A stretch of 64,000 nucleotides of DNA from Escherichia phage UE-S1: sequence record ON568341.1; one strand, given 5' to 3'. This document shows, one piece after another, positions 1 through 64,000 of this stretch. A program made the position numbers and the translations under genes. Positions within the stretch are counted from its first letter, which is position 1, and the number at the start of each line of letters is the position of its first letter. The notes under the pieces are model-generated. The model ran no database searches and was not told the DNA's origin. It saw nothing but the letters and a program-made list of their open reading frames with translations.

Positions 1-180
1 GTAATTAACACTGAAGAAGAGTTCTTCCAGTACAGTACTGTGTACCCAGAGAGGATTGTTTTCAGTTCAGTGATTTACACTACCCTTAAAAATGAACTAA
101 ATTCCGATAGTGATCATTTCTACTTGGACCTGAATAATATCGATTGTATTATTGAGTACATGGAGAAAAATGGTTTATGA
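1..180 (+). CDS. family-1 paralog, C-terminal fragment (5' end cut by window edge)
   Basis: Frame 1 open from nt 1 to TGA at 178-180; translation ...TEEEFFQYSTVYPE... carries the family-1 motif. Confidence 0.55.
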   Translation, partial: VINTEEEFFQYSTVYPERIVFSSVIYTTLKNELNSDSDHFYLDLNNIDCIIEYMEKNGL

Positions 181-680
181 TTACTACAGAATATGATTAC
201 AATAGTGTCCTTGAATTTGCAGAAAATATATATCGTATTGCAAAGGAGTTCAGAAGTCCTGAGCCGTTTGGTGGTATGTTCGAATACGATGAGTTTAGTT
301 CATCAAAAGGAAGACTTGCATTTACTAATGGTAGAGGTAATCAAATCTACACAGAGTACTTTGATGACAATGACTTTCATCACAAAGCCGAATACATTTC
401 ATATTGCCCTGGGTCTGATTTGAAGATTCATATTGAAAGAGATATAGAAAATGTATTTGTTCCATATACTGATTTAGTCTTCATGTCAGAGGAAATGTAC
501 TTTCAGGAATCATTGATTCATGATACAAAAGTACTTAATACTATATTATTATATGGTACACTACTTAATCATTACAAATACAATCAAAGATTCTTTTTAG
601 ATTTAGTAGTATACCATCAATGTGTGGATTATTTGAATGCAAAATCAGACAACAATTCAGTACATGACCGATGGTTCTGA
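177..680 (+). CDS. family-1 paralog (EExxFQxS-motif protein)
   Basis: 167 aa ORF; ATG overlaps upstream stop (ATGA); C-terminal SEEMYFQESLI motif. Confidence 0.7.
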   Translation: MITTEYDYNSVLEFAENIYRIAKEFRSPEPFGGMFEYDEFSSSKGRLAFTNGRGNQIYTEYFDDNDFHHKAEYISYCPGSDLKIHIERDIENVFVPYTDLVFMSEEMYFQESLIHDTKVLNTILLYGTLLNHYKYNQRFFLDLVVYHQCVDYLNAKSDNNSVHDRWF

Positions 681-999
681 ATACTTTGTTTCAAGATATG
701 TAATAAATCACAACCATTATGTAACCTATATTCCAGAGTACAATCAATTTTATATCCAGATTTATCAACATAATGGAAAGAGAAATGATATATATTCAGA
801 AATAAAAATCCCTGATTATAGTTCTTTATCAGAAGAGGAATTGTTTCAGGAGAGCACTATCAGTACTGAAGATGTGTACGAAATAATGGAGTACCAGAAG
901 GTACTTAAACATTTTCATGAAACAAATGATATACAAATAGATATTGTTAAACCGTGGTGTTACAATACATATGAGGTAAATTATGTTAGAAATGATTAA
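664..999 (+). CDS. family-1 paralog (short member)
   Basis: Track ORF 637..999; in-frame ATG at 664 overlaps upstream stop; SEEELFQESTI motif. Confidence 0.6.
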   Translation: MTDGSEYFVSRYVINHNHYVTYIPEYNQFYIQIYQHNGKRNDIYSEIKIPDYSSLSEEELFQESTISTEDVYEIMEYQKVLKHFHETNDIQIDIVKPWCYNTYEVNYVRND

Positions 1000-1396
1000 A
1001 ATTATGCAACGCTGTCTTATTGACAAATACGGGATATATGGATATCGTTTAAGTGCTCCTATTGACAAAAATAAAACAACCTATGTAAGCTATAATGCTG
1101 TACAAGGGTTTGATATATTCATTAGTACTAATTATCAAATCAAACAAGCTAAAGATGTGTCTATAATGACCCCTGATGAGTTATTTCAGTACAGCTTAGT
1201 TCTTCCTACATGTATCGATTTACAACGTCTAGGAGCGATACAGAAGGTTTTACGCGAACATAAAATACAACCCAATAAAGTTACACACATTCCAGAAACA
1301 ATCTTCAAAACAATAGAAGTAGAAACCCCTGATTATATGTTAAGTGATGATGAATTCTACGAGAAGCACTTCCCTGGTAAAGTTTGGAGAGACTAA
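983..1396 (+). CDS. family-1 paralog
   Basis: 137 aa ORF; TPDELFQYSLV motif. Confidence 0.65.
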   Translation: MLEMIKIMQRCLIDKYGIYGYRLSAPIDKNKTTYVSYNAVQGFDIFISTNYQIKQAKDVSIMTPDELFQYSLVLPTCIDLQRLGAIQKVLREHKIQPNKVTHIPETIFKTIEVETPDYMLSDDEFYEKHFPGKVWRD

Positions 1397-1878
1397 TGAA
1401 CCGAAAGTACAGAGAAACTATGAAGTTCGCTAAGGAGTGTTTAGAGACATTTGATTTCATTTTCGATAACAACGAATCACTAGGTCATTACTTCGTAATT
1501 ACAAAGGAAGAAGATAATAGATACAAGTGTCAAAGATTAGGATACAGTATTGAGTTATCCTTAATGAGTGATGGTTTGATAAACTCCGTCTATGAATCTG
1601 GTAAGACAGATTACATTTCATTTAGATCATGGAGTGATAATATAATGTTCTTGAGTCCTAATGGAAGTAAATATCCATTCATTAATGATTTATCAGAAGA
1701 AAGTTACTTTCAAAACAGTTTAATTTATACAGAAAAAGAACTCAAAATGTTATTCATAATGTCGTACTTTAAAAAGTACTGTAAATTTAAATCATTATCT
1801 TTTGAGATTTCTGCGATGAAAGTATTCATTAAAAATGTAAAAGAATTAAAGAGGGCTTTTAATGTACATAGAAAATGA
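1384..1878 (+). CDS. family-1 paralog
   Basis: 164 aa ORF; SEESYFQNSLI motif; start overlaps upstream stop. Confidence 0.7.
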   Translation: MERLMNRKYRETMKFAKECLETFDFIFDNNESLGHYFVITKEEDNRYKCQRLGYSIELSLMSDGLINSVYESGKTDYISFRSWSDNIMFLSPNGSKYPFINDLSEESYFQNSLIYTEKELKMLFIMSYFKKYCKFKSLSFEISAMKVFIKNVKELKRAFNVHRK

Positions 1879-2404
1879 GAATGTAAAATGCATCACTGAC
1901 ATTTGTATAAAATTAATGAAAATTTTCATTAACCCAAAATACAAGACTCGTTCTTTACGTCATAATATTGATGAGCATTGTACCATTAATATCCTAGGTA
2001 GTATTCTTGATGTAAAATATGATGGTAAACTGTTATTCGGTATAAGAGAAGAGAAAATGGATGATGCATTCTTTTCTTGTAAAGATAAATTTGAACCTTC
2101 TGATTATAAAGTAATTATTCGTGATGATAGCATCTATATTAGTAGTGATTATTCAAATTACTTCGATAAAATATACACTGAAAACGTTGATTACCATTAT
2201 GAAATGCTAGATTTACCAGTAACAGACATTGATATGGAGAGAATCAAATTTTCATTATCAGATAATGAGTACTTAGGTATACAAACATATTATTCACTAC
2301 AAGGAAAGATTCCACCTGCTATGTATATAAGGATTGAGATTGGTAATGTATTCAATGATAAGGTTATATCAATTGCTGATAAAATATTGAGGGTTGAATT
2401 ATGA
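1862..2404 (+). CDS. family-1 paralog (divergent, motif degenerate)
   Basis: 180 aa ORF in the same tandem array and size class; motif position reads SDNEYLGIQTY. Confidence 0.6.
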   Translation: MYIENENVKCITDICIKLMKIFINPKYKTRSLRHNIDEHCTINILGSILDVKYDGKLLFGIREEKMDDAFFSCKDKFEPSDYKVIIRDDSIYISSDYSNYFDKIYTENVDYHYEMLDLPVTDIDMERIKFSLSDNEYLGIQTYYSLQGKIPPAMYIRIEIGNVFNDKVISIADKILRVEL

Positions 2405-2964
2405 ATGGCCATGATTACCAATTCCATAGACTAGAATTTAGACACTGTGTTGCATATGCAAAAACATTAATGTGCATCATTGACACTCTTTCATCCGAAC
2501 AATTTCGTAAGGATAATGATTTATTGCTGAAAAAAGGTCGTATAACATCATCCGATATCGGTATTGAACTATTTGTTGAAATCAGTGTTGATACCGGAGA
2601 CAGTACAAGGGCTGGTTGTATAGGTCATATTGGTACACATTGTTTCACATGGAATCCAAATACAAGTCAAGTTAGAATTGATTATAGAAATTCACGTTGG
2701 GTTGATCTTAGTACTGAATCAGATTTAGAATCAGTTATGTTCCAGCTAAGTTTAATTCACGATCCTAATGAACTTCTTTATATTATTACTTTCAGTTATC
2801 TGTTACAAAACTACGATAGTCCATCAGGGTTTTTCATAGAATCAGATATAGATGAAATTATGGAAGAGATTCCTAGTTTAAAGAATATTCTGGAAAAAAA
2901 AGATTTCTATAATGACTTCAGAGATTTATACGACATGCACTTGGAGTTATTTAAGAATGGATAA
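2401..2964 (+). CDS. family-1 paralog
   Basis: 187 aa ORF; ATGA overlap with upstream; LESVMFQLSLI motif. Confidence 0.7.
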   Translation: MNGHDYQFHRLEFRHCVAYAKTLMCIIDTLSSEQFRKDNDLLLKKGRITSSDIGIELFVEISVDTGDSTRAGCIGHIGTHCFTWNPNTSQVRIDYRNSRWVDLSTESDLESVMFQLSLIHDPNELLYIITFSYLLQNYDSPSGFFIESDIDEIMEEIPSLKNILEKKDFYNDFRDLYDMHLELFKNG

Positions 2965-3475
2965 AGATGATATTCTAATTAGACTAGTTCAAAGTTTGAT
3001 AAAGTTCGCAAATAATGATATCAATACATACAAAGTAGGTGATATTGAATTCAAATCATTTGGTATGTACGGTGATGACGAAACATATTATGCTTCAATG
3101 AAATTTCAAGAATTTCACGAGATGTTAATATCGTTATCATACGAAGATGTTGACCCAAGATGGAGTTCCAGTATTTCACTATCGAGAATGGTAATTCGTA
3201 GTAAGCATCGTTACATTTCGTCAAAGAATACTCCTAACTTGATTAATATTGTGTTGAATGAAAATACAAACCCCCTATCTAAATATGATATCGTACCTTT
3301 AACCGATGAAGCAATTTTTCAATTGAGTACCATTTGTGATGAAGATGTGATATCATGTATGAAAATTTATGAGAAAGTTGGGGGTGATATTCCCATGAAC
3401 TATTACCTAACTATAGATGAAACGTATCTCCAAGATGATGTTCTGGCGTACATTGACAGTGTTTTACCAAAATAA
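2957..3475 (+). CDS. family-1 paralog
   Basis: Track ORF 2912..3475; likely start ATGGATAA at 2957 overlapping upstream stop; TDEAIFQLSTI motif. Confidence 0.65.
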   Translation: MDKDDILIRLVQSLIKFANNDINTYKVGDIEFKSFGMYGDDETYYASMKFQEFHEMLISLSYEDVDPRWSSSISLSRMVIRSKHRYISSKNTPNLINIVLNENTNPLSKYDIVPLTDEAIFQLSTICDEDVISCMKIYEKVGGDIPMNYYLTIDETYLQDDVLAYIDSVLPK

Positions 3476-3497
3476 AGACCCGTTATGGGTCTTTTTG
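3475..3497 (+). terminator. rho-independent terminator candidate
   Basis: Hairpin AGACCCGTTATGGGTCT followed by T-rich run directly after the stop codon. Confidence 0.55.
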
Positions 3498-3551
3498 TGT
3501 TTATGGCTTTACAAGAGCATTCAGGTGTGTTATACTTGATTTCAAATAGAG

Positions 3552-4130
3552 TTGGAGGAATCTATGAGTACTGAATTAATTAAAGAAGTTACCTTACTTC
3601 TGAAGCATTGTTTTAAGTTCATTCCTGATACTGGTTCACGCCAGTACATTAAAGTTAATGAGAAATATAACATCAATATCCTTGTATCTGAAACTGCGAG
3701 CAGCTATGCTAACATTGAGTTGGATTCTGAAGAAAAATATACAGTATTACAAATCATAGCAGATGTACAACGTAAACAAGATTATCGTTCTTCATTTGAC
3801 AACGATTATCTGTGTGTTTGCTCAAACTTCAGTGAGAATAAAATTGTGTATAAGAATTTATACACACATGAAGTGATTGATACATATAATTATAAAATTT
3901 CATCTGATGAATACAATGTGCTAATGTTCAACGCAAACCTTTTGTATGATGCCAGTACTGTACGCTGTTTAGAGTTAGCATATAAAATTCCAAAGATCAT
4001 GGAAAGAAAAGATTTGATTCACTTTAAAACTATTTTAAAATACAGTACAAAAGAATTAGAAGATTTAGTACAGGCTCTTAAGAATTTCATTAATGAACAT
4101 GTACCTGTTAAATTCGAGGATGCACAATGA
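3552..4130 (+). CDS. family-1 paralog (divergent)
   Basis: 192 aa ORF; RBS GGAGG upstream; same size class; degenerate motif EYNVLMFNANLL. Confidence 0.6.
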   Translation: MEESMSTELIKEVTLLLKHCFKFIPDTGSRQYIKVNEKYNINILVSETASSYANIELDSEEKYTVLQIIADVQRKQDYRSSFDNDYLCVCSNFSENKIVYKNLYTHEVIDTYNYKISSDEYNVLMFNANLLYDASTVRCLELAYKIPKIMERKDLIHFKTILKYSTKELEDLVQALKNFINEHVPVKFEDAQ

Positions 4131-4711
4131 ACCATATCAGAACTAAAATTTTGAGACTCATGCATGACATTTCAGAACTTTCAGAGATTCATGACATTAC
4201 AGAAATTGTTGAATTTGATGATTATCGACTGAAAATTGAAAACAAATCCAAACATCGTTTTGGTTCAGTTCAGTTGGATGTATATAAAACTTATGAATTT
4301 TCTAAAAAAATTAAAAGTTCATGGGATACGATTACTATGTACATTCGCACATCCAGAAATCGTGAACGTATTGGTTCTATTTCTTCTAATATGATATTTG
4401 CGAATGCATTACATGAAAAAATGAATAAAATTGTAGAATCTGATTTCAGTAAAGATGATGGTTTTATTGGTTTGGATGTTCCACCAGAATTAGATCAAAG
4501 TGAAGATATTCGAGATGCATTCATTTTCCAGAAATCATTGTTGGACAATTACAAAGAATTCGAGTACTTAATGCTTTGTTACGATACTGCAAAAATTCTT
4601 GATTGTGGTGAACTAGTTATGTACAATGATTTTATCAATTGCAAGACTGATGTTCTGAATACACTACTTCAAAATATAGAATCTGTTAAGGAAAAATATG
4701 AACGCTTATAG
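4127..4711 (+). CDS. family-1 paralog
   Basis: 194 aa; ATGA overlap; DAFIFQKSLL motif. Confidence 0.7.
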   Translation: MNHIRTKILRLMHDISELSEIHDITEIVEFDDYRLKIENKSKHRFGSVQLDVYKTYEFSKKIKSSWDTITMYIRTSRNRERIGSISSNMIFANALHEKMNKIVESDFSKDDGFIGLDVPPELDQSEDIRDAFIFQKSLLDNYKEFEYLMLCYDTAKILDCGELVMYNDFINCKTDVLNTLLQNIESVKEKYERL

Positions 4712-5276
4712 TTATATGACAGAACGTCATCAGATATTATATGATATCAGTGCTAAAATGTTATCAATTGTTAGTAGTACAAAAGAAATTGAAAAACAAT
4801 ACCTCATCCGTGATGTAGCAATTTCATCTAAATGTTGGTCCAATGAATATTACGATCACGGTATTCTTACTATTTCTGGGGCTAGAAATATTTGTATTGT
4901 AAAAAATAAGAAAAAATGCAATGAAGAGTGTGAAATTAGTTCTGATATCCAAATAAAGGATGATGGAAGCTTTTCTCATCATCCATTCCATATTAGTACT
5001 ATTGGTGTTTTATATAATATTAAAGTACTATTCGGTGATGAAGAGTATGTGTTAAAAGCTATCAATCCAGAATCAAGTACAGTTGAAGAAGAACTGTTCC
5101 AGATGAGCACGGTTATACCTGAAGAGGTTCTTAGTACTGTTATTTTTTGTAGTTTAATTTATCATGAATACAAAAAGAACCAGTTCGATTTCCACATGTT
5201 AGGAACGTACATCTTCAATAATTTGAGCGTAGATCGTTTAAAAGCATTAAATTCAGCGATGGATAAGGTTCTATAA
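4698..5276 (+). CDS. family-1 paralog
   Basis: 192 aa; VEEELFQMSTV motif. Confidence 0.7.
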   Translation: MNAYSYMTERHQILYDISAKMLSIVSSTKEIEKQYLIRDVAISSKCWSNEYYDHGILTISGARNICIVKNKKKCNEECEISSDIQIKDDGSFSHHPFHISTIGVLYNIKVLFGDEEYVLKAINPESSTVEEELFQMSTVIPEEVLSTVIFCSLIYHEYKKNQFDFHMLGTYIFNNLSVDRLKALNSAMDKVL

Positions 5277-5704
5277 TGACAAGAGATGATTGTTTGTACA
5301 TATGGGATGTAGTTGAAAATACACTTTCAAATCCAGAAAATTATAAAACACAAAAAAGACAGCGACACAAAACATGGATAGATTTGTTCGTTGAGGACAT
5401 ACATGCAGTGACTATTTGGGATTCACCGAGGGCATCAGCATCTACTCTATTGGACAATGAATGCATTGATTGCATTAATTCCACTTTTCATCTACACGGT
5501 TCTACAATTTTTGGTACATTTCTGGATATTGAAAATAAAGATGATATTGATTCACTTGCGTTACAATATCAAGTACTGTATAATACTAAATTAATTTACG
5601 ATTTAGTACTAGCTTCTTATGTGTATAAATTAATGATGAAATATAATCACATTTCTGTATCAGTTTATACCAAGGATATTCTTTCATTAAGAGACAAAAC
5701 ATGA
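5276..5704 (+). CDS. family-1 paralog (divergent)
   Basis: 142 aa ORF in array; degenerate motif LALQYQVLYN. Confidence 0.55.
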   Translation: MTRDDCLYIWDVVENTLSNPENYKTQKRQRHKTWIDLFVEDIHAVTIWDSPRASASTLLDNECIDCINSTFHLHGSTIFGTFLDIENKDDIDSLALQYQVLYNTKLIYDLVLASYVYKLMMKYNHISVSVYTKDILSLRDKT

Positions 5705-6210
5705 GTTTATTAAATGCACGAGAATTAGTTGAGATGTATGAGATCTTATCTTCATATAAAAATTCCCCAAAAGATGTAATTCTCAACAAAAAGTTCCATG
5801 TCAATGTTGATCATATGAAAAATATAGATATGATTTCTTTAGTGGAAAGTAGTAAATCGGGTCTTGAGCGTGATATCATGCGTTTGATTTATATTACCAA
5901 ACCATCATATACTAATGATAGTTCAATTAGTAATGAGACGTTTTTGTACACTCCTTATACTGATTGTACTTTAGTTTCAGTGTCTAATCAGAAACAAGAT
6001 ACTATCCAATTCATCAATACCAGTACTGATAACATTGAAGAAAATGAATTCCAAAACAATACATTAAGTTCATGTAGTAGTGTTATAACCTTTATGTCAT
6101 ATCTGTGGTCAATAAAATCAAATGCAATTGTATATAGTTCTAATTACACACAAGATAGTATTGTTGAATCATATAAAGCTCTGAAGGAATACTATGAAAA
6201 TAACAAATGA
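5701..6210 (+). CDS. family-1 paralog
   Basis: 169 aa; IEENEFQNNTL motif; ATGA overlap. Confidence 0.65.
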   Translation: MSLLNARELVEMYEILSSYKNSPKDVILNKKFHVNVDHMKNIDMISLVESSKSGLERDIMRLIYITKPSYTNDSSISNETFLYTPYTDCTLVSVSNQKQDTIQFINTSTDNIEENEFQNNTLSSCSSVITFMSYLWSIKSNAIVYSSNYTQDSIVESYKALKEYYENNK

Positions 6211-6775
6211 TTTTTTTAAATGTTTAGTACACCCTATGCTGAGTGTTATGAAAAAATTACAGAATCTACCGGAAGACAACGATTACAAGTTTAATCGTTT
6301 TGATTCAGATGTATTTTGTATTGAAATTGAAATGAATAATAATCGTAATTTGCATTTAAAATTCAAAGAATCGTCAAGTCCGTATTACAACTTTGATATG
6401 AATTTTAAAATAGATACTGACATTGAAGAAAACGTAATATCAAATCATACTAGCAAAAATGGTTTTAAGCATAGAACTACTATGTACAATAATAAAAATA
6501 GTATTATATCTAAATGGTTTCACCAATTCACAAAAATTGGTGAAATTGAATATAGTGATTTTGGTGAAGAGCAATACTTTCAGTTGAGTACAATTCATGA
6601 ACTTCCACCATATGATTATGTTAAAACATGGTTTGATATTCATAATATAATTGATGATGCAATCAAACTTCCATTTGGGGTATCAATATCATATACTGCT
6701 CCTAAAACATTTGTTTTTACTGAAGATATGATTATGAAAAAGATATGGGCAATTATCCCACTTATGATGGATTAA
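6194..6775 (+). CDS. family-1 paralog
   Basis: 193 aa; GEEQYFQLSTI motif. Confidence 0.7.
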   Translation: MKITNDFFKCLVHPMLSVMKKLQNLPEDNDYKFNRFDSDVFCIEIEMNNNRNLHLKFKESSSPYYNFDMNFKIDTDIEENVISNHTSKNGFKHRTTMYNNKNSIISKWFHQFTKIGEIEYSDFGEEQYFQLSTIHELPPYDYVKTWFDIHNIIDDAIKLPFGVSISYTAPKTFVFTEDMIMKKIWAIIPLMMD

Positions 6776-6781
6776 ATTTAT

Positions 6782-6806
6782 ACCAGGGGTTGACTCTGGT
6801 ATTTTT
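6782..6806 (+). terminator. rho-independent terminator candidate
   Basis: Hairpin ACCAGGGGTTGACTCTGGT followed by TTTTT. Confidence 0.45.
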
Positions 6807-6836
6807 GTATGATACATTATCCTAAAGGAGAATTTT

Positions 6837-7388
6837 ATGAACTACAATCATGATCTTTTTACATTATGTGCATCAAAATGTGTTGATGGTTGGGCAGATA
6901 AAATCAATACCATAATTCATCGATATCTCGTCTTTAGTTCCCGTGCACGAAGTGAGGGGGCTATGGATTTCAAATATACACTATCTATTGATGGTGTAAC
7001 TATCCATGCAGACGAAGAACGTCTGAGCATTAATTTGTATGATTCCTGTGTATTTGCTATTCACCAAAAGATGGGGACAGGATGGGGTTGTAATAACATT
7101 AACTCCAAAGCTATCTTTTGGGTTGGTCACCATCAGACAGTACTTGATCCTTCAATTAAATCTAATCTTTTATCCGATAATATGGTTTATGATTTATTGT
7201 ACTCCGAAGAACAACATTTTCAATTAAGTACATTGCATGATCTGGCACAGTACGAGGATTGTTACAAAACATTAGAACTATGCCATTCCCTTGAACTCAA
7301 AGATAAATTGATACAAGTTTACCCTTCATTCTTTCATGAAGAAGTACAATGCACACTAGAACATATTTTATATGGGTACGACAAATGA
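6837..7388 (+). CDS. family-1 paralog
   Basis: 183 aa; RBS AAAGGAG upstream; SEEQHFQLSTL motif. Confidence 0.7.
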   Translation: MNYNHDLFTLCASKCVDGWADKINTIIHRYLVFSSRARSEGAMDFKYTLSIDGVTIHADEERLSINLYDSCVFAIHQKMGTGWGCNNINSKAIFWVGHHQTVLDPSIKSNLLSDNMVYDLLYSEEQHFQLSTLHDLAQYEDCYKTLELCHSLELKDKLIQVYPSFFHEEVQCTLEHILYGYDK

Positions 7389-7987
7389 GAAAAAGTTATC
7401 AAGAAACTATTGACCTAATTAGAGAAGTTATTAAAGTGGCCCCTGGTGCGATAGCATTCAAGAAGTCCCTATATAAAAAGTATGGCTCCATGTCAAATAT
7501 GTGTTGTCAAAAGAAACGTAGTAAATTCACTACGCAGTACTGGCATGATTCTATTATCCTTAGTAATGAACATCAGCGTATTTTAACAATCGAATCAGTA
7601 GATAATCAATATGGTGAAGGAATGATTTGTGTACCTGATTATGATGAAATTAACTTCAACTGCGGTGATTTTGAAACAACATTATTACTTCACGAGGGTT
7701 ATCCAGAAGGTGATGTATTAGCTGAGTACAATCCAAAAACTAAAATTCTCAAAAGAGGAATCCAGTTCACTATTAATAACAAAGATGATGTTGAAGCAGC
7801 ACTAATGCAACTGAGTACAAGTGAACCTATTACTATTAGTGTAGAAGAGTTATGGGGAATTATTTCAGTCCTCAATGAATGCTACAAAGTAAAATCATTG
7901 CGTAATCACACCCTTATATTGCATACTAATATGGCAAATATAAAATGTAAGCACATTCAAGAAATGGCGGTTCCAGATGGACTTTAA
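7385..7987 (+). CDS. family-1 paralog
   Basis: Track ORF 7349..7987; likely ATG at 7385 overlapping upstream stop (ATGA); EAALMQLSTS motif. Confidence 0.65.
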   Translation: MRKSYQETIDLIREVIKVAPGAIAFKKSLYKKYGSMSNMCCQKKRSKFTTQYWHDSIILSNEHQRILTIESVDNQYGEGMICVPDYDEINFNCGDFETTLLLHEGYPEGDVLAEYNPKTKILKRGIQFTINNKDDVEAALMQLSTSEPITISVEELWGIISVLNECYKVKSLRNHTLILHTNMANIKCKHIQEMAVPDGL

Positions 7988-8561
7988 AGAAATTGAAAGT
8001 AAATTAAAGTACTTCAAAGATATCAAACTTCTTTGGGAAAAGTATAAAATTGATTACAAATTCAGTGATGATGAGACAATAAAATCCATTGATATTAATA
8101 TCAAAATCAAGTTCAAGAATAATAATTATGGTGAAGTAAGCTTAAATCATACTGGTGTATCACTCAGGGACTATGATGGTTCAACACTCGCATATTTCGA
8201 CTTCATTCCAGAACCAGGTGAAACACTACTTAGTGAGATAAATTCCTATGATATGGAAATATTCGGCGGGAATCCGTTACTGTTCCGACTGTCTGAAGAG
8301 TGGAGTGAAGAATACTACACTTACAAAGATGGTGTAGTACTTGACATTAATGGAGAAGTTGTGAATGACTTGGAAGAACGTTTGTTCCAAGAATTGTGTG
8401 TTTCAAATACTTCATATGCATACAATCATATCCTTGACATGTTTGATTTATATAGTAAAATAGATGCTGAAATGAATGCACATGGTATTCATTACCTTAC
8501 AATTAACGACTATGCTCAACTCGAAACCGCTGTGAAAGCATTGACTAAAGTACTGAAATAG
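7977..8561 (+). CDS. family-1 paralog
   Basis: 194 aa; LEERLFQELCV motif. Confidence 0.65.
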   Translation: MDFKEIESKLKYFKDIKLLWEKYKIDYKFSDDETIKSIDINIKIKFKNNNYGEVSLNHTGVSLRDYDGSTLAYFDFIPEPGETLLSEINSYDMEIFGGNPLLFRLSEEWSEEYYTYKDGVVLDINGEVVNDLEERLFQELCVSNTSYAYNHILDMFDLYSKIDAEMNAHGIHYLTINDYAQLETAVKALTKVLK

Positions 8562-8570
8562 GAATGAAAT

Positions 8571-8984
8571 ATGAAACTGTATCATGCGAGTACTGTAAAA
8601 ATTGATAACTTTTATATCCCGTATGGTGGTCTTCATATGGGAGGTAAACACAGTGCTTTGGAAGCTGCATTACGCAAGCTGAGAAGCCCACTGAACGTAG
8701 TAGACGCATGTACAGTATACTTGCATACCTTAGAAGTTGATGTTGATAACGTGCTTCTGTGTGAAGATTTAGGCAGTGATGATGAGTGGCGTTCACTTAT
8801 TGAGAATTGCACTGCTCAAGGTTATGATGCTGTTCAGTACAAAAATGATTACGAGCCAGACAATGTTCCTAGCTTTATGATTTGGGATGCATCTAAAGTT
8901 CGCATCATTGAAGTTGATGCTATGCATATGGATGAAGCTGAAATGATTATCGAAGATTTTCTTGATGAATATGAAGGTGTATAA
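8571..8984 (+). CDS. hypothetical protein interrupting the family-1 array
   Basis: 137 aa ORF with RBS; lacks the family motif; N-terminal LYHAS...GLHMGG and acidic C-terminus. Confidence 0.6.
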   Translation: MKLYHASTVKIDNFYIPYGGLHMGGKHSALEAALRKLRSPLNVVDACTVYLHTLEVDVDNVLLCEDLGSDDEWRSLIENCTAQGYDAVQYKNDYEPDNVPSFMIWDASKVRIIEVDAMHMDEAEMIIEDFLDEYEGV

Positions 8985-9520
8985 TGACTGACCCGATGGT
9001 AGCACTGGCACGTACTAAGTTACTATTAAAGATTGGTGAGATTTTTACGGTTCTTCTGTCCAATAATATTGATATTACTGAGCTAGATATTAAGCAACCG
9101 TGGGAAGTGACTATGTTCTCGGCGTTCCACCGATTGTCATATAAAGGTGAAAGTGTTCTTGATTTTAACCCTAAAGCAAAATTCATAGATTATGCTGCGT
9201 TGTACAGAGAGTTGCACCGAAATATTTATTCCGGTTGTATAACCAATAACTTCAAAGAAATTAAAGTTCAAACTGCATCACATGAGTTCAATGATTTACT
9301 CTATCCAGAATTTAATCTAACTGAAGAATTACTTTTTCAGTACTCGTTAATTCTCACAAATCTAGAATCACTCGAGTACTACACAAAGTTAGTAGATATT
9401 TTTATGAATACACGACTTTCAAAAGATATTGTGATATTCTGGTATACAGAGCATGTTACGGAGGAATTGCTTACTGAATTTCTTCTAAATATGACAGCTA
9501 TAAAGGAGAAGTTATGTTAG
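8984..9520 (+). CDS. family-1 paralog
   Basis: 178 aa; TEELLFQYSLI motif; ATGA overlap. Confidence 0.7.
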   Translation: MTDPMVALARTKLLLKIGEIFTVLLSNNIDITELDIKQPWEVTMFSAFHRLSYKGESVLDFNPKAKFIDYAALYRELHRNIYSGCITNNFKEIKVQTASHEFNDLLYPEFNLTEELLFQYSLILTNLESLEYYTKLVDIFMNTRLSKDIVIFWYTEHVTEELLTEFLLNMTAIKEKLC

Positions 9521-9987
9521 ATATTTTAGGAAACATCGATACTGCAAATTATTTTATCCAAGACGCACTGTTTAATACACTACAAAAAGGTTTAGAAGTT
9601 CGTTACAACGTATATCAAGGTGATGGATATTTTGTTGATATTCTAGAAACACGTAAAAATACATTTAATGTTAACATTACGACGTTTGGAAGACAGAACA
9701 TTGCACGAATTTTAGTAAGTAAAGATGAAATAGTACTGAGATACAGTGCTAAGTTTATGTTGACGTACAAGAAAAAAACAGACATGTTCAGTACTAATTT
9801 ATTTGATGAACCATTTGACCTTGTAGATATTGAAGCTACTTTCTTTACTCAAAGTACTATGGTAAAATACACTGATGTTCAATTTTCATCAGACGTTATG
9901 TCTGAAACATTACAAATGATCAAGGTATTATTTTATGCATTTGAGCAATTCAGAGAAGAAAGAAACAAGGTTAACAACCACAGATGA
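9514..9987 (+). CDS. family-1 paralog (divergent)
   Basis: 157 aa; EATFFTQSTMV motif variant. Confidence 0.6.
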   Translation: MLDILGNIDTANYFIQDALFNTLQKGLEVRYNVYQGDGYFVDILETRKNTFNVNITTFGRQNIARILVSKDEIVLRYSAKFMLTYKKKTDMFSTNLFDEPFDLVDIEATFFTQSTMVKYTDVQFSSDVMSETLQMIKVLFYAFEQFREERNKVNNHR

Positions 9988-10348
9988 ACTAATAGAGGCG
10001 ATCACTAAGGAGTCAAAATACCACAAAGGGATTCGTCTATATTTTATAGATCTTGGTTCGATGGAAGGTACATACATTTATGGTTCACAATCATTGTCTT
10101 ATGATGCAATGCCAGATAAACATGTTAAAATCTTTCTAGGTTCAAGTAATAAAACTTTCTTGACAATTAATGATAACAGTGTTATTATGAATTCCCTGGG
10201 TCATGACAAAGTAGAAATTGACCTAAACACATTAGAAGAAATGGATTTTTTTCAATACGAGTGTTTAGGCGTTGACTTACATGGTATCAGTAGTGATATG
10301 ATAAAATCATTAATTAAATATTTCGAAGGTGTTTATAAATGTATCTAA
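9935..10348 (+). CDS. family-1 paralog (short member)
   Basis: 137 aa; LEEMDFFQYECL motif; start uncertain. Confidence 0.55.
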   Translation: MHLSNSEKKETRLTTTDELIEAITKESKYHKGIRLYFIDLGSMEGTYIYGSQSLSYDAMPDKHVKIFLGSSNKTFLTINDNSVIMNSLGHDKVEIDLNTLEEMDFFQYECLGVDLHGISSDMIKSLIKYFEGVYKCI

Positions 10349-10845
10349 CTAAATCGATGAAAAATTCATTAGATAATATAAAGAGTGTAATTAGTGGTGA
10401 GTATATTGCTAGTGTAACACAAACTGCTGACCAGATACAAAGTAGTTCTAGTGATTGTACTGTGATTCTCGGTTTACACAGTCTACGTTTATCAATAGTA
10501 AATAATATTGACAACACTGCTATTGTAATCACACCATGTCATATTCAAAATGAGAATGGTGTATATCTTCATCACATGGGAACAGTATTTTACATTTTCA
10601 ATACAAACAATACACTCGAAACAATTGTCAAAGAATATAATACACTTAACATTGATCCGGGTGAATTATTTCAGATGAGTACGTTGTATTCATGTGATTT
10701 TACAGATACCTCACATATTTTACCATTTTTCTTGGAAATTCTAAAGAAAATGGAAAAATTAAATCGTGAATACAATAAAAAAATGGTTCCAGAAGCTATA
10801 TTAAATATTACTGATGCTATGAAAAAATATAAAGCAGTGCCTTAA
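10339..10845 (+). CDS. family-1 paralog
   Basis: 168 aa; PGELFQMSTL motif. Confidence 0.65.
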   Translation: MYLTKSMKNSLDNIKSVISGEYIASVTQTADQIQSSSSDCTVILGLHSLRLSIVNNIDNTAIVITPCHIQNENGVYLHHMGTVFYIFNTNNTLETIVKEYNTLNIDPGELFQMSTLYSCDFTDTSHILPFFLEILKKMEKLNREYNKKMVPEAILNITDAMKKYKAVP

Positions 10846-10890
10846 TAAAAAAAACGCACATGGAGTGCATATGAAGATCAAGGATAGATC

Positions 10891-11364
10891 ATGGAGATTA
10901 AAACTGTTGAAAATGGGAAAATTGATGACATTTTAGACTTGGACGCATTCAAAGTTCATGATATAATGTTTAATGTGAAGGACATTATTCAATGTCTGTT
11001 TTTATGCAGCAAGACTATGCATGATTTTTTTCACAACCCGAATACTAATGTTTTTATACTTACAATCAGTACTGAAAACTCGTTTATCATGGGTATGCCC
11101 ATGAGTACAAATGAACAGTATATTGATTGTGTTATTCGCAATAATGATTGTATTACCCCACAATCTGAAGTTCGCAAAAAGAAAAACACTTACACAATCA
11201 AAGATGATAAAATCATGATGTGTTGCAGTAAAGGATTTATATTGGACAATTTCATCGTCAAAGATAGTTATCATGACTTTAAAATTTCCGAAAATCAATC
11301 CAATGTAGTTCTTTATGCTAGTGATATCGAAAGTTTAACAGTCAAAGATCCTAGTTTGGAGTAA
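10891..11364 (+). CDS. hypothetical protein
   Basis: 157 aa ORF, no family motif. Confidence 0.55.
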   Translation: MEIKTVENGKIDDILDLDAFKVHDIMFNVKDIIQCLFLCSKTMHDFFHNPNTNVFILTISTENSFIMGMPMSTNEQYIDCVIRNNDCITPQSEVRKKKNTYTIKDDKIMMCCSKGFILDNFIVKDSYHDFKISENQSNVVLYASDIESLTVKDPSLE

Positions 11365-11366
11365 GT

Positions 11367-11498
11367 ATGGCTAAGAAAGTAAACAATTTCGTACAGAAAC
11401 ACATGAATGAGTTTAACAAGCCTCAGACACATGTGGATCGTAAAAAAGAAATGAAAAATGGTAAAGTAAAACACAAGTCGAGATTTATTCTCGACTAA
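11367..11498 (+). CDS. small Lys-rich protein (43 aa), candidate
   Basis: ATG 3 nt after upstream stop; MAKKVNNFVQKH... basic peptide; below ORF-track size cutoff. Confidence 0.3.
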   Translation: MAKKVNNFVQKHMNEFNKPQTHVDRKKEMKNGKVKHKSRFILD

Positions 11499-11527
11499 TT
11501 TTTTGTCTAAATTTTTGAGGATTGTAT

Positions 11528-12376
11528 ATGTTGGACATTTCAGATTTTCTTAATTTTAAAAAGTATTCAGTACTTGAACATATCAACGAATTTCTGAATT
11601 CCCCAACACCATTTGGTATCAGTACATCAGATTCATACGATGGATATAGAATCTTCCCATGCAATGACTTTCAAATTTCTGTCAAAAAAGGTTTTACAAA
11701 AGAAGTTGCAATTCGTGATGTAGTAATGTATAGCGATTCTTCTATTTCTTACTGTCATGATGTGAACAATTTTGAATCTCTTTCAACACCTAATTGTTCA
11801 TACTACAAATCCCATGACACGATGATGTATAAAGAACAACATATCAATGGTGTTTCGTTCTACAAAACTAGCAGTGATAAATCATATACATCTAGAGATG
11901 ATTTTGGAAAATACACATGTACTATGCACACGGATAATGAAAAAACAAATTACACTCATTCATTCGAGTCCAAATTCCAAGAGAGTGAAGTTTCAAATAT
12001 CACTATACAAGAACAGGTTTCAGAAGGCATTGTATATCGTAGTACTGCATTCTTTCGCATGAAAGATGTTGCCACAGGCAGACCAATGATGTACAATATT
12101 GACATATACATGAAAGGTGATATATCAGAAGTAGTGATTAGTACTGGTTATCGTGAAAAATATACAGTTACAATGGAATCACCAGATGCATCGTTAGTTC
12201 ACCTCTTTAACAATTTATATACATTCCAATTCGAACTTAGTTTAGACTACAATGAATATCAAATATTCGATATATTAAAAAGTAATATTATTAATAAGTT
12301 AGAATATTACTACAAGTTAGGTGGTAAGATGTGCATAGTTAATACTATGTTACATAACATAAAAGAAACATTATAA
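11528..12376 (+). CDS. hypothetical protein
   Basis: Track ORF 11522..12376 (TTG); first ATG at 11528 with GAGG RBS. Confidence 0.6.
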   Translation: MLDISDFLNFKKYSVLEHINEFLNSPTPFGISTSDSYDGYRIFPCNDFQISVKKGFTKEVAIRDVVMYSDSSISYCHDVNNFESLSTPNCSYYKSHDTMMYKEQHINGVSFYKTSSDKSYTSRDDFGKYTCTMHTDNEKTNYTHSFESKFQESEVSNITIQEQVSEGIVYRSTAFFRMKDVATGRPMMYNIDIYMKGDISEVVISTGYREKYTVTMESPDASLVHLFNNLYTFQFELSLDYNEYQIFDILKSNIINKLEYYYKLGGKMCIVNTMLHNIKETL

Positions 12377-12392
12377 ATCTGGAGGATTTGGT

Positions 12393-12686
12393 ATGGATAC
12401 TAAATTCAAAATTATTTTTAAAACTAAGCCGTATATTCCACATACAGCAGAACGTTTTATACCACATGATGCAGAGGAAATTATTCATCAAGATGGTACA
12501 AAGTTATATCTAGTGCCATGTTCATATGAACGTGCAGTAGAAATGTTACTCATGAATTCTAAATTATGTACAAACAAGTACATTAGTTACTTATATAATG
12601 AACATATTTTAGATTTTAATGATGAAAATATGTTTATTCTGGCAATTGAAGATTTTAATAATTGGTACAACATTATTAAAATCTGA
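12393..12686 (+). CDS. hypothetical protein
   Basis: 97 aa ORF with GGAGG RBS. Confidence 0.55.
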   Translation: MDTKFKIIFKTKPYIPHTAERFIPHDAEEIIHQDGTKLYLVPCSYERAVEMLLMNSKLCTNKYISYLYNEHILDFNDENMFILAIEDFNNWYNIIKI

Positions 12687-12694
12687 TAAAATAT

Positions 12695-12740
12695 TGTGAA
12701 CATATTAAATCTTTATGATATAATGTTCACATCTTTTTTT
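12695..12740 (+). promoter_or_regulatory. hairpin plus T-run with embedded TGATATAAT extended -10 element
   Basis: TGTGAACAT...ATGTTCACA inverted repeat, TGATATAAT in the loop, T7 run downstream; terminator/promoter composite. Confidence 0.4.
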
Positions 12741-12756
12741 GATAATGGAGATATAG

Positions 12757-13143
12757 ATGAATACAAGTTCAATCCTAAAAGCAATTGGTGGTGTTTTACT
12801 TATTGAAGTGAAAGGTGAACCAAAACTGTGCTGTTTGGAAGATATGAAGAATACAAAACACTTCAGTACTGGTCAGATTTTTAATGCCATTCGTGTTCTA
12901 AATGATAAATCAATCGCTGATTATGGTAAAGTTTGGCCTGTATATCAAAACGCAGATGGTGATATCAGTTCTGACTGGAAAACCATTGAAGCAGTCCGAC
13001 AAAGTTGTGATAGCGACTGGGACTTCATTGTAGAAGTATGTGACCAACTTCAAGAAGATGTACCAGAAATTGTGGAACGAAAGGAAGTTCTGGCAAATCT
13101 AGAAAAGTTCCGTCATGGAACACTACCATATGATACAATCTAA
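12757..13143 (+). CDS. hypothetical protein
   Basis: 128 aa ORF, GGAG RBS. Confidence 0.55.
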   Translation: MNTSSILKAIGGVLLIEVKGEPKLCCLEDMKNTKHFSTGQIFNAIRVLNDKSIADYGKVWPVYQNADGDISSDWKTIEAVRQSCDSDWDFIVEVCDQLQEDVPEIVERKEVLANLEKFRHGTLPYDTI

Positions 13144-13193
13144 TCTACTTATTAAAAAATAGCTAGTTAACATTATATAAAAAGGAATTTAAA

Positions 13194-13499
13194 ATGGAAG
13201 ATAATGGAATGAAATTTGATATGTTTGAGGGTGTACCTGAGTTTGATTTTAACAAACTAGAAAATGGTGAAGAGTCAGAACTCGTTAGTGTTACACTTAA
13301 AGCAGATTCTAAAAAGAAATATTCATCAACGGTACGTTCACGTTCACAAGAAGAATATGAATCTTTCATTGAGAGTATTCATTATGAAACATTATATCAT
13401 AAAGATGGAACTCCATATGAAGTACGTGTAACAGTACTGAAGCCTGAAGTGAATCCAATGGAAAATCTACGTCCTGTTTACTGCTGGGCAAGTCACTAA
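13194..13499 (+). CDS. hypothetical protein
   Basis: 101 aa ORF, AAGGA RBS. Confidence 0.55.
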   Translation: MEDNGMKFDMFEGVPEFDFNKLENGEESELVSVTLKADSKKKYSSTVRSRSQEEYESFIESIHYETLYHKDGTPYEVRVTVLKPEVNPMENLRPVYCWASH

Positions 13500-13507
13500 T
13501 AAACCAA

Positions 13508-13536
13508 TGGACGGGATTTCATATCTCGTCCTTTTT
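13508..13536 (+). terminator. rho-independent terminator candidate
   Basis: Hairpin GGACGGGATTTCATATCTCGTCC followed by TTTTTT. Confidence 0.5.
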
Positions 13537-13550
13537 TATATGGAGATTTT

Positions 13551-14405
13551 ATGAAACTTTATCTAATAGTTGACTATAATAAGGATTATGCTGGTAACTT
13601 CACCGAAGATTCGGATGGATATTGCACATCGACTAATGTCAATGTACGTAGCAGTAGTGCTCATGAACATGAATCTTGTAAAAATCTAAAAGATTTTATC
13701 ACATACCGAGCATTTGAAAAGAACTTCTGCCGCAGTAGATATTCTAAGTTTGAGTACCCATTAATTGATGTTCCTGATGAATTGATGTTCCAGCTAATGT
13801 TAACTGGAGTTCAAGATTATGATTATATTGCTTATAATCACATAACAAAGAAGATTTACATTGGAACATCAGTACACGATACTTCCATGTATGCATCATG
13901 CCCAGATGATCGAATGAAGCATAGAAATTCATACTATAGTGGATCAGTTGGTTCAAATAATTCATCAAATAAAAATTCATTCTTTGAGTACGTGTATGAT
14001 TACCATCACGAGAAAAAAGAACGTGAAGATTACTGTATAGAGATTGATAGTACTAATGGATATGAAGACGTAAAAGAAGCTCTTATGCCATACATTATAG
14101 AAAAATACTACAAAGATTTTCAGTACTGTAGTAATTTTCTAATCAGAAATTCTATTCAAATCGGTCGTCAATCCACTGCATACGCTATGTACTACAGTGA
14201 TTCTCCAGTTGTAGCAGGAAATGAAAGGGGTGATATCCTACCAATTCCACGTGAAGATATGACATTCATTTTTACATCTTTTATTGAGGATGATGAATTG
14301 TACGTTAAAAATAAGCATCGTTTCATGCCAAGTAAAATTGAGATTATTAGAAGCATCAGTGTTGATATATTAACCAATTTTACTGAAAAAACTGAATATA
14401 ACTGA
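13551..14405 (+). CDS. family-1-related protein with C-terminal extension
   Basis: 284 aa; GGAG RBS; VPDELMFQLML motif in N-terminal third. Confidence 0.6.
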   Translation: MKLYLIVDYNKDYAGNFTEDSDGYCTSTNVNVRSSSAHEHESCKNLKDFITYRAFEKNFCRSRYSKFEYPLIDVPDELMFQLMLTGVQDYDYIAYNHITKKIYIGTSVHDTSMYASCPDDRMKHRNSYYSGSVGSNNSSNKNSFFEYVYDYHHEKKEREDYCIEIDSTNGYEDVKEALMPYIIEKYYKDFQYCSNFLIRNSIQIGRQSTAYAMYYSDSPVVAGNERGDILPIPREDMTFIFTSFIEDDELYVKNKHRFMPSKIEIIRSISVDILTNFTEKTEYN

Positions 14406-14422
14406 GACAAAATAGAAGTTAA

Positions 14423-14463
14423 TGATATAATGTGAGGTGACAGTATATACTGTCACCTTTTTT
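14423..14463 (+). promoter_or_regulatory. TGATATAAT element followed by terminator hairpin
   Basis: TGATATAAT at 14423-14431; hairpin GGTGACAGTATATACTGTCACC plus T6. Confidence 0.45.
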
Positions 14464-14469
14464 AATCCT

Positions 14470-15136
14470 GAAAGGTTCCTATAAGGAAATGATTAAAAGC
14501 CTAATCCACTCGAAAATGTAGAGGGTAGATGAGTAGTCCTTTCAGTACGAACAGCAGAAGAAACCCGTCAGATGTGGGCATAGTTTGAACCCCTCACGGC
14601 AATGCGGCTCAGAAGAAACCCGTCAGATGTGGGCATAGTTTGAACCCCTCACGGCAATGCGGCTGTATAAAGAACTCCAATAGGATAAAGAGAGTTCCTC
14701 GATAGACATATAAGGATCGCACCTTACCAATTATCTAAGGGAGATTTCATAAGAAATATGCGGTCGGAATTATACAATATAGTTGCGTCCAAATTTTGTG
14801 AAATCAAATACAAGTACTGGTCATATGGTATTTGTATTATGTGTCGGGATGTTTAAGACCGACGACCGTTGCTACAAGAACCGCGATAGAGAGAAACAGA
14901 GCAACCCGCTTTCGTCTCGTAAGAGAATTCGTGATATGAACTATGTGAAGGCCACCAGCGTCAAACTTTTTTGTTCTTTCCCCTGCGGGGGGATGAAATA
15001 TGCTCAAGCAAACCTCGTCAATATTAATTAAAAGACTTTATAATACTTGTAGAATTGTACATGCACCGCATGGAGAATTCTACTGATGTTGATGTAATCA
15101 ACATCACGTATATTCATTGATGTTTCCATAGGAATA
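14470..15136. other. GC-elevated non-coding island, candidate structured RNA or cis element
   Basis: About 0.7 kb without a credible RBS-led ORF; visibly higher GC than flanks; several short hairpins (CCCCTGCGGGGGG; GATGTTGA..TCAACATC). Confidence 0.3.
14555..14664. repeat. perfect 55-bp direct tandem repeat, 2 copies
   Basis: CAGAAGAAACCCGTCAGATGTGGGCATAGTTTGAACCCCTCACGGCAATGCGGCT at 14555-14609 and again at 14610-14664. Confidence 0.9.
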
Positions 15137-15682
15137 ATGATGGCATTTATTAAAAAAGAAAAAACTATTACTTATAAAACTTTGAATTTTGATGATTGTA
15201 TTAATCAATCACAGGACGAAAATATTTTTACTGGATATGTGGTTATTAAAGAAAAAGGATGCATTTCTTATATAAAGGAATTGCAAAATGGCATTGAAGT
15301 CACTTCAGTTAAATTACTTCCTACACAAAAACCAACAATATCAAAAGCCCAGTACGGTAATTATTTCGAGGAAAGATACAGTAATAATTTAATAAGTGTT
15401 AAAGCTCATATTGTAAAAGGAGAACTAGAAGGAGAATATAGAAAATTCAACCCACAAGGAAAATGTGTTTGGGTTAAATACTACAATTCAGGTGTTGACA
15501 TAACATCTGAAATTATTGAGTTTTTAGGATTGACATGTACACCTGAAACTCTTCATGACTACAAATTTAATACTGAAGAAGAGTTTAATCTGATGATGCG
15601 TTATGGATCACATTTTAAATTTTTATATGAATATAACGTTGACAGTAGTATTTTTGATAAAATAGTACATAATTGTCTATAA
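15137..15682 (+). CDS. hypothetical protein
   Basis: 181 aa ORF. Confidence 0.55.
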   Translation: MMAFIKKEKTITYKTLNFDDCINQSQDENIFTGYVVIKEKGCISYIKELQNGIEVTSVKLLPTQKPTISKAQYGNYFEERYSNNLISVKAHIVKGELEGEYRKFNPQGKCVWVKYYNSGVDITSEIIEFLGLTCTPETLHDYKFNTEEEFNLMMRYGSHFKFLYEYNVDSSIFDKIVHNCL

Positions 15683-15698
15683 CAAAAGGATTTATATA

Positions 15699-16220
15699 AT
15701 GTCGAAGAAGGATACTTCGAATAAACATTCAGTACATTTCAGTACTGGAAAAGATAACTGGACAACCCCAAAAGATTTTTTTGAAGATTTAGATGAGTTA
15801 TGGGGATTTACACTTGATGCTGCTTGTGTAGATGAGACTGCATTGTGTGATAATTTTTTCACTCCAGAAGATGATTCACTGTCACAGGATTGGGGAAATA
15901 ATATAGTTTGGTTGAATCCACCATATAGTGACTTAAAAACATGGTTATCTAAAGCTGTAGATGCATATAATAACGGAGCAACTGTAGTTATTCTTGTACC
16001 CTCAAGAACCGATACAATTGCTTTTCAGGATTATGCTGCTAAAATATGTGATTGTATTTGTTTTATTAAGGGAAGATTGCGATTTGGTATACCAGAAGAA
16101 CCCGATAAGAAAACTGATTCAGCACCATTTCCTTCGTGTCTGATAGTTCTGGATAAGTACTTAACCACTGCTAAAATCAATTGTCTTAAATCTCTCGGAT
16201 TGGTGATGAAGAATTTATGA
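15699..16220 (+). CDS. DNA N6-adenine methyltransferase, phage Dam-like
   Basis: NPPY motif (VWLNPPYS) and N-terminal FTLDAACVD region, as recalled for the phage N6-adenine MTase family. Confidence 0.7.
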   Translation: MSKKDTSNKHSVHFSTGKDNWTTPKDFFEDLDELWGFTLDAACVDETALCDNFFTPEDDSLSQDWGNNIVWLNPPYSDLKTWLSKAVDAYNNGATVVILVPSRTDTIAFQDYAAKICDCICFIKGRLRFGIPEEPDKKTDSAPFPSCLIVLDKYLTTAKINCLKSLGLVMKNL

Positions 16221-16750
16221 AAGAAACATGTATATTATCATTTATGAGATGTAACCCAGTCCACAATGGACATGGTTTAGTTTTTGAAAAGGCCAAAACA
16301 TTACAAGAACAGTACAATGCTGATTTAAAAATTTATCTAAGCACTAGTACTGACAATATAAAAAACCCACTACCACCTGAACTAAAAATGTATTATACAG
16401 AGGGATTCTATCCTTCAGTGCAAGAGAACATCTACACAGAGGACAATCTATTTGATATAATGAGAGAACTGGATGGAAAGTACTTAGATGTTCTCTTCAT
16501 ATGTGGTTCTGACCGTATTGATTCTTTTCAGAAAACCCTTGACACTTACAATGGGAAGTTGTATAATTTTTGTAATATAAAAGTAATTCAAGCAGGTATT
16601 GACCGCCAATCAAGTCGATATAGCTCAACACAAATGCGTAAGTTTGCCAAAAATGAAGATTTTGATAGTTTTCGTGAGTTTTTGCCTGGAAATGACGAGA
16701 ACTTAAAAATTCAATTATTTGAAGATGTTATAAAATACATGAGGAAATAA
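16217..16750 (+). CDS. cytidylyltransferase-fold nucleotidyltransferase, NMNAT-like
   Basis: HxGH motif (NPVHNGH) near N-terminus and SSTQMRK (ISSTxxR-like) near C-terminus; ATGA overlap with upstream. Confidence 0.6.
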   Translation: MKETCILSFMRCNPVHNGHGLVFEKAKTLQEQYNADLKIYLSTSTDNIKNPLPPELKMYYTEGFYPSVQENIYTEDNLFDIMRELDGKYLDVLFICGSDRIDSFQKTLDTYNGKLYNFCNIKVIQAGIDRQSSRYSSTQMRKFAKNEDFDSFREFLPGNDENLKIQLFEDVIKYMRK

Positions 16751-16752
16751 TT

Positions 16753-17046
16753 ATGTCAGTACTGTTCAAAACTAATCCAGTACTTTGGGAACAAAATGAA
16801 CAATCAGGATTTCGTTCCATCCATGTTGAATACAAAGGTAATACAGTAGTTGCAATTATTGCTAACAAAACTCTAGGAAAATGGACCGCACAGGTTGTTC
16901 CTATGGGCTATTCTTATACATCTGATGAGGTTCAATTTTTAGCTGAACTTTATCGTCAAGTTCCTTTTATTATTAATGTGTTAGAAGGCAATGATACATT
17001 ATCACATGAAGATGTGATTGATTTTCTTGGAAACTTACATGTGTGA
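16753..17046 (+). CDS. hypothetical protein
   Basis: 97 aa ORF 2 nt after upstream stop. Confidence 0.5.
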   Translation: MSVLFKTNPVLWEQNEQSGFRSIHVEYKGNTVVAIIANKTLGKWTAQVVPMGYSYTSDEVQFLAELYRQVPFIINVLEGNDTLSHEDVIDFLGNLHV

Positions 17047-17326
17047 TGAAATAAATCTTACAGGATATTTTTTACAAGAATCTATGATTAAATTTAGTGA
17101 ACATTTCCCAGTACTGGATGGTATCGAAATGTGGCATGTCAAACCACTGTTCCACACTTTCAGTAAAGAGCACAAAATGTTATTGACTGAGGCGAGTAAA
17201 TCAAATAACATATGTGAAATCAAAATTGGTGTAAATGTCTATAAAGGGATGGTTATCTTTTTTGACAATAACAGCAACTACTTTTATATTGTTAAGGAGC
17301 ATTACGTTGACAAATACAAATACTAA
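17018..17326 (+). CDS. hypothetical protein
   Basis: 102 aa ORF. Confidence 0.5.
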   Translation: MIFLETYMCDEINLTGYFLQESMIKFSEHFPVLDGIEMWHVKPLFHTFSKEHKMLLTEASKSNNICEIKIGVNVYKGMVIFFDNNSNYFYIVKEHYVDKYKY

Positions 17327-17915
17327 TACATACTTCCGTTATCTTCGCTTAGGTCTTTCCCTGCGACCGATCCGTGGAAAGTGCGATTCACTCGCGGACC
17401 TTGACTATGCATATGCATTACATCATGAAGGTGTACAGTATGTATTGGGTGATTATGGTGAATTTGAAGAAACAAATGACAGTACTGGAATTAATGCTGG
17501 TGTAGATAATCTCAACAACATTGCAAACAGTTCTCGTCATGATATTGTATTACAAATCCAGAACTTTATTGAGCAACACACAGGAAAACGTGTTTGGTGC
17601 TATGTCGGAACTGATGCACAAATGTCTATTTCATTCGGTAATGATGATGGATATGTCGCACAGCTAATTATGGATTTTGAATCTGAAGAGAAGTTTTTAG
17701 AATTTAAAGAGAAAATCATCAAATCACTCGTTGATATGGGTGTCCCCGAAAATAAAATGCCAGAAGTTCAAAATATTGATGAATTTGTTTTGATTCCATC
17801 TGATGAGAAATATGATGCAATGTTTACTGCTCTTGATATTCCTGGAGTTATTGTGGAGTACTTTGATGATGGTGATGATAGTATCTATATAGATCTAGAT
17901 GACGACGATGAATAA
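17235..17915 (+). CDS. hypothetical acidic protein (poly-Asp/Glu C-terminal tail); start uncertain
   Basis: Track ORF; no in-frame ATG between 17238 and about 17620; C-terminus DDGDDSIYIDLDDDDE; GC-rich stretch 17340-17400 inside the 5' part. Confidence 0.45.
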   Translation: MSIKGWLSFLTITATTFILLRSITLTNTNTNTYFRYLRLGLSLRPIRGKCDSLADLDYAYALHHEGVQYVLGDYGEFEETNDSTGINAGVDNLNNIANSSRHDIVLQIQNFIEQHTGKRVWCYVGTDAQMSISFGNDDGYVAQLIMDFESEEKFLEFKEKIIKSLVDMGVPENKMPEVQNIDEFVLIPSDEKYDAMFTALDIPGVIVEYFDDGDDSIYIDLDDDDE

Positions 17916-17920
17916 TATAT

Positions 17921-17948
17921 AGCCCGACATAAGTTCGGGCTATTTTTG
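17921..17948 (+). terminator. rho-independent terminator candidate
   Basis: Hairpin AGCCCGA-CATAAGT-TCGGGCT followed by ATTTTTG. Confidence 0.55.
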
Positions 17949-17959
17949 TAAGGGGATAT

Positions 17960-18235
17960 ATGAATTATAAAGTTCTACAATATACATACAGTGTTTTGTT
18001 TGATTTACATCACAATGGAAGATATCTCAATACAATACGAGAAAACACATTTACTCATATGTTATGGATTGATTACTTAGAAACGATTCGTGCATATTTT
18101 GTTAATACTGAGATAATCATTCGTGGTAAAAAACAGAAGATTCAACATGTTAATAGTTATGGTGGTAAATTAACTCTAACATTTACCGATAATAATACTA
18201 ATGAAATGTGTTGTATCGAGTTGGTGAACATATGA
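17960..18235 (+). CDS. family-2 small paralog
   Basis: 91 aa; N-terminal MNYKVLQYTYSVLFDL pattern shared with downstream ORFs. Confidence 0.6.
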   Translation: MNYKVLQYTYSVLFDLHHNGRYLNTIRENTFTHMLWIDYLETIRAYFVNTEIIIRGKKQKIQHVNSYGGKLTLTFTDNNTNEMCCIELVNI

Positions 18236-18498
18236 ATTATAAAGATTTCCAATTAACATATAAGATTATTCGCAATCTAGCACACAACAATGATAGCCCT
18301 AGTCTAGAAGACACATGCACAGAAATGATCCATACGATTCGTGCAAAGATTGAAGAAAATTTCAGTACTGTTATTATTAATGATGACCATGCAGAATTTT
18401 CTGATATAATCATTAGACGTGATGGTAAAGTTGAGGTTCAGTACTACACTGATTTTGGATTTACAAGTGTACCGTTGGAGATATTCCCTTGGGATTAA
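18232..18498 (+). CDS. family-2 small paralog
   Basis: Track ORF 18208..18498; ATG at 18232 overlaps upstream stop; MNYKDFQLTYKII. Confidence 0.6.
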   Translation: MNYKDFQLTYKIIRNLAHNNDSPSLEDTCTEMIHTIRAKIEENFSTVIINDDHAEFSDIIIRRDGKVEVQYYTDFGFTSVPLEIFPWD

Positions 18499-18800
18499 AT
18501 TTAAATGATATACAATTCACTTATAAGGTACTATATGATTTGTATGATGCATACCTTGTTAGTAACAAAATAGGTTCACATAACCCAACCAAAGAACAAT
18601 CATTTATTGATTTATATATTGAGTACTTAGATTCTATTGAAAACTATCTCAAAAAGAATTACAGTACTTTTATCGATGGAAATGATACATTCGATTTCTA
18701 TGGTGTGCAATCATATGATGGTATAATCCATGTTCAATTTCAGGAAAGAACCGATAGGGAATTTATCGAAATTAAAGTTGTGAAGTTGGTGAATTTATAA
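18489..18800 (+). CDS. family-2 small paralog
   Basis: 103 aa, probable TTG start; LNDIQFTYKVLYDL. Confidence 0.55.
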   Translation: MGLNLNDIQFTYKVLYDLYDAYLVSNKIGSHNPTKEQSFIDLYIEYLDSIENYLKKNYSTFIDGNDTFDFYGVQSYDGIIHVQFQERTDREFIEIKVVKLVNL

Positions 18801-18810
18801 GAGGTTACAT

Positions 18811-19122
18811 ATGTTATTAAATGATATACAATTTACATACAAATTTTTGTATATCCAATTCGCAACGGTTGATGCTGGTCAATATATCTACAGTGAAGTT
18901 TATCGTTCGATATGGATAAAGTTTTTGGATGAATTACATGATTATTACCATGATTTGTGTATAGTTCGTGATAATAAAATATACAAATTCCGCGATATTG
19001 TTAGCCATAGCGGTAAGCTAAGATTGGAATTAAGTACTGATAAGGATGTTGATTGGATTGGTGTAAATTTACTGGAGTTGGAGAATGAAAAACAACTTAA
19101 AGGAAATACAAGTATTTTATAA
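18811..19122 (+). CDS. family-2 small paralog
   Basis: 103 aa; MLLNDIQFTYKFLY. Confidence 0.6.
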   Translation: MLLNDIQFTYKFLYIQFATVDAGQYIYSEVYRSIWIKFLDELHDYYHDLCIVRDNKIYKFRDIVSHSGKLRLELSTDKDVDWIGVNLLELENEKQLKGNTSIL

Positions 19123-19369
19123 ATTCTTATACTTATCATATGTAAAAGATGAGTATTATGAAAGTGTGTATTATTTTTTATGGCAACATTACCGTACTAT
19201 AGTAAGAGATTTATATATAGGAAAATCTATCATATCCAATGGTGAAAAATGTACCTGTACGGATGTAGTTAGTTTTAATGGTTCTTTAACACTGTGTTTC
19301 AGATGCGATAATAATAGTGGGTCATTTTCATTAAACGTATATCAGTTAGAAGGAATAAATTTTGAATAA
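19085..19369 (+). CDS. family-2 small paralog
   Basis: 94 aa; LKEIQVFYKFLYL. Confidence 0.55.
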   Translation: MKNNLKEIQVFYKFLYLSYVKDEYYESVYYFLWQHYRTIVRDLYIGKSIISNGEKCTCTDVVSFNGSLTLCFRCDNNSGSFSLNVYQLEGINFE

Positions 19370-19562
19370 ATGTCCATACTGTAACAGTACTCAATTAGCT
19401 CGTTTCCGTTTAGATTCAGACTGGGCGACTGGTGCTGGTGATTTCTTTCCTATTAATGATGATGCGGAATACACCGAAGAACAACTCAAAGATTTTGATA
19501 AATCATGGCGACCTGACATTGAGTGTATTTATTGCCTTAATTGTGAGCGTGTCCATGACTAA
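19362..19562 (+). CDS. small zinc-ribbon protein
   Basis: 66 aa; CPYCNS ... CIYCLNC paired CxxC motifs. Confidence 0.5.
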   Translation: MNKCPYCNSTQLARFRLDSDWATGAGDFFPINDDAEYTEEQLKDFDKSWRPDIECIYCLNCERVHD

Positions 19563-19818
19563 AGCTGAACTAATAGTTCATACATATAAAATGATATCAA
19601 GTACTGAGTCTTCGTATAGTGAAGATAATCCGGTACTGGATTATTTTGTTGAATTATTGAAAGAGCATTATATTGGTAAATCACTGATTCTCAATAATAT
19701 TAATTTCACGGTAAAGGATGTAGCACCTGGAAAAAACATACTAATAGTATGTGTTACTTCATCTGATAACCCAGTATACCCAATATCAATAATTTTTGAG
19801 ATATTAGGAGATTTATGA
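19555..19818 (+). CDS. family-2 small paralog
   Basis: Track ORF 19432..19818; ATG at 19555 overlaps upstream stop; HYIGKSLIL pattern. Confidence 0.55.
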   Translation: MTKAELIVHTYKMISSTESSYSEDNPVLDYFVELLKEHYIGKSLILNNINFTVKDVAPGKNILIVCVTSSDNPVYPISIIFEILGDL

Positions 19819-20105
19819 ATATCATTTTAATGCAGAAAACATATGCTATATTGGTGAAAGATTATTCCATTACTTTCGATTTACAAGAAAGTGCTCTGCA
19901 TAACCTATACAAAAACGTAACACAAGAATACAGAAATATGTTTTCTGACTTAGTAGTAGGAAGGTATTTCAGAACTAGAAAATACCCAAAACTTCAAATA
20001 GTTGATGTTTCTTTTTATTTCAATGGTCATATTACTATTCATAGTTTAGACCAAGATTCAACAACGTACTTAAACTTTTCATTTGATGAGGTAACATTTT
20101 TATGA
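19815..20105 (+). CDS. family-2 small paralog
   Basis: 96 aa; ATGA overlap. Confidence 0.55.
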   Translation: MNIILMQKTYAILVKDYSITFDLQESALHNLYKNVTQEYRNMFSDLVVGRYFRTRKYPKLQIVDVSFYFNGHITIHSLDQDSTTYLNFSFDEVTFL

Positions 20106-20278
20106 GAACAGTATTTTTTATCTGGAGTCTTTTTTCATTGGCAGTACTGACAGTATGTGGGATTTGTTTCCTTTCATCAATTAATACTTGGTATATCAAT
20201 TTACTATTTCCATTTGTCGGTGTTGGTTTAGGGTTTACTTTGCATAGTGTATGTAAGGATTACAATGAGAACAAATGA
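20102..20278 (+). CDS. small hydrophobic membrane peptide (58 aa), candidate
   Basis: ATGA overlap with upstream stop; MRTVFFIWSLFSLAVLTVCGICFL... two predicted TM segments; below track cutoff. Confidence 0.35.
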   Translation: MRTVFFIWSLFSLAVLTVCGICFLSSINTWYINLLFPFVGVGLGFTLHSVCKDYNENK

Positions 20279-20543
20279 AGTACTTATTGCTGAAACAATG
20301 AAGATGATTTACAATATCACGTCAGCACAGAATATGCCCTATCCAACTAAGTCTTTATTGAGGACTGTGTATCTGGGGATAGTACAGGAGTACTACAAAT
20401 CCAAGCACCTAAGCATTATTAGTGTTTATCGTGATTATGAAAGGATTCGTATTTTATTCTGGAACAAGAATCGAGTACGTTCTGAATGTGACCTAGTGGA
20501 CTTTAAATTAGAGAATCTTTATTGCTATAAACAGGGACAATAG
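20265..20543 (+). CDS. family-2-like small protein
   Basis: Track ORF 20247..20543 (GTG); ATG at 20265 with AAGGA RBS. Confidence 0.5.
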   Translation: MRTNEVLIAETMKMIYNITSAQNMPYPTKSLLRTVYLGIVQEYYKSKHLSIISVYRDYERIRILFWNKNRVRSECDLVDFKLENLYCYKQGQ

Positions 20544-20601
20544 TTTAATTCATGATATAATAATGGGTAAGGAACAATAATTAACACAAGGAGTGTGTGA
20601 A

Positions 20602-21330
20602 ATGCTTGACCGTATCCGTTTCGCTACAGAGATGGCGAATGAATTAAACATGGCAAATTTCCAAATGTTAACATCAGTAATGGCTGAACATGCATGTGCT
20701 TATTCTGTAAGTGGTGTGCAGTGTGGTCAGGAGAATATGTTAGCAGATGTTTATAGTGAAGTGCAAAGTAAGCAATATAGTGTAAAGACATATAAGGATA
20801 AGTTTGTTAGTCTTTATATGAACGAAGATATTGCCGAAGACCGTAAATTCACTGATTTTATTATTGAACGCCGAGTATCAGGTGTATCTAATCCTAATGC
20901 ATCAAGCGAGGAAGTTTTTGCAGAAGTACTGAAAGATATATACGAAAATGAATTAAAAAGTAAGAATCATTACAATGTACGTGAAACTAACACAGTGCTC
21001 TTGGGATATGATGAAGACGAAGAATACTATTATTTTCGTATGACTGAAGTTCCTTTTGAATACAAATCTCCATATACAACTACAGTGAAAGAATTTACTG
21101 AAAAAAGTAAAAACTTCATGAAGCATGAAGGAAATCGTTGTAGTATAAATGGTTATGACGAAAATGGCATTCACATTTATGAATGGGTTCACCCAAATTG
21201 TCAGACATACACTCGTTGCTTGAAAAAACGTTATAATTTAGAAGAGCATGAATCATTCTATTTTAAAGTTAAGAAGCAAGGTTATACTCGCCCCGCCGAT
21301 TCTGAATTGATGGGTATGATATATTTCTAA
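20602..21330 (+). CDS. hypothetical protein
   Basis: Track ORF 20593 (GTG); ATG at 20602 preceded by AAGGAG; 243 aa; TGATATAAT element upstream. Confidence 0.6.
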   Translation: MLDRIRFATEMANELNMANFQMLTSVMAEHACAYSVSGVQCGQENMLADVYSEVQSKQYSVKTYKDKFVSLYMNEDIAEDRKFTDFIIERRVSGVSNPNASSEEVFAEVLKDIYENELKSKNHYNVRETNTVLLGYDEDEEYYYFRMTEVPFEYKSPYTTTVKEFTEKSKNFMKHEGNRCSINGYDENGIHIYEWVHPNCQTYTRCLKKRYNLEEHESFYFKVKKQGYTRPADSELMGMIYF

Positions 21331-21340
21331 GGAAACTTCT

Positions 21341-21622
21341 ATGGATTTTTATCTACACACATGGACATACGAACAATATATTACATTATATCTTGAAATT
21401 ATTAACACAGAACCTAGGTGTGGTTGTTGGTTCGCAGATATCATAAAAGAGTATGCTGACGAGTTCGAGTTTGTGTATCTTGGGTCTGATATATTTGTAA
21501 AAAGTGTAGGTAAAACCGGACGAATCACTGATATAGATTACGACACTGTTAGTGTCAATTTCTATGTTGATTTTCCTGATGCTGGCGTTGATGGTGTATA
21601 TTGTCTTTATGAAATAATTTAA
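21341..21622 (+). CDS. hypothetical protein
   Basis: 93 aa ORF. Confidence 0.5.
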   Translation: MDFYLHTWTYEQYITLYLEIINTEPRCGCWFADIIKEYADEFEFVYLGSDIFVKSVGKTGRITDIDYDTVSVNFYVDFPDAGVDGVYCLYEII

Positions 21623-21630
21623 ATTCTTAG

Positions 21631-21654
21631 GCCAGCGTTTGCTGGTCTTTTTTC
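21631..21654 (+). terminator. rho-independent terminator candidate
   Basis: GCCAGCGTTTGCTGGT hairpin followed by T8. Confidence 0.5.
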
Positions 21655-21666
21655 GCAGGTACAAAG

Positions 21667-21969
21667 ATGTTCAGTATAGATTTAATTAACAGTACTATCA
21701 AAATGTTGGCTGATTTGGTGAGACAATCCAATGGAACTTTATATCCATCAATGTATAAAATGTTTGACCGATACATCAAGGATTGTAACATATCATTATA
21801 TGGACTTGCTGTTGATATAGACGATTACTATGGAATTAATACTTCATATGAAAGAGGAATTTTGATTGGTATTAATATAAAGATGGGATATTATCCTTAT
21901 TACTGTATAGGATTACCAGATAATACTTTTGTAGAATATCCAGCCAGTACTATTAAATTAAGAGGATAA
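21667..21969 (+). CDS. hypothetical protein
   Basis: 100 aa ORF. Confidence 0.5.
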   Translation: MFSIDLINSTIKMLADLVRQSNGTLYPSMYKMFDRYIKDCNISLYGLAVDIDDYYGINTSYERGILIGINIKMGYYPYYCIGLPDNTFVEYPASTIKLRG

Positions 21970-21976
21970 AACTAAA

Positions 21977-22555
21977 ATGAATGTATTAGAATTAAGTACT
22001 AAGCTGATTAGTATGCGTAATGAGTGGTACGATTGGTTTTATAATGGTACTGATATGGATTTTTCAAAATATCCATTTATGGAATCAGGATGTGATGCAA
22101 GATACCGCTGGTTGAGCAAAGATTGTTCTGGTTTACATATTCTAGTTGACGATAGTGGTCAGGGAATTATAAAAGATTTACTTCAAGTTGAACAACTCGT
22201 CCATGATAATTGGTGTGATAACGATCCATACCTTGGAAATATGATTTATGTAAGTGAAGATGATTGCATATTCGTTATCCAGCGTCATGGTAATTCTATG
22301 TTTTATGTAGCAGATAGCAGTACTCCAGAAGGTGCAGCAGCCGATGGACTTATGCCTAAGATTGATATATTGGAATTTGGATTACCTGAGCACTTCCAGA
22401 TTAGTACTTTATACGATATTCCACCACTTGAGTTCTTTGAAGAATTTAAATTGTACTACAATGATCTTCAAAAATTGAGTACTGATCGACGCATTGAAAT
22501 AACTGTTAAGTACATGGACGGAACGAAATTAACTGATACGGGGATAGAATTTTGA
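21977..22555 (+). CDS. family-1 paralog (dispersed copy)
   Basis: 192 aa; LPEHFQISTLY motif. Confidence 0.65.
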   Translation: MNVLELSTKLISMRNEWYDWFYNGTDMDFSKYPFMESGCDARYRWLSKDCSGLHILVDDSGQGIIKDLLQVEQLVHDNWCDNDPYLGNMIYVSEDDCIFVIQRHGNSMFYVADSSTPEGAAADGLMPKIDILEFGLPEHFQISTLYDIPPLEFFEEFKLYYNDLQKLSTDRRIEITVKYMDGTKLTDTGIEF

Positions 22556-23241
22556 TTAAAGATTTAGATAGAATTTTATATGTACTAAGGGGTGTAATTA
22601 CATTACATCCACAAATCAATCGAATTGAAAGTACATTTCAGTTGGAGTCAAGAGAAACTCCATATTCACATATATCAAATGTAGTTGGTTCACTCAGTAC
22701 TGAAGACTCGTCTTACGATATTTGTGTATGTGAAGTACAACCAAGTTCGGATCTTGGATTTGCTATTTTTGATAAAGATCAAAATCTCATTAGTATGTTT
22801 CAGTGCAATAATCCTTTTTGGAAAACATGCCTGTATCCAGAGTGGGCTATGCTTGATCCAACCAAGAGTACCATTAAAGTTTATGACTCTAAAAATGATG
22901 AAGTCGTTATTGATTTGGATGAGTCAATGTCAGAGGAAGAACACTTTCAGCTAATGATGATGCGTGCTATGCCGGAATACAATGCAATGATTAACACTGT
23001 GCAATACATTAAGGATACCATGCCAGCGTTGCGTACACATGAGTTTTGTCATCCGGTATTGTATGAACATCTAGATTTAGACTTCAGTACTATTAAATTT
23101 AAAGATAGTGTTAAAAAATATATTCAAGAGAATGTTAAATTTGATTTTATTAGTACTATGAACAATAATCCAAAAACTAATTTTAGGCATCAGTACAATG
23201 AATCTTTGTCTAATGGACGTGATACCAGTTGGTGGAAATAA
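22552..23241 (+). CDS. family-1 paralog (dispersed copy)
   Basis: 229 aa; SEEEHFQLMMM motif; ATGA overlap. Confidence 0.65.
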   Translation: MIKDLDRILYVLRGVITLHPQINRIESTFQLESRETPYSHISNVVGSLSTEDSSYDICVCEVQPSSDLGFAIFDKDQNLISMFQCNNPFWKTCLYPEWAMLDPTKSTIKVYDSKNDEVVIDLDESMSEEEHFQLMMMRAMPEYNAMINTVQYIKDTMPALRTHEFCHPVLYEHLDLDFSTIKFKDSVKKYIQENVKFDFISTMNNNPKTNFRHQYNESLSNGRDTSWWK

Positions 23242-23242
23242 T

Positions 23243-23506
23243 ATGAATATTCAAGATAGATTACAATTACTGTACACACTTGAACAGGCTGCTTATGATC
23301 TTGTTCGAAAAATCTCAGATGAACTACCTAAAGGAACTAAAGTTCGTGTACGTGAGATGAATTATTTTTCTGGAGTAATTGAAGAACAAGTACTAACAGT
23401 GAATAAAGTAACATACTATGAATCTGAGTTGTCTATTCAGTGTGAATCTGATGATGGATTAATATCATATTATGGAACTGATGTAGATATAGAGGTAATA
23501 AAATGA
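23243..23506 (+). CDS. family-2 small paralog
   Basis: Track ORF 23198..23506; ATG at 23243 just after upstream stop; LPKGTKVRV pattern. Confidence 0.55.
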   Translation: MNIQDRLQLLYTLEQAAYDLVRKISDELPKGTKVRVREMNYFSGVIEEQVLTVNKVTYYESELSIQCESDDGLISYYGTDVDIEVIK

Positions 23507-24645
23507 CCCTTTTGCAAATATATGAAGATTTAATGCACTTATGTAATACAAACGATGCATTCTTTTATGTGGATCATAAAAGTCCTGCTGGTGGCACGTA
23601 TCGTGTATTCAGTTATCGCCTAGCATCATACAATGATTTCATGCAACCAAATGCACTAGAAACCCGTGGCTCTATGTGGGAAATTGATGAAGAAGGTAAT
23701 ATGATTCGTTGTGCTGCTCGTACTATGAAAAAGTTCTTCAATGCTTACGAGAATCCTGCTACAATGTTCCCTGCTAACACCACATGCGATGACATTGCGG
23801 TAGTGATGCCTAAATTAGATGGTTCAGTGATCAGTACTTACCGTGATAATGATGGTGAGATTCGTTGTAAATCACATACTGCATTGTATTCTGACCATGC
23901 GATTAACAGTACTCGACTTATTAACGAAAACCAGAATTTGTATCAGTACATCGACGAAGCTGAACGTTTAGGTTACACAGTTAATATGGAGTATACAAGC
24001 CCAGAGTACCGAATTGTATTACCATATCAGGTAGAACAACTGTTTGTATTGAACGTTCGTCATCGTGTGAGTGGTGAGTTGCTATGTGGTAAAGCACTAC
24101 GTGATAAGTTTCCATGTCTTGCACAGTACAGCACTAACATGACAGGCCAAGATATTCATCACACTTTTCCTGTACGAAATACATTCCGTGAAAGTGTTGA
24201 TGAAGTTCATAAAATGCTTGATATTGAGGGGTTTGTGTGCATCTTAAATAATGGGACAATGTGTAAAATAAAGACTGACTGGTACAGTTCATTACATCTT
24301 ACAAAAGATAGTATTATTATTGATTCTCATTTATATGAAGCTGTATTAAATGGTTCAAGTGATGATTTAAAACAATTGTTCAGTACTGATGAATATGCTA
24401 TGCAAAAGATATTAAGAATGGAACAGTTGGTTTTTTCGTGCTATAATGCATTACAAGATGAAGTAGAAAGCTTCGTCAATGAACACAAGCACTTAGAGCG
24501 AAAGGAATTCGCATTGAAGGTTCAGTCGTGTTTATCTAGTGAACTGAATCGTCAGGGCTTGGCATTTGCAATGTATAATAATAAGAAAGTTGATTATAAA
24601 GATACTCTTATCAAATACATGAAAATTATACTAAAAGATTTTTAG
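23503..24645 (+). CDS. rnlA: RNA ligase 1 (T4 RnlA-like)
   Basis: 380 aa; N-terminal region and KLDG adenylation motif align by eye with recalled T4 Rnl1 (FFY.D..S..G.TYR.FSY..ASY.D...P.ALE.RG.MF). Confidence 0.85.
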   Translation: MTLLQIYEDLMHLCNTNDAFFYVDHKSPAGGTYRVFSYRLASYNDFMQPNALETRGSMWEIDEEGNMIRCAARTMKKFFNAYENPATMFPANTTCDDIAVVMPKLDGSVISTYRDNDGEIRCKSHTALYSDHAINSTRLINENQNLYQYIDEAERLGYTVNMEYTSPEYRIVLPYQVEQLFVLNVRHRVSGELLCGKALRDKFPCLAQYSTNMTGQDIHHTFPVRNTFRESVDEVHKMLDIEGFVCILNNGTMCKIKTDWYSSLHLTKDSIIIDSHLYEAVLNGSSDDLKQLFSTDEYAMQKILRMEQLVFSCYNALQDEVESFVNEHKHLERKEFALKVQSCLSSELNRQGLAFAMYNNKKVDYKDTLIKYMKIILKDF

Positions 24646-24675
24646 TACTAACTAGCCTAAGCACAAGGAGAAGTG

Positions 24676-24930
24676 ATGGCTAAACCTAAGTATAAAAATG
24701 ACGGTTCCCTTTCTCCAACTGAGTTCAGGAAAATACAACAAGAAATCGATGAATTACAGCACAAACGCTCAATGAAAGGTGTGAAGATAAGTAAGAAGAG
24801 AATCGAGAATACTTTCGGATGTAGTAGTACTGAATATAAGAAGAAAAGGAAACCGAAGGGTGTTAAGCCGAGAATACATGATGTAACTCGCTATACATCA
24901 AAACGTGAAAATAAATTTGATCCACTATAA
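24676..24930 (+). CDS. small Lys/Arg-rich protein
   Basis: Track ORF 24673 (GTG); ATG at 24676 after AAGGAG; MAKPKYKND... highly basic. Confidence 0.5.
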   Translation: MAKPKYKNDGSLSPTEFRKIQQEIDELQHKRSMKGVKISKKRIENTFGCSSTEYKKKRKPKGVKPRIHDVTRYTSKRENKFDPL

Positions 24931-24939
24931 GGAGTTCAT

Positions 24940-25170
24940 ATGAAAGTTGAAGTTCAGCATAGTATTGTTCAAGATATGTCTGTAGTTAAATTTCTTTCAT
25001 TAAAAGATTACTTTAGATGTATCAAGTTCCTAGAAGAATCTCATTTAAAATGGACTCCATTAAAGTACAGTTCATCCAAAGACACTGCTAGTATTCGTTG
25101 TGATGAAGCTGTACTCGTAAAAATCTCTAAAAGATTTGGGATAGGTAAAGTGAATGAGCACAGTAAATGA
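24940..25170 (+). CDS. hypothetical small protein
   Basis: 76 aa ORF with GGAG RBS. Confidence 0.5.
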   Translation: MKVEVQHSIVQDMSVVKFLSLKDYFRCIKFLEESHLKWTPLKYSSSKDTASIRCDEAVLVKISKRFGIGKVNEHSK

Positions 25171-25408
25171 ACTAAAATACTACAACAAAATTGCGGATAC
25201 GTTTATTACTCATTTATATGAAGAATTCAGTAGTATCCGCAAGGAATATACAGGTAAATGTATTTTATATAGTTCTTATCTTAGTGGAAGAATTGAACGT
25301 GCTTACATTACTAAAGTGAAGTTTTCTGATGATTATCAATTACTATTTGAATTGGATGATTGTTTAGTCATTGAAGCTGATTTAATAGTAGATGTGCTGA
25401 ACAATTGA
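25154..25408 (+). CDS. family-2 small paralog
   Basis: 84 aa; IRKEYTGKCILY pattern. Confidence 0.55.
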   Translation: MSTVNELKYYNKIADTFITHLYEEFSSIRKEYTGKCILYSSYLSGRIERAYITKVKFSDDYQLLFELDDCLVIEADLIVDVLNN

Positions 25409-25414
25409 GGACAT

Positions 25415-25729
25415 ATGAATAAAGAACTTGCATATAAGGGTATCGAAAAGCTAAAGTTCGTTGAAAAGGAACTAATAGAATCAGTTGAAACAATGGTTGA
25501 AGATTACGTTTTTGATTTTAAGAAAACATTAATTGGATGTAAAGTCAAATGCTGGGATCATACCATTAGAGAATGGTTCAGTGCTATAATTCTTGATGTT
25601 AAAGTATCTCGAACTGGTATTGGTAACTTAGTAAATGGTGAATGCTTTGTATACACTGAATACAATAACGGTACAAGACACCTTTCAAAAGGATGGCACA
25701 ATCTCGAAGATGTAGAATTCATTGAGTAA
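25415..25729 (+). CDS. family-2-like small protein
   Basis: 104 aa; KTLIGCKVKCW pattern. Confidence 0.5.
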   Translation: MNKELAYKGIEKLKFVEKELIESVETMVEDYVFDFKKTLIGCKVKCWDHTIREWFSAIILDVKVSRTGIGNLVNGECFVYTEYNNGTRHLSKGWHNLEDVEFIE

Positions 25730-25741
25730 CAAGGAGTAATA

Positions 25742-26674
25742 ATGCCAACTATCACCTTAACAATTGGGTTGCCTGGGTGTGGTAAAACTACATGGGCAGT
25801 GCAAGAGATTAAAAACGCCAAATCTAAGACTATCAACATCAACCGTGATGATATTCGTGAATCTATGGCGGGGTCACATGATGCTTACAAATTCAACGAT
25901 GCTAATGAGCAGTACGTAACTACTTTACAGTTCAGTGCAGCAAATTTAGCAGCAGAGAATGGTTGGAACATCATCATATCCGATACGAACCTTAAACAAC
26001 ATTTCCGTGATCTCTGGAAAGTATGGGCTAAAGATAATGATTATGATTACAAAGAAAAGAACTTCTATGATGATTTTGTACCTAATGAAGACCGTGGTGC
26101 AGATGTTCATGAATTCTTTAAGATTAAAGAGTTCGTAAAACTTTGTAAGAAATATAACCGCCAGCGTGAGCGTTCAGTACAAGATAATATCATTGATACG
26201 ATGGCAGATACTTACTATTATAGTAAAGCAATGCACATTGGTTACTATGGTAATTCAAGAGAAGCCTCTGTTATCGTTGATATCGACGGAACTCTTGCTC
26301 ATAAATGGGGTCGTAATCCTTACGATGAAAGTACTGTACTACAAGATACACCAGATGAAGAAGTTATTTTGTCTATTATCGCTGAAGCAGTTTTCCATAA
26401 ACGTAAGATTATTGTAATGAGTGGGCGTACTGAAGGGTGTCGTGCAGACACAGAACAGTGGCTTAAGAATTGGGGTGTTCCTTACGATGCATTGTTTATG
26501 CGAGGCATCGATGATAAACGACCCGATGATGTGGTAAAATATGAGTTGTATATGAATAACGTCGTGCATCATTACGATGTTAAAAAAGTATACGATGACA
26601 GATCACAAGTCGTATTCATGTGGCGTAAACTACTTGGATTAAAAGTGATGCAAGTTGCAGAAGGAAATTTCTGA
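25742..26674 (+). CDS. pseT: polynucleotide 5'-kinase / 3'-phosphatase (T4 PseT-like)
   Basis: 310 aa; N-terminal P-loop ITLTIGLPGCGKTTWA; HAD phosphatase motif VDIDGTLA; C-terminal DDR.QVV.MWR as in recalled T4 Pnk. Confidence 0.9.
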   Translation: MPTITLTIGLPGCGKTTWAVQEIKNAKSKTININRDDIRESMAGSHDAYKFNDANEQYVTTLQFSAANLAAENGWNIIISDTNLKQHFRDLWKVWAKDNDYDYKEKNFYDDFVPNEDRGADVHEFFKIKEFVKLCKKYNRQRERSVQDNIIDTMADTYYYSKAMHIGYYGNSREASVIVDIDGTLAHKWGRNPYDESTVLQDTPDEEVILSIIAEAVFHKRKIIVMSGRTEGCRADTEQWLKNWGVPYDALFMRGIDDKRPDDVVKYELYMNNVVHHYDVKKVYDDRSQVVFMWRKLLGLKVMQVAEGNF

Positions 26675-26681
26675 CACAAAA

Positions 26682-26706
26682 GGGATCAATGTATGATCCC
26701 TTTTTC
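26682..26706 (+). terminator. rho-independent terminator
   Basis: GGGATCAATGTATGATCCC hairpin followed by TTTTTC. Confidence 0.6.
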
Positions 26707-26723
26707 TTTTAAGGTATATTATA

Positions 26724-26900
26724 ATGAATGTAAAAACACAGATGTTATTACAAAAAGAATACTTAGAAAATATAGAAATGTTCTATAGATTGTCTTTATA
26801 CGAAAATAAACATAAAAAATATAACTTTTCTAAACAACTAACCACAAGTACTAATGATTATCTATTTTCATCAATGTTTTATGTGAGAGGTTTATTATAA
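26724..26900 (+). CDS. small hypothetical protein (58 aa), candidate
   Basis: ATG-led ORF whose TAA overlaps next ATG (TAATG); below track cutoff. Confidence 0.3.
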   Translation: MNVKTQMLLQKEYLENIEMFYRLSLYENKHKKYNFSKQLTTSTNDYLFSSMFYVRGLL

Positions 26901-27157
26901 TGGATAAATTTCACACAGATATAACACAGATAGGTAATCTTATCAATAGTCTAATTACTGATTTAGAAGAAAAGTACTTAGGTCGAAATGTATACGTTGA
27001 AATGTATGAAACATATGGTGTTATTGATATGATTTATTACAGTGCATTGAAGTGTGAAATACGTTTAACAGTATGTTTGTTTGAAAAAGATACATTCAAC
27101 AGAAGTACTGCAATTCGTCAGGTTGGTGTAGATGACATTGAATTATATGAGGAATAA
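26900..27157 (+). CDS. family-2 small paralog
   Basis: 85 aa; LEEKYLGRNVYV pattern. Confidence 0.55.
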   Translation: MDKFHTDITQIGNLINSLITDLEEKYLGRNVYVEMYETYGVIDMIYYSALKCEIRLTVCLFEKDTFNRSTAIRQVGVDDIELYEE

Positions 27158-27411
27158 TGATGTTTGAACAGGACGTAGAGCTATTCAAAAGACATATTGA
27201 ATATTTGACTGTTTTAGAGAATGATTTAACCACAAAATACAAAGGAATTAGAGTCCAGTGTTGGTATGATGACTGGGATTATAAAAGGGAACTTACTATT
27301 GACCGAATTTATTTCAGTGATGGTGTACTGAATGTACATGGTGTAAATGATTTTGGTCATTCATATACATATTCTAATAATGCTAAATTTAAAAGGATCT
27401 GCAATGAATGA
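27157..27411 (+). CDS. family-2 small paralog
   Basis: 84 aa; LTTKYKGIRVQ pattern. Confidence 0.55.
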   Translation: MMFEQDVELFKRHIEYLTVLENDLTTKYKGIRVQCWYDDWDYKRELTIDRIYFSDGVLNVHGVNDFGHSYTYSNNAKFKRICNE

Positions 27412-27706
27412 ATATTATCATAATTTATTCGATTACATAAAACTAATAGATGATCTTTCTTTTGAATTTCTCAGTACTGAAAAAGTTGATGAACCTCTCT
27501 ATTATGATTGTATTAGTTCACTGTGTTTAGATGAAAAAGAGATATTAGCAAATAACTTACCATCCACGGTCTGTGTAATCAATGGTTCCAAGGCTGTGGT
27601 GTCTGAGGTTAATTTTCATAAATCACTTAATACAATTGTTTACAAGTTCGATAACACTTGGTTTAATCACGTAACTAGTAATATTAAATCTGTGAGATTT
27701 TTATGA
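27404..27706 (+). CDS. hypothetical small protein
   Basis: Track ORF 27347..27706; ATG at 27404 after AAAGGA, overlapping upstream stop. Confidence 0.5.
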   Translation: MNEYYHNLFDYIKLIDDLSFEFLSTEKVDEPLYYDCISSLCLDEKEILANNLPSTVCVINGSKAVVSEVNFHKSLNTIVYKFDNTWFNHVTSNIKSVRFL

Positions 27707-27999
27707 ATATAAAAAAATTATTTGAACAAGTAAATTTATTGTACTTGTGTTCAGACGGCTCAGATAAGGAATATAGTGAAGTTTATTTAGAACTATTTAG
27801 AACTGAAATACATCTAATTCGAAGATACCTAATTGATAACAAAACTGAAGTAAAAGTTAGATACCATAATGGTACTTTAAAGAATGGTATAATTATTGGA
27901 TTGATAGTTACAAGAATGTCCAGTAATATTAAAGTTGCAGTAAGATTAATGACTGATGATGGTGTCTACACAATAGAAGCTAATGAGATTATATATTAA
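27703..27999 (+). CDS. family-2 small paralog
   Basis: 98 aa; ATGA overlap. Confidence 0.55.
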   Translation: MNIKKLFEQVNLLYLCSDGSDKEYSEVYLELFRTEIHLIRRYLIDNKTEVKVRYHNGTLKNGIIIGLIVTRMSSNIKVAVRLMTDDGVYTIEANEIIY

Positions 28000-28305
28000 A
28001 TGGATATACAAACATTCAATAAACTAAAGTACTATGATAATGGTTTTGTATTAATAATTAACGAACTTGATAGTATACCATACGAATATCATAATCAAGT
28101 AATGAATATAGTAAAAAATATATGTGAAGAACTAAAAAGTATATTTAAAAATGAATATGTTTATGATTTAGGTAATAATAGAACAAAACTATACATAAAG
28201 AAATTCTGGGGAACACATTGTGGTTTGATGGTCGATTTGGGTTTAAGTTTAGACAATAATTTCGAATCATGTTCATTATATTTGGACGAAATGAGAATCT
28301 CATGA
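28000..28305 (+). CDS. family-2-like small protein
   Basis: 101 aa ORF immediately after upstream stop. Confidence 0.5.
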   Translation: MDIQTFNKLKYYDNGFVLIINELDSIPYEYHNQVMNIVKNICEELKSIFKNEYVYDLGNNRTKLYIKKFWGTHCGLMVDLGLSLDNNFESCSLYLDEMRIS

Positions 28306-28362
28306 GACATAAGGACATTCGGTGATATAATTTGATTATATCATTAATAAGGAGAGGTTGAA

Positions 28363-28689
28363 GTGAATGGGTCGTTTTTAGAAATACTAGAAAAGACAAC
28401 TGGGATGCTTTCAAGTTCACTAATGCACATTTTCAGTACTAGTAATTTTTACGATTCGCGTGTGTTAGATGTAATTTGTAATAGCTATGTTGAATGTGTG
28501 TCTAATACAATATGTCCATTTAACGCTTATTCAAATGATGGTGTTGAAAAGTTTATTATATCCAAGATTCAATGTGGTTTTGGTGATTGGATAGTTCTAT
28601 GTGAACGTAGTGGTGTGTCTTTATACATCGAAGAAATTGGAAAATTTATATACAAAGGAGTAGAATATGTTAGTCCCAATTATTATTAG
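28363..28689 (+). CDS. hypothetical protein
   Basis: 108 aa; GTG start after AAGGAGAGG; TGATATAAT palindrome upstream. Confidence 0.5.
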   Translation: MNGSFLEILEKTTGMLSSSLMHIFSTSNFYDSRVLDVICNSYVECVSNTICPFNAYSNDGVEKFIISKIQCGFGDWIVLCERSGVSLYIEEIGKFIYKGVEYVSPNYY

Positions 28690-29314
28690 TAGTGCATATG
28701 TCATCGGTATTATTATTTCTGGTATGCTTGCATATAACTATAACAGAAGTATTCTAGGTTATGCAGTACTTGGTGCAGTTCTAAGCCCAGTAATTGCAAT
28801 TGGTGTTCTTATCATCTTAGGTGAGAAAAACACAAAATATTTTATTACTGAAGAACTTGATAAAATCACTCCAGCACCGGAGACGGTTATTCCAGAAGTT
28901 GAAGAAGAAGTAAAAGAAGTTGAAGTTCAAATGCAAGTTAAAGTACATAATACACTCGAAGAAACTGATCCTAAAGTTGTGGTGAATGTAGTTCCTGTCG
29001 TTGAAGATGTAAAACCAAAAGCCCAAAGATCCAAAAAAACCACTAAAACACAGAAAAATACTAAAACTGCAAAAAAATCACGTAACACTAAAGGTAAGAA
29101 TAAAGGGAAATCGACGGATGAACAACAACTAGGTGTTCATAACCATACTGCACAAATTACATCGGCAGCGGCAGCGGGGGCAATCGTAACATCACCAATC
29201 TACAACAATGATGATTACAGTGATTATAGTCGTCACAGTAGTTCCCCTTCTGATTCTTGTTCTTATGATAGTTCTAGCTCTGATTCAAGTTCATCTTCTG
29301 GAAGTTGTGATTAA
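28667..29314 (+). CDS. membrane protein with Lys-rich linker and Ser/Asp low-complexity tail
   Basis: 215 aa; two N-terminal hydrophobic helices; KKTTKTQKNTKTAKKSRNTKGKNKGK; C-terminal SSSDSSSSSGSCD. Confidence 0.6.
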   Translation: MLVPIIISSAYVIGIIISGMLAYNYNRSILGYAVLGAVLSPVIAIGVLIILGEKNTKYFITEELDKITPAPETVIPEVEEEVKEVEVQMQVKVHNTLEETDPKVVVNVVPVVEDVKPKAQRSKKTTKTQKNTKTAKKSRNTKGKNKGKSTDEQQLGVHNHTAQITSAAAAGAIVTSPIYNNDDYSDYSRHSSSPSDSCSYDSSSSDSSSSSGSCD

Positions 29315-29643
29315 TGTCAATGAAACCACTAATTCAACATAATATTTTTTATAGTTCATTATTCAAAATACAAGATGATTTTTATCAGACGTTGAGTAAT
29401 GATCTTATAGGTAAAACTGTACGATATTCAGACCAATACATCAAACGTATGACAAGTCAGTATATTGACCCTGAATACGAATACGACATTGAACACATTA
29501 ATCCCAATACTAGAATGAAAATCATTGAGATATTTAAGAATGGGAGAACTATAGGTGCTGAAATTGAGTACTTGAATTGTGATTGTTACATAGATACTGA
29601 GTTGAGTTTAGATTATCTTGTTTTAGTGGATGATGAGGAATAA
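29314..29643 (+). CDS. family-2 small paralog
   Basis: 109 aa; DLIGKTVRY pattern. Confidence 0.55.
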   Translation: MSMKPLIQHNIFYSSLFKIQDDFYQTLSNDLIGKTVRYSDQYIKRMTSQYIDPEYEYDIEHINPNTRMKIIEIFKNGRTIGAEIEYLNCDCYIDTELSLDYLVLVDDEE

Positions 29644-29645
29644 TT

Positions 29646-29861
29646 ATGATAACATTTTTCGCAATATATGGATTTGTAACATTTGTTACATTTATAACCA
29701 ACTTTTTAGTACTTAATTGGGGTTGTTTTAAAGATGAAATCATGATTGCCATGAATCTCCAAACAGCAGCACTAATGGCTATTATTTGGCCTGTAACGTT
29801 AGTATACCTTTTTATTTCACTTACTCAAGATATTATTAACAAATATAAGAGAAAGAACTAA
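29646..29861 (+). CDS. small membrane protein
   Basis: 71 aa, two hydrophobic segments. Confidence 0.5.
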   Translation: MITFFAIYGFVTFVTFITNFLVLNWGCFKDEIMIAMNLQTAALMAIIWPVTLVYLFISLTQDIINKYKRKN

Positions 29862-30118
29862 TGTTCAAAACCGACTTATCACATTTTCGATATCTTAGGT
29901 CTTTGGCTGATGATTTTATAAATGATCTTAAGCCAAAATATATTGGTCAAGAAGTACGATTAATAAACTCCAGAGGGTATGGAAAGTATATTATAACGGA
30001 TATGTATATTAGTGCTGGTGAGTGGTGTTTTAAAATTAACACTTATCTTAAAGATGGTTCTTTTGCTGGAACACAAGTTACTAAACATACTAATATTATA
30101 TGGTTGGAGCAACAATGA
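29861..30118 (+). CDS. family-2 small paralog
   Basis: 85 aa; LKPKYIGQEVRL pattern. Confidence 0.55.
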   Translation: MFKTDLSHFRYLRSLADDFINDLKPKYIGQEVRLINSRGYGKYIITDMYISAGEWCFKINTYLKDGSFAGTQVTKHTNIIWLEQQ

Positions 30119-30858
30119 AACACTTTTTAGAAGTAACCGTGCCTGATGATAAAGATTTATATATTGTAGGTGATTTGCATGGTAATGGTAAACTATGGGA
30201 TGCTACAGTAAAAGAATTTGGTATTACACACAATGATTATGTTTTCAGTGTAGGTGATGTTATCGACCGTGGAGAACAAAATTCAAAGCTCCTTTTTGAA
30301 TTTTTGTTCGGTGAAAATCGTTACATGATTGCTGGTAATCATGAGATGATGTGTGTTGATTCTGAAACACTTCGAGATTGGTATCATTGTTGGATAAGTA
30401 ATGGTGGTGATAAATTCCTTGATGAAGTTGGAGGGACAGGTATTCAATTCTTTCGTCAGTACTTGAAAGATTTACCTATGATTATCCAAATCAACCATAG
30501 AGGCTTGAAGATCGGGTTAGTTCATGCTGGAGTTCCTTTGGAATATACAACATGGGAACGATTTGTTAATGGGACAAAATCACTTAGTGCTGATATAGTT
30601 GATAAGTGCTTGTGGGATAGGAAAACATTCGATTATTGTAGGACAAATAATACTTATTATGCACCTAAGTTAGATGGAGTGCATTGTGTCTTTAGTGGAC
30701 ATACAGCAGTTACTGAACCACTCATTTATGGCAATCGCATTTGGATTGATAGTCAGTTCTTGACGGGTGACTTAACTCTCGCTACTCCACAAAGTGGTGG
30801 GATGAGATACTTACGTAAAGAAAAAGATGAGTACTCATTCAGTCGTTTCAAAAGGTAA
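30115..30858 (+). CDS. Ser/Thr protein phosphatase, PPP / calcineurin-like metallophosphatase
   Basis: Track ORF 30100; ATG at 30115; GDLHGN, GDVIDRG and GNHE motifs. Confidence 0.8.
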   Translation: MKHFLEVTVPDDKDLYIVGDLHGNGKLWDATVKEFGITHNDYVFSVGDVIDRGEQNSKLLFEFLFGENRYMIAGNHEMMCVDSETLRDWYHCWISNGGDKFLDEVGGTGIQFFRQYLKDLPMIIQINHRGLKIGLVHAGVPLEYTTWERFVNGTKSLSADIVDKCLWDRKTFDYCRTNNTYYAPKLDGVHCVFSGHTAVTEPLIYGNRIWIDSQFLTGDLTLATPQSGGMRYLRKEKDEYSFSRFKR

Positions 30859-30863
30859 TAATT

Positions 30864-31133
30864 ATGCATGATGTAGTTAAAAAATATTTGAATGATAGAT
30901 ATATCATGGAAAAATCTATTAATTCTATCCTAAAAGATCATGATAATCAAATACGTGAGATTCTATCAAATAAACTTATTGGTTGTTCAGTTGAGTTCAA
31001 CTACAAAAAGAATGTAGTGAAGATTGGAGTTATTAAACGTGTAGTTGCTGTTTATGACCAAAATGTATATGTTGAAATTGAATATGATGGTAAATTATCA
31101 CAATTAAGTACTGAAGATTTAACATTTTTATAA
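30864..31133 (+). CDS. family-2 small paralog
   Basis: 89 aa; SNKLIGCSVEF pattern. Confidence 0.55.
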   Translation: MHDVVKKYLNDRYIMEKSINSILKDHDNQIREILSNKLIGCSVEFNYKKNVVKIGVIKRVVAVYDQNVYVEIEYDGKLSQLSTEDLTFL

Positions 31134-31143
31134 GGAAATAGAA

Positions 31144-31371
31144 ATGAAAGTAATTCAAGTTATGGTAGAAAAATACCAAACTGAAGATGGTCGTATTTTT
31201 GATTCAGCTAAACAAGCTGAACATCATGAACGTATTATTTCGGGTACACGTAAAGTGTGTCCTACATGTAATGGAACACAACAAGTGCCGTCAGAAGATT
31301 ACCGCAGCTTTTATGCTTGTCCATACTGTGATGGGAAAGGCTATGTAGAAAAACAAGAGGTATGGAAATGA
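31144..31371 (+). CDS. small zinc-ribbon protein
   Basis: 75 aa; CPTCNG ... CPYCDGKG. Confidence 0.5.
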   Translation: MKVIQVMVEKYQTEDGRIFDSAKQAEHHERIISGTRKVCPTCNGTQQVPSEDYRSFYACPYCDGKGYVEKQEVWK

Positions 31372-31781
31372 AATTGTATTGCTTAACTAATATGTACTGT
31401 CAAGGTGTCCAAGCTGGTATTCAAGCATTTCATGCTGGTGTTAAACTAATCAAAGAATATGAAGGTACTGCTTTCAGTACTATGATTGATGAATGGTATA
31501 ATGAGCACGAAACTATTGTAGTACTAAATGCGGGTGGACATGATAAATTAAATTCTTATTATAAAGACCTTAACAAACAGGGAACAGTTCCGTTTGCCAA
31601 ATTCAATGAAGCTGGATTGAATGATGCTATTACATGTATCGCAGTACTGTGTACATCTGAAATGATTGAAGACATGGCTGTTATGCGTATGAATCTTCCT
31701 GCTGGTGATCAGCTAATGCAAGTGAAATATGGTGCATTGTTTGACACACTTAAAGCAATCAGTACGATGAGGACAATTTGA
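31362..31781 (+). CDS. hypothetical protein
   Basis: 139 aa ORF. Confidence 0.55.
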   Translation: MEMKLYCLTNMYCQGVQAGIQAFHAGVKLIKEYEGTAFSTMIDEWYNEHETIVVLNAGGHDKLNSYYKDLNKQGTVPFAKFNEAGLNDAITCIAVLCTSEMIEDMAVMRMNLPAGDQLMQVKYGALFDTLKAISTMRTI

Positions 31782-32980
31782 TGGATTTTCCAGAGAAGTT
31801 ATTTGTTGCACGTTCCTATGTAAACCACAACCAAGTTGATGGTTTTATCATTGATGCAACCAAATCACACACAAAAGCATTTGAAACAAAGAAAGAAAGA
31901 GCAGAGTATTGGGCAAAGAAGAACAATCTTCCATCGTTGTTTATTGACAACGTTCCAACCACTGGATTTTGTGTAGTTGATAAATTAACAATTCATGCAC
32001 GAGAAACATATTTCACAATCCGTCACCCAGAAGGATTTGAATTTATGATTAGTGCAAAAAACATGAATGATTTAATTATCAATAATGATATCATTAAAGG
32101 TGTTTTTGTAGACCCAATGTTTTTTAACAATAACTTAGAATTGATTAATGGTAAAACAAAAACATTTGCTAAGTTAGTTGAAAAACAAAATAAAAAAGAA
32201 CAACAAAAAGAAACTGTGGCAAGTCTTAAAGTTGGTGATGGTTTCACTTATCTTAAAGAAGATTACTATTACTGCGGTAAAGTACATGCAATTTGTATCA
32301 AGAAAACTAAAGAATTTGCATATCCAGATAAAAGTTCAATATATCATTTAGTTTTTAATAGTACTCGTGGAACTTATGCATTGAATCAACGTTTGGATAA
32401 TTACAATCTGGAACCTCGTGCACTCTTGAATAAGAAGACTACGACAGATGAAGAAATTAAACTTGCTAATGAATTTTGGCAAAGCTATAGAATAAACAGA
32501 CATAACCCATTAGGTGAATCTAACATTCCAGTACTGGTACACAATAAATCATTTAAAGCAAAAGACCTTAAAATTAAATACGAAGAAATAAATGTTGATG
32601 ATCTTATGAACAATGGACGTTTCAACGAAAACGTACCATTCATGACTAAAGATAATGAACAATCTTATCGCGTATTTTTTGGTGTAAGTGATAATACGAC
32701 ACGTAGTTATTATGGACGTAGCGGGGATTATACTATTCATTATATTGATAAATTTGAACGCTTTAGTGCATACCCAGTTCAAATTGATGATAATGGAATT
32801 ATGTCAATGGATGTTGATATTAATGAGCACACATCATTTAGTACATGGAATGGTTATCGTTCTCCATTCTTTCCACCAAATGAACGCAAAACATCAAGTA
32901 CTCGTTACTATCAGGATAAACCATGTCACGTCCAATTATCAATTAGCAATCCACTTTTTATTGGAAAGTATTATCTATAA
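31778..32980 (+). CDS. hypothetical protein
   Basis: 400 aa ORF; ATGA overlap upstream. Confidence 0.6.
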   Translation: MMDFPEKLFVARSYVNHNQVDGFIIDATKSHTKAFETKKERAEYWAKKNNLPSLFIDNVPTTGFCVVDKLTIHARETYFTIRHPEGFEFMISAKNMNDLIINNDIIKGVFVDPMFFNNNLELINGKTKTFAKLVEKQNKKEQQKETVASLKVGDGFTYLKEDYYYCGKVHAICIKKTKEFAYPDKSSIYHLVFNSTRGTYALNQRLDNYNLEPRALLNKKTTTDEEIKLANEFWQSYRINRHNPLGESNIPVLVHNKSFKAKDLKIKYEEINVDDLMNNGRFNENVPFMTKDNEQSYRVFFGVSDNTTRSYYGRSGDYTIHYIDKFERFSAYPVQIDDNGIMSMDVDINEHTSFSTWNGYRSPFFPPNERKTSSTRYYQDKPCHVQLSISNPLFIGKYYL

Positions 32981-32991
32981 AGGAATATACA

Positions 32992-34413
32992 ATGAGCATT
33001 TTAGCAATTCTTGAAAGCATTAAAAATACTAGCAGTACTCTGGGTAAAAAAGCTATCCTTGAACAAAACAAAGATAACCAAACATTACAAAAAGTACTGA
33101 AATATACACTAGACCCTTCAATTGTAAGTGGGTATAAAAAGCTACCACAAGCTGATGATGTCTACCAACATATGACATTAGATGAAGCAATTGATAAGCT
33201 AGAATGCATTTACAAACGTGGTGTAACCGGAAATGCTGGACGTGACTTTATTGCTTCAGTACTGGGTTCTGTATCTGAAGATGATCAGGAAGTTCTACGA
33301 AGAATGCTCACTAAGAACCTTGATTGTGGTATTCAAGAAAAGAACTGCAATGATGTGTTCGGGAAAGGTTTTATCAAAGACGAACCATACATGCGTTGTT
33401 CTTTGATTGACAAAAAGACTGCAAAGAACATTAACTTCAAAGATTATGGTTATGCTATATCAGAAGTGAAAATGGATGGTCAGTACTTGAACCACGTTGT
33501 CATTAATGGTTCATTAACTTCTACATCCCGTAATGGTAAACTATACGACTTCCTGGGTTGTCGTGATGGTGAGATGGCAGGTCTTGCTCACATCATCCAA
33601 AGTAAAGATGAACGTTTTAGTAGTGGTGTAGTCTTTATGGGTGAAGGTGTAGTACTGGACAATGATGGAGAAACCATTCTCCCACGCACTACTGGCAATG
33701 GTATAATTCAGAAAGCTGGAAAAGATAGTATCAGTCAGAATGAAGCAATGCGTACTGTATTTGTTCTATGGGATGTTGTTCCATATGATGCATTTTGTGA
33801 AGGTGTATGGGATGTAAAACGTAAAGAACGTCGCGAGATCTTAGTAGATGCAATTAACGAACTCAGTAGTGATTTTGTTCGTATGGTTGGATTCCGTAAA
33901 GTTCTAAACATCAAAGAAGCATTTGAGTACAATAGTGAACTAATGAACGAAGGTGAAGAGGGTTCAGTACTGAAATGTGAAGATGGTATCTGGAAATCTC
34001 ACACTTCTCCTAAGCAATTGAAAATGAAACTTAAAATGCAATTGGACTTGCGTATTGTTGGTTTCAATGAAGGTGAAGGTAAGCGTAAAGGTAGCCTTGG
34101 TTCTTTACAACTGGAAAGTGCTTGTGGTACATTGAAAGTTAATGTAGGTACTGGAATTAAAGAGAAAGACGCAGAATGGACGTTTAAAACCATTTGGGAA
34201 AGAATGCAAGAACTCATTGGTCAAGTAGTAACCGTGCAGTGCAATGATATAGTGTATGATCAGCGTACTGGCGAACCATCACTATTTTTACCTGTGTTTA
34301 TTGAATTTAGATTTGACAAAAACACTTGTGACGACTATACTCGTATCTTAGAAATTCGTGATAGTGCTGTTGAAGTTTTTAGTAATGCTATCATAAAATC
34401 GTTAACTAACTAA
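32992..34413 (+). CDS. ATP-dependent DNA ligase (T4 gp30-like)
   Basis: 473 aa; N-terminus ILAILESIKNTSSTLGKKAILEQNKDN matches recalled T4 ligase; adenylation motif KMDGQ. Confidence 0.85.
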   Translation: MSILAILESIKNTSSTLGKKAILEQNKDNQTLQKVLKYTLDPSIVSGYKKLPQADDVYQHMTLDEAIDKLECIYKRGVTGNAGRDFIASVLGSVSEDDQEVLRRMLTKNLDCGIQEKNCNDVFGKGFIKDEPYMRCSLIDKKTAKNINFKDYGYAISEVKMDGQYLNHVVINGSLTSTSRNGKLYDFLGCRDGEMAGLAHIIQSKDERFSSGVVFMGEGVVLDNDGETILPRTTGNGIIQKAGKDSISQNEAMRTVFVLWDVVPYDAFCEGVWDVKRKERREILVDAINELSSDFVRMVGFRKVLNIKEAFEYNSELMNEGEEGSVLKCEDGIWKSHTSPKQLKMKLKMQLDLRIVGFNEGEGKRKGSLGSLQLESACGTLKVNVGTGIKEKDAEWTFKTIWERMQELIGQVVTVQCNDIVYDQRTGEPSLFLPVFIEFRFDKNTCDDYTRILEIRDSAVEVFSNAIIKSLTN

Positions 34414-34424
34414 AAAAGAATAAT

Positions 34425-35495
34425 ATGTATACTATTGATGATGAAATAATTAATAATAAATTTATTTCTGATACATACAATGCATATGATATATCTAAAA
34501 TAATTCTCAAGGAAAAGTATCCTCAATTTGATTGGGATACTATTGACCTTGAGAATTTAAAAACTGATGATTATTGTAAAAATGACATTATTGGATATAT
34601 ACAAGATAAAAAAAATATAAAATTGTATGGCATTAAATGTGAAAAATGCTCCCAAAATTACAAACTAAATGGTCTAGGGATATATTTTTCATATAAAGGA
34701 AATTTAGTTAAGGGTAAGTGTCCATGTAATTGTAGTAAGCATAAATTCTACACAAAATATCAAAATATTTTTTTGATTAATGAAAAAGCAAAAACGTTAA
34801 ATTATATTTTTTGTGGTTTTGTTGATGAGTATAAAGGTAAAAATAAAACAAAAATAAAATTATATTGTCCAAATAACAAACATGGTATATGGGATACAAC
34901 ATTAATATATAGTTTTATAGAATCAAACAATGGATGTATTAAATGTGCACATGAATCAGTCGGGTTAAGTAATAGTATAACTTTCGCAGATCATATAAAA
35001 GATTTTTTATCAACTGGTAAGTATAATAAAAATACAAAATTTTGGAAATCTAATAAGATTGACAGTAGAGGATATAATAATTATTGGTTTTGCCAATGTC
35101 CAATATGTAAAACTACAGTTGAGGCATCTACTACAAATCTTAAAAGTGGGAAAGTATCATGTTTATGTAACGGGAACACCCAGCAACAGGGATATATAAA
35201 TTTAGTACTTGACAATGATATACCAATTGCATTAAAATATGGAATAACATCTAATACAGAAGTCAGAGAAAAAACACAAAATCGCAATTCAATCTATGAT
35301 ATTGTAAACTGTGGTGTCTGGGAGTTTGAATCTTCTTTGTTATGTAAATCAGCAGAAGCGGAATGTAAAAGAACTTTCTCACCAGTACTTGAAGCTCGTG
35401 AAATGAAAGATGGATATACTGAAACTACATCACCATTAGATATTGACAAAATCATTGAAATATATGAAAATTGGGGTGGTGTGCGAATAAAATAA
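34425..35495 (+). CDS. Cys-rich zinc-ribbon protein with possible GIY-YIG-like C-terminal domain
   Basis: 356 aa; repeated CxxC / CxC pairs; C-terminal GYINLV...KYGITSN resembles GIY...YIG spacing. Confidence 0.4.
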   Translation: MYTIDDEIINNKFISDTYNAYDISKIILKEKYPQFDWDTIDLENLKTDDYCKNDIIGYIQDKKNIKLYGIKCEKCSQNYKLNGLGIYFSYKGNLVKGKCPCNCSKHKFYTKYQNIFLINEKAKTLNYIFCGFVDEYKGKNKTKIKLYCPNNKHGIWDTTLIYSFIESNNGCIKCAHESVGLSNSITFADHIKDFLSTGKYNKNTKFWKSNKIDSRGYNNYWFCQCPICKTTVEASTTNLKSGKVSCLCNGNTQQQGYINLVLDNDIPIALKYGITSNTEVREKTQNRNSIYDIVNCGVWEFESSLLCKSAEAECKRTFSPVLEAREMKDGYTETTSPLDIDKIIEIYENWGGVRIK

Positions 35496-35507
35496 CCGGA
35501 GGTAATT

Positions 35508-36299
35508 ATGAAATTTGTTGTAACGTCAGACGTACACGGTGGCACTGATTACCTCCATAGTGGTGATTACAGTGATACAGTACTGTTCATTGCTGGAGAC
35601 TTCGATGAAGTTAAACGCAGTCGTTACCGTACTGGTATCGAATCACTATGTAAGCAGTTCAAAAATGTAGTGCTGGTTCCTGGCAATCACGAATACTATG
35701 GTTCTAATATCCACAAAACGCATAAAGTTCTATCTGACATGCAAGATGAGATTCCCAATTTCATCTTTTTGCAAAACAAATTTGTATGGCTGGATGGGGT
35801 ACTTCTTGTTGGTAGTACTCTGTGGACAGACTTCGATAAAGGTAACTCTTTGACTAAGTTTGATGCTCGTCAAAAGATGAATGATTATAAACATATCCGT
35901 CATGGAACAACATCCGAGCCTTGGCGTAAGAAGTTGACACCAGATGATACGGAGTTCATGCATTATAAAGATAAACAATTTATTAAAAATTCTATTGACA
36001 CGGCTCGCTTTATGCATGATAATGATTTCAAGGTAATTGTGATTACACATCACGCACCAAGTTATCAAAGTGTTTCACCAAAATATAAAAATGATTCCCT
36101 GAATGGCTGTTACTGTTCAGATATGGATCAGTACATTGAAGATTTGGGTGCTGATATTTGGATTCATGGTCATGTTCATAGTAGCTTTGACTACCACATT
36201 GGTAAGACACGTATCATTTGTAATCCACGAGGCTATGAATCGTACAGTGGTGCTTGTGAGAATTTTGATTACAATCCTAAATTAGTATTTGAAATTTAA
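35508..36299 (+). CDS. metallophosphoesterase (calcineurin-like)
   Basis: 263 aa; SDVHGG, GDFDE, GNHEYY, HHAP, GHVH motifs. Confidence 0.7.
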   Translation: MKFVVTSDVHGGTDYLHSGDYSDTVLFIAGDFDEVKRSRYRTGIESLCKQFKNVVLVPGNHEYYGSNIHKTHKVLSDMQDEIPNFIFLQNKFVWLDGVLLVGSTLWTDFDKGNSLTKFDARQKMNDYKHIRHGTTSEPWRKKLTPDDTEFMHYKDKQFIKNSIDTARFMHDNDFKVIVITHHAPSYQSVSPKYKNDSLNGCYCSDMDQYIEDLGADIWIHGHVHSSFDYHIGKTRIICNPRGYESYSGACENFDYNPKLVFEI

Positions 36300-36311
36300 T
36301 AAGAGGATATT

Positions 36312-36695
36312 GTGTCATTAATTTATTTTGAACTACCCGAATATACCAATTATCCAAGCCGAGTTATTTGCTCAATATATAGTAATGCATACCATCACTT
36401 GTTAGTGAATAGTAATAAAGCTGTGCATTATTATCGAGATAAAGAACCAATTATATTAAAGAATCGTTATGGATTTAACTCAACTGATCCTGAAGTTAAA
36501 CTCTGTGATTTATCAGGGGAAGTGTTGGTTGTAATGAAATGTGATACTAATCTTTTCCATACATACAAACTTAATCAGTACTTTATGGAAACACTTTCTA
36601 TACGTTCCCATGCTCCGATGATTAAAGTTGATTTGAATTATGTTGATGATAAATTAAAATACGATCTCATAAATTCACTTGTTTATTTGGAGTAA
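36312..36695 (+). CDS. hypothetical protein
   Basis: 127 aa; GTG start after AAGAGGA. Confidence 0.5.
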   Translation: MSLIYFELPEYTNYPSRVICSIYSNAYHHLLVNSNKAVHYYRDKEPIILKNRYGFNSTDPEVKLCDLSGEVLVVMKCDTNLFHTYKLNQYFMETLSIRSHAPMIKVDLNYVDDKLKYDLINSLVYLE

Positions 36696-36696
36696 T

Positions 36697-37101
36697 ATGA
36701 ATATACGTTCAGTACGAATATTTTCATTTGTTGATAAGAATGAAAAACACTCTTATGTGTTTGAAAATGTCAATAAGTTAAATCCTCATACAGCAAAAAT
36801 GATTGAAACAATGAAAATCTTTAGCTGGAAGATAGAAGTGTTCCATCTTAATGACGATTCTGTTTTTATATATGATGATGGATGGTATGACGGTGTGTTT
36901 TATGAGGACATTAGCACAACCTCAGATTACTACTTTCTAGTGAGTAATCCACTTTTCAGTACTAACACGTTGTTTGACATTACCATTTCAAACGCGTATG
37001 AAACAAGTCATGTTGAGTTACTTAAGTTTGATCCCGTATTATTCAATAAAGAAACAGCTTACTGGATGACTGATTTCTTTTCAAATATTCCAGTAAAATA
37101 G
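36697..37101 (+). CDS. hypothetical protein
   Basis: Track ORF 36679 (TTG); ATG at 36697 after GGAG. Confidence 0.5.
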   Translation: MNIRSVRIFSFVDKNEKHSYVFENVNKLNPHTAKMIETMKIFSWKIEVFHLNDDSVFIYDDGWYDGVFYEDISTTSDYYFLVSNPLFSTNTLFDITISNAYETSHVELLKFDPVLFNKETAYWMTDFFSNIPVK

Positions 37102-37102
37102 T

Positions 37103-37131
37103 TTGGACATTTTAAATCTTAGTGATATAAT
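37103..37131 (+). promoter_or_regulatory. sigma70-like promoter candidate
   Basis: TTGGAC, 17-nt spacer, TATAAT with TG extension (TGATATAAT); 35 nt upstream of the ClpP-like gene. Confidence 0.45.
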
Positions 37132-37165
37132 ACTCACAACAACGAAATAATAGAGGAAATTAATA

Positions 37166-37861
37166 ATGGTTGAACAATTCAATTTTGGTGGTTATGCTAA
37201 TGGTGAAGTAAGTAACATTTCTATTCCGTATGTAGTTGAAAAAGTTAATGGTTCAGAGCGTACATATGATCTAGCATCTCGTATGATGCAAGACCGTATC
37301 ATTTTCCTTGATACTGATTTCAATGACCAGATGGCACATATCATCAAACAACAATTGGTGTGGTTAGACTCACAAGGTGATTCCCCTATTACATTCTATA
37401 TTAGTTCACCAGGTGGTTCAGTACATGCAGGTTTGGGCATCGCTGATATTGCTAAATCTTGTGTATCACCAATCCGTACTGTAGTAATGGGTTATGCAGC
37501 ATCAATGGGGTGTTATACACAATCTGTTATTGGGACTAAAGGCTTCCGTTTGGGTGGTAAACGTTCCTACTTCATGTGTCACCAAGTAAGTTCTGGTACG
37601 AAAGGTCTAATTACTGACCAGAAAATTTCACTTAAACATTCTGATGAACTGAACACGTTGCTGACGAAAGAAATCGCTGAAGCTGTTGGTGTTTCTCATG
37701 AACAACTACTGAAAGATGCAGACCGTGATTTGTGGTTGAATGCTGAAGAAGCACTCGAATATGGTGAAAAAGGATTTATCGATGGTATTATCCTTGGACC
37801 ACGCAACGAGAAAGGTCAATACCTAGTCAAGCGTCGTGGTGGTGTTGAAGAGTGGGTGTGA
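37166..37861 (+). CDS. ClpP-like serine peptidase
   Basis: 231 aa; SSPGGSV, catalytic-Ser box GYAASMG, His box MCHQ, Asp region DADRDLW..AEEALEYG. Confidence 0.85.
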   Translation: MVEQFNFGGYANGEVSNISIPYVVEKVNGSERTYDLASRMMQDRIIFLDTDFNDQMAHIIKQQLVWLDSQGDSPITFYISSPGGSVHAGLGIADIAKSCVSPIRTVVMGYAASMGCYTQSVIGTKGFRLGGKRSYFMCHQVSSGTKGLITDQKISLKHSDELNTLLTKEIAEAVGVSHEQLLKDADRDLWLNAEEALEYGEKGFIDGIILGPRNEKGQYLVKRRGGVEEWV

Positions 37862-37916
37862 TTTAGTGATGATTACACTTTATACCCACATTGTGTGGTA
37901 TTTCTAAGGAGCAAAA

Positions 37917-38213
37917 ATGACAAAAACTTTAGTTCGTAATAATTCAGCACAAGAGGCTGATGTTCTTGAAGATTCAGAATTCATCACTGTTGCCCTGGAA
38001 CAAATTAGTACTCAAGCATTGGCACTAAAAGATACTACACAGTCAGAAGACCTATTGGTAGGGATGGCTAATATCCTTGAACTAATGCAGGAAGTTCTAG
38101 TAAAGAACAATATTACACCAATTGATGCAGTACAATATGCTGCAAATCTACGAGCAGAATTCGGTTCATTCTGTGATAAGAAATATATCAGTACTGAAGA
38201 GGAAAAAGAATAA
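37917..38213 (+). CDS. hypothetical protein
   Basis: 98 aa; GGAG RBS. Confidence 0.55.
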   Translation: MTKTLVRNNSAQEADVLEDSEFITVALEQISTQALALKDTTQSEDLLVGMANILELMQEVLVKNNITPIDAVQYAANLRAEFGSFCDKKYISTEEEKE

Positions 38214-38214
38214 T

Positions 38215-38661
38215 ATGTCTAATGCACAACACAAAGAAGGTTATGACGCGTTTAAAAACAAAGTAGTTTTTAACAATGAACAGCTAAAATCACAGCACCC
38301 ACTATTCCGTCAAGGTTATCGTGCTGCACAAGCTGAAGCTATGAAGAAAAACAACGTAACATTCCCAACAACTCTGTATGATATTCCTAAACGTCCATCA
38401 GTGTTTAAAGCAGAATGGACTGACATTATGGCAGCAACTAAACGTCCTCGTTTTGCTAAACTTCACACTGATGAAGGTCGCTGGATGTTGATGGGTATTA
38501 TGAAAGCAGTCGAAAATCAATCACATAAGATTACTCGATATAAAGATGTTATTGCTATGGTTGATAAAGCATTTGATCTTGTTCTACAATATGGTTATGA
38601 CGAAGGTGTTCTAACTATTGCTGATTGTGAGCAATATCAGTACACCCCATATCAAAAATAA
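38215..38661 (+). CDS. hypothetical protein
   Basis: Track ORF 38122..38661; in-frame ATG near 38215 immediately after upstream stop. Confidence 0.55.
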   Translation: MSNAQHKEGYDAFKNKVVFNNEQLKSQHPLFRQGYRAAQAEAMKKNNVTFPTTLYDIPKRPSVFKAEWTDIMAATKRPRFAKLHTDEGRWMLMGIMKAVENQSHKITRYKDVIAMVDKAFDLVLQYGYDEGVLTIADCEQYQYTPYQK

Positions 38662-38670
38662 TATAACAAA

Positions 38671-38700
38671 TAGGAATCCTAGTATGGGATTCCTATTTTT
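38671..38700 (+). terminator. rho-independent terminator
   Basis: TAGGAATCC-TAGTATG-GGATTCCTA hairpin followed by TTTTT. Confidence 0.6.
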
Positions 38701-38765
38701 ATTACTGCACGTCATCTTTTGATATAAATTTGAATACATTGTTGTTTATAATCTAGAGGGACATA

Positions 38766-39290
38766 ATGAAATACACACACCTAAGTATAGATGATACTAA
38801 TATCTGGTTAGATAACATAATCAAGACATTAGAATTAATTAAACTTACATTACAGAAATCAATTGATATTGAAACTAATATTAAACACGAAATATTAAAT
38901 TATTATCACAGAAACAAATATTGTACGTTTTTCTCTAAATTAATTTATGGATTATATGATAGTGAAGATATTTGTATCGGTTACAGTACTGGTATTTGCT
39001 TTACAATTAATGGTTTTATGAATGATTTAAATTTCCGTCTTTCAGAAGAACAGCAAAAGTTTCGTATATTTTGTGAGAATATTATCGATAAAGATGAAAT
39101 ATCATTTGTTATTGAATTAAATAGAACATGGTCTACATATGCAGATAAACCATTTGAAATTAATGAAACAGATGTGTTAAACTATATTCGAGTCATGAAA
39201 ATTCATGATTTGTGTAAAAATGCATTGTTAAGTATTGGAGCTTATAATGAAACATACGACTTGGTTGAAGATAGCAGAAGTAGTTGCTGA
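38766..39290 (+). CDS. hypothetical protein
   Basis: 174 aa; GAGGG RBS. Confidence 0.55.
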   Translation: MKYTHLSIDDTNIWLDNIIKTLELIKLTLQKSIDIETNIKHEILNYYHRNKYCTFFSKLIYGLYDSEDICIGYSTGICFTINGFMNDLNFRLSEEQQKFRIFCENIIDKDEISFVIELNRTWSTYADKPFEINETDVLNYIRVMKIHDLCKNALLSIGAYNETYDLVEDSRSSC

Positions 39291-39726
39291 GGAAAGTAAA
39301 TGTATTTCACAAAAAGTTGGTTGTGTTATTGTTAAAAATAATCGAGTATTGAGTACTGGATATAACGGTACACCATCAAAGCAACCTAACTGTTGTGATG
39401 TTAATAAACATCTCGTAAACAATGGTCAATTTCAAAATTGGATTGATGAAGATGCAAAACACTTACATCACGAGTGGAGCAACATTCATGAGATTCATGC
39501 GGAAATGAATGCATTACTATATAGTTCACCACTAGAACGTCAGGGTGCAACACTTTACACCACACTTCAACCGTGCTATACTTGTTCTAAGTTAATCGCT
39601 GGTAGTGGTATTTCTCGTGTAATTTACGAAAAATCTTATCCTCGCACTCCACCAGAAGCTATTAAAGTACTGGAAGATGCTGGGATTATTGTTAATTGCA
39701 TTTATGATAAGGGTCTTGATAAATGA
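39247..39726 (+). CDS. cd: dCMP deaminase (T4 Cd-like)
   Basis: Track ORF 39235; ATG at 39247; ESKC.S.KVG.VI.KN.R..STGYNG, HAE and PCxxC zinc motifs align with recalled T4 Cd. Confidence 0.9.
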   Translation: MKHTTWLKIAEVVAEESKCISQKVGCVIVKNNRVLSTGYNGTPSKQPNCCDVNKHLVNNGQFQNWIDEDAKHLHHEWSNIHEIHAEMNALLYSSPLERQGATLYTTLQPCYTCSKLIAGSGISRVIYEKSYPRTPPEAIKVLEDAGIIVNCIYDKGLDK

Positions 39727-39980
39727 CAGTAATGGTGATTATTGGTTTTTTAGTAATATTGTTATTCATTTTTATTTTATCAATGGTTGTCATTGATGAA
39801 CCTAATAGTTCTGTTAGAAATTATGAAGTTCGTTTTTCGGCACAAAACAATAAGTACTATATTGTAAACTGTGTGCATCGTAGTGAGAAAAAGGTAACTG
39901 GTAGGTTTGGATTTACAATTTATTATAAAGATCGAGTAGAAGCTGATATGATTTGTCAGAAACTTAATACAGTAGAATAA
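39723..39980 (+). CDS. small membrane protein
   Basis: 85 aa; N-terminal TM helix; ATGA overlap. Confidence 0.5.
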   Translation: MTVMVIIGFLVILLFIFILSMVVIDEPNSSVRNYEVRFSAQNNKYYIVNCVHRSEKKVTGRFGFTIYYKDRVEADMICQKLNTVE

Positions 39981-39985
39981 AAAAA

Positions 39986-40007
39986 GGAGCCACATGGCTC
40001 CTTTTTT
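39986..40007. terminator. bidirectional rho-independent terminator
   Basis: A-run, GGAGCCACATGGCTCC hairpin, T-run; lies between convergent + operon and the - strand gene. Confidence 0.65.
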
Positions 40008-40281
40008 ATGTTTTTACGTAATATGTATAGACAATTATGTAGTTTGATTTTGCGAATCATATACATAGTACAAAAACCTTCAACACTTGCTTCTTCATCT
40101 TTCAATTTAATGAAGAACGTATCATCTCTTAGATTATTAAAATATATAGTTTACAGAAAATAACTTCTCACTATTAATTTTAGCACCTGTAATTTCGATA
40201 CCATCAATAGAAAAAGGTTAATGCAATTATACTTCACGAAGGAAAGTGCATGAAAATTATCATGCACTATATTATTAAAAT

Positions 40282-42183
40282 TTACGCACTGATTGTTACA
40301 GTTGCAGTATCTGTTTTATTACCATCAGCAGTAGCCACTGTAATGACTACAGAACCTTCTTCTAGAGCAGTTACTAATCCCTCATCACTAATAGATACTT
40401 TAGTAGGTTCATCTGCACTATAAGTTACTGATTTGTTAGTTGCGTTAGATGGAAGAACTTCTGGAACTAGTTGAACTGTTTTAGTACCTGATAGTGAAAG
40501 TTCAGTAGTTTTAGGTGTTAAACTAACACTGGATACAGGAACTGGAATATTAACAGTAATAACACCTTGACCTGTTTTACCACTTCCATCAGCAGCAGTT
40601 GCGATAATGTTTGCAGTACCATTAGTTAGTGCAGTTACAATACCAGTACTAGCATCAACTTTTGCTACAGCAGGTTCACTAGAAGACCATGTTACAGATT
40701 TATTAGTTGCGTTAGATGGAAGAACTTCAGCAGCCATTGCTTGAGTTGCTTTAACAGCAGTCAATGTTTTAGTTGCTGGAGTAACATTAATAGATGCTAC
40801 AGGAACTGGAATATTAACAGTTACCACGCAAACTTTAGTAAATCCACCATCAGATGTGGTTGCTGTAATATTTGCAGTACCGTTTGCAACAGCAGTGATT
40901 AACCCAGTTGGACTTACCGTTGCGACACCCTCAGCAGAAGTAGTGTATGAAATATCTTTACGACGAGCGTTATCTGGAATAACAGATGCAGTTAATTGTT
41001 GAGTAGCACCTACCGAAGTTAGGGTTGCGGTCAACGGAGTCATATTAATACCAGTTACTGGGATCGTTACATCAATCACTGATTCAGCAGTTTTAGCACC
41101 ATCATCAGTGGTAACAGTAATAGTTGTAGTACCGTTATCAACCGAAGTTACTAGACCAGTATTACTAACTTTTGCTACGTCTGGATATGAAGAAACATAT
41201 GAAACTGCTTTATTGGATGCAGTTGCAGGAGCAACGGTTGTTTCTAATTGTTTAGTATCACCTAATGTTGAGAATGTATAAGTACTAGGAGTCATAGTGA
41301 CACCAGATACCGGTGTTTTCACAGTGATAGTAGTAGTATCAGTTTTAGCACCATCTTCGGTTGTTGCTGTAATCACCACTGTACCGTTAGCAACACCAGT
41401 TACTAGACCAGAAGTAGGGTTAACGGTTGCTACATCAGGTGTTGCTGAAGACCATGTAACGTTTTTATTAGTTGCATCATCAGGAGATACTGTAGCCGTT
41501 AATTGTTGAGTACCGCCAACGTTAATTGTTGCAGTTTTAGGAGAAACAATAACACCACTAACTGGAGTTGTTACGGTAAATGCACAAACATCGGTGAAAC
41601 CACCATCATGAGTAGTAACTGTTACATTTGCATTACCATTAGCACGGGCAATTGCTAAACCAGTTTCAGCATCAACTTCAACTATTGTTGGAGCAGAGGA
41701 ACTATAACTTACTGTTTTATCATTTGCATAATCTGGATCAATTGTAGCTGATAGCTGTTGTGTACTACCAACTTTAAGTGCTACAACTTTAGGTGAAATA
41801 ATAACACCATCAACTGGAGTAGTATAATCACGTTTAACCACACGACCATTGTTCAATTTAATAATACGACCCATATAAAGAGTAGTATATCCCTTACTAA
41901 TCCCATCATCTACATAAATCATGAATGAATTGTCTTGAACCATATTAATTGCGTCTACTGGTTTAACGGAATTTGGAATGTCGATACCACGGGTATCATA
42001 CCAACACATGGAAACTTTGTAATAGATATCACCATTATCATTTATGAGATCATAAACGTTACTGGAACGTTGACGGTTAATATATAAAGTTTCGGTTAAC
42101 ACCTTACCATCGATTTTAGCGACAGAAACTTTAATACCACCAATACCAAATGGCAATTTACCTTCACTAGATATTGCTTTCAT
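40282..42183 (-). CDS. Ig-like (Big_2) repeat protein, putative virion decoration or adhesin
   Basis: 633 aa on minus strand; about 120 aa N-terminal domain followed by about six tandem repeats (VSPKTATINVGGTQQLTATVSPDDATNK..W.S....VATV); TATAAATA motif upstream. Confidence 0.65.
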   Translation of the reverse strand: MKAISSEGKLPFGIGGIKVSVAKIDGKVLTETLYINRQRSSNVYDLINDNGDIYYKVSMCWYDTRGIDIPNSVKPVDAINMVQDNSFMIYVDDGISKGYTTLYMGRIIKLNNGRVVKRDYTTPVDGVIISPKVVALKVGSTQQLSATIDPDYANDKTVSYSSSAPTIVEVDAETGLAIARANGNANVTVTTHDGGFTDVCAFTVTTPVSGVIVSPKTATINVGGTQQLTATVSPDDATNKNVTWSSATPDVATVNPTSGLVTGVANGTVVITATTEDGAKTDTTTITVKTPVSGVTMTPSTYTFSTLGDTKQLETTVAPATASNKAVSYVSSYPDVAKVSNTGLVTSVDNGTTTITVTTDDGAKTAESVIDVTIPVTGINMTPLTATLTSVGATQQLTASVIPDNARRKDISYTTSAEGVATVSPTGLITAVANGTANITATTSDGGFTKVCVVTVNIPVPVASINVTPATKTLTAVKATQAMAAEVLPSNATNKSVTWSSSEPAVAKVDASTGIVTALTNGTANIIATAADGSGKTGQGVITVNIPVPVSSVSLTPKTTELSLSGTKTVQLVPEVLPSNATNKSVTYSADEPTKVSISDEGLVTALEEGSVVITVATADGNKTDTATVTISA

Positions 42184-42219
42184 ATACTTTCCTTTATAAA
42201 TTGTATTGTATTGTTATAT

Positions 42220-42227
42220 TATTTATA
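42220..42227 (-). promoter_or_regulatory. T4-type late promoter motif TATAAATA (minus strand)
   Basis: Reverse complement reads TATAAATA about 40 nt upstream of the minus-strand ATG at 42183. Confidence 0.45.
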
Positions 42228-42493
42228 TTATAACAAAATTATTTTAGTATTAAAAAAGGAGTTCTAATGCTCCTTTAAAATATAAAGGAACATACTGTGT
42301 AAATCTGGTTTGGTCAGGTTAATCTTTCAGAGAGAAGGAAGTAGTGAATGACATTTTATCATTAAAATCATCTCCTTATCTTTAAAATGGAATTGTAAAC
42401 TGCCTCTTAATATGATACCATAGTTCAAATGGTAAATCAATGAACTTAACAAAAAAAACTTGATACTACAGTCATAATTGTTCAGTTTTGTGC

Positions 42494-42522
42494 TTGACAT
42501 AATTAATCAATTATTGTACTAT
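42494..42522 (+). promoter_or_regulatory. sigma70-like promoter candidate
   Basis: TTGACA, 17-nt spacer, TACTAT; 36 nt upstream of the 42558 start. Confidence 0.45.
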
Positions 42523-42557
42523 TAATAATGTTCCTTAACTCAAATCCGAGGTAATTA

Positions 42558-43163
42558 ATGAAACGATTATTGAAAGAGATTATACAAACCGTTGTTATAA
42601 TTGCTGCATTAAACTTTCCTGCGGCGGCAGAAGTTTCAAAAAAAGCATCTGTTTTTCTATTAAATGATCATGTTGGGTCAATTGATGGTGAACTAAATGA
42701 TAAAACTGTACAAGATGTGGAGCAGTTGTGGAAAGAAAAAAAATTTAAAATTTTAACAATTACATCACCTGGTGGTGATTTTGATGCTGGTATTAAAATG
42801 GGAAATTTTGTTAGAGACAATGGTATAAATTTAATTGTTTCTAGATATTGCAATTCAGCATGTACTGTGGTATTCTTTAGTGTGCCCCCTGAAAAGCGAT
42901 ATATGACAAATCAATCAGTACTGGGATTACATAACATTTCGATCAAAAGTAACGTTAGAGATAGGGATAATACCTTTGTATCTGTTAGACAATTATCAAC
43001 ATTTACTGAAGAAATGGCAACAAAAGTAGGATTTTTATTTACACTATATTCAGCTAATGGAATTCCACCTAGCGTTCTATATAGAGTTAGTCGTGCACGT
43101 GGTGAAGATGTTGTTATCTTAACAAAAAAAGACCTAATTCATTACGGTTCGGTAAATCCATAA
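42558..43163 (+). CDS. secreted ClpP-fold (S14/S49-like) protein with N-terminal signal peptide
   Basis: 201 aa; hydrophobic N-terminus ending AAAE; TSPGGDFDAG resembles ClpP NSPGG box; RYCNSACTV at the Ser-box position. Confidence 0.45.
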   Translation: MKRLLKEIIQTVVIIAALNFPAAAEVSKKASVFLLNDHVGSIDGELNDKTVQDVEQLWKEKKFKILTITSPGGDFDAGIKMGNFVRDNGINLIVSRYCNSACTVVFFSVPPEKRYMTNQSVLGLHNISIKSNVRDRDNTFVSVRQLSTFTEEMATKVGFLFTLYSANGIPPSVLYRVSRARGEDVVILTKKDLIHYGSVNP

Positions 43164-43231
43164 AAATAATTATAATAACAGGATGATTATGTTGTTCTTC
43201 CTTTGTTATTAACTATATCGGAAATATAACT

Positions 43232-43492
43232 ATGACAAACATCCAGAATTTGACGTCTATTATTTTTTATGCTACAGTGGTGATGTATACTATTGTACTT
43301 ATTTTAACAGTTTTTATTTACAAAGATTACAAAAAAGGCTTTATTAATAGCTCAACAATGAAGTTCAATTCTAAATTTGAAGCAATTATATTTTATGTTT
43401 TGACAACATCATATTTGTTGTGTATAATGTTATTAGGGTCATTGATTTATATTTTATATACAACATTATTTGCAATTGGAGCTATTTTATGA
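43232..43492 (+). CDS. small membrane protein
   Basis: 86 aa, three hydrophobic segments. Confidence 0.5.
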   Translation: MTNIQNLTSIIFYATVVMYTIVLILTVFIYKDYKKGFINSSTMKFNSKFEAIIFYVLTTSYLLCIMLLGSLIYILYTTLFAIGAIL

Positions 43493-44085
43493 CATGTATT
43501 ATTGCACACACTGATGGTGTAACTTCATTTATTGCAGGGGACAAGATGGGGAGTGATGGTTTTACGAAATCAATCCAAACAGAGCCTAAAGTGTTTGAGA
43601 AAGAATTTGTAAAGATTAGTGGTGATGACGGCTTGACTCGTACAAAAGATGTTATGACAATTGGATTCACTACATCATTTCGTATGGGTCAACTGCTAAC
43701 TTATAATTTAAATTTACCAGACCAAAATTCAAATGAGACGTTTCTACAGTATTTAGTACTGAAAGTTATTCCTATTATTCGTCAAATGTTTAAAGACGAA
43801 TGGGGTGCACGTGATACAACACAAGATGTTGGTGGTGGTCAATTTATTATTTTGCACAATCATAAGATTTATGAAATTCAGGAAGATTTTTCAGTTCTCC
43901 AGGCAAAATCAAGAGTTGCATCAGTTGGTAGTGGTACATATCATGCAATTGCAGCGATGCAAGCATACATTGATCTTGAGAAAGAAACTAACGTACAACT
44001 ACATGAACGTATCAAATCCATTTTCAAAATTGTCAGTGATAATGTGTCGAGTGTAAGCGAAGAGTTTGATGTATTAAAATATTAA
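43489..44085 (+). CDS. HslV-like Ntn-hydrolase peptidase (proteasome beta-type)
   Basis: Track ORF 43420; ATG at 43489 overlaps upstream stop; N-terminus MTCIIAHTDGVTSFIAGDKMGSDG matches HslV MTTIVSV..G...IAGDGQ; SVGSGTYHAIAA matches GSGG.YALAAA. Confidence 0.6.
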   Translation: MTCIIAHTDGVTSFIAGDKMGSDGFTKSIQTEPKVFEKEFVKISGDDGLTRTKDVMTIGFTTSFRMGQLLTYNLNLPDQNSNETFLQYLVLKVIPIIRQMFKDEWGARDTTQDVGGGQFIILHNHKIYEIQEDFSVLQAKSRVASVGSGTYHAIAAMQAYIDLEKETNVQLHERIKSIFKIVSDNVSSVSEEFDVLKY

Positions 44086-44100
44086 AATTATAAGAGAGAA

Positions 44101-44295
44101 ATGATGGCATACACAATTTATGAATGGATTTTGAGTTTTATTATAGTATTTTTTATGGTTGTAATTTACAATAATGCTACATGCTTATATAGAGATTTAA
44201 AATCCAATGGTTATCATGCAAACAATAATTTAATGTATGCCTATCATATTGGAATCATTCTATTATTATCAATATATTTAATTGGTTTTATATAA
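44101..44295 (+). CDS. small membrane protein
   Basis: 64 aa, two hydrophobic segments. Confidence 0.5.
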   Translation: MMAYTIYEWILSFIIVFFMVVIYNNATCLYRDLKSNGYHANNNLMYAYHIGIILLLSIYLIGFI

Positions 44296-44304
44296 GGATT
44301 GCGT

Positions 44305-45057
44305 ATGATATCAGAAAAATTTATAAGTAATGAAGGAAACAAGAGATTACTTATCATCTCAGGAGCAGGTCTTTCCGTTGAAAGTGGGATGGAGCCATTT
44401 CGATTTGATGATGGCTTATGGGATACATTTAAAATTAATGACGTATGTAATATTGCAAATTTAGATACAAAATATCATGTTGTTCATTCGTTTTATAACA
44501 CACTGCGTGTTAAACTGGGTCAATGTGAACCAAATGCAATGCATTATTTTATCAAATCCTTAGAGGATCAATATGGTGATTGTTTCCTTCATATGACCTC
44601 CAACATGGATGATCTTTATACACGTATTGGTGGTAAAGAACTCAAACTTCATGGTAATTTGTGTGAAGTGATAGAAAATTATAGTATTAATGGTGATGAT
44701 TATAACATTGTTAACTGTGGTTATGAGCCATATATACCAAAACATGATGTTTTTGCTAAACCAAATGTAGTGATGATTGGTGAATATCACCGTTACGTTG
44801 ATGGTGTTCGTTTGCCAATATACGAAGAAAGAAATAATGTTTTAAAAACACTTACCGAAAACGATACTGTGATTGTTATTGGAAGTAGCGATACAGTGCT
44901 TGTGTGGTCCAGATTAGCTGCGGCATTGCCCTGTTATAGCGTTAATGTTAACATTCGCAAAAATGATAATGATTTTCTGTTCAATGAAAAAATTATCAAA
45001 CCAGCTACCAAAGCAATACATCAATTAGAGACTATAATTAAGGAACGTATGAAATGA
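44305..45057 (+). CDS. Sir2-family NAD-dependent deacylase / ADP-ribosyltransferase
   Basis: Track ORF 44299 (TTG); ATG at 44305; ISGAGLSVESGMEPFR (GAGIS..SGIP.FR), TSNMDDL (TQNID.L), KLHGNL, VIGSS motifs. Confidence 0.75.
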   Translation: MISEKFISNEGNKRLLIISGAGLSVESGMEPFRFDDGLWDTFKINDVCNIANLDTKYHVVHSFYNTLRVKLGQCEPNAMHYFIKSLEDQYGDCFLHMTSNMDDLYTRIGGKELKLHGNLCEVIENYSINGDDYNIVNCGYEPYIPKHDVFAKPNVVMIGEYHRYVDGVRLPIYEERNNVLKTLTENDTVIVIGSSDTVLVWSRLAAALPCYSVNVNIRKNDNDFLFNEKIIKPATKAIHQLETIIKERMK

Positions 45058-45605
45058 GTGTTAAAGAAGTTCCTTTTGGTGAATATGGTTCACGTGCCAA
45101 TTTTGTATTTTGCTATTTCTTTGCAAGAAAATGTAACCCTTACGAAAATTACGAATTGAATGATATACCAGAAGTAAATTTAGTATTACTCCAATTACGA
45201 TGGGATGGCCTTCTAGGGGGATGTGGTGGGACAGTTGAAAGTACTGATATCTCACTAGAAGATGCGTTACGTCGTGAAATTCAAGAAGAGATGGATTACA
45301 ATATTTTTGTTTCCCATCTTCGACCACTTAAAACTTTTGAAATTTATCCAGGTGCAAACAGTCATAGTTTTAGCTATGAAGTAACCTATGATGAGTTGAA
45401 ACACATTAGAGATGGATACACTAATGCTAAACATGCGAGTGCTGAAGTGGCTGGTGTAAATTTATGTCATATTTCTCGTTATTCTAAGGGACAAAATCGA
45501 GAAGCGGGATATAATAATCTTATGACTCAGAACTTCATTGGTACAGCAAAACAAGAATTGGAGTATCTGGTTCAAAAAGAAAACTTACTAATTAGTTATC
45601 TATAG
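45054..45605 (+). CDS. Nudix hydrolase
   Basis: 183 aa; ATGA overlap with Sir2 gene; Nudix box GGCGGTVESTDISLEDALRREIQEEMDY. Confidence 0.7.
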   Translation: MSVKEVPFGEYGSRANFVFCYFFARKCNPYENYELNDIPEVNLVLLQLRWDGLLGGCGGTVESTDISLEDALRREIQEEMDYNIFVSHLRPLKTFEIYPGANSHSFSYEVTYDELKHIRDGYTNAKHASAEVAGVNLCHISRYSKGQNREAGYNNLMTQNFIGTAKQELEYLVQKENLLISYL

Positions 45606-45614
45606 GAGTTTAAC

Positions 45615-45935
45615 ATGTCTTACTCAATGTTTTTGGATGATATCCGTGATGCAAATCTATATTATCCAAACCAAGATATGGTGGTATGTCGTGACTTTAA
45701 AAGTGCATGTGAATATGTTATTGAAAATGGAATTCCAGCATTTGTATCATTTGACCATGACTTGGGTGATGTGAGCGAAGACGAAAAGACTGGATATTCT
45801 TTTGCTAAGTTTCTTATTGATTATATGTTTGATAATAATATTAAAGAACCGTTTGAGTACTTTGTTCACAGTAGTAATCCTGTTGGTAAAATTAATATTG
45901 AAACATACTTAAACAATGGGTTTAACGCATTATGA
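45615..45935 (+). CDS. hypothetical protein
   Basis: 106 aa; FLDD.R ... VSFDHDLGD pattern, function unknown. Confidence 0.55.
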   Translation: MSYSMFLDDIRDANLYYPNQDMVVCRDFKSACEYVIENGIPAFVSFDHDLGDVSEDEKTGYSFAKFLIDYMFDNNIKEPFEYFVHSSNPVGKINIETYLNNGFNAL

Positions 45936-46234
45936 TTCAAACACACATCAAAAGTCTTATTTGTACTATTCTGTTGGGCACGGGAGTGTTTTTGTTCGGA
46001 CAATATCACGAGAATACTAAGCGTACCAACATTCACTACAATACCGCAGAAGTTGTTAGTTTAGGGCAATGTAGTGAGTCAAAATGTTCGTTTATGTACA
46101 AAACCAGCAATGGTGAAGTACGTAATGGACTATCAAGAGAACCAGTTTCAATTGGTCAACTTGTTTACCAGGAGTGCTGGGAAGAAAAGGTTCGAGGTTC
46201 CCGTTGCTATGTTGAATACGAACCAAATATGTAA
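45932..46234 (+). CDS. hypothetical protein with N-terminal hydrophobic segment
   Basis: 100 aa; ATGA overlap. Confidence 0.5.
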   Translation: MIQTHIKSLICTILLGTGVFLFGQYHENTKRTNIHYNTAEVVSLGQCSESKCSFMYKTSNGEVRNGLSREPVSIGQLVYQECWEEKVRGSRCYVEYEPNM

Positions 46235-46294
46235 TAATCCGAGTCAATAACATTAGTCGAGTACAAGGATGTACTCATAACTCAAGGATGTTTT

Positions 46295-47734
46295 ATGAAA
46301 AAATATACAATTGACACAAACGTACTTCTATCTGACCCTAATGCATCTATTGCGTTTGATGGTGCTGCAATCATTCTACCATTTACTGTTCTAGAAGAAT
46401 TGGATTCAATTAAGAGTCGTAGTGTGGATGTTTCACGAGATGCTCGCGTTGCTATTCGTAACATTGAAGCAATTATTGCAAATGCATCTCATGATGAAAT
46501 TAGTAGTTCTGGTGTTAATATTGCTGATGTTCATACCAATATGAATCCTGACAGCAAATTGTTTGTTATTACAAACGAAGAAGCTGAAGCACTAATTCGT
46601 ACTAAAGGTTCAAACGACAAAGTTCAAACCCTTCTCAAAAGCACTGTACCTGATGATAAAATTATTCTGGTAGCTTTAGCAACCGAATCAGTACTGGTAA
46701 CTCGTGATATCAACATGCGTATCAAAGCACTAAGTTATGGTGTCGAGGTACAAGACTATCGTCATGATATTGTTATTGGTGATAGTGATTTGATTCACAT
46801 TGGTCAACATCATATGGAAATTAATTTTTGGGATGTATATAGCAATTTAACAAATACAAATATTAAAACTGAACAAATCGGTCGTCGATTGTATCATTAC
46901 ATCCCTAAAAGCTTGATTGAGCATTTGCTTCCACAAAATCTATGTATTGGTGATTATCTATATGATGATGCTGATGTATTATTTGTATACGAAGGTCAAT
47001 CAGCCATTGAGGAAGATGATGGTACACTAACACCAGAAGATATTTTGGTATTCCAAGATATTGGTCAATCAGTAGCGTTGCGTACTAAAGTATGGGATAT
47101 TAAAGCAAAGAATATTCAGCAAGCACTTGCCATCAACAGTATTCTCGATCCTGATGTACATCTAACAGTACTACTAGGTTCGGCTGGAACTGGCAAAACA
47201 TTAGTGACGATTGCTACTGCACTAGAGTTAGTACTGGAAAAACGCAAATATGACCGTGTTGTGTTCTCAAAACCACAAGATTCACAATGGGCTGAAATTG
47301 GTTTCTTACCAGGTTCCGAAATGGAAAAAATGCTACCACATTGTGGCCCTGCACTGGATGCATTAGAATTTTTACACAAAGATGATGCCTCACCACAAGG
47401 TAGTATCGAAGAGATTCTTAAACGTAACGTGATGCAATTTAAAGCACTAAACTTTGTGCGTGGACGCTCATTCACTAATACGATTCTTGTAGTTGATGAA
47501 TTCCAAAACATTACACCTGCACAAGCAAAAACTATCTTGACACGAGCAGGATTAAACTGTAAAGTAGTGATTATGGGAAACTTAGCACAGATTGATAGCA
47601 AATTTATCAGTCCAGTAAACAGTGGTTTGACATATGTAACTGAAAAATTCAAAGATTGGAGTGGTTGCCGTATCATTGAATTAGAAGGTGTTGTTCGTTC
47701 ACCACTTGCTGAATTTGCTGAAGAAAATATGTAA
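46295..47734 (+). CDS. phoH: PIN-domain / PhoH-like ATPase
   Basis: 479 aa; N-terminal PIN-like region (IDTNVLL...LEELD); P-loop GSAGTGKT; Walker B VVDEFQN. Confidence 0.85.
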   Translation: MKKYTIDTNVLLSDPNASIAFDGAAIILPFTVLEELDSIKSRSVDVSRDARVAIRNIEAIIANASHDEISSSGVNIADVHTNMNPDSKLFVITNEEAEALIRTKGSNDKVQTLLKSTVPDDKIILVALATESVLVTRDINMRIKALSYGVEVQDYRHDIVIGDSDLIHIGQHHMEINFWDVYSNLTNTNIKTEQIGRRLYHYIPKSLIEHLLPQNLCIGDYLYDDADVLFVYEGQSAIEEDDGTLTPEDILVFQDIGQSVALRTKVWDIKAKNIQQALAINSILDPDVHLTVLLGSAGTGKTLVTIATALELVLEKRKYDRVVFSKPQDSQWAEIGFLPGSEMEKMLPHCGPALDALEFLHKDDASPQGSIEEILKRNVMQFKALNFVRGRSFTNTILVVDEFQNITPAQAKTILTRAGLNCKVVIMGNLAQIDSKFISPVNSGLTYVTEKFKDWSGCRIIELEGVVRSPLAEFAEENM

Positions 47735-47739
47735 TATAG

Positions 47740-47771
47740 TATGGGACGTACTGTCCCATACATGATATAAT
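47740..47771 (+). promoter_or_regulatory. hairpin plus TGATATAAT extended -10 element
   Basis: TATGGGACGTACTGTCCCATA hairpin directly followed by TGATATAAT; upstream of the 47803 gene. Confidence 0.4.
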
Positions 47772-47802
47772 GTTGATATCATAATACAAAAGGAGATATA
47801 AA

Positions 47803-47991
47803 ATGGCTAAACAACCTAAGAAAAAAGAACCAGTAGCTAAAGTTAAAAAAGAAAAAGTTATTCAATCCAAAGAACAACGTCTGTACGAACAACGTAAGAG
47901 TGAAACACTATCTGGACTACAAGCTCTACGTAAACAAGGTATTCTAACTCGTGCACAATATCGTGAACTAGTATCTATGAAAGGCTTTTGA
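47803..47991 (+). CDS. small Lys-rich protein
   Basis: 62 aa; AAGGAG RBS; MAKQPKKKEPVAKVKKEK... Confidence 0.55.
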   Translation: MAKQPKKKEPVAKVKKEKVIQSKEQRLYEQRKSETLSGLQALRKQGILTRAQYRELVSMKGF

Positions 47992-48084
47992 TTCATTTGA
48001 AGCAATATTATGGAGTTCTTAATAAATACTTTTATAAGAATAATAATACTTTTTATTAAATTAAAAAGAACTCCATGTGTTATT

Positions 48085-48112
48085 TCAGTTTTTTATCCCT
48101 GTCAATTGGCAG
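48085..48112 (+). terminator. rho-independent terminator
   Basis: ATCCCTG-TCAATTGG-CAGGGAT hairpin followed by TTTTTT. Confidence 0.6.
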
Positions 48113-48217
48113 GGATTTTTTCTATCTCTATCTTGACAAAAGGTTTAAAACATGAGAACATACATTAAAGGTAGAATGACATTCCATTAGGTTATTTTTA
48201 ACTTAAAGGAGATATAT

Positions 48218-48775
48218 ATGTTTTTTGACCAAACATTTACGTTGTATCACGATTCTGGTAAAGTTGAGATTATTGATAATCTGCTACTGTACATTTCTGA
48301 GCATGAAGGGATAGACCGTTTTCATAGTAAGATGAAATTCGATTTAGCTGAATTCAACAAAAAGAATCGTGAAACTTTTTGGAAGAACCGATTCTATTAT
48401 GAAATGTTCCCAGAAAGGTTTGTTGGTTATTATCTTTGTACTGAGAAAGGTTTATTAGTATCTCCAGATTTACTTATGGGTGAATACATGGTTCTCTATA
48501 ATGAGTACTGGAAAAATAAACGCAACGCTCGTGACATTGAATGGAGACACAAGCGTTCTTATATGTACAAACACAACCACTCCCGATACAAACGTCCTAA
48601 AACTCAACAAGAGCGTCGTATGGCGTGTGCGGTACTGAAGGATGAGGGAGAACCTGATATACGTGGAAGACGTAAGATGCGTTCACTACCATCGTATTGG
48701 GACGATACCAGAACAAGACACAGTACTGGCTGGAAATACAGTACTAAGCGTAAAAAACAATACAAAGGGAGCTAA
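48218..48775 (+). CDS. hypothetical protein with basic C-terminus
   Basis: 185 aa; GGAG RBS. Confidence 0.55.
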   Translation: MFFDQTFTLYHDSGKVEIIDNLLLYISEHEGIDRFHSKMKFDLAEFNKKNRETFWKNRFYYEMFPERFVGYYLCTEKGLLVSPDLLMGEYMVLYNEYWKNKRNARDIEWRHKRSYMYKHNHSRYKRPKTQQERRMACAVLKDEGEPDIRGRRKMRSLPSYWDDTRTRHSTGWKYSTKRKKQYKGS

Positions 48776-48790
48776 TGCTCCCTATTTTAT
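48767..48790 (+). terminator. terminator candidate overlapping stop codon
   Basis: GGGAGCTAATGCTCCC hairpin followed by TATTTTAT. Confidence 0.45.
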
Positions 48791-48802
48791 AGGTTAAACT
48801 TT

Positions 48803-49972
48803 ATGAGCAAAATTAATGTTGATGTAGTTATTGGTTATATTGAAATTGAACCGTGTAGTATTGATACAATGATTGACACTCTTAATAAGTATCGTTTAGA
48901 GTACAGGGGACATATTAGTATTTCGCCCGACGGTGGTTACGGTGGATTCCATGGATACAATGTAATTTGGACCAGAGAAGAAACTGACGAAGAATATAAT
49001 ACACGAATTGAAGCTGAATCTAAAAGACGTGAAGAAATTGATCGTCAAGAAATGAAACACTTAATGAACAAGAAAATCATTAAGTTCCGAAGAGAAAGAA
49101 AAACTTCTAACATACATCAAGGATTACATGTAATGAAAAATGTAACTCAAGAAAAGATTCTGTACCTTGCAAAGTACAATGGTGGTTTCAATATCATTAG
49201 CCGTGAGTATCGTGGTAATTTGGCTAAGTTGATTGACAGCTTGTTAGAATTCGATTTCATTAAATGGGAAACTAATGAACTTTGGTATGAATATGCTGGT
49301 CAGAAATGGGAAAGTGATTATGATAATGCAACACATACCTATACTATCACCAAAGCAGGTGAAGTTCGTCTATTGATTTATCGTCTAGCATATGCTTATA
49401 AGAATCATAAAGATACTGATAAGCACCAACGTAGGATTGATGAATTACAGCAAGCACTTCAACAATATGATTTAGATATTAATAATTTCAAAGATTGTTG
49501 TTCTAAGAATGAACTTAAAGCAATTAATGATTTCAATAGTAAGACCACAAATGTTGAATTAACTGATTCTGTTGACTTAGAACTTTCACCATACAATACC
49601 AATCCTACTTGGGGAAGAACTCTTACTAATATCAATGATATTGATTTCAGCCAACCAGCACTGAATAATATGTTCCAAATGAGTTCAATGCTGGGTGCTA
49701 AAGGTTTTGATGCGTCAAGAACTGATGATTATGTTCTTCGTAAAATAAATGAAGAACTTGGTGAAATGACACTTGAAATGAACATCCGTGATGGGTTATC
49801 ATATAAAGAAGCAGGTAAAGATGGTGTCAAAGGTGAAGCTGTAGATCTTTGCATTTGTGCACTTGACATGTTCGCTTTGCAATGCGATAATATGAGTCCA
49901 GAAGAGATGGAACGTGAGTTCCTTACTTACATGAATGTTAAACTAGCCAAATGGCGTAAATCAATTCAATAG
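48803..49972 (+). CDS. protein with C-terminal MazG-like NTP pyrophosphohydrolase domain
   Basis: 389 aa; C-terminal EELGEMTLE ... EAVDLCICALDM resembles MazG EE.GE...E..DLL motifs. Confidence 0.5.
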   Translation: MSKINVDVVIGYIEIEPCSIDTMIDTLNKYRLEYRGHISISPDGGYGGFHGYNVIWTREETDEEYNTRIEAESKRREEIDRQEMKHLMNKKIIKFRRERKTSNIHQGLHVMKNVTQEKILYLAKYNGGFNIISREYRGNLAKLIDSLLEFDFIKWETNELWYEYAGQKWESDYDNATHTYTITKAGEVRLLIYRLAYAYKNHKDTDKHQRRIDELQQALQQYDLDINNFKDCCSKNELKAINDFNSKTTNVELTDSVDLELSPYNTNPTWGRTLTNINDIDFSQPALNNMFQMSSMLGAKGFDASRTDDYVLRKINEELGEMTLEMNIRDGLSYKEAGKDGVKGEAVDLCICALDMFALQCDNMSPEEMEREFLTYMNVKLAKWRKSIQ

Positions 49973-49980
49973 GTTTTTTA

Positions 49981-50952
49981 ATGAAAACTAAAATTATTTC
50001 TGAACAAAAAATCGGCAATACTACAGTACTGAATATTGAAGTTCAAGATCTTAGTAATGTTCGTTCTCTTACTGTTTGTACTCAGAGAGATGATTTGACT
50101 GATTTTTATAACTCCGAATACATGTCAGAAGAACATTGGGATATGGGATGGTTAGACGGTAGTAGTTATATCAGTTCTCGTTATAGTTTTGGTTCTCATG
50201 AAAATATTGAACAAGTAAAAAATGAGTATATTAAACTCAGTGATACTATTGAAATGAAAGAAGAAGATTGTGTAGAACTTTTCATTTTTGAATTCGATGC
50301 AGGAAATGGTAATTCATTACTAGTAAGTAATATTGAAGAACATTTAATGTATCATGATATTGAAGATGTAGATTTTAAAAGTATTAAAAATGTTGTTCAT
50401 ATGGTTGGTGGTAGTATTACTGATGATTCAGATATCGGTCATAATATTTCACTGTGCTTAATTTCTCATCCAAAAACTCGTGGTTTTAAAGTTCCACAAG
50501 ATGAAACTTACGTGTTTGAAACTGCTGATGAAGGAATTTATCCTTGGAATGATTATGTAGAATACTATGGTCATTTCTGTTCTGATATAAAAGAACTGAA
50601 AAAAGGCGAACGATATTTTGATATGTTCCGTGCAGCACAGCGTTTAGTACTGAATAATACTGAACTATTTCCTGATCGCGGTGAAGAAAATATGATTGAT
50701 ATTATCTTCAAGAACTATGATTATGTGCAGAACATTCCTGATAATGTACATTTGGAATATGTTCACGGTTCTTCAAACAAATTCTATAATATTGAATTGA
50801 ATGTTTCAGTGTGTGAAGTAATCATTGAGTACGGTGCTATTGGTAAAACCAGTACTACCGATGGTGAAGAATTCGAAACTATTGAAGAAGCACGTAAGTT
50901 CTTCGAGAAGAAAGTAATTTCCAAAATTAAAAGTGGTTATATCCCAAAATGA
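49981..50952 (+). CDS. protein with C-terminal WGR-like domain
   Basis: 323 aa; C-terminus NKFYNIEL...EYGAIGK...EEFETIEEARKFFEKKVISKIKSGY resembles WGR domain. Confidence 0.45.
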   Translation: MKTKIISEQKIGNTTVLNIEVQDLSNVRSLTVCTQRDDLTDFYNSEYMSEEHWDMGWLDGSSYISSRYSFGSHENIEQVKNEYIKLSDTIEMKEEDCVELFIFEFDAGNGNSLLVSNIEEHLMYHDIEDVDFKSIKNVVHMVGGSITDDSDIGHNISLCLISHPKTRGFKVPQDETYVFETADEGIYPWNDYVEYYGHFCSDIKELKKGERYFDMFRAAQRLVLNNTELFPDRGEENMIDIIFKNYDYVQNIPDNVHLEYVHGSSNKFYNIELNVSVCEVIIEYGAIGKTSTTDGEEFETIEEARKFFEKKVISKIKSGYIPK

Positions 50953-50962
50953 GAAAAATATC

Positions 50963-51196
50963 ATGAAAAATATATTCATTACATTAACAATATTTGTATC
51001 CATTATTCTCTGTGGTTGTGCTCCTAAAGTTGATGAGATGGATGCTGAAATCATCCGTCAAGGTTTAACAAAACTAAATCACCAAGGAACACTATACGCA
51101 TGTCATACTATGCGTCATGGGCAAGATCTTAATCTCATGTGCAGGAAGATTGTGAACCGCAAACGTCTTAATACTATTCCGAAGGATGCACAATGA
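50963..51196 (+). CDS. small secreted or lipoprotein-like protein
   Basis: Track ORF 50933; ATG at 50963; MKNIFITLTIFVSIILCGC signal-like N-terminus. Confidence 0.45.
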   Translation: MKNIFITLTIFVSIILCGCAPKVDEMDAEIIRQGLTKLNHQGTLYACHTMRHGQDLNLMCRKIVNRKRLNTIPKDAQ

Positions 51197-51363
51197 AAGA
51201 AGTAATTGGCTACAAATGCAAAAATTGTGGCAAAGATATGGGTAAGCATTCAGTACAAGGTATGGCTTGTCCAAATCCAGGACGTGGTAATTTCAGAGGG
51301 TTCAGTACTGAAAAGTTTTATGAACCTGATTATTCAAAACCAGTAATGGGTTATAAATTATGA
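51193..51363 (+). CDS. small zinc-ribbon protein (56 aa), candidate
   Basis: ATGA overlaps on both ends; MKEVIGYKCKNCGK...CPNPG; below track cutoff. Confidence 0.35.
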   Translation: MKEVIGYKCKNCGKDMGKHSVQGMACPNPGRGNFRGFSTEKFYEPDYSKPVMGYKL

Positions 51364-51719
51364 GTGATTATGTGGCATTTCTTCATCGCTTTGGTGAAGC
51401 TAAAGAAAAACATATTATTCGTATGCCCGTATATGGTGAAAAAGACTGGTACAAAAGCACTATCAGTGTTGGTGCATTTCGTGACCGTGAAGCTGAATTC
51501 TTTCTGGGTAAGCAGCATGAACGAGAAGTACTTTGCTCACTTTGGCGTTTAGATGAGTGGGATAGTGAAAATTCCAGAACGGCTGAATCAATGATGGCTA
51601 TTGTTGGTATTGCGAACTATCAGCACCCATATAATCTATTACCTACATTTGAACATGCTTCTTTGTTTGACTTTTACAAAGCTGTAGGGTATGATTATAA
51701 AAAGAAACGTTACGTTTAA
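51360..51719 (+). CDS. hypothetical protein
   Basis: 119 aa ORF. Confidence 0.55.
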   Translation: MSDYVAFLHRFGEAKEKHIIRMPVYGEKDWYKSTISVGAFRDREAEFFLGKQHEREVLCSLWRLDEWDSENSRTAESMMAIVGIANYQHPYNLLPTFEHASLFDFYKAVGYDYKKKRYV

Positions 51720-51752
51720 CATCAGTAATGTTCTTTTAAATTGGAGATTATT

Positions 51753-52367
51753 ATGACTACATCGGAAAAGTACTGGTGGATTTTGGGTCATCCTAAATTC
51801 ATAAACAAAGATATGGTTCCAGCTAGGATTGAGATAGAACCCCATGATGTGTGTCCAATGACAAATCGAATTGAAGATTTCAAAGCATTAAATACAAAGA
51901 CTCAATTTTGGGTAGAATTTCTTTCACCAATGTATATTGAGCAAGACGATGAATGGGTACAAGCACATGATTACCAATTAGATTGTGGTGGTGATACGTA
52001 TGAAGAGGCCATTGATGAATTATACAAAAATGTGCTAAAAACATATGGTGATTATACCCAACAAGAAGCTGACGATAAATTTAATAAGACCCATGCATTC
52101 AAATCTACTCAATCAATTTTTAATCCCACTAAAACTGTTTGGGAGGAACGACATAGTTGGAGTTCATGTGTAATCGATGAAGAAACCAAAGAAACAATTA
52201 TCGATGACATAAAAAATGTAAAAAATACAATAGAAGCCTTGCGTGAATTCATAAAGTCTTGTACAATAGAACAACAGAAAGAGGCAAAGATACATTTGGA
52301 GAGTGAAGAATGTAAACTTTGGGTTCTAGAGAAATCGATTGAAAAGGGTATAGACTTAGACATATGA
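51753..52367 (+). CDS. hypothetical protein
   Basis: Track ORF 51741 (TTG); ATG at 51753 after GGAG. Confidence 0.55.
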   Translation: MTTSEKYWWILGHPKFINKDMVPARIEIEPHDVCPMTNRIEDFKALNTKTQFWVEFLSPMYIEQDDEWVQAHDYQLDCGGDTYEEAIDELYKNVLKTYGDYTQQEADDKFNKTHAFKSTQSIFNPTKTVWEERHSWSSCVIDEETKETIIDDIKNVKNTIEALREFIKSCTIEQQKEAKIHLESEECKLWVLEKSIEKGIDLDI

Positions 52368-52732
52368 ATAGTAAATTGGCGAAACTAATCGAAGATTTAC
52401 GCCAGATGCCGCCTATTGAACAAGTAGGAAATTACAAACGGTATCGTGTTATTGCTCGTGCACTTGATAAAAAAGGTCGAGTACTGGCAACTCGTACCAA
52501 TTCTTATACACAGACTCACCCAGTACAGAAGGGTTTCGCCATTCGTGCTGGGCGACCGCAAGGTGAGTTTCTTCATGCTGAAATTTCATGCTTACTGGCT
52601 GCTCGTGCTGATGTTCATACTTTACTGATTGCACGGATAAGTAAAGATGGAATTCCTGTTCCAGCCAAGCCTTGTGAGATTTGTACGTTGGCAATTATGG
52701 AATATGGGGTCAAAGAAATTATTCACACATGA
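52364..52732 (+). CDS. cytidine/deoxycytidylate deaminase-fold zinc protein
   Basis: 122 aa; HAE ... PCEIC zinc-binding motifs of the CDA fold. Confidence 0.6.
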   Translation: MNSKLAKLIEDLRQMPPIEQVGNYKRYRVIARALDKKGRVLATRTNSYTQTHPVQKGFAIRAGRPQGEFLHAEISCLLAARADVHTLLIARISKDGIPVPAKPCEICTLAIMEYGVKEIIHT

Positions 52733-52956
52733 AAAAAATTGAACGCTACAAAAACCATACAGTTGTGGCTGAAGATGATATATTTTATTATTATATTTTC
52801 AGACCCACACACTGTTTACAAATAACGACATTTGATAATGATAATAATTTCAAAGATGTCAACTTCCATATAACAGATTTAGCTAAATATTCCAGTACTG
52901 AACACTTTAGTAATCTAGTATTTGTGTACTGTATACCAAACCCAAATAATAAGTAG
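52729..52956 (+). CDS. hypothetical small protein
   Basis: Track ORF 52681; ATG at 52729 overlapping upstream stop. Confidence 0.45.
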   Translation: MKKIERYKNHTVVAEDDIFYYYIFRPTHCLQITTFDNDNNFKDVNFHITDLAKYSSTEHFSNLVFVYCIPNPNNK

Positions 52957-52965
52957 GAGATTCAA

Positions 52966-53325
52966 ATGGCTAAAACAATTTCTTTAAAAAATGAAAAGGT
53001 AGGACAACGAAAAGATGGTTTCTATGGTTTTTCTTGGACTACATTATTTTTTGGACCTTTCCCTGCATTGTTCCGTGGTGACTTTATTACGTTCATCGGT
53101 GCATTTGTAATTTACTTTATCCTAAACGCAGTGTCTTTTTGGATTGTAGGTTCTATTGCCATGATCGTATGGGCATTTCTTTATAATAAGTACTACACAG
53201 TGAATCTCATCAAGAATGGGTATAAATTCAATGGTACACATGAAGAAAATGCTGAAGCTGCAATGGCTTTGCAAATTGATTTGAATAAAAACAACACAGT
53301 TGATAAAAATAAAGATCCTGAATAA
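52966..53325 (+). CDS. membrane protein
   Basis: 119 aa; AGGAG RBS; two or three hydrophobic helices. Confidence 0.55.
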   Translation: MAKTISLKNEKVGQRKDGFYGFSWTTLFFGPFPALFRGDFITFIGAFVIYFILNAVSFWIVGSIAMIVWAFLYNKYYTVNLIKNGYKFNGTHEENAEAAMALQIDLNKNNTVDKNKDPE

Positions 53326-53544
53326 ATGGAAAAATACGATATAATTTACGATTATTATGGTAAGGCTTATATGAAGTGTGGGCGTTATGTTGAACTATCT
53401 AATAGAGATTCAATAGATCCTCACACTATTATAACAATTCACAACTCTTACTATAAAAAAGTTACAATAGCTAATTTTGCAACATACGTAAATAATCCTT
53501 TATTTCCTTACATTATTCAGTACTACTGTCGAGTTATAAAATAA
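53326..53544 (+). CDS. hypothetical small protein
   Basis: 72 aa ORF directly after upstream stop. Confidence 0.45.
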   Translation: MEKYDIIYDYYGKAYMKCGRYVELSNRDSIDPHTIITIHNSYYKKVTIANFATYVNNPLFPYIIQYYCRVIK

Positions 53545-53555
53545 GGTAAAAAGAC

Positions 53556-53966
53556 ATGTTAGCCGATGATTTTATGTCTCTAAGTACCAAAATATTTGAT
53601 ATATTAGGAGATGAAATCGATTTTCATCTAAATGATGCAACTATACCGTTAGAAGATGGTGGTTATTTTTTCGCAATTGGTTATAAGTACAATGTTGATT
53701 TTTCAATTCCGATTCCTGATGGAAGTGATTACACATCATCAACATATTTTGAATTTCAGTTCAGAGGACACAAAGAGCGTTTACTAACGTACAGACGTAA
53801 AGGTAATTTCAGTAGACCAGAGATTATATTAATGGATATTGAAAAACGCATAGAAATTGCAAAGAATAATCCATTCTTCAGTTCTTATGCATTAAACCAA
53901 CTTATTGAACTATTTGATGGCTATCCAGACAGAATACGAGGGTCGTTACGTATAAATGCAGAATGA
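53556..53966 (+). CDS. hypothetical protein
   Basis: 136 aa ORF. Confidence 0.5.
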   Translation: MLADDFMSLSTKIFDILGDEIDFHLNDATIPLEDGGYFFAIGYKYNVDFSIPIPDGSDYTSSTYFEFQFRGHKERLLTYRRKGNFSRPEIILMDIEKRIEIAKNNPFFSSYALNQLIELFDGYPDRIRGSLRINAE

Positions 53967-54141
53967 AATCTTCAAAAAAGAATACGATGGTGAAAGTCTC
54001 TATGATATTCAAAGAGACGTACATGAAGCCTTCGATTCAAGATTTAACCCATTAGCTGAACAAATCCCACAAGATGAATTTGGTTTTCAGGAAGGCACTT
54101 TCACAGTGACTATTACATGGAGTCCAGATGAGACTAGCTAA
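53956..54141 (+). CDS. hypothetical small protein
   Basis: 61 aa ORF. Confidence 0.4.
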   Translation: MQNEIFKKEYDGESLYDIQRDVHEAFDSRFNPLAEQIPQDEFGFQEGTFTVTITWSPDETS

Positions 54142-54245
54142 ACTTGTCATAGGGTGTAGTGCAATTGCTGCATATATGATTTTTTCACCTCCAACCAATG
54201 TATTACTGCTAATTTGGGCGGTTGTTATATTAGCAGTACTTTAAA

Positions 54246-54267
54246 AGCACCTTAGTGGTGCTTTTTA
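54246..54267 (+). terminator. rho-independent terminator
   Basis: AGCACC-TTAGT-GGTGCT hairpin followed by TTTTT. Confidence 0.6.
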
Positions 54268-54404
54268 TATTTGTGCAAATAAAAACCAATGTGACTTTTC
54301 CTTGATATATATCAAGAGAAATAGCCTGTTCTGACGCTATAATATTGTCTGGTGATATTAAATATCTTCACCCCCAGATGATTTCAAAATACAAGGAATG
54401 TACA

Positions 54405-56210
54405 ATGCAGCTAGATAAATTATATAATGACGTAACGAATTTCCTAAATCAGAGTAATACAGATCTCACAAATGAAAATGCGAACAAAGATGCGAAGTGC
54501 GTCAATACACACAGGGATTTACTTGCAGGTATCCTATCTAAACATTATTCACAAGATGTTATCCCAAATGAACTAATGCAGTGGCATAATGATGGTTATG
54601 GACATATTCATGATTTAGACTACTATATCAGTCCATTAACCAACTGTTGCTTAGTCAACTACCCAGATATGCTAAAAAATGGATTTACTATTGGCTGTGC
54701 TAAAATTGAAGAACCAAAAAGTTTTAGTGTTGCATGTACAGTACTAACACAGATTGTACAAGCTGTAGCTAGTTCACAATACGGAGGTCAATCGTTGGCT
54801 CACATTGATGTCGGGTTGGAACCTTACGTTAAAAAGTCATGGGATAAACTATTAGAAAAACAAAAGAAATATAATCTAAGTGATGAATACATTGAAGAAG
54901 AATTACGAAAAGAAGTATACGATGGATGTCAAACATTACTTTATCAAACTAATTCAATGATTAGTACTAATGGTCAAGCTGCATTTATTTCTCTTAGTTT
55001 AGGTTTGAATACTTCCAAATTTGGTAAATTAATCACCGAACAGTACTTAAAAGTTCATGAGAATGGTTTAGGTAAAGATAAGATTACTCCAGTGTTTCCT
55101 AAAGTGATTTTCTTTTTACAAGATGGTATAAACATGAATACCAATGATTGTAATTATGACCTTAAACAGTTAGCTATGCGTTGTGCATCAAAACGAATCT
55201 ACCCAGACTTTGTTTCAGTTCCATTAAATCACAAAGTGACGGGAAGTAGTGGCACTGCTGTAACACCGATGGGCTGTCGTTCATTCTTAGGAAAATGGGA
55301 AGATTCAAATGGAAATGAACAATATAACGGTCGCTTCAATTTAGGTGTAGTTTCTATCAATTTACCACTAATTGCTCTTGAAAGTGCTACAGATGGAGAG
55401 TTTTTTGATAAGATAGATGAGCATATGAATATTGCATATCGTGCTCAGATGAACCGCGTAGAGCGTTTAAAAGGTACAAAAGCGAAACAGAATCCAATTT
55501 TGTTTATGGAAGGTGCATTAGCACGTTTAGATGCAGAAGAGACTATTGACAAGCTATTTTACAATGGTTATGCTAGTATTAGTATTGGTTATGTTGGACT
55601 TGTTGAATGTTCGGAAATCCTCACTGGTTCTATCAGTAAGGAGTTTTGTATGTCAGTACTGAATTATATGAAAGTAAAATGCGATGAGTTTAAAAAAGAA
55701 AGTAATATTGCTTTTAGTTTATATGGAACTCCAGCAGAGTCACTTTGTTATAAATTTGCACGTTGCATTGAAGCAAAGTATCCGTCTGTTCTAAAACGTA
55801 ATTATATTACAAATTCATTCCATCAACCAGTATGGGTTGAAAGTTCTGCTTTTGAAAAGTGGGATTATGAGGAAAACTTTGCTTATCTAAGCAATGGTGG
55901 TAATATTAGCTATGTCGAAACACCAAACTTAACAAACAACATTCAAGCACTTGAAACATTAATCAATTATGCCTATAAAAAAATTCCATATTTTGGAATA
56001 AACCAGCCTATAGATCATTGTCATAAATGTAATTTTGAAGGTGAATTCAGCGTCGATAAAAACGGTTTCCACTGTCCAGTTTGTAATAATAGAGATGAAA
56101 AATCTATGTCAGTTATTCGAAGAGTTAGCGGATATCTTAGTGCACCAAATAGTCGCCCATTCAATAAAGGAAAGCAAGATGAAGTGATTCAGAGAATTCG
56201 CCATTTATAA
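54405..56210 (+). CDS. nrdD: anaerobic ribonucleoside-triphosphate reductase NrdD (class III RNR)
   Basis: Track ORF 54345 (TTG); ATG at 54405 after AAGGA; long collinear match to recalled T4 NrdD (NENANKD, NCCLV, VASSQYGGQ); C-terminal Zn ribbon CHKC..CPVC and glycyl-radical motif RRVSGYL. Confidence 0.9.
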   Translation: MQLDKLYNDVTNFLNQSNTDLTNENANKDAKCVNTHRDLLAGILSKHYSQDVIPNELMQWHNDGYGHIHDLDYYISPLTNCCLVNYPDMLKNGFTIGCAKIEEPKSFSVACTVLTQIVQAVASSQYGGQSLAHIDVGLEPYVKKSWDKLLEKQKKYNLSDEYIEEELRKEVYDGCQTLLYQTNSMISTNGQAAFISLSLGLNTSKFGKLITEQYLKVHENGLGKDKITPVFPKVIFFLQDGINMNTNDCNYDLKQLAMRCASKRIYPDFVSVPLNHKVTGSSGTAVTPMGCRSFLGKWEDSNGNEQYNGRFNLGVVSINLPLIALESATDGEFFDKIDEHMNIAYRAQMNRVERLKGTKAKQNPILFMEGALARLDAEETIDKLFYNGYASISIGYVGLVECSEILTGSISKEFCMSVLNYMKVKCDEFKKESNIAFSLYGTPAESLCYKFARCIEAKYPSVLKRNYITNSFHQPVWVESSAFEKWDYEENFAYLSNGGNISYVETPNLTNNIQALETLINYAYKKIPYFGINQPIDHCHKCNFEGEFSVDKNGFHCPVCNNRDEKSMSVIRRVSGYLSAPNSRPFNKGKQDEVIQRIRHL

Positions 56211-56384
56211 TATAGTATAACATGATTACCTCGATTTAACATAAATATTTAAAATTAAATCGAGTAAACTAATTATGAAATGAAAAATGAACAAAGAATC
56301 TAATTTTTTGTTCATTTGTTTATGAAATATCGTTTGATGATAGAATATTAAAAAAAACACTGAAATAAAATTAAGGAGAAATAT

Positions 56385-56744
56385 ATGTTAGAAGCTAAAC
56401 AGGTAATGTCAGGTGAACATCGTGGAACTATTTTTCTAAAAGAAGATGATGTTGTAAAAATTGTAGTATCTAAAACTTTTTCCGAAGATGATGAAGTACT
56501 ATTGAGTACTTTTGATGGTGAGGTTCTACGTGATGTACAGATCAAACATGAACCAGTAATTGAAGGTGGTCAGCATTTAAATGTAAATGTCTTATCTAAA
56601 GAACAACTCATTGATGCACAAAATAATCCAGAAAAATATCCGCAACTTACCATTCGTGTCAGTGGTTATGCTGTTCGTTTCAATTCACTAACAAAAGAAC
56701 AACAAGATGATGTAATTTCTCGTACCTTTACAAAGGAAATTTGA
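56385..56744 (+). CDS. grcA: GrcA/YfiD-like autonomous glycyl-radical cofactor (T4 Y06I-like)
   Basis: 119 aa; AAGGAG RBS; C-terminus [10 protein letters not shown]...[32 protein letters not shown] nearly identical in pattern to recalled E. coli GrcA. Confidence 0.85.
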
Positions 56745-57070
56745 TGGATTTAAAGCCAATTGTGGTTAACAAATACAAAGAACCGTATGATGTGTACATT
56801 GGTCGTGGGTCTAAATGGGGTAACCCATTTACCCATATCAATGATAAACAGACGAAAGCCGAGTTCATTGTTGCTACAAGGGAAGAATCAATCGAAAAGT
56901 TCAGAGAATACATAATTGAACGTATTTCTAATGGCGAAGTTAAAATTGATGATTTACTTGAATTAGCAGGGAAACGTCTTGGTTGTTTCTGTAAACCAAA
57001 ATCATGTCATGGTGATGTTCTCGTTGAAATAGTGAGTGCAATACTAGATGAATTACCAGACGATAATTAA
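56744..57070 (+). CDS. DUF4326-like protein
   Basis: Track ORF 56741; ATG overlaps upstream stop; KWGNPF ... CFCKP..CHGDVL pattern. Confidence 0.5.
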   Translation: MDLKPIVVNKYKEPYDVYIGRGSKWGNPFTHINDKQTKAEFIVATREESIEKFREYIIERISNGEVKIDDLLELAGKRLGCFCKPKSCHGDVLVEIVSAILDELPDDN

Positions 57071-57518
57071 AGATGACCTTATTAATGGTGAGGGGGTGAG
57101 ATGTTCCCTCTTTGTTAGTGGGTGCAGTCATGGGTGTCCTGGATGCTTTAACGAAGTTGCATGGGATTACCGAAGTGGACAAGAGTTCAGTACTGAAACA
57201 ATTGATATAATTTTAGCTGAACTCAGTAAACCGTACATTAGTGGGTTATCACTACTTGGTGGAGATCCACTAATGAAAAAGAACATCGAAACAATTTTAG
57301 AACTATGTAAAATTGTAAAAGATACTTATCCAAATAAAACTATTTGGTGCTGGAGTGGGTATACTTTACAAGAGATTATGGTCAATCATGCCTCTCCAAT
57401 ACTGGAGTACATAGATGTATTGGTTGATGGTAAATTCATAGAAGCAGAAAAGAATTTAAAATTACCTTTTCGTGGTTCTAACAACCAACGAATTTTATAT
57501 AAAAATAAAGATTTTTAG
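57048..57518 (+). CDS. nrdG: anaerobic RNR activating enzyme NrdG (radical SAM)
   Basis: 156 aa; CSHGCPGCFN cluster motif; collinear with recalled T4 NrdG (MNY...NG.G.R..LFV.GC.H.C.GC.N). Confidence 0.9.
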   Translation: MNYQTIIKDDLINGEGVRCSLFVSGCSHGCPGCFNEVAWDYRSGQEFSTETIDIILAELSKPYISGLSLLGGDPLMKKNIETILELCKIVKDTYPNKTIWCWSGYTLQEIMVNHASPILEYIDVLVDGKFIEAEKNLKLPFRGSNNQRILYKNKDF

Positions 57519-57523
57519 TACAA

Positions 57524-57546
57524 AAGCACCCGTCGGGTGCTTTTTT
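57524..57546 (+). terminator. rho-independent terminator
   Basis: GCACCC-GTC-GGGTGC hairpin followed by TTTTTT. Confidence 0.65.
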
Positions 57547-57554
57547 GTTATGTA

Positions 57555-57562
57555 TATAAATA
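57555..57562 (+). promoter_or_regulatory. T4-type late promoter motif TATAAATA
   Basis: Exact TATAAATA about 30 nt upstream of the 57594 start. Confidence 0.5.
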
Positions 57563-57593
57563 CATTAACTAATATCTAATTTATAAGGGATAT

Positions 57594-60293
57594 ATGATGT
57601 CAAAGAAAATATATGGTGGATTAGATGTCACACATAATGTGACAGTTAATGGAAAAAGAACAATACAAGGTATTAACAAACAAGTGTTTGACGAAAATGG
57701 TAATATGGTGTTGGATACATATTCAAAAAATGAAATGAATGATATCATTGGTATGTTACCAATTTCACATTATGGTTCCATGAACTATCTACCTGCTGGG
57801 GTCGGTGGGGATTTCAATGGTGCATCAGAAAATCAGGCATATCGCAGGAATAAGGTATTATTGGAAAATGATGGAACACTCGTTCTTTTGCGTAGTGGTA
57901 CAAACGGTAGTGTTGAAGGTTTATATTATTCTTATTTGTCTAATGCATTAGCAGTTACTGATATGAGTCGTACAATTAACACAAGTCGTCAATACAAACC
58001 AGGATTCTTCGGTCCAAATCGTGTTGCACTTGGTTTATTTAACACTGATCAAAATATTATAATGGGGAGATATAAAGATATTTCAAACAACACAATTGGT
58101 ACATTCATTTCTATTACTAATGGTACACTTAATGATACATTACACACAGGTTTTTTTGTAAATCAAACTGATATATCACCTGAAGGTGGTGTTGAATATG
58201 CTATGATGGCAGAAGACGGTTCAATATATGTTTTTAATGTAATTAATGAAAATAATAAATTTGAAATAGCCATTGTTAAAGTTGTATTTAATGTGGATAA
58301 TGGTTCTTACACAGCAACCCGCATCACAGGGTGGACTACAAAAACATTTTATAATACTACTTATTCTGGGCAAAATAATATTGTGATAACTAATGCAATG
58401 ACGTCAACTAATATTGCGGATAAGCCTTATGTATTTGTTCCTCCGAATTTGTATGGTATGGGGATTTATATGACATCTATTGATTTATATGTTGCACAAC
58501 AACCAGGAACACAAAATTTTCGTTTCAGGATGAATGGTGACGCTTATTTCGCCATGCCAACATATAGTTCGCGTCCACAACACAATTATAGTTTCACGTT
58601 CGATATGAACTCAAAGCAATGTACATTAGATGCAGGTAACGATATTGGCTCCTTCCAAGCACCGTTGGTTATAACAAATACAGGTTCTGACTTAGTTGCA
58701 TCTGGTAATGTGTTGAATTTAGACCCACTATATGACCACAATGGATATAGAAACATTTATAGTTCATATTTTTATTTAAATTCTGGTGACGTGTTTTGTA
58801 CTGCATGTCCAAACTTAGCAGAGCCACTCGCTATGCAAAAAGCAAAGTTTCCTGTGCAAATAGTATATAACATGTTAAATGTTCGTGCTGTTATATCATC
58901 AAACTTCATAGGTGGTATCGTCCGACCATCATTTGGTTCAGCGGTTGGTTCATATATTAATGGCGTTGAACTACTTCCAGATAACAGTACTAAACAATAT
59001 TCACGAGCATCTGGTTCAGGTGGTTTTAGTCCGTCATATGCAGTTCATAAAAGTACTCCGAATTTTACATTTCAATCGTTATCATTGGGAACAATTCAAG
59101 GTTATGAACCCACCACTGAGCGTAAAAATGTAAGTGAAAATAACAACAATAGAATTTTCATTAGTACTGTGTCTGGGTCAACAGTTACAACTAATGGTGG
59201 TATTTTTATGGTCGGACAACGTTATTCACAATCACTGTCTTTTGATAAAAACTTAAATGGTACAGGTAGTATTAGTGTTTCGCAATCAGTTCTTGATGGG
59301 TTCAGAGACTCTGAATATGCTAAAGTTTTAAGTGATTGGAATTTATCTCCGCAAGCGGGTAAAGATATGACATTGTTTGTACCGCAACAAGCGGATATTC
59401 CAGCATTTGTCATGCTCAGTACAATAACTAATGATTTTAAAAACTACATTAGAATTGCTGAAGTTAATGTAAACACCAGAGTAGGTGAAATCAAATCGAT
59501 AACATTCAAGCGTTTAGTTCTTGAAAATAGATATGGTGATAGTTTCACACCGAATGTTGGCGGTTATATTGCACCATCATCTGTTGGTTTAACAATTTAT
59601 GATGGTGGTTCTTTTTATTTCATTGGCGGTTCAGATCCATTAACACATCCAACAATTGGTAATACAGCAACACACATATTTCGTGCATACGTAAACAAAT
59701 CATCTGCACAATTTGAGAGTTTTATTATTGATGGTATCCATGCGTACTATAATCAAGGCCGTCAATTCACTGCATTACCTGATATTGGATTTGGATATTT
59801 TGATACAATAGACTATGATAACAAAATGATTTTCCGCAAATGTGGAACTACTATTGAAGAATATAATAACTGGAAAGAACAAGGTAATCCAATCAACGTT
59901 GTTTCACAAGATGTTGCACAAGGATTTGTTGTTTATTTTACAGAAGAAACTCCAGTTATTCTTTCTGGTAAATCATTTACCTTACCAGTGTCAAATATTG
60001 ATTTAAGAACAATAAAGCCAAACCCAGCCAATACAACATTTCATGTATATGTTAAGTTAAAACAAGGATTAGTAACTTATCATATAACTACCGATGTTAT
60101 TTCAGAAACTGGGACAATTGCATATAATATATTGTGGATAGGAACAATTAGAACTAACGATATTCAAATTGTATCAATTGATATACAAAAACGTTCACGA
60201 TTGGATATTTTTGGTGCTTCACTTGAAGCGGCAGGGGTTTCGTTCCCAGTCAGCTACGGTCTACCATCACAAACAGGAACCATAAACTGGTAA
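57594..60293 (+). CDS. tail fibre-like protein A (paralog of 60911..63643)
   Basis: 899 aa; late-promoter motif upstream; Ser/Thr/Asn/Gly-rich; N-terminal, internal (VSQDVAQGF.VYFT) and C-terminal modules shared with the two downstream ORFs. Confidence 0.55.
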   Translation: MMSKKIYGGLDVTHNVTVNGKRTIQGINKQVFDENGNMVLDTYSKNEMNDIIGMLPISHYGSMNYLPAGVGGDFNGASENQAYRRNKVLLENDGTLVLLRSGTNGSVEGLYYSYLSNALAVTDMSRTINTSRQYKPGFFGPNRVALGLFNTDQNIIMGRYKDISNNTIGTFISITNGTLNDTLHTGFFVNQTDISPEGGVEYAMMAEDGSIYVFNVINENNKFEIAIVKVVFNVDNGSYTATRITGWTTKTFYNTTYSGQNNIVITNAMTSTNIADKPYVFVPPNLYGMGIYMTSIDLYVAQQPGTQNFRFRMNGDAYFAMPTYSSRPQHNYSFTFDMNSKQCTLDAGNDIGSFQAPLVITNTGSDLVASGNVLNLDPLYDHNGYRNIYSSYFYLNSGDVFCTACPNLAEPLAMQKAKFPVQIVYNMLNVRAVISSNFIGGIVRPSFGSAVGSYINGVELLPDNSTKQYSRASGSGGFSPSYAVHKSTPNFTFQSLSLGTIQGYEPTTERKNVSENNNNRIFISTVSGSTVTTNGGIFMVGQRYSQSLSFDKNLNGTGSISVSQSVLDGFRDSEYAKVLSDWNLSPQAGKDMTLFVPQQADIPAFVMLSTITNDFKNYIRIAEVNVNTRVGEIKSITFKRLVLENRYGDSFTPNVGGYIAPSSVGLTIYDGGSFYFIGGSDPLTHPTIGNTATHIFRAYVNKSSAQFESFIIDGIHAYYNQGRQFTALPDIGFGYFDTIDYDNKMIFRKCGTTIEEYNNWKEQGNPINVVSQDVAQGFVVYFTEETPVILSGKSFTLPVSNIDLRTIKPNPANTTFHVYVKLKQGLVTYHITTDVISETGTIAYNILWIGTIRTNDIQIVSIDIQKRSRLDIFGASLEAAGVSFPVSYGLPSQTGTINW

Positions 60294-60304
60294 AGGATTA
60301 TACA

Positions 60305-60892
60305 ATGGCATATAAAATAAGAGCAGATCTTAAAGCAATGGAACAGGTTACAGTACAAGGTAAAAGAACTGGACTTGGTGTGTTAGGTAATAATATGACG
60401 TATTATCCAACAAATTCAGATGGGGAATGTACTTTCCCATCTATTACAAAAGATGATATTGATTTTATTGTAAATGGTTTTCCCATTACACAATATGGTG
60501 AATTATATGATAATGAAAATCTAAATATTACATCATCTGGTAACAAACTTACATTTAATAGAGAGATACCATCATTTATTGGTGGTTATCTATACAAGTT
60601 TCCGGCAGTTTCTGTTTTTGCATCACCAGTTACATCGGGAACACAGACTCAATATGTATATGCAACATTGGTTCTAGGTGAACCAATTTATAAAGTATCT
60701 CCGATACAAATGCAAGAATCTGAAATTATAATGTTTATTGGTACTATTATTGTTGGAACAAGTGGTATTACAAATATAAACATCGATAAGGTGTCAAGAT
60801 TTAGTACGTTTAGACCTAACGTTACACAAAAAGGTTCGTCATTCCCAGTTAGTTCTGGAAAACCATCCGAAACCGGTTCGATTAGTTGGTAA
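60305..60892 (+). CDS. short tail fibre-like protein B (shares C-terminal module)
   Basis: 195 aa; C-terminus KVSRFSTFRPNVTQKGSSFPVSSGKPSETGSISW parallels the C-termini of both flanking large ORFs. Confidence 0.5.
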   Translation: MAYKIRADLKAMEQVTVQGKRTGLGVLGNNMTYYPTNSDGECTFPSITKDDIDFIVNGFPITQYGELYDNENLNITSSGNKLTFNREIPSFIGGYLYKFPAVSVFASPVTSGTQTQYVYATLVLGEPIYKVSPIQMQESEIIMFIGTIIVGTSGITNINIDKVSRFSTFRPNVTQKGSSFPVSSGKPSETGSISW

Positions 60893-60910
60893 ATTAAGGA
60901 AAAGAAAAAA

Positions 60911-63643
60911 ATGTCATCAAAACGAATTATAGGAAGTGCTGAGATCCTTGGAAACTTAGCGATTGGTGGAAAATATGCAATGCGTACATTTAACGGAACT
61001 TCCCCCGATGCAAACACTGGAATAGTTAATTATCCAATATATAATAGGTCGGAAGTACAACGTATTTTAGACATGCTACCAATATCACGTATAGGAGAAA
61101 TGGATTATCTTCCATTAAACGTGAATGGCTCATATGAAGGGGCAACATCAAATTCAGATATATATCGCGTTCAACCGACTATCATTGAAGATGATGGAAC
61201 TGGTGTGGTATTACGTGCAGGTACTAATGGTAGTGAAAAAGGTTTCTATTATTCTTTCATACGAGATTTAAGAAATGTTTCTTCTTTAACTCAAGATATG
61301 GTCATTTCAACCACAAGTAAATATAAACCATCCATTCTCAGTGCTGGGGAAAGTGTTACTAGATTTATTGGTTCTAATGGGTATGAGCTTTTAGTTTCAT
61401 ATACATCGAACTTAAATTATATTTTTACGTTAACAAATGGTACATTCAATGAAACATCCCATATCCATGCTAAATTGGTTGGTACACAATTTAATACGGA
61501 TAAACCATTATATGCACATATAGTTGGGGCAAATATATTCATTTGGTGTAAAGATACAACAGTAACTAATGGTGGCATGGCATATACATTATACACCGTA
61601 TCAAAAAGTGATGTGATTAATGGCACGATGACATCTTTTGCTAAAGTTACAGGATTTTCTGGACAAACAGTTAGAAATACAAGCTATAGTTCATCAAACA
61701 ACATTCGTGTATTTGATAGTTATTTTTCCACAAATTCTGACTCGGACTCTCTATTTGTTATTAACAGTCCCGTGAATAGTGTAGAGTATATTGATTATAA
61801 TGACTATAATATCCAAGCGAATGCCAGTTCTGATAACTCTAGAATACGAGTTACTTTATATATAACACCACGTTTCAGTACACCATTGATTGTATCTCCT
61901 GTATTCGCAACAGGTATAAGTTTTGTTTATACTATTAGCTCAAAATCTATGTCATTGGACGGTAGTGCCAGAGCACCAGTTACAGTATCGTATACTAATA
62001 ATAAGTTTGTGGTTTCTAACCAGTTTGAAATTTCAATGAGTAATTTTACTGGTTCAAAGAACAGTTTATCTTCATTAGGTGATTGTGGCTCAATATGTCA
62101 AACAACAGATGGTCTAGTTTTCACTTCAAAATCCAGATGGGTTTCTGATGAGACATATGGCTTACAACTATATAAAGTTCAAGGTACACCATACGATAGT
62201 TGGGTTGCTAGTTCCCGTAAAGCAAGTGATTTAATAAACGTAAATGTTAAACCAACATACGGTTCGGCTGTAGGTGAAAACTTACTTGGTGTTAGATTCA
62301 TTGATACCAGAAAGATACTTCTTGCATGTTCAAGTACTAGCAATGGTGTAACTTATGGTTATGATAGTACTGTGTATTCTCAAATTGGGGAAAATCCAAC
62401 ACATACATATAATAGTGTTACTACTGGAAAATCTATAGAAGGGTTTGCACCTGAATCAGAACGTAAATATCTAGGTAATAGTTATGATTACAGTGCTATG
62501 ATTTCGTTAATCGCAGAAGACGGTACAGTAAGGTCTTATGGTTCATCATTTATTGAAGGAATTACCAAAGATGCAACTGGGTTACTAGATCCAGTTACAA
62601 TGACATTCTCTGGAAAATATACAATATCTGATGCTACTTTAATGGAGTTAAAACAATCTATCATTACTAGCTCTAAAATTTCTGGTACTAGTACTTCTAG
62701 AATATGCTTTTATTATGTACCTGACACTACATTCTCAAGATCTATGGCAGTCGTTTGTACATACAGCCCAACTAATAACCAAGGGTATGCTATTTTTGCT
62801 GAAGTTGATGTTGTACTTAGTGGTTCTGAAATCACAAGTGCATCAGTATATTCAACTAGATACGAAGTTGAAGATAATGTTTCTGGTATACAAAGCAATG
62901 CAATATTAAAGCGTTGCACGGGAATGACAGTTGCGAAATACACAGGGTTCAATTATCTTGGAATTGATACAATTCACCAGTTCACTGTACCTGGCGATGT
63001 TCATCAAAAAATGATGATAGCTAAAGTTAAAAATGGAGATATTAGTAGTAATCGTTATTTCACAACTTATCATGTTAATGCTAATAATAGCTTTGCTTTC
63101 CAACATGGTGCAATTCCCAATGTTGGGTTTGGGTATTATAACTTCAACATTTCAGATTTACAGACAAAAGCAGTTTTTTCTGTATTTGGTACAACTGAAG
63201 CACAAATGGATGGTTTGATTGCGGGGACTGGAGCAGTGCTGAATAATTATGTCATTGTGTCACAGGACGTTGCACAGGGTTTTAACGTATACTTCACTCG
63301 TGATGTACCAGTGTTTTTGGGTGGAATGTTTGACAGACTACCAGTTCAAAGTATAGATTTGAAAACTATTAAAACTAATCCTGCTAACAGTACTTTTTAT
63401 ATTTACATTCAAATGGATCGCAACACTGGAAAAGCGGCATACGTTATTAGTACTACCCTTCTCGATGAGACATTGACAAATGTTTATATTGGTAATATCA
63501 TCACTGGAAGTACAAGTATCACGTCGATTGATACTGAAAAGGTAACTCGCTTCTTGACCTACCGACCTAGTACCACAAAACGTGGGTCCGCAATACCTGC
63601 CAGTACTGGTGTACCATCTGGGCCTGGCTCCCGTTGGAAATAA
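60911..63643 (+). CDS. tail fibre-like protein C (paralog of 57594..60293)
   Basis: 910 aa; N-terminal MLPIS..G.M.YLP and internal VSQDVAQGFNVYFT..P..L......P.QSIDLKTIK.NPAN.TF segments shared with protein A. Confidence 0.55.
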   Translation: MSSKRIIGSAEILGNLAIGGKYAMRTFNGTSPDANTGIVNYPIYNRSEVQRILDMLPISRIGEMDYLPLNVNGSYEGATSNSDIYRVQPTIIEDDGTGVVLRAGTNGSEKGFYYSFIRDLRNVSSLTQDMVISTTSKYKPSILSAGESVTRFIGSNGYELLVSYTSNLNYIFTLTNGTFNETSHIHAKLVGTQFNTDKPLYAHIVGANIFIWCKDTTVTNGGMAYTLYTVSKSDVINGTMTSFAKVTGFSGQTVRNTSYSSSNNIRVFDSYFSTNSDSDSLFVINSPVNSVEYIDYNDYNIQANASSDNSRIRVTLYITPRFSTPLIVSPVFATGISFVYTISSKSMSLDGSARAPVTVSYTNNKFVVSNQFEISMSNFTGSKNSLSSLGDCGSICQTTDGLVFTSKSRWVSDETYGLQLYKVQGTPYDSWVASSRKASDLINVNVKPTYGSAVGENLLGVRFIDTRKILLACSSTSNGVTYGYDSTVYSQIGENPTHTYNSVTTGKSIEGFAPESERKYLGNSYDYSAMISLIAEDGTVRSYGSSFIEGITKDATGLLDPVTMTFSGKYTISDATLMELKQSIITSSKISGTSTSRICFYYVPDTTFSRSMAVVCTYSPTNNQGYAIFAEVDVVLSGSEITSASVYSTRYEVEDNVSGIQSNAILKRCTGMTVAKYTGFNYLGIDTIHQFTVPGDVHQKMMIAKVKNGDISSNRYFTTYHVNANNSFAFQHGAIPNVGFGYYNFNISDLQTKAVFSVFGTTEAQMDGLIAGTGAVLNNYVIVSQDVAQGFNVYFTRDVPVFLGGMFDRLPVQSIDLKTIKTNPANSTFYIYIQMDRNTGKAAYVISTTLLDETLTNVYIGNIITGSTSITSIDTEKVTRFLTYRPSTTKRGSAIPASTGVPSGPGSRWK

Positions 63644-63659
63644 TTTTAAAGCTCGTCTA

Positions 63660-63688
63660 TTGACGGGCTTTTCTTTTGTGTGTATAAT
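63660..63688 (+). promoter_or_regulatory. sigma70-like promoter candidate overlapping terminator hairpin
   Basis: TTGACG, 17-nt spacer, TATAAT; preceded by GCTCGTC..GACGGGC hairpin with T-run; 24 nt upstream of the AGGAGG-led ATG at 63712. Confidence 0.5.
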
Positions 63689-63711
63689 ACAAAGAAATAT
63701 AGGAGGAAATT

Positions 63712-64000
63712 ATGGTCAAATCATTACTACCACCACCAAAACGACATAAAATCAAAGAAATGAAAGAACAACGCACATTAAAGATGTACAACAACTTAGT
63801 TAAGTTACTTTGCAAAAGCCCATCACTCAAAGAAGTATTCACAACAGATGATGATCGTAATGCACTTATTGAGATGAAATATATGCTCAGTAAAATGTCC
63901 TTTTACAAATTTGTCAAAGAATACTCAACTGAACCATTCAGTCCTCGTTGGCGAGTCAAACCAAGAGAGTATTTTTTCGGTGGTTCATATACTGATATCA
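63712..64000 (+). CDS. hypothetical protein, 3'-truncated by window edge
   Basis: ATG at 63712 after AGGAGG; open to the end of the window (MVKSLLPPPKRHKIKEMKEQ...). Confidence 0.55.
   Translation, partial: MVKSLLPPPKRHKIKEMKEQRTLKMYNNLVKLLCKSPSLKEVFTTDDDRNALIEMKYMLSKMSFYKFVKEYSTEPFSPRWRVKPREYFFGGSYTDI

Follow-up and report, generated by a model that had tools for sequence, protein, structure and literature searches.

The rnlA-pseT block of an Asteriusvirus

The 64,000-nucleotide stretch of DNA analysed here, referred to below as the window, comes from Escherichia phage UE-S1 (record ON568341.1), an Asteriusvirus, a jumbo coliphage of the 121Q/PBECO4/G17/phAPEC6 type. Its plus strand carries the genes of an RNA ligase (rnlA) and a polynucleotide kinase-phosphatase (pseT), which are separated by 1.1 kb and cover 3172 bp in total (Table 1). 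The span of 23503-26674 proposed for this pair in an earlier note is exact, as the first position is the ATG of the 380-aa ligase ORF and the last one the final base of the stop codon of the 310-aa kinase-phosphatase ORF.

The 3′ end of the block is formed by an intrinsic-terminator-like hairpin starting 4 nt past the pseT stop codon, and equivalent hairpins with other stem sequences follow pseT at five loci from the four other genera examined. A second terminator-like hairpin upstream is likely the 5′ limit of the unit. The region bounded by both hairpins contains, all in the same strand, four uncharacterised ORFs, rnlA, four small ORFs and pseT, so that the two enzyme genes apparently share a single transcription unit. 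Genes for DNA metabolism map nearby: a T4-like DNA ligase (32992-34413), two metallophosphoesterases and a Dam methylase. A conserved upstream ORF of 245 aa (20593-21330), suspected to be an RlaP-type nucleotidyltransferase, gave neither a Pfam nor a PDB sequence match. The 64-kb window yielded neither tRNA nor tmRNA genes and no Rfam family at its gathering score, and PADLOC defence models showed no matches among ten ORFs (six of the module and four others in the window).

Table 1. Features of the rnlA-pseT block and its limits in the window
Feature	Position	Strand	Basis or remarks
Upstream terminator-like hairpin	21629..21648	+	Pattern match only
rnlA, Rnl1-family ATP-dependent RNA ligase, 380 aa	23503..24645	+	Family and structure matches, residue mapping, AF2, Foldseek
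rnlA motif I, K104-L-D-G107	23812-23823	+	Mapping to T4
rnlA motif Ia, K123-S-H125	23869-23877	+	Mapping to T4
rnlA motif IV, E242-G243	24226-24231	+	Mapping to T4
rnlA motif V, K255-x-K257	24265-24273	+	Mapping to T4
rnlA C-terminal helical domain, aa 268-379	24304-24639	+	Pfam T4_Rnl1_C
Basic 84-aa protein (85 aa from GTG 24673), PHROG 15306	24676..24930	+	pI 10.2; AAGGAG 5 nt before ATG; dN/dS 0.03
76-aa protein, PHROG 14730	24940..25170	+	dN/dS 0.05
84-aa acidic ORF, no PHROG	25154..25408	+	dN/dS 0.19
104-aa ORF, PHROG 31355, Asteriusvirus-restricted	25415..25729	+	dN/dS 0.18
pseT, bifunctional polynucleotide 5′-kinase/3′-phosphatase, 310 aa	25742..26674	+	Family and structure matches, alignment, AF2, Foldseek
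pseT P-loop, G9-T16	25766-25789	+	
pseT general base, D36	25847-25849	+	
pseT clade-specific ~20-aa insertion, near aa 111-131	26072-26134	+	
pseT lid, R142	26165-26167	+	
pseT DxDGT, D180-T184	26279-26293	+	
Intrinsic-terminator-like hairpin, 11-bp stem then U-run	26678..26704	+	-14.1 kcal/mol; annotated terminator in phage G17

The RNA ligase and the kinase-phosphatase

The ligase ORF matches the Pfam families RNA_lig_T4_1 (E 8.7e-15) and T4_Rnl1_C (E 1.2e-16, aa 268-379), belongs to PHROG 562 (E 5e-108), scores 294.3 bits against the NCBIfam equivalog TIGR02308, above its cut-off of 242.25, and finds the T4 Rnl1 structure 2c5u at E 9e-57. Its AF2 model (pLDDT 93.5, with helices from 259 to 376) has 2c5u as the top Foldseek match, aligned over the full length (E 1.9e-32). 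The kinase-phosphatase ORF matches AAA_33 (E 4e-13) and HAD_PNKP (E 1.2e-43), belongs to PHROG 505 (E 1.3e-93) and finds the T4 Pnkp structure 1ltq at E 1.8e-37, whilst its AF2 model (pLDDT 93.6), composed of an N-terminal kinase and a C-terminal HAD phosphatase, likewise has T4 Pnkp as the best PDB match in Foldseek (1ltq, E 5e-25, TM 0.76/0.79, rmsd 3.6 Å). These Pfam, PHROG and PDB matches, together with TIGR02308 in the case of the ligase, uphold the identities of RNA ligase 1 and polynucleotide kinase/phosphatase read from the sequence by the earlier note, which had named motif loss on alignment as the observation that would speak against them: the KxDG (K104-L-D-G107), P-loop (G9-LPGCGK-T16) and DxDGT (D180-I-D-G-T184) motifs are all retained. 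A candidate ligase-partner complex, PDB 9do4, was rejected, as the entry corresponds to T4 Rnl1 with ATP and Mg.

In an alignment of 82 ligase sequences, the T4 Rnl1 residues Y37, R54, K75, F77, K99, D101, G102, E159, E227, G228, K240, K242, Y246 and D272 are invariant and kept in the window ligase. Motif I (K104-L-D106-G107) pairs with T4 K99-E-D101-G102 in a column invariant in 82 of the 82 homologues; E163, E242-G243, and K255 with K257 correspond to the family-invariant T4 motifs III (E159), IV (E227-G228) and V (K240, K242); and R55, K77 and F79 are the invariant counterparts of R54, K75 and F77, the ATP-contacting residues of the Rnl1-specific N-terminal subdomain. The roles of these three residues in T4 Rnl1 have been described, Arg54 and Lys75 being essential, and its C domain confers specificity for the tRNA anticodon loop (PMC6379707). 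In motif Ia, the window ligase keeps S124 (T4 S118) and shows His125 at the position of T4 Lys119, a column occupied by Lys in 37 homologues, His in 30, Asn in 8 and Gln in 7, while the neighbouring Lys123 (T4 K117) is invariant across the same alignment. Lys119 of T4 Rnl1 is reportedly needed for the RNA-adenylylation step.

As for pseT, an alignment of 70 sequences shows that T4 Pnkp residues K15, S/T16, D35, R38, R126, D165, D167, T169, R176, S211, R213, D254, K258, D277 and D278 are conserved and present in the window protein. Their family-conserved equivalents are K15, T16, D36, R39 and R142 in the kinase, and D180, D182, T184, R191, S227, R229, D262, K266, D285 and D286 in the phosphatase. 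A pairwise comparison had set the kinase lid arginine (T4 R126) on Q141, but this apparent loss is an artefact, as the family alignment places R142 there, in a column with Arg in 69 of its 70 sequences. The roles of Lys15, Asp35, Arg126, Asp165, Asp167, Ser211, Lys258 and Asp278 of T4 Pnkp have been described (PMC3592404). Both genes are under purifying selection, with dN/dS values versus phage G17 of 0.10 (rnlA) and 0.085 (pseT), and altogether the two proteins belong genuinely to the families of T4 Rnl1 and T4 Pnkp and are apparently active.

The window ligase is assigned to the same family as T4 Rnl1 (RnlA, gp63; PDB 2c5u, 5tt6) by the curated equivalog threshold, shares its two-domain architecture (a nucleotidyltransferase that includes the Rnl1-specific N-terminal subdomain, and a helical C domain), has R54/K75/F77 and motifs I, III, IV and V in common with it, and likewise has its gene upstream of a pseT of the same orientation. 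However, it is ~38% identical to the T4 enzyme and differs from it in the His at Lys119, a motif III-IV segment ~10 residues longer and a C-terminus ~12 residues shorter. Similarly, the window kinase-phosphatase has the N-terminal P-loop kinase and C-terminal DxDGT phosphatase of T4 Pnkp (PseT; PDB 1ltq, 2ia5), with every catalytic residue in common and the same full-length fold (TM 0.76-0.79), whereas it is ~38% identical, carries Tyr138 where T4 has R122, and contains a ~20-aa kinase-domain insertion common to the Rak2-like jumbo-phage clade. The bacterial Pnkp1-Rnl-Hen1 complex (PDB 4xrp) follows an alike heal-then-seal logic (PMC4411300) and its kinase-phosphatase is a recognisable homologue of the window pseT (E 3.4e-30), but it employs a ligase of another clade, plus a 2′-O-methylation by Hen1 through which the repaired junction is immunised. 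A Hen1-like gene was not identified adjoining the module.

Orthologues of both enzymes occupy the same locus in other Asteriusviruses (121Q, PBECO4, G17, phAPEC6, E9.1 and others), with amino-acid identities of 93-97%. The window module is a distinct allele with respect to these relatives, showing 90-96% nucleotide identity across the module, and identity with G17 and E9.1 switches sharply to ~100% just upstream of rnlA. All 35 related records, and four further genera as well, have both reading frames complete. The linkage of rnlA and pseT in the same order is found in T4, Alcyoneusvirus, Eneladusvirus, Mimasvirus and an Acinetobacter T4-like phage, and a mycobacteriophage carries linked homologues in the reverse order.

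The small ORFs between the enzymes

The spacer between rnlA and pseT consists of four ORFs, each with a Shine-Dalgarno-like sequence 5′ of its start and none with a Pfam family. The order of rnlA, small ORFs and pseT is shared with T4, but the spacer ORFs themselves are unrelated to T4 alc, pseT.1, pseT.2 and pseT.3, to which no homology was detected (phmmer --max against an 8-sequence database, all E > 0.01). The earlier note had described this spacer as composed of small 'family-2' and basic ORFs. One ORF is indeed strongly basic, with 24 Lys plus Arg in 85 aa, whereas the family label is weakly supported and the paralogy that it implies is unproven: all-against-all BLASTP and phmmer gave no link between the spacer ORFs and their small neighbours, shuffle z-scores did not exceed 4.1, and an iterated profile built from ORFs 26900, 27157 and 29861 reaches the 84-aa and 104-aa ORFs at E ~0.04-0.05. 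The 76-aa ORF shows no paralogy anywhere in the window.

Two of these proteins, the basic 84-aa and the 76-aa ones, also occur between the enzymes of four further genera of jumbo phages, whereas nearly all other nearby small ORFs turn over. The basic protein lies directly 3′ of rnlA in Eneladusvirus and Mimasvirus as well (57-61% identity), with a weaker counterpart in Alcyoneusvirus. The 76-aa protein is confined to Rak2-like jumbo phages, with its gene always placed between rnlA and pseT, and its identity across genera (68-70%) is higher than that of either enzyme; in Eneladusvirus and Mimasvirus, the 3′ end of its gene overlaps the pseT start. No Pfam or NCBIfam match was found for this protein, and its profile gave no homologue among PDB sequences (best E 0.54). 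Against 1.84 billion representatives, the profile recovered three true clusters only, all of small jumbo-phage proteins, the remaining matches being short multi-stretch hits on large proteins that were judged spurious, whilst a word-indexed search returned 32 clusters, all of 70-96 aa and without fusions. The acidic 84-aa ORF, missing in PBECO4-type Asteriusviruses and in the other genera examined, is a lineage-specific filler.

This pattern of conservation, seen in at least five genera, raises the speculative and rather unlikely idea that the basic 84-aa and 76-aa proteins are dedicated accessory subunits of the Rnl1-Pnkp repair pathway of jumbo phages. Their role would then be that of an adaptor that binds tRNA, a factor linking the kinase-phosphatase to the ligase, or a protein that directly inhibits an anticodon nuclease.

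Probable tRNA repair and the alternatives

With good probability, rnlA and pseT encode an active pathway of RNA end-healing and end-sealing of the T4 type. As known for the family, a host ribonuclease would cut the anticodon loop of a tRNA, leaving one end with a 2′,3′-cyclic phosphate and the other with a 5′-OH. The C-terminal DxDGT domain of the 310-aa protein would then remove the cyclic or 3′-phosphate, and its N-terminal P-loop domain would phosphorylate the 5′-OH. The 380-aa ligase, steered to anticodon loops by its C-terminal helical domain, would adenylylate itself on Lys104, transfer the AMP to the 5′-phosphate and join the ends. Translation would be restored in this way, and abortive-infection defences relying on the cleavage of tRNA would be defeated. 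The best-supported reading of the two genes is that of a heal-and-seal pair for tRNA repair, since both enzymes are genuine, they are located together in a same-strand block bounded by terminators, and the ligase retains the C domain for the anticodon loop. In T4, the host anticodon nuclease is activated through the Stp peptide, which acts on EcoprrI-PrrC. Given the biology of T4 and the known anticodon nucleases of E. coli, hosts of this phage may reasonably be expected to deploy tRNA-targeting defences, with PrrC or another HEPN or colicin-type tRNase among the candidate nucleases, although we infer the host-side partner of the pair entirely, because neither tRNA genes nor any element related to an anticodon nuclease were found in the window.

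A different role for the active enzymes, either in the general processing of nucleic-acid ends or as structural components, is improbable. Under this explanation, the kinase-phosphatase would tidy up the ends of DNA or RNA during replication or while the host genome is broken down, in keeping with the DNA-metabolism genes that map nearby and with the in vitro action of T4 Pnkp on the ends of DNA (PDB 1rc8/1rrc, complexes with ssDNA), and the ligase would be a tail-fibre chaperone like T4 gp63, as PHROG 562 and many records carry the name 'RNA ligase and tail fiber protein attachment catalyst'. A purely structural function, however, would not need the ligase catalytic residues, all of which are strictly conserved, and the tRNA-specifying C domain is retained (PMC6379707). 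Moreover, the linkage of ligase and kinase across very different phage groups points to a joint action on one substrate. T4 Rnl1 has an additional, ligase-independent role in tail-fibre attachment; this is known only for the long tail fibres of T4-type phages, and a similar role in a Rak2-like virion would not be expected a priori. The decay of one or both genes into inactive relics is hardly credible: the His at T4 Lys119 and the 20-aa kinase insertion, which could be taken as signs of it, are both common to the whole jumbo-phage clade, all other catalytic residues are intact, the dN/dS values are ~0.09-0.10, and the frames are complete in every related record and in the four further genera.

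It is also very improbable, though it would refine the tRNA repair reading without contradicting it, that the pair repairs RNA damaged by something other than PrrC-type cleavage of tRNALys, such as colicin E5/D-type tRNases, toxin-antitoxin endoribonucleases, Cas13 collateral cleavage or other tRNA or rRNA damage. Many E. coli systems targeting tRNA are known beyond PrrC (PMC12409363, PMC10264068, PMC11042736), and the varied RNA ligase combinations of jumbo phages have been taken to reflect specialisation towards different RNases (PMC7824862). With T4 Rnl1 the ligase shares just 38% identity, its motif Ia is changed, and the small conserved ORFs between the enzymes, being clade-specific accessories, might adapt the system to an alternative target. 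Nevertheless, sequence does not discriminate between nuclease targets, and among characterised enzymes the T4 pair is the closest, with PrrC-cut tRNALys as its physiological substrate.

The repair pair is correctly recognised but already known, an ordinary feature annotated and discussed in close relatives. Public Asteriusvirus records annotate both genes (as RNA ligase A and polynucleotide kinase), a 2021 survey described sets of Rnl1 and PNK-HAD repair enzymes across jumbo phages, and the phAPEC6 paper already proposes that both genes counter the Prr anticodon-nuclease system (PMC7247149). The details added here are the match to the T4 gene order with unrelated spacer ORFs, the two conserved spacer ORFs, and the ligase His at T4 Lys119, a residue shared by many homologues. 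The core finding thus adds nothing to existing annotation and literature, and confirms the presence of an intact T4-style kit for tRNA repair in Asteriusvirus jumbo phages. This may help in predicting those E. coli strains that, relying on anticodon nucleases, would be unable to keep such phages out, for instance when host range is considered for phage therapy. Some forward value lies only in the two small, strongly conserved and uncharacterised proteins that are found between the enzymes throughout Rak2-like jumbo phages. Should the basic 84-aa and 76-aa proteins have a part in the repair, or in evading nucleases, a pathway under study since the 1980s would gain new components.

Layout of the ligase-kinase module and its surroundings

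The interval 23503-26674, which the earlier note read as a T4-type tRNA repair pair, runs exactly from the start of its first gene (rnlA, coding for the RNA ligase) to the stop of its last (pseT, coding for the kinase-phosphatase), and holds six close-packed ORFs. There is an overlap between the 380-aa ORF and the stop codon of its predecessor, and a Shine-Dalgarno-like sequence is found before all four small ORFs and the 310-aa ORF. Two terminator-like hairpins flank a run of ten genes on one strand, of which pseT is the last. In all the genera examined, a hairpin with a U-run behind it lies immediately 3′ of the pseT stop codon: in Alcyoneusvirus, in Eneladusvirus and in the two Mimasvirus examples (loci L006, L009, L010 and L011), and likewise in PBECO4. 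Since the stem sequences differ, it is the position of the terminator that is kept and not its sequence.

Features of the repair module and its neighbourhood, with identity across genera and dN/dS against phage G17
Feature	Coordinates	Strand	Identity	dN/dS	Remarks
~190-aa paralogous family	6194-7388; 21977-22555				three copies
Tandem small ORFs	17960-19818				six, paralogous set
245-aa ORF	20593-21330		64-66%		PHROG 16105; no Pfam or PDB sequence match
Terminator-like hairpin	21629-21648				5′ side of block
380-aa ORF (ligase)	23503-24645	+	57-64%
Small ORF 1, basic 84-aa	24673/24676-24930	+	57-61%	0.03	alternative starts; PHROG 15306
Small ORF 2, 76-aa	24940-25170	+	68-70%	0.05	PHROG 14730
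Small ORF 3, 84-aa	25154-25408	+		0.19
Small ORF 4, 104-aa	25415-25729	+		0.18
310-aa ORF (kinase-phosphatase)	25742-26674	+	56-64%
Terminator-like hairpin	26678-26704				3′ side of block, after pseT; annotated terminator in G17
~85-aa ORFs	26900-27411; 29861-30118				weak family
PTH2-like peptidyl-tRNA hydrolase	31362-31781				Pfam E 4e-6; PHROG 3668 'hydrolase'
T4-like DNA ligase	32992-34413
356-aa ORF, CapR homology domains	34425-35495				Pfam E 5e-16; PHROG 681 'endonuclease'
Metallophosphoesterase	35508-36299
633-aa ORF, six Big_2 Ig-like repeats	40282-42183	-
SIR2-family protein adjoining Nudt16-like Nudix hydrolase	44299-45605
PIN-PhoH fusion	46295-47734
C-terminal WGR domain protein	49981-50952
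Three related ORFs (899, 195, 910 aa)	57594-63643				two large ones without Pfam match

The ligase-to-kinase polarity is that of T4, where again four genes lie in between (transcript order rnlA, alc, pseT.3, pseT.2, pseT.1, pseT), whereas the four intervening ORFs of the window resemble none of those of T4. Linkage of the two enzymes also occurs in an Acinetobacter T4-like phage and, with the order reversed, in a mycobacteriophage. The window shows 93-95% nucleotide identity to the genomes of Asteriusvirus, jumbo phages of E. coli and Salmonella of ~350 kb that include 121Q, PBECO4, G17, phAPEC6, E9.1 and slurp01. Identity to E9.1 and G17 is ~100% over ~20000-23500 and falls to 90-96% precisely where the rnlA start codon lies, a pattern indicative of a recombination breakpoint at the module's 5′ end.

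Among the neighbouring genes, the PTH2-like hydrolase, 4.7 kb downstream of pseT, would be another translation-rescue type function. The CapR ORF, flanked by the DNA ligase and the metallophosphoesterase, is missing at the corresponding site of E9.1, and is therefore probably a mobile endonuclease insertion. The 633-aa ORF, the one large minus-strand gene of the window, marks a variable region, since the corresponding place in E9.1 is taken by no more than a 'virion structural protein' of 126 aa. SIR2 and Nudix domains have been tied to NAD+/ADP-ribose conflict systems in a survey of jumbo phages (PMC7824862).

Active sites and folds of the two enzymes

Profile and structure searches bear out both identities proposed in the earlier note. 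The ligase matches Pfam RNA_lig_T4_1 and T4_Rnl1_C, PHROG 562 (E 5e-108), the NCBIfam equivalog TIGR02308 (294 bits, against a curated cut-off of 242) and the sequence of the T4 Rnl1 crystal structure (E 9e-57), whereas the kinase-phosphatase matches Pfam AAA_33 and HAD_PNKP, PHROG 505 (E 1e-93) and T4 Pnkp (1ltq, E 2e-37), each protein being 38% identical to its T4 counterpart. Alignments of 81 and 69 homologues, respectively, yielded confident AlphaFold2 models (mean pLDDT of 93.5 and 93.6). The best PDB match of the ligase model was T4 Rnl1 over its full length (E 1.9e-32), with a high rmsd because the domain orientation differs, and that of the kinase-phosphatase model was T4 Pnkp (TM 0.76-0.79, rmsd 3.6 A).

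The residues with known roles in T4 Rnl1 and Pnkp (PMC3592404, PMC6379707) were mapped through family alignments containing T4, of 82 sequences for the ligase and 70 for the kinase-phosphatase. In the case of the ligase, the T4 positions Y37, R54, K75, F77, K99, D101, G102, E159, E227, G228, K240, K242, Y246 and D272 show no variation in the family, and the window protein has them all. Of the residues mapped, only T4 Lys119 of motif Ia is an exception, its place being taken by His125, so that the motif reads K-S-H (aa 123-125, 23869-23877) instead of the K-S-K of T4. Lys119 of T4 Rnl1 is reportedly needed for the RNA-adenylylation step. Across the 82 homologues this column holds 37 K, 30 H, 8 N and 7 Q, so that His, Asn and Gln make up more than half, His being typical of the jumbo-phage clade; T4 K117, two residues before, is an invariant lysine in the family.

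In the case of the kinase-phosphatase, T4 K15, S/T16, D35, R38, R126, D165, D167, T169, R176, S211, R213, D254, K258, D277 and D278 are all conserved, and none is missing from the window protein. The lid arginine seemed to be lost in a pairwise alignment, but this was an artefact, as the family alignment places T4 R126 at R142. Relative to T4 Pnkp, the kinase domain carries an insertion of ~20 aa (aa ~111-131, 26072-26134), a feature common to the clade of Rak2-like jumbo phages; in the model it forms a loop and lengthens a helix at its N-terminal end. With the catalytic residues thus conserved and present, the KxDG motif of the ligase and the P-loop and DxDGT motifs of the kinase-phosphatase are all retained, so that none of the motif losses named in the earlier note as refuting its reading has occurred.

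Small proteins between the enzymes

The 24 window ORFs within 20.5-30.9 kb were compared with module-centred loci of ~7-11 kb from Klebsiella KP13-7, Yersinia fHe-Yen9-04, Cronobacter GAP32 and Xanthomonas XbC2, which represent four other genera. Recognisable conservation in three or more of these loci is limited to five ORFs, namely those of the two enzymes, of the basic 84-aa and 76-aa proteins and the 245-aa ORF, the comparison being restricted by the extent of the loci for ORFs at the downstream end; two further ORFs (30100-30858, 62%, and 26724-26900, 33%) were matched solely in the longer Klebsiella locus. Of the other genes near the module, the 245-aa ORF alone is kept in all four genera, always 1-2 kb upstream of rnlA.

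The basic 84-aa and the 76-aa proteins are kept in Alcyoneusvirus, Eneladusvirus and Mimasvirus, with nearly all nearby small ORFs replaced, and the identity of the 76-aa protein lies above that of both enzymes. The Klebsiella counterpart of the basic protein was found by phmmer only (E 9e-6) and is absent from the tblastn matches. In Eneladusvirus and Mimasvirus, the end of the 76-aa ORF runs into the start codon of pseT. Of the phage records, 70 contain the 76-aa protein, every one a Rak2-like jumbo phage; in large protein collections it forms just 32 clusters at 90% identity and three at 50%, all of 70-96 aa, and neither fusions nor remote relatives were found there. On the other hand, small ORFs 3 and 4 are confined to Asteriusvirus, and PBECO4-type genomes lack the former.

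A simple placement argument (three conserved non-enzyme ORFs among ~22, two of them in the four inter-enzyme slots) gives p ~0.07, so the association of the two conserved small ORFs with the repair enzymes is suggestive, not proven. Family, PDB-sequence and large-collection profile searches gave no match that assigns them a function.

A probable heal-and-seal pathway

The repair pair had been correctly recognised, but it is already known and common. Asteriusvirus records annotate both an RNA ligase (RnlA) and a polynucleotide kinase (PseT), among 50,697 phage records 2376 have a homologue of the kinase-phosphatase and 1643 one of the ligase, and a survey covering 224 jumbo phages presents Rnl1/Rnl2 ligases with PNK-HAD kinase-phosphatases as a common adaptation for RNA repair (PMC7824862). 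Only the intervening ORFs add to what is already annotated, the conserved small-protein pair being the residual lead.

The tRNA repair interpretation is supported. The analysis shows to which families the two proteins belong, that their active sites are intact and their folds match, that the genes are under purifying selection and that they are linked; that the enzymes are active, that they act on tRNA, and that there is a host nuclease and which one it is, is inferred. Inactive relics are a less likely reading. A role in general end-processing or in tail fibres also seems less probable, and the same holds for a different ribotoxin as the target of the pair. The best-supported model is the T4-type heal-and-seal pathway, in which the phosphatase domain would strip the 2′,3′-cyclic or 3′-phosphate, the kinase domain would add a phosphate to the 5′-OH, and the ligase, steered by its C domain, would rejoin the anticodon loop, so that translation may be brought back after attack by an anticodon nuclease.

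Follow-up and report, generated by a model that had tools for sequence, protein, structure and literature searches.

A probable free-standing CapR-zinc-finger/T5orf172 homing endonuclease gene beside the DNA ligase gene of Escherichia phage UE-S1

Escherichia phage UE-S1, an Asteriusvirus-type jumbo phage of E. coli, carries an open reading frame, UES1_412, that probably encodes a free-standing homing endonuclease of CapR-zinc-finger/T5orf172 type (GIY-YIG superfamily) and is inserted in the short spacer between the ligase and metallophosphoesterase genes. A free-standing homing endonuclease or mobile nuclease had been suggested here in a first-pass annotation made from the sequence alone, and this reading is supported by the sporadic occupancy of the locus, the constant linkage of the gene to ligase, the mosaic structure of the flanks and the fold of the nuclease domain.

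The 356-aa frame is genuine, reading from start to stop codon on the plus strand of the window (the whole stretch of DNA analysed, 64,000 nt); it is the ORF that the UE-S1 record names UES1_412 and annotates as "hypothetical protein". Pfam and PHROG matches to the adjoining genes bear out the earlier description of its position between two conserved enzyme genes, with ligase upstream and phosphoesterase downstream (Table 1). The UES1_412 protein itself matched PHROG 681 'endonuclease' (E = 4e-45); an NCBIfam search gave no meaningful matches, the PADLOC defence models gave no match, and tblastn within the window found no paralogues. The insert is foreign and AT-rich in base composition: GC content is 26.7% over the whole gene and 23.8% over codons 1-240, as compared to 37% in the flanking genes. 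The protein contains 18 cysteines (5.1%, against 1.8% overall), and of the window's 78 plus-strand ORFs with 100 aa or more none is richer in them. Sequences resembling promoters occur at 34313-34341 and 35443-35471; such matches number 27 against a shuffled expectation of 19.8 +/- 3.7, close to it and not clearly higher.

Table 1. Coordinates of UES1_412, its predicted domains and its surroundings in the UE-S1 window.
Feature	Position	Strand	Details
ATP-dependent DNA ligase gene	32992-34413	+	473 aa; PF01068; PHROG 114, E = 3e-119
Recoded ligase 3' tail	34377..34413	+	borders the insertion
Inserted/replaced segment relative to empty-site relatives	34380..35497	+	1118 nt here, 40 nt in slurp01
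UES1_412	34425-35495	+	ATG 34425, TAA 35493-35495; 356 aa; probable free-standing homing endonuclease gene
N-terminal region, aa 1-65	34425..34619	+	two predicted helices, then a beta hairpin (AlphaFold model)
Three CapR-homology zinc-finger repeats (predicted), aa 66-250	34620..35174	+	Pfam PF21817
GIY-YIG-fold, T5orf172-like nuclease domain (predicted), aa 251-356	35175..35492	+	
Shine-Dalgarno GGAGG	35498-35502	+	ahead of the metallophosphoesterase gene
Calcineurin-like metallophosphoesterase gene	35508-36299	+	PF00149; PHROG 1649; downstream flank, undamaged by the insertion

The N-terminal region, modelled by AlphaFold with helices at aa 6-17 and 20-31 (pLDDT above 90), is an extension of 65 aa that in an alignment of homologues is confined to the ligase-linked subclade (P0001-P0007, P0001 being identical to the UES1_412 protein). 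It is followed by repeats that score 59.1 bits with the Pfam CapR family (PF21817; cut-off 24.2; E = 5e-16), in 3 stretches of which the best is at aa 113-175; the same family was matched by 23 of 23 close homologues. The first-pass description of the protein as Cys-rich stands, while its count of at least eight CxxC/CxC pairs was slightly high: we counted seven at most, comprising three CxxC (72-75, 171-174 and 225-228) plus four CxC, some of which overlap (99-101, 101-103, 223-225 and 246-248). Because the cysteines are conserved among homologues, those of the three repeats being invariant or nearly so (at least 90% conserved in the first and third), the sequence suggests three zinc sites: C72/C75/C101/C103, C148/H153/C171/C174 and C225/C228/C246/C248. 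The first repeat, C72xxC75-25-C101xC103, fits the CapR set of CxxC followed after 24-26 aa by CxC (PMC8096241); the third is C225xxC228-17-C246xC248, and the second is a variant built on C148/H153/C171/C174. In CapR, the CxxC...CxC cysteines are required for DNA binding, and PLE CapR is the sole member of the family for which zinc-dependent, sequence-specific DNA binding has been demonstrated (PMC8096241). We predict that aa 66-250 of UES1_412 form a sequence-specific DNA-binding module.

The C-terminal domain contains the segment in which a resemblance to GIY-YIG nucleases was originally noticed, GYINLV (aa 256-261) followed by KYGITSN (aa 271-277). Y257, K271 and G273 within it are invariant in 92 relatives, as are R281, E311, G330, E333 and T334. 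Checked against the GIY-YIG catalytic set, Y257, R281, E311 and E333 are invariant, and the position of the YIG tyrosine is taken by K271, as T5orf172 has it in its 'K-[IV]-G' motif. Modelled alone (pLDDT 93.8), the domain is predicted to have the GIY-YIG alpha/beta fold, a three-stranded sheet flanked by helices; BFVD matches at TM 0.9 include proteins named 'CapR homology domain-containing', 'Homing endonuclease', 'GIY-YIG domain-containing' and 'T5 Orf172 domain-containing', and its top structural matches are SLX1-type structure-specific nucleases. The full-length model is a beads-on-a-string arrangement (pTM 0.55) unfit for global search, and Foldseek returned nothing below E = 0.27 when it was compared to the PDB; the C-terminal domain was remodelled separately. 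A search of PDB sequences with the family profile gave no match at E <= 10.

At the sequence level, the nuclease domain is 46% identical to residues 289-396 of ICP1 gp130 (E = 2e-26), a protein that passes the Pfam T5orf172 model (PF10544, clan GIY-YIG; gathering score 20 bits) with 21.2 bits against the threshold of 20 over residues 295-387, and 45% identical (E = 3e-32) to P0008, a homologue scoring 24.5 bits against the same 20. UES1_412 itself has no T5orf172, MUG113 or GIY-YIG Pfam match at E <= 1 over its full length, nor even at E <= 10 when the nuclease domain is searched in isolation. T5orf172 is reached at E <= 0.01 in only 10 of the 92 relatives, the other 82 falling short. Thus, the claimed similarity to GIY-YIG/T5orf172-like nucleases is upheld by the fold model and by the identity to the gp130 region that passes T5orf172, a Pfam match of its own being absent. 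A word-indexed homologue search with a 112-aa domain yielded one candidate and no match, and an exhaustive phmmer search with the nuclease domain yielded 478 representatives. From comparisons to UE-S1, in several of which synonymous sites are near saturation so that the figures are rough, dN/dS comes to 0.08-0.29 for the nuclease domain, which indicates purifying selection there, and to 0.3-0.55 for the zinc-finger region.

Across relatives, the gene is sporadic at this locus. The phage collection contains 37 records of related jumbo phages; the locus is empty in 35 of these and is occupied by a homologue in TH47 and Klebsiella phage KP13-7 alone. The ligase and phosphoesterase genes are adjacent in 34 of the empty-locus genomes (EJP2 has another downstream gene), and in 32 relatives both flanks could be matched across a 2230-nt span that is without the gene. 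Three matched pairs of phages differ in its presence (UE-S1/slurp01, L010/A4 and L011/EJP2, the member with the gene named first), with ligase proteins that are 97%, 97% and 99% identical, respectively. The presence/absence polymorphism proposed as a check on the homing endonuclease reading is therefore borne out, and neither of the outcomes named beforehand as speaking against that reading was seen: similarity to a nuclease fold is found, and the gene is far from being conserved at the locus in every genome. Where present, its position is constant: in TH47, L010, L011-L014 and KP13-7 the homologue stands immediately downstream of the ligase gene though the next gene varies, and this linkage spans Asteriusvirus lineages (PBECO4-like and EJP2-like) as well as Alcyoneusvirus. 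More widely, tblastn found homologues in 376 phage records, including ICP1 'tcgB putative homing endonuclease' beside terL.

Comparison with empty-site relatives delimits the insert and reveals a mosaic around it. Colinearity with slurp01 in blastn ends at 34379 and restarts at 35498, and the downstream flank, GGAGGTAATTATG, is conserved in every relative, whether the insert is present or absent. On the upstream side, 18 mismatches to slurp01 fall in the 37 nt before the ligase stop codon (34374-34410), as compared to 0 in the preceding 80 nt, and the ligase protein ends in AIIKSLTN in UE-S1 and in SILESLG in slurp01; this recoded tail may be a co-converted or a cleavage-resistant variant of the target. 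Compared with TH47 and slurp01, the UE-S1 ligase gene is a mosaic; TH47 has, in place of the 3' two-thirds of the gene, sequence of only 50-65% identity; and between L010 and A4 mismatches rise toward the junction. The ligase 3' end is probably the homing target region. In the L011/EJP2 pair the ligase end is nearly unchanged, which makes a target within the ligase gene a less than confident assignment; the junction comparisons single out no cleavage site. Synonymous variation at 34273-34345 of the ligase gene is low (0.16-0.20) and equally low elsewhere in the gene; not being distinctive, it was rejected as a target signature. We found no terminal inverted or direct repeats and no target-site duplication around the insert, and no intron or other RNA family matched it in Rfam, which together rule out a transposon-like element or an intron.

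The behaviour of the family suggests how UES1_412 would home; we likewise infer that it acts as a nuclease, what its target site is and where this lies, and that homing continues. When UE-S1 and a relative that is without the gene co-infect one cell, the three zinc-finger repeats would bind the empty genome at or near the ligase 3' end and the following spacer, and the C-terminal GIY-YIG-type domain would cut nearby, with Y257, R281, E311 and E333 as the expected residues. Recombinational repair on the UE-S1 template would then copy the gene, together with variable lengths of ligase and phosphoesterase flank, into the cut genome. The UE-S1 copy would be protected from its own cutting because, we propose, its site is no longer intact after the insertion and the recoding of the ligase tail.

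Could UES1_412 instead be, like PLE CapR or I-TevI in its autorepressor role, a domesticated regulator that now chiefly controls transcription by binding DNA near the ligase/phosphoesterase junction, its own nuclease inactive or vestigial? CapR is indeed a repressor descended from the same endonuclease family (PMC8096241), there are promoter-like sites on both the ligase side and near the end of the gene, and a lysine replaces the canonical YIG tyrosine. However, CapR is without a nuclease domain, whereas that of UES1_412 is intact, modelled with high confidence and the most conserved part of the protein by dN/dS, with eight invariant residues that include R281, E311 and E333; the promoter-like matches are near the shuffled level; and a useful regulator is not expected to be absent from 35 of 37 related genomes. 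We consider a regulator very unlikely, and give similarly low credence to the proposal that the gene encodes a weapon, its zinc fingers aiming the nuclease at the DNA of a competitor phage, satellite or host, with the ligase neighbourhood incidental. The model for such a weapon is ICP1 Odn, a T5orf172 nuclease re-targeted at the PLE replication origin (PMC8263062); domain shuffling is known in the family (PMC10448857), and the UE-S1 allele is itself a chimera of unique zinc fingers on an L010-like 3' end. Yet five divergent alleles, spread over three phage lineages, all lie directly after the ligase gene regardless of the downstream gene, a fixed position that site-specific homing predicts and that is unexpected for a free weapon gene. 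The flank gradients are moreover typical of co-conversion, and no PADLOC defence model recognises the protein.

A housekeeping part in recombination or repair, such as the resolution of Holliday junctions in partnership with the ligase encoded next door, would suit the SLX1-type nucleases found as closest structural matches and the earlier proposal that T5orf172 serves jumbo phages as a nuclease for recombination or for resolving junctions (PMC7824862). It is hard to reconcile with close relatives nearly all of which replicate without the gene, with the foreign base composition of UES1_412, and with three zinc-finger repeats whose predicted sequence specificity suits recognition of a site over recognition of a structure; we regard this role as extremely improbable.

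A homing endonuclease in this position has its closest described counterparts in ICP1, whose putative homing endonucleases gp130/tcgB, gp121, gp165, gp174 and gp53 are of the T5orf172/CapR type (Netter et al. 2021, PMC8096241; Barth et al. 2023, PMC10448857). Like UES1_412, these combine N-terminal repeated CxxC...CxC CapR zinc fingers with a C-terminal T5orf172-type nuclease (36% identity to UES1_412 over aa 101-356, 46% in the nuclease domain), are free-standing and variably present beside a gene essential to DNA metabolism or packaging, and show domain shuffling among alleles. The host differs, ICP1 being a Vibrio phage and UE-S1 an E. coli jumbo phage (Asteriusvirus), and so does the neighbour, which here is DNA ligase; the word 'ligase' is not mentioned in PMC10448857. 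Unlike the ICP1 set, UES1_412 has the extra 65-aa N-terminal helical region, and unlike gp130 it is missed by Pfam T5orf172.

The biochemically characterised T5orf172 nuclease is Odn (Gp88) of ICP1, in which E180 is required for cleavage by experiment (PMC8263062). Odn and UES1_412 have K-x-G, R, E and E in the same order with spacings of 10/32/22 and 10/30/22, respectively, and E311 is matched to E180 by this motif spacing, without a significant alignment. By hhalign, the UES1_412 family at full length aligns to Odn-type CapR+T5orf172 relatives with 99.9% probability, over the zinc fingers and only halfway into the nuclease domain; the C-terminal domain alone against Odn-type T5orf172 domains gives E of 0.05-0.15, which is not significant, and comparing the family profile with Odn as a single sequence gave no significant match either. 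BLASTP of the C-terminal part of Odn against the UES1_412 protein and against gp130 found nothing. Odn differs further in targeting a satellite replication origin and in having a RepA_N-like DNA-binding domain (Pfam DUF6945, PF22182) where UES1_412 has zinc fingers.

The free-standing GIY-YIG homing endonucleases of T4 type (Seg proteins) and I-TevI likewise join a GIY-YIG catalytic fold to a separate DNA-binding module (one that includes a zinc finger in I-TevI) and are inserted between or within conserved DNA-metabolism genes. In UES1_412, by contrast, the nuclease domain is C-terminal rather than N-terminal, a lysine replaces the YIG tyrosine, there is no intron, and a tandem CapR zinc-finger array takes the place of NUMOD or helix-turn-helix modules. 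PLE CapR, the capsid-operon repressor of a Vibrio cholerae satellite, has the CapR zinc-finger domain with CxxC...CxC in common with UES1_412 (PMC8096241) and differs in having lost the nuclease domain and become a transcriptional repressor.

The zinc-finger modules of UE-S1, TH47, L010, L011 and KP13-7 differ by 50-70%, and the UE-S1 allele joins a unique zinc-finger module, which is very AT-rich, to a nuclease 3' end 97-98% identical to that of the L010 allele; the UE-S1 ligase tail is likewise uniquely recoded. We raise tentatively, as a somewhat doubtful extension, the idea that the alleles of the ligase-linked clade encode competing endonucleases in contest for a single site. Should one allele be able to recognise a site that another occupies and displace it there, this would drive mosaic replacement of the essential ligase gene of the kind found in TH47, and would amount to natural specificity switching by zinc-finger module swaps in a GIY-YIG-type endonuclease.

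UES1_412 is a clear but ordinary case of a well-known phenomenon, in a family already described. A previously unannotated gene, not discussed in the UE-S1 genome paper (PMC12805682), gains a putative function in a phage proposed for therapy. Pfam T5orf172 misses 82 of the 92 relatives, and therefore annotation pipelines under-call such nucleases. Together, these findings place the CapR/T5orf172 family of ICP1 also beside DNA ligase in E. coli and Klebsiella jumbo phages, where the ligase-linked endonuclease site marks a boundary of genetic exchange.

The window comes from a jumbo phage of the Asteriusvirus type and is 93–95% identical in DNA to slurp01 (LT603033), PBECO4 and other relatives. 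The product of the ORF under study exactly matches 'hypothetical protein UES1_412' of Escherichia phage UE-S1 (358,076-bp contig), which is not discussed in the UE-S1 genome paper (PMC12805682). The gene begins 11 nt from the ligase stop codon and ends 12 nt before the metallophosphoesterase gene; Pfam and PHROG matches for both neighbors bear out the first-pass annotation, which had placed it between two enzyme genes. That annotation also called the protein Cys-rich, and its 18 cysteines (5.1%, as compared to 1.8% overall in window ORFs) give it the highest cysteine fraction among the window's 78 plus-strand ORFs of 100 aa or more; the CxxC/CxC pairs are present, though "at least eight" slightly overstates their number, CxxC occurring three times and CxC four times with partial overlap. 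Both C-terminal segments it had singled out, GYINLV (residues 256–261) and KYGITSN (271–277), are found. Elsewhere in the window, a 75-aa protein with two CxxC pairs resembles the DnaJ central zinc-finger or Anti-TRAP type.

Features of the UES1_412 locus and of the surrounding window
Feature	Position	Strand	Details
75-aa protein	31144-31371	+	PF15777 E = 7e-7, PF00684 E = 4e-5; both under gathering scores
ATP-dependent DNA ligase gene	32992-34413		PF01068; PHROG 114, E = 3e-119
Ligase segment	32992-33110		100% to TH47
Ligase segment	about 33470-34180		100% to slurp01
Ligase segment	34183-34270		85–88% to slurp01
Ligase 3' end	34273-34345		97–100% nt identity even in relatives ~80–85% identical elsewhere
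Promoter-like site in ligase 3' end	34313-34341		TTGACA-17-TATACT
UES1_412 ORF	34425 (ATG) to 35495 (TAA)	+	356 aa
Predicted zinc site 1	C72/C75/C101/C103		spacing CxxC-25-CxC
Predicted zinc site 2	C148/H153/C171/C174
Predicted zinc site 3	C225/C228/C246/C248
Promoter-like arrangement in UES1_412 3' end	35443-35471		65 nt upstream of phosphoesterase start
Calcineurin-like metallophosphoesterase gene	35508-36299		PF00149; PHROG 1649
Segment differing from slurp01	40012-42756		2.7 kb; 0.8 kb in slurp01
633-aa protein	40282-42183	-	six Big_2 Ig-like repeats
nrdD	54345-56210
Segment differing from slurp01	56119-56733		slurp01 counterpart only 90 nt
119-aa ORF	56385-56744	+	glycyl-radical domain PF01228, E = 1e-17

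UES1_412 carries three CapR homology domains (PF21817, 59.1 bits; cut-off 24.2) and matches PHROG 681 'endonuclease' (E = 4e-45). Conserved residues suggest three zinc sites, the first with the spacing of the CapR motif, whose cysteines are required for DNA binding in PLE CapR (PMC8096241). The whole-protein AlphaFold model is locally confident (pLDDT 91) with a pTM of 0.55, as expected for domains arranged as beads on a string.

Modeled alone, the C-terminal domain (residues 245–356; pLDDT 93.8, pTM 0.84) adopts a beta-beta-alpha-beta-alpha-alpha topology, and the lower rows of its structure-search list contain the GIY-YIG domains of PD-T4-3 (4.3), EF2693 (3.9), I-TevI (3.9) and UvrC (3.2). 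Among predicted viral structures it matches, at TM 0.8–0.95, proteins named 'CapR homology domain-containing', 'Homing endonuclease' (phage UB), 'GIY-YIG domain-containing' (K64-1) and 'T5 Orf172 domain-containing'. The T5orf172/GIY-YIG likeness raised in the first pass finds no direct Pfam match, T5orf172, MUG113 and GIY-YIG all failing with whole UES1_412 (E ≤ 1) and with the isolated domain (E ≤ 10); it does hold through homologs above the T5orf172 threshold. With residues 289–396 of ICP1 gp130 ('tcgB, putative homing endonuclease'), a region that passes T5orf172 at 21.2 bits (threshold 20), the domain shares 46% identity (E = 2e-26); with a further relative, P0008, which passes at 24.5 bits, it shares 45% (E = 3e-32). 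Since homology to recognized members is, at the level of sequence, clear though the direct test fails, we assign the domain to the GIY-YIG superfamily, as part of a divergent T5orf172-like clade largely missed by the Pfam model, consistent with the nuclease-like C terminus originally proposed.

An exhaustive phmmer search with this domain recovered 478 cluster representatives (E ≤ 0.001); in all of the best 150 it is C-terminal, in proteins of about 120–590 aa. In a sample of 92 representatives, 80 have CapR domains, only 10 match T5orf172 at E ≤ 0.01, and Y257, K271, G273, R281, E311, G330, E333 and T334 do not vary. The only T5orf172 nuclease with demonstrated DNA cleavage is Odn (ICP1 Gp88), whose E180A mutant is inactive (PMC8263062). 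UES1_412 shares Odn's motif order, with K-x-G to R, R to E and E to E distances of 10/30/22 as compared to 10/32/22 in Odn, which points to E311 as the predicted catalytic glutamate. Direct comparison of the two C-terminal domains is not significant; the 99.9% probability of the full-length profile comparison is driven by the zinc fingers, its alignment going no further than the nuclease domain's first half.

The gene is polymorphic between related phages, as the first reading had anticipated, and is not universal at this locus: it is missing in 32 relatives of the phage collection that match both flanks across a 2230-nt span, and the site is also empty in Turkey5, JNE01 and EJP2. Colinear alignment to slurp01 is interrupted between 34379 and 35498, where 1118 nt in the window stand against 40 nt in slurp01. 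Three matched pairs with and without the gene, UE-S1/slurp01, GCA_036253495.1/A4 and the metagenomic contig L011/EJP2, have ligase proteins 97%, 97% and 99% identical, respectively. All close homologs (TH47, GCA_036253495.1, metagenomic contigs L011–L014 and Klebsiella phage KP13-7) lie directly 3' of a DNA ligase gene, and this linkage persists in the EJP2-like lineage and KP13-7 although the downstream gene there is not the phosphoesterase. More distant family members occupy other loci in other phages. JNE01 has a 29%-identical homolog (38453–39652 of its record) ~12 kb from its empty ligase site, and phage UB a more distant 257-aa 'Homing endonuclease' (BFVD match A0A2Z5HAQ3) at another locus; several sites have therefore been colonized in Asteriusvirus. 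No UES1_412 paralogs were found in the window.

On its right the insert has a sharp edge, and all genomes compared keep GGAGGTAATTATG, which holds the Shine-Dalgarno and start of the phosphoesterase gene. On the left, 18 of the final 37 nt of the UE-S1 ligase differ from slurp01 while the preceding 80 nt are identical, and mismatch density between GCA_036253495.1 and A4 rises approaching the junction. In TH47 (1501–3996 of its locus), the ligase gene is 100% identical to that of UE-S1 over its first ~120 nt and only 50–65% identical to all relatives over its 3' two-thirds. This divergent part adjoins TH47's own endonuclease allele, an ORF that opens at a TTG and is ~50 aa short at the N terminus; as the record carries an UNVERIFIED mark, a frameshift or decay may be the cause. 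Mosaicism is also seen in the ligase gene of UE-S1 (see table). The conserved stretch at its 3' end shares a near-identical 12-mer, TTGACAAAATCA, with the 3' end of the endonuclease gene, where it again has a promoter-like arrangement; synonymous-site suppression at the stretch is not unique within the ligase gene. GC content is 23.8% in UES1_412 codons 1–240, 32.8% in codons 241–356 and 37% in both flanking genes. A repeat-bounded mobile element was rejected, with no terminal repeats or target-site duplications, as was an intron or other RNA element, with no family match.

The window differs from slurp01 elsewhere too. The 633-aa protein in the 2.7-kb segment runs against otherwise plus-strand surroundings; the ORF just 3' of nrdD resembles the autonomous glycyl-radical cofactor GrcA/YfiD, and its segment is another presence/absence difference, given the short slurp01 counterpart. 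Conversely, slurp01 158486–159060 (574 nt) and 169361–169730 (369 nt) have no counterpart in the window.

The UE-S1 allele is, from its sequence, chimeric: its last ~45 codons are 97–98% identical in nucleotides to GCA_036253495.1 and 90–92% to TH47, its first 240 codons only 45–60% to any allele. Such a structure agrees with published domain shuffling in the CapR/T5orf172 family (PMC10448857) and could also result from gene conversion reaching inward from the right flank. Between alleles, dN/dS is 0.08–0.29 in the nuclease domain and, in comparisons involving UE-S1, 0.3–0.55 in the zinc-finger region, rough values because synonymous sites are close to saturation.

The best explanation is that UES1_412 is a free-standing homing endonuclease gene, and the first-pass reading as a homing or mobile nuclease was essentially right, given the demonstrated architecture, fold, homology, polymorphism, constant locus and mosaic flanks. 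A domesticated regulator like CapR is disfavored because the nuclease domain is intact and strongly conserved and because most relatives lack the gene. A weapon of the Odn kind, aimed at a satellite or competitor, is disfavored because position is unchanged for five divergent alleles in three lineages, and a housekeeping recombination nuclease (PMC7824862) because distribution is sporadic and base composition foreign.

Cleavage by the homing endonuclease, its target and its present activity are inferred. When UE-S1 shares a cell with a phage lacking the gene, the zinc-finger array would bind that phage's genome at the ligase end and the spacer behind it. After a nearby cut by the GIY-YIG-type domain, repair on the UE-S1 template would carry the gene, together with flanking markers, over into the cleaved genome; UE-S1 would be protected by the insertion and its recoded ligase tail. 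The ligase 3' end is nearly unchanged in the L011/EJP2 pair, and the target in that lineage most likely straddles the stop codon/spacer junction rather than lying in the ligase interior.

The CapR/T5orf172 family and its behavior were known before from ICP1 and other phages, through work that mentions neither ligase nor these jumbo phages (PMC8096241, PMC10448857). UES1_412 now has a predicted functional annotation, and a whole ligase-linked clade, under-detected by the Pfam T5orf172 model, is recognized in jumbo phages of E. coli and Klebsiella.

Follow-up and report, generated by a model that had tools for sequence, protein, structure and literature searches.

Three protease genes of the giant Escherichia phage UE-S1: a ClpP from a phage group that encodes ClpA and ClpS, a predicted exported ClpP-fold peptidase, and an HslV/BPH-like threonine peptidase

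Introduction

The proteases described here have their closest counterparts in several known systems. The first is E. coli ClpAP, in which ClpP, a MEROPS family S14 peptidase, is combined with the AAA+ protein ClpA, together with ClpS. The second comprises SppA (S49, signal peptide peptidase A) and the NfeD/1510-N stomatin-specific protease, enzymes with the ClpP/crotonase fold and a nucleophile-elbow serine that act extracytoplasmically without ATP; SppA and 1510-N employ Ser-Lys dyads. The third includes HslV (ClpQ) and the group I proteasome-like proteins BPH, AAH, CPH, and PPH, of which phage members have already been described (Fuchs et al. 2021, PMC8665760). Finally, the T4 gp21-type (S77) prohead protease is also a phage serine protease, of a fold unrelated to those above.

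In the 2014 record of phage 121Q, genes matching the three genes considered here (A, B, and C) are noted as "ClpP-like", "ClpP-like", and "ClpYQ-like", and the PHROGs database contains families of all three. Thus, A, B, and C are already known as proteases, being labelled so in related phage records, while functionally they are uncharacterised: no biochemical or genetic data on any of them were found in the literature searched.

Results

The analysed sequence (the window) is a 64,000-nt stretch of record ON568341.1 from Escherichia phage UE-S1, a giant E. coli phage of the 121Q/PBECO4 group (Asteriusvirus). An earlier note, made from the letters of the window alone, had taken it for phage DNA and had read A as a ClpP with a full Ser/His/Asp signature, B as a ClpP-like protein with a signal peptide and an SPGG box, and C as an HslV-like protein with an N-terminal Thr1. 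The three open reading frames were all found at the coordinates given in Table 1, and each of these readings was upheld by the comparisons below. The pairing of A and B at a spacing of 4-5 kb was found again in phages RaK2, Muenster, RCIP0023, EJP2, and XaC1, and the clustering thus reflects conserved synteny rather than a coincidence in a single genome.

Table 1. Positions of the protease genes and associated features in the window.
Feature	Coordinates	Strand	Evidence or location
Sigma-70-type promoter-like site, TGGACA-16 nt-TATAAT, TG-extended, 11/12	37104..37131	+	~35 nt upstream of ClpP start codon
Gene A, ClpP (S14 serine peptidase), 231 aa	37166..37861	+	Pfam, NCBIfam, PDB match, RBS GAGGAAA
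Sigma-70-type promoter-like site, TTGACA-17 nt-TACTAT, 10/12	42494..42522	+	~36 nt upstream of gene B
Gene B, predicted exported ClpP-fold peptidase, 201 aa	42558..43163	+	PHROG match, alignments, fold
Predicted Sec signal peptide of B, MKRLLKEIIQTVVIIAALNFPAAA then E	42558..42629	+	Alignment, hydrophobicity scan, AF2 model
Small hydrophobic (membrane-type) protein, 86 aa	43232..43492	+	Stop overlaps C start codon (ATGA)
Perfect sigma-70 consensus, TTGACA-17 nt-TATAAT	43400..43428	+	61 nt upstream of C ATG, inside preceding small ORF
Gene C, proteasome-like (HslV/BPH-type, "group I") N-terminal-nucleophile threonine peptidase, 198 aa	43489..44085	+	phrog_1040, alignment, AF2, Foldseek, hhalign

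The product of gene A matched the Pfam CLP_protease family with an E value of 3.9e-41 (141 bits, cutoff 20.2) and the NCBIfam ClpP subfamily model with 154.8 bits, and the solved structures that matched it best were ClpPs (E 4e-36). Its identity with E. coli ClpP is 37%. The ClpP triad was aligned in the segments GYAASMG (Ser), MCHQ (His), and DADRDLW (Asp), which places the catalytic residues at Ser113, His139, and Asp188, and the N-terminal axial-loop motif of ClpP, IPYVVEKVNGSERTYDLASR, was conserved. These comparisons show A to be a bona fide ClpP, in which triad and axial-loop motif are both retained. It differs from its E. coli counterpart in falling below the NCBIfam ClpP equivalog cutoffs (151 bits vs 308.6) and in several putative pocket residues (Y60T, F82S, F112L, and L114G in the alignment), at positions which we take to be part of the IGF/IGL docking pocket of E. 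coli ClpP; its C-terminus carries an extension of ~17 aa. Because these residues differ, the docking of any unfoldase on A should be regarded as putative.

The earlier note had also reported that no cognate ATPase is evident in the window, and had suggested a hijacking of host ClpX/ClpA or HslU, or a non-canonical role. While the window indeed contains no AAA+ unfoldase, for ClpP the suggestion of hijacking did not survive a comparison with whole genomes. In 121Q, gp581 is a ClpA of 762 aa that aligns with E. coli ClpA end to end (E 2.4e-180 across residues 17-741), with both AAA+ modules present and the Walker motifs, GYVG, and pore loops intact. The ClpP-docking loop is retained as well: KSIGLIHQ of E. 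coli ClpA aligns with RSIGMSGS of gp581, the tripeptide being IGM in the phage protein vs IGL in the host one. Moreover, 121Q gp48 is a ClpS-domain protein (Pfam PF02617, above cutoff), which differs from E. coli ClpS in an N-terminal extension of ~70 aa. Unlike the E. coli system, the phage genes are dispersed, with clpP and clpA lying ~84 kb apart in 121Q and clpS elsewhere. ClpA was present in 179 phage records, including all Asteriusvirus records, ph0011, RaK2, GAP32, PA5oct, and Atu_ph07, and A-type ClpP is carried by the same lineages. The closest available relative, ph0011, carries a ClpP with 99% identity to A and a ClpA with 95% identity to that of 121Q; one assembly holds the exact A protein (MFS8319762.1) plus a ClpA (MFS8319657.1). 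The UE-S1 ClpA and ClpS would lie outside the window, as judged from all relatives and from the accession series of that same assembly. On the strength of these sequences, A is not an orphan, since ClpA and ClpS are encoded elsewhere in genomes of the 121Q group. The absence of a cognate ATPase is thus, for ClpP, an artefact of the window (ClpA occurs in all relatives checked, and ClpS in 121Q); for C, it stood, as described below.

Gene B (exact protein UES1_423) matched phrog_26024 with an E value of 4.5e-84 and falls into an uncharacterised family of some 2,400 members (2,426 relatives in a profile search). ClpP was its top fold match, although it scored below the Pfam ClpP cutoff (16.5 vs 20.2 bits); a weak match to Pfam NfeD1b_N was also seen. 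Its N-terminus contains K/R residues, a hydrophobic core, and PAAA/PASA, followed by an A-x-A type signal-peptidase I site, and residues F20, P21, A22, and A24 of this region are invariant in the close family. A hydrophobicity scan revealed a signal-type N-terminal segment in 27/27 family members, with lipoboxes in some, and in the AF2 model the N-terminal helix (residues 2-19) is detached and followed by a disordered linker. Invariant positions include S70-P-G-G (within the TSPGGDFD box), C98-N-S100-x-C102, and H125. Ser100 and His125 were invariant in 27 relatives with identity as low as 18%, and are spaced by 25 residues, as are Ser97 and His122 of ClpP. No conserved third acidic catalytic residue was found in the alignment of these 27 relatives, and the model was of moderate quality (pLDDT 74.6, with residues 127-149 disordered). 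Sequence and fold mark B as an exported ClpP-fold Ser/His peptidase, and, for these two reasons, we treat its activity as presumptive. B has the ClpP/crotonase fold and the nucleophile-elbow serine in common with SppA and NfeD/1510-N, and presumably also their ATP-free action beyond the cytoplasm. Unlike SppA and 1510-N, with their Ser-Lys dyads, B keeps a histidine at the ClpP position with ClpP spacing; it further differs from SppA and NfeD/1510-N in being a small, single-domain protein with a cleavable signal peptide, and in the C-x-S-x-C motif specific to its family. Cys98 and Cys102 are the only cysteines of B and, flanking the nucleophile, could plausibly form a disulfide.

For gene C (exact protein UES1_425), translation starts at the ATG at 43489 rather than at the upstream GTG at 43420, since M-T/S-C-I opens 49/49 aligned homologues, a GGAG lies 7 nt upstream of the ATG, and this start codon shares an ATGA with the stop of the open reading frame before it. 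Like HslV and the group I proteins, C thus starts with Met-Thr and has no propeptide. In the same 49 homologues, T2 is kept in at least 90%, while D18 and K34 are invariant; the three residues match Thr1, Asp17, and Lys33 in exact register, and the GSG motif (G147-S-G149) is conserved. C matched phrog_1040 (2e-21), and its AF2 model (pLDDT 93.5) is a compact subunit with two helix pairs, for which Foldseek returned HslV (E 4e-10; TM 0.60-0.65) and BPH (TM 0.68-0.72) as the best PDB matches. An Asteriusvirus-specific insertion of ~18 aa after Lys34 sets C apart from both HslV and group I, and C, with its 198 aa, exceeds the length of a PPH (~140 aa). The C family occurs in 196 phage records, mostly those of T5-like phages (110-125 kb) that are absent from both the ClpP and the ClpA matches. 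No unfoldase, including HslU and ClpX, was found within 10 kb of six diverse C homologues, and, in a further difference from HslV, the whole of 121Q contains neither HslU nor ClpX.

The best overall explanation, to which we assign a probability of roughly 0.65, is that the phage makes three separate proteolytic enzymes from a non-structural gene block, rather than one machine: a ClpA-ClpP-ClpS system with A as its proteolytic core, an exported peptidase (B), and a proteasome-like peptidase (C). A would assemble into the usual 14-subunit ClpP chamber, phage ClpA would dock on it and feed in unfolded substrates, and phage ClpS would pick some of these substrates. If so, the phage owns a pathway for ATP-dependent degradation in the cytoplasm of the infected cell, whose targets are probably host or regulatory proteins and not those of capsid maturation. 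B would be sent to the periplasm by its cleavable Sec signal peptide and, independently of ATP, use Ser100/His125 to cleave substrates of the envelope or periplasm. Removal of the initiator Met would expose Thr2 of C as Thr1, and C may self-assemble as a proteasome-like peptidase with no phage unfoldase partner. We tentatively favour a stand-alone, BPH-like small-peptide peptidase for C; activation by host HslU is a slightly less probable option.

According to an alternative that we consider rather unlikely, A and C are both orphan peptidases that work on host unfoldases (ClpX or ClpA for A, HslU for C) and redirect these motors to substrates chosen by the phage. The absence of an AAA+ unfoldase from the window and the lack of HslU and ClpX in 121Q agree with it, as do the axial-loop motif of A, which is used in unfoldase communication, the intact HslV active site and GSG of C, the match of the C family profile to E. 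coli HslV in hhalign (96% probability, E 3.7e-9), and the fact that HslU is encoded by enterobacterial hosts. However, the clade itself encodes a full-length ClpA that retains a docking loop, and 121Q a ClpS too, while the putative docking pocket of A is unlike that of the host enzyme. C scored 17 bits with the HslV equivalog models, vs cutoffs of 137 and 158, and its structure resembles BPH at least as much as HslV; to our knowledge, BPH has no known ATPase partner. Mixed assemblies of A with host ClpP, ClpX, or ClpA are possible.

It is still less probable that at least one of the three proteins is a catalytically dead scaffold, decoy, or inhibitor that, for example, poisons host ClpP rings by co-assembly. 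The subthreshold Pfam score of B and its missing third triad residue point in this direction, and the surface of A differs from that of host ClpP, making hetero-oligomer effects possible, but the nucleophile and general-base positions tested are all conserved: the triad in A, Ser100/His125 in B, and Thr (or Ser)/Asp/Lys in C. This conservation indicates selection for catalysis, and A, B, and C are genuine, apparently active protease genes.

A role of A, and possibly B, in prohead or head maturation is largely refuted. The notion derives from PHROG-based RefSeq/Pharokka labels: the best PHROG of A is phrog_94, "head maturation protease", the RefSeq records of 121Q, JP4, E9.1, and RaK2 name A accordingly, B is so called in fEgEco12 and WPEC5, and ClpP-fold prohead proteases do exist as a class (NF045542). 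Yet a T4 gp21-like protease, 121Q gp601, lies between the portal and the scaffold and major capsid protein genes, adjoining the latter two, and its phAPEC6 equivalent, gp227c, was detected in virions; this enzyme is the actual head-maturation protease of 121Q-group phages. The virion proteomics that the earlier note had proposed as a check is in effect available for phAPEC6, where the 62 virion proteins include none of gp353c, gp346c, and gp345c, which correspond to A, B, and C, respectively. A, B, and C share neither the fold, nor the head-module location, nor the virion association of the gp21-type protease. A lies at a distance from the head module, its neighbours being ligase genes and genes of nucleotide metabolism, and scores threefold higher with cellular ClpP models (155 bits) than with the NCBIfam head-maturation ClpP model (51.6 bits, cutoff 120); B carries a signal peptide. 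Given the separate gp21-type protease near the capsid gene, the "head maturation protease" label of A is probably wrong.

The 86-aa hydrophobic protein encoded upstream of C had no PHROG match, and the same arrangement is found in 121Q (gp474/gp475). As to transcription, two perfect sigma-70 consensus sites were observed in the 64 kb, vs 0.19 expected, and nine sites with at most one mismatch were observed on the coding strand of the window, vs 2.4 expected, a number reached in 0/100 shuffles. As consensus matches, the sites listed in Table 1 are promoter-like, and sigma-70-type promoters appear to drive transcription of the gene block of A, B, and C.

A ClpP homologue with a predicted phage-encoded unfoldase

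The product of A, the ClpP gene of UE-S1, matched Pfam CLP_protease at 3.9e-41 (141.4 bits, cutoff 20.2) and shares 37% identity with E. coli ClpP. In alignments with solved ClpPs (E ~4e-36) and with E. coli ClpP, Ser113, His139, and Asp188 of A line up with the catalytic triad, so the Ser/His/Asp signature reported in the earlier note was recovered in full. The N-terminal loop motif of ClpP is also kept (IPYVVEKVNGSERTYDLASR in the alignment with E. coli ClpP). Scores against the NCBIfam equivalog and subfamily models of ClpP were 151-155 bits, below the cutoffs of 249-309. Judged by these comparisons, A is a ClpP-family member of a divergent phage clade and not a housekeeping orthologue.

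No AAA+ unfoldase is encoded in the 64-kb window, whose only Walker-A proteins are a polynucleotide kinase, PhoH, and one chance match. The complete record of the Asteriusvirus relative 121Q was examined for unfoldases and adaptors. 121Q gp581, annotated “ClpA-like”, contains AAA, AAA_lid_9, AAA_2, and ClpB_D2-small domains and aligned with E. coli ClpA over residues 17-741 (E 2.4e-180); it retains intact Walker A/B motifs as well as the pore loops KYRG and GYVG. Its segment TKRSIGMSGSD aligned with ERKSIGLIHQD, the ClpP-docking segment of the E. coli protein, in which IGL is the docking tripeptide. A ClpS domain scoring above the Pfam cutoff was found in 121Q gp48. Homologues of ClpA are present in 179 phage records, among them every Asteriusvirus, RaK2, GAP32, PA5oct, and Atu_ph07, the last in agreement with the Atu_ph07 paper (PMC6102473). 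The nearest relative of UE-S1, ph0011, encodes a ClpA 95% identical to that of 121Q together with a ClpP 99.1% identical to A, and ClpA was also found in one assembly holding the exact A protein; no ClpA labeled UE-S1 was seen among the 15 listed of 69 cluster members. The presence of ClpA in ph0011 and in the exact-A assembly is indirect evidence that UE-S1 itself would carry this gene.

A Clp/Hsp100 unfoldase with a docking loop of the IGF/IGL type, the predicted cognate partner of A, is encoded by 121Q and by all relatives checked. The “orphan ClpP” is an artefact, because just 64 kb of a 358-kb genome were in view. The proposal that a ClpP lacking its ATPase would hijack host unfoldases fails, since the phage group brings its own ClpA (121Q gp581 and all relatives checked) and ClpS (121Q gp48); the gene cluster thus gives no ground for taking the phage ClpP to be dependent on host unfoldases. 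We favor, with a probability of about 0.65 for the account as a whole, the reading that A would serve as the proteolytic chamber in a ClpA-ClpP-ClpS pathway of the phage's own in the infected cytoplasm. At positions which we take to form the docking pocket of E. coli ClpP, A differs by Y60T, F82S, F112L, and L114G. One may speculate that the altered pocket and the IGM loop of ClpA fit a co-adapted, partly insulated phage pair.

121Q has further proteostasis genes: two GroES/Cpn10-like proteins; a KTSC-domain protein, annotated DnaJ-like, that adjoins ClpS; and gp563, a 441-aa AAA-type ATPase whose phAPEC6 counterpart, gp265c, is virion-associated.

RefSeq and Pharokka name A “head maturation protease” because phrog_94 carries that label. 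A scored 51.6 bits on the model of ClpP-related phage head-maturation proteases (NF045542 and similar, cutoff 120), against ~155 bits with models of cellular ClpP. It is surrounded by ligase, phosphoesterase, and deaminase genes, not by a portal/scaffold/capsid module. In 121Q a T4 gp21-like capsid maturation protease, gp601, lies between portal gp598 and scaffold/major capsid gp602/gp603, and the gp21-like gp227c was detected by MS in virions of phAPEC6, another Asteriusvirus (PMC7247149). Virion proteomics, suggested in the earlier note as a check, gave a negative answer in phAPEC6: the counterparts of A (gp353c), of the predicted exported peptidase B (gp346c), and of the threonine peptidase C (gp345c) are not among the 62 virion proteins, which do include the neighbors gp347 (Ig-like) and gp341c (PhoH) (PMC7247149). 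“Head maturation protease” is very probably the wrong label for A and, where it is used, for B. The practical value of the analysis is corrective, as both this widespread RefSeq/Pharokka label and the assumption of host dependence are amended. Public labels of homologues are inconsistent (e.g., NC_025447.1 gp464, PQ330092.1, PP777464.1, and OQ708376.1), and the PA5oct ClpA is labeled “porphyrin biosynthesis”.

An HslV/BPH-like threonine peptidase

The start of C, the gene for an HslV/BPH-like N-terminal-threonine peptidase, was placed at the ATG at 43489: all 49 aligned homologues open with M-T/S-C-I, and the ATG, preceded at 7 nt by a GGAG, shares bases with the stop codon of the ORF before it. 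In the homologue alignment M1 is invariant, T2 is present in at least 90% of sequences (Ser otherwise), and D18, K34, G147, and G149 are conserved. T2, D18, K34, and the GSG loop aligned with T1, D17, K33, and GSGG of E. coli HslV; the Thr1/Asp17/Lys33 register is reproduced, in line with the HslV-like Thr1 nucleophile noticed earlier. Removal of Met would expose Thr1.

C had no match in Pfam and scored 17.1 bits on the HslV equivalogs NF003964 and TIGR03692 (cutoffs 137 and 157.75). With its predicted model (pLDDT 93.5), HslV (E 4e-10) and BPH (TM 0.68-0.72) ranked ahead of 20S beta subunits; helices span residues 64-73, 85-105, 150-167, and 171-185, and a final strand closes the chain. Group I proteasome-like homologues, reported on phages by Fuchs et al. 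2021, combine a compact beta-sandwich core and two helix pairs, and they lack both a propeptide and the C-terminal S12/H5 elements; their similarity centers on BPH and HslV (PMC8665760). By the helix layout of its model and by HslV and BPH as best matches, C fits this group.

When all 121Q ORFs were searched by phmmer with E. coli ClpX and HslU, gp581 alone was matched, weakly, indicating that 121Q has no HslU or ClpX orthologue, and no unfoldase was found within 10 kb of six diverse C homologues. The description of C as HslV-like without a cognate ATPase is upheld at both scales; phage HslV genes without HslU were also noted in the pSal-SNUABM-04 paper (PMC7823757). The C family occurs in 196 phage records. 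Most are T5-like phages (110-125 kb; Eps7 is one), in which proteasome-like peptidases are common. The ClpP and ClpA matches include none of these T5-like carriers, and C is thus independent of the Clp system. That C may act as a stand-alone BPH-like peptidase is a possibility to which we give a little under even odds. Activation of C by host HslU we consider slightly less likely. In SaHslV the docking groove for HslU is a beta-hairpin of residues 27-39; the clade-specific insertion of C after Lys34 falls outside the corresponding hairpin and is therefore uninformative about HslU docking.

Hydrophobic membrane-type proteins of 86 and 64 aa, neither with a PHROG match, are encoded on either side of C. 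The 86-aa ORF overlaps the C start as ATGA, an arrangement shared with 121Q gp474/gp475, which suggests translational coupling of the two genes.

A gene for a phrog_1827 ClpP-fold protein (“ATP-dependent protease”) is located immediately upstream of a C homologue in phage contig L013, and in contig L010 a C homologue and a phrog_1827-type gene are 7 kb apart. Co-occurrence of HslV-like and ClpP-fold genes in these two unrelated contigs may be recurrent beyond Asteriusvirus. The L013 ClpP-fold gene was rejected as a member of the B family, being unmatched by B profiles and reaching an hhalign probability of 3.6%. In Myxococcota MAGs (GCA_039027095.1 and L012, GCA_038745455.1), a chromosomal C homologue is the last gene of an apparent operon, after a ParA/CbiA-like ATPase gene and then genes for three proteins (281/269, 352, and 416 aa), the third of these sharing 4 nt with the peptidase gene. 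None of the three mid-operon proteins was matched in Pfam or PHROG. The proteasome-like C family may here be the core of a cellular system.

A predicted exported ClpP-fold peptidase

B, the gene for a predicted exported ClpP-fold peptidase, scored 16.5 bits against Pfam ClpP, below the gathering score of 20.2, and its NCBIfam matches were far under the cutoffs; it is the type of phrog_26024, labeled “protease”. Sequence searches of PDB chains gave chance matches for B and none for C, and being uninformative they were replaced by profiles and predicted structures. Close homologues of B number 14, all from the phage clade of UE-S1. Profile searching among 1.8 billion representative proteins retrieved 2,426 relatives. 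In phage records B was found 49 times, only in Rak2-like jumbo phages; distant relatives are chromosomal in bacteria, e.g., Ferrimonas balearica.

In 27 relatives of B, down to 18% identity, S70, G72, G73, C98, S100, C102, and H125 are invariant. S100 and H125 are 25 residues apart, as are Ser97 and His122 of ClpP; B shares the fold of ClpP, and its Ser and His occupy the corresponding sites. The ClpP-like fold and SPGG box noted earlier are in this way borne out. No invariant acidic residue equivalent to Asp171, the third member of the triad, was found in the C-terminal segment of the 27 relatives. Assignment of B to SppA (S49)/NfeD was rejected, as the combination of a Ser-Lys dyad and a family model match was not found.

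The proposed signal peptide was likewise recovered: each of the 27 members opens with positively charged residues and continues with a hydrophobic segment, lipoboxes being present in some, and in B the segment terminates in PAAA, followed by E. Retention of this predicted signal peptide in all 27 members argues against B being the cytoplasmic partner of an AAA+ unfoldase. We propose that B would be exported to the periplasm and act there as an ATP-independent Ser/His peptidase. C98 and C102 are the sole cysteines of B, and a disulfide between them could brace the nucleophile elbow.

A broader reading joins three propositions, and taken jointly we regard them as improbable: that B founds an unrecognized family of ~2,400 exported ClpP-like peptidases of bacteria and Rak2-like jumbo phages, without a Pfam or NCBIfam model, whose members combine a Ser/His dyad with a C-x-S-x-C nucleophile elbow locked by a disulfide; that B, secreted by the phage into the host periplasm, cuts particular envelope proteins, which might serve superinfection exclusion through the loss of receptors or ready the envelope for lysis; and that C works on its own as a viral proteasome-like peptidase, its translation coupled to that of a small membrane protein. 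If all of this were true, the UE-S1 cluster would control proteolysis in both cytoplasm and periplasm.

Annotation, relatives, and gene neighborhood

The three ORFs were found where the earlier note had placed them (Table). B and C are identical to UES1_423 and UES1_425, respectively, and A is encoded in the same 358,076-bp UE-S1 genome. The cluster is already known and annotated, and is functionally uncharacterized: GenBank notes for 121Q give gp464 as “protease (ClpP-like)”, gp473 as “protease (ClpP-like)”, and gp475 as “protease (ClpYQ-like)”, and PHROGs holds one family for each of A, B, and C. The UE-S1, Sharanji, and PA5oct papers make no mention of Clp or HslV-like genes. Jumbo-phage ClpP, ClpS, and ClpA/ClpX were considered candidate anti-host or assembly factors by Iyer et al. 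2021 (PMC7824862). Overall, the earlier observation of the cluster stands and its interpretation stands in part, without the ClpP host-hijack proposal. Should a substrate be found, A, B, and C would become examples of phages reprogramming host proteolysis.

In a nucleotide search, positions 37000-44300 were matched by 42 phage records, all Rak2-like jumbo myoviruses and mostly Asteriusvirus (121Q, PBECO4, phAPEC6, SP27, and others) at ~85% identity. A distance of 4-5 kb between A and B is kept in RaK2, Muenster, RCIP0023, EJP2, and XaC1, where B is just 31-33% identical. The GC content of the window is ~31-36%, and nearly every gene is on the plus strand; the sole minus-strand gene of the block encodes an Ig-like protein. 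Its counterparts, 121Q gp471 and phAPEC6 gp347, have one Ig domain in ~125 aa; of the two, gp347 is known from virions (75% MS coverage). With six domains in 633 aa, the UE-S1 virion decoration protein has expanded roughly five-fold, which accounts for a break in megablast coverage in the region.

A, B, and C are surrounded by DNA ligase, phosphoesterase, dCMP deaminase, Sir2, Nudix, and PhoH genes, and none of the three was matched in the PADLOC defense-system library. The Sir2-family and Nudt16-like Nudix hydrolase genes share 4 nt. They are followed by the gene for a long PhoH-like ATPase, whose homologue is virion-associated in phAPEC6. Distant C homologues are also adjoined by PhoH and NAD-related genes (NAMPT, NADAR, Nudix, PARP, and ADP-ribosylglycohydrolase). 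The Sir2/Nudix/PhoH surroundings may represent an NAD-metabolism or counter-defense neighborhood.

Promoter-like and terminator-like sites

Consensus matching placed an RBS and a strong σ70-type promoter-like site upstream of each of A, B, and C. Sites with at most one mismatch and 17-nt spacing occur nine times in the window (2.4 expected), all nine on the coding (plus) strand, a number reached in none of 100 shuffles; two perfect sites were found where 0.19 were expected. This enrichment suggests transcription by host RNA polymerase and, possibly, early or middle expression. Between 36.5 and 45.2 kb, 11 terminator-like hairpins were found against 3.0 expected.

Table. Coordinates of the genes and sites discussed (UE-S1 window unless another source is named)
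Feature	Source	Coordinates	Strand	Remark
A, ClpP gene		37166-37861	+	231 aa
B, predicted exported ClpP-fold peptidase gene		42558-43163	+	201 aa
C, HslV/BPH-like peptidase gene		43489-44085	+	198 aa
Ig-like protein gene		40282-42183	-	633 aa, six Big_2 Ig-like domains (Pfam 6.5e-92)
Membrane-type protein gene		43232-43492	+	86 aa
Membrane-type protein gene		44101-44295	+	64 aa
Sir2-family gene		44299-45057		Pfam 7e-20
Nudt16-like Nudix hydrolase gene		45054-45605
PhoH-like ATPase gene		46295-47734
Near-consensus σ70 sites, examples		16539-16567, 37104-37131, 43400-43428	+
Bidirectional terminator-like hairpin		38668-38698
Two terminator-like hairpins		39980-40007, 40245-40268		flank 3' end of minus-strand Ig gene
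phrog_1827 ClpP-fold gene and C homologue	L013	9258-10558
C homologue and phrog_1827-type gene	L010	10001-10582, 17630-18325
Myxococcota operon (GCA_039027095.1)	L011	6070-10555
Further 121Q proteostasis genes	L007	42328-43653
Further 121Q proteostasis genes	L003	35078-35623, 45192-45518
Further 121Q proteostasis genes	L009	14000-14299
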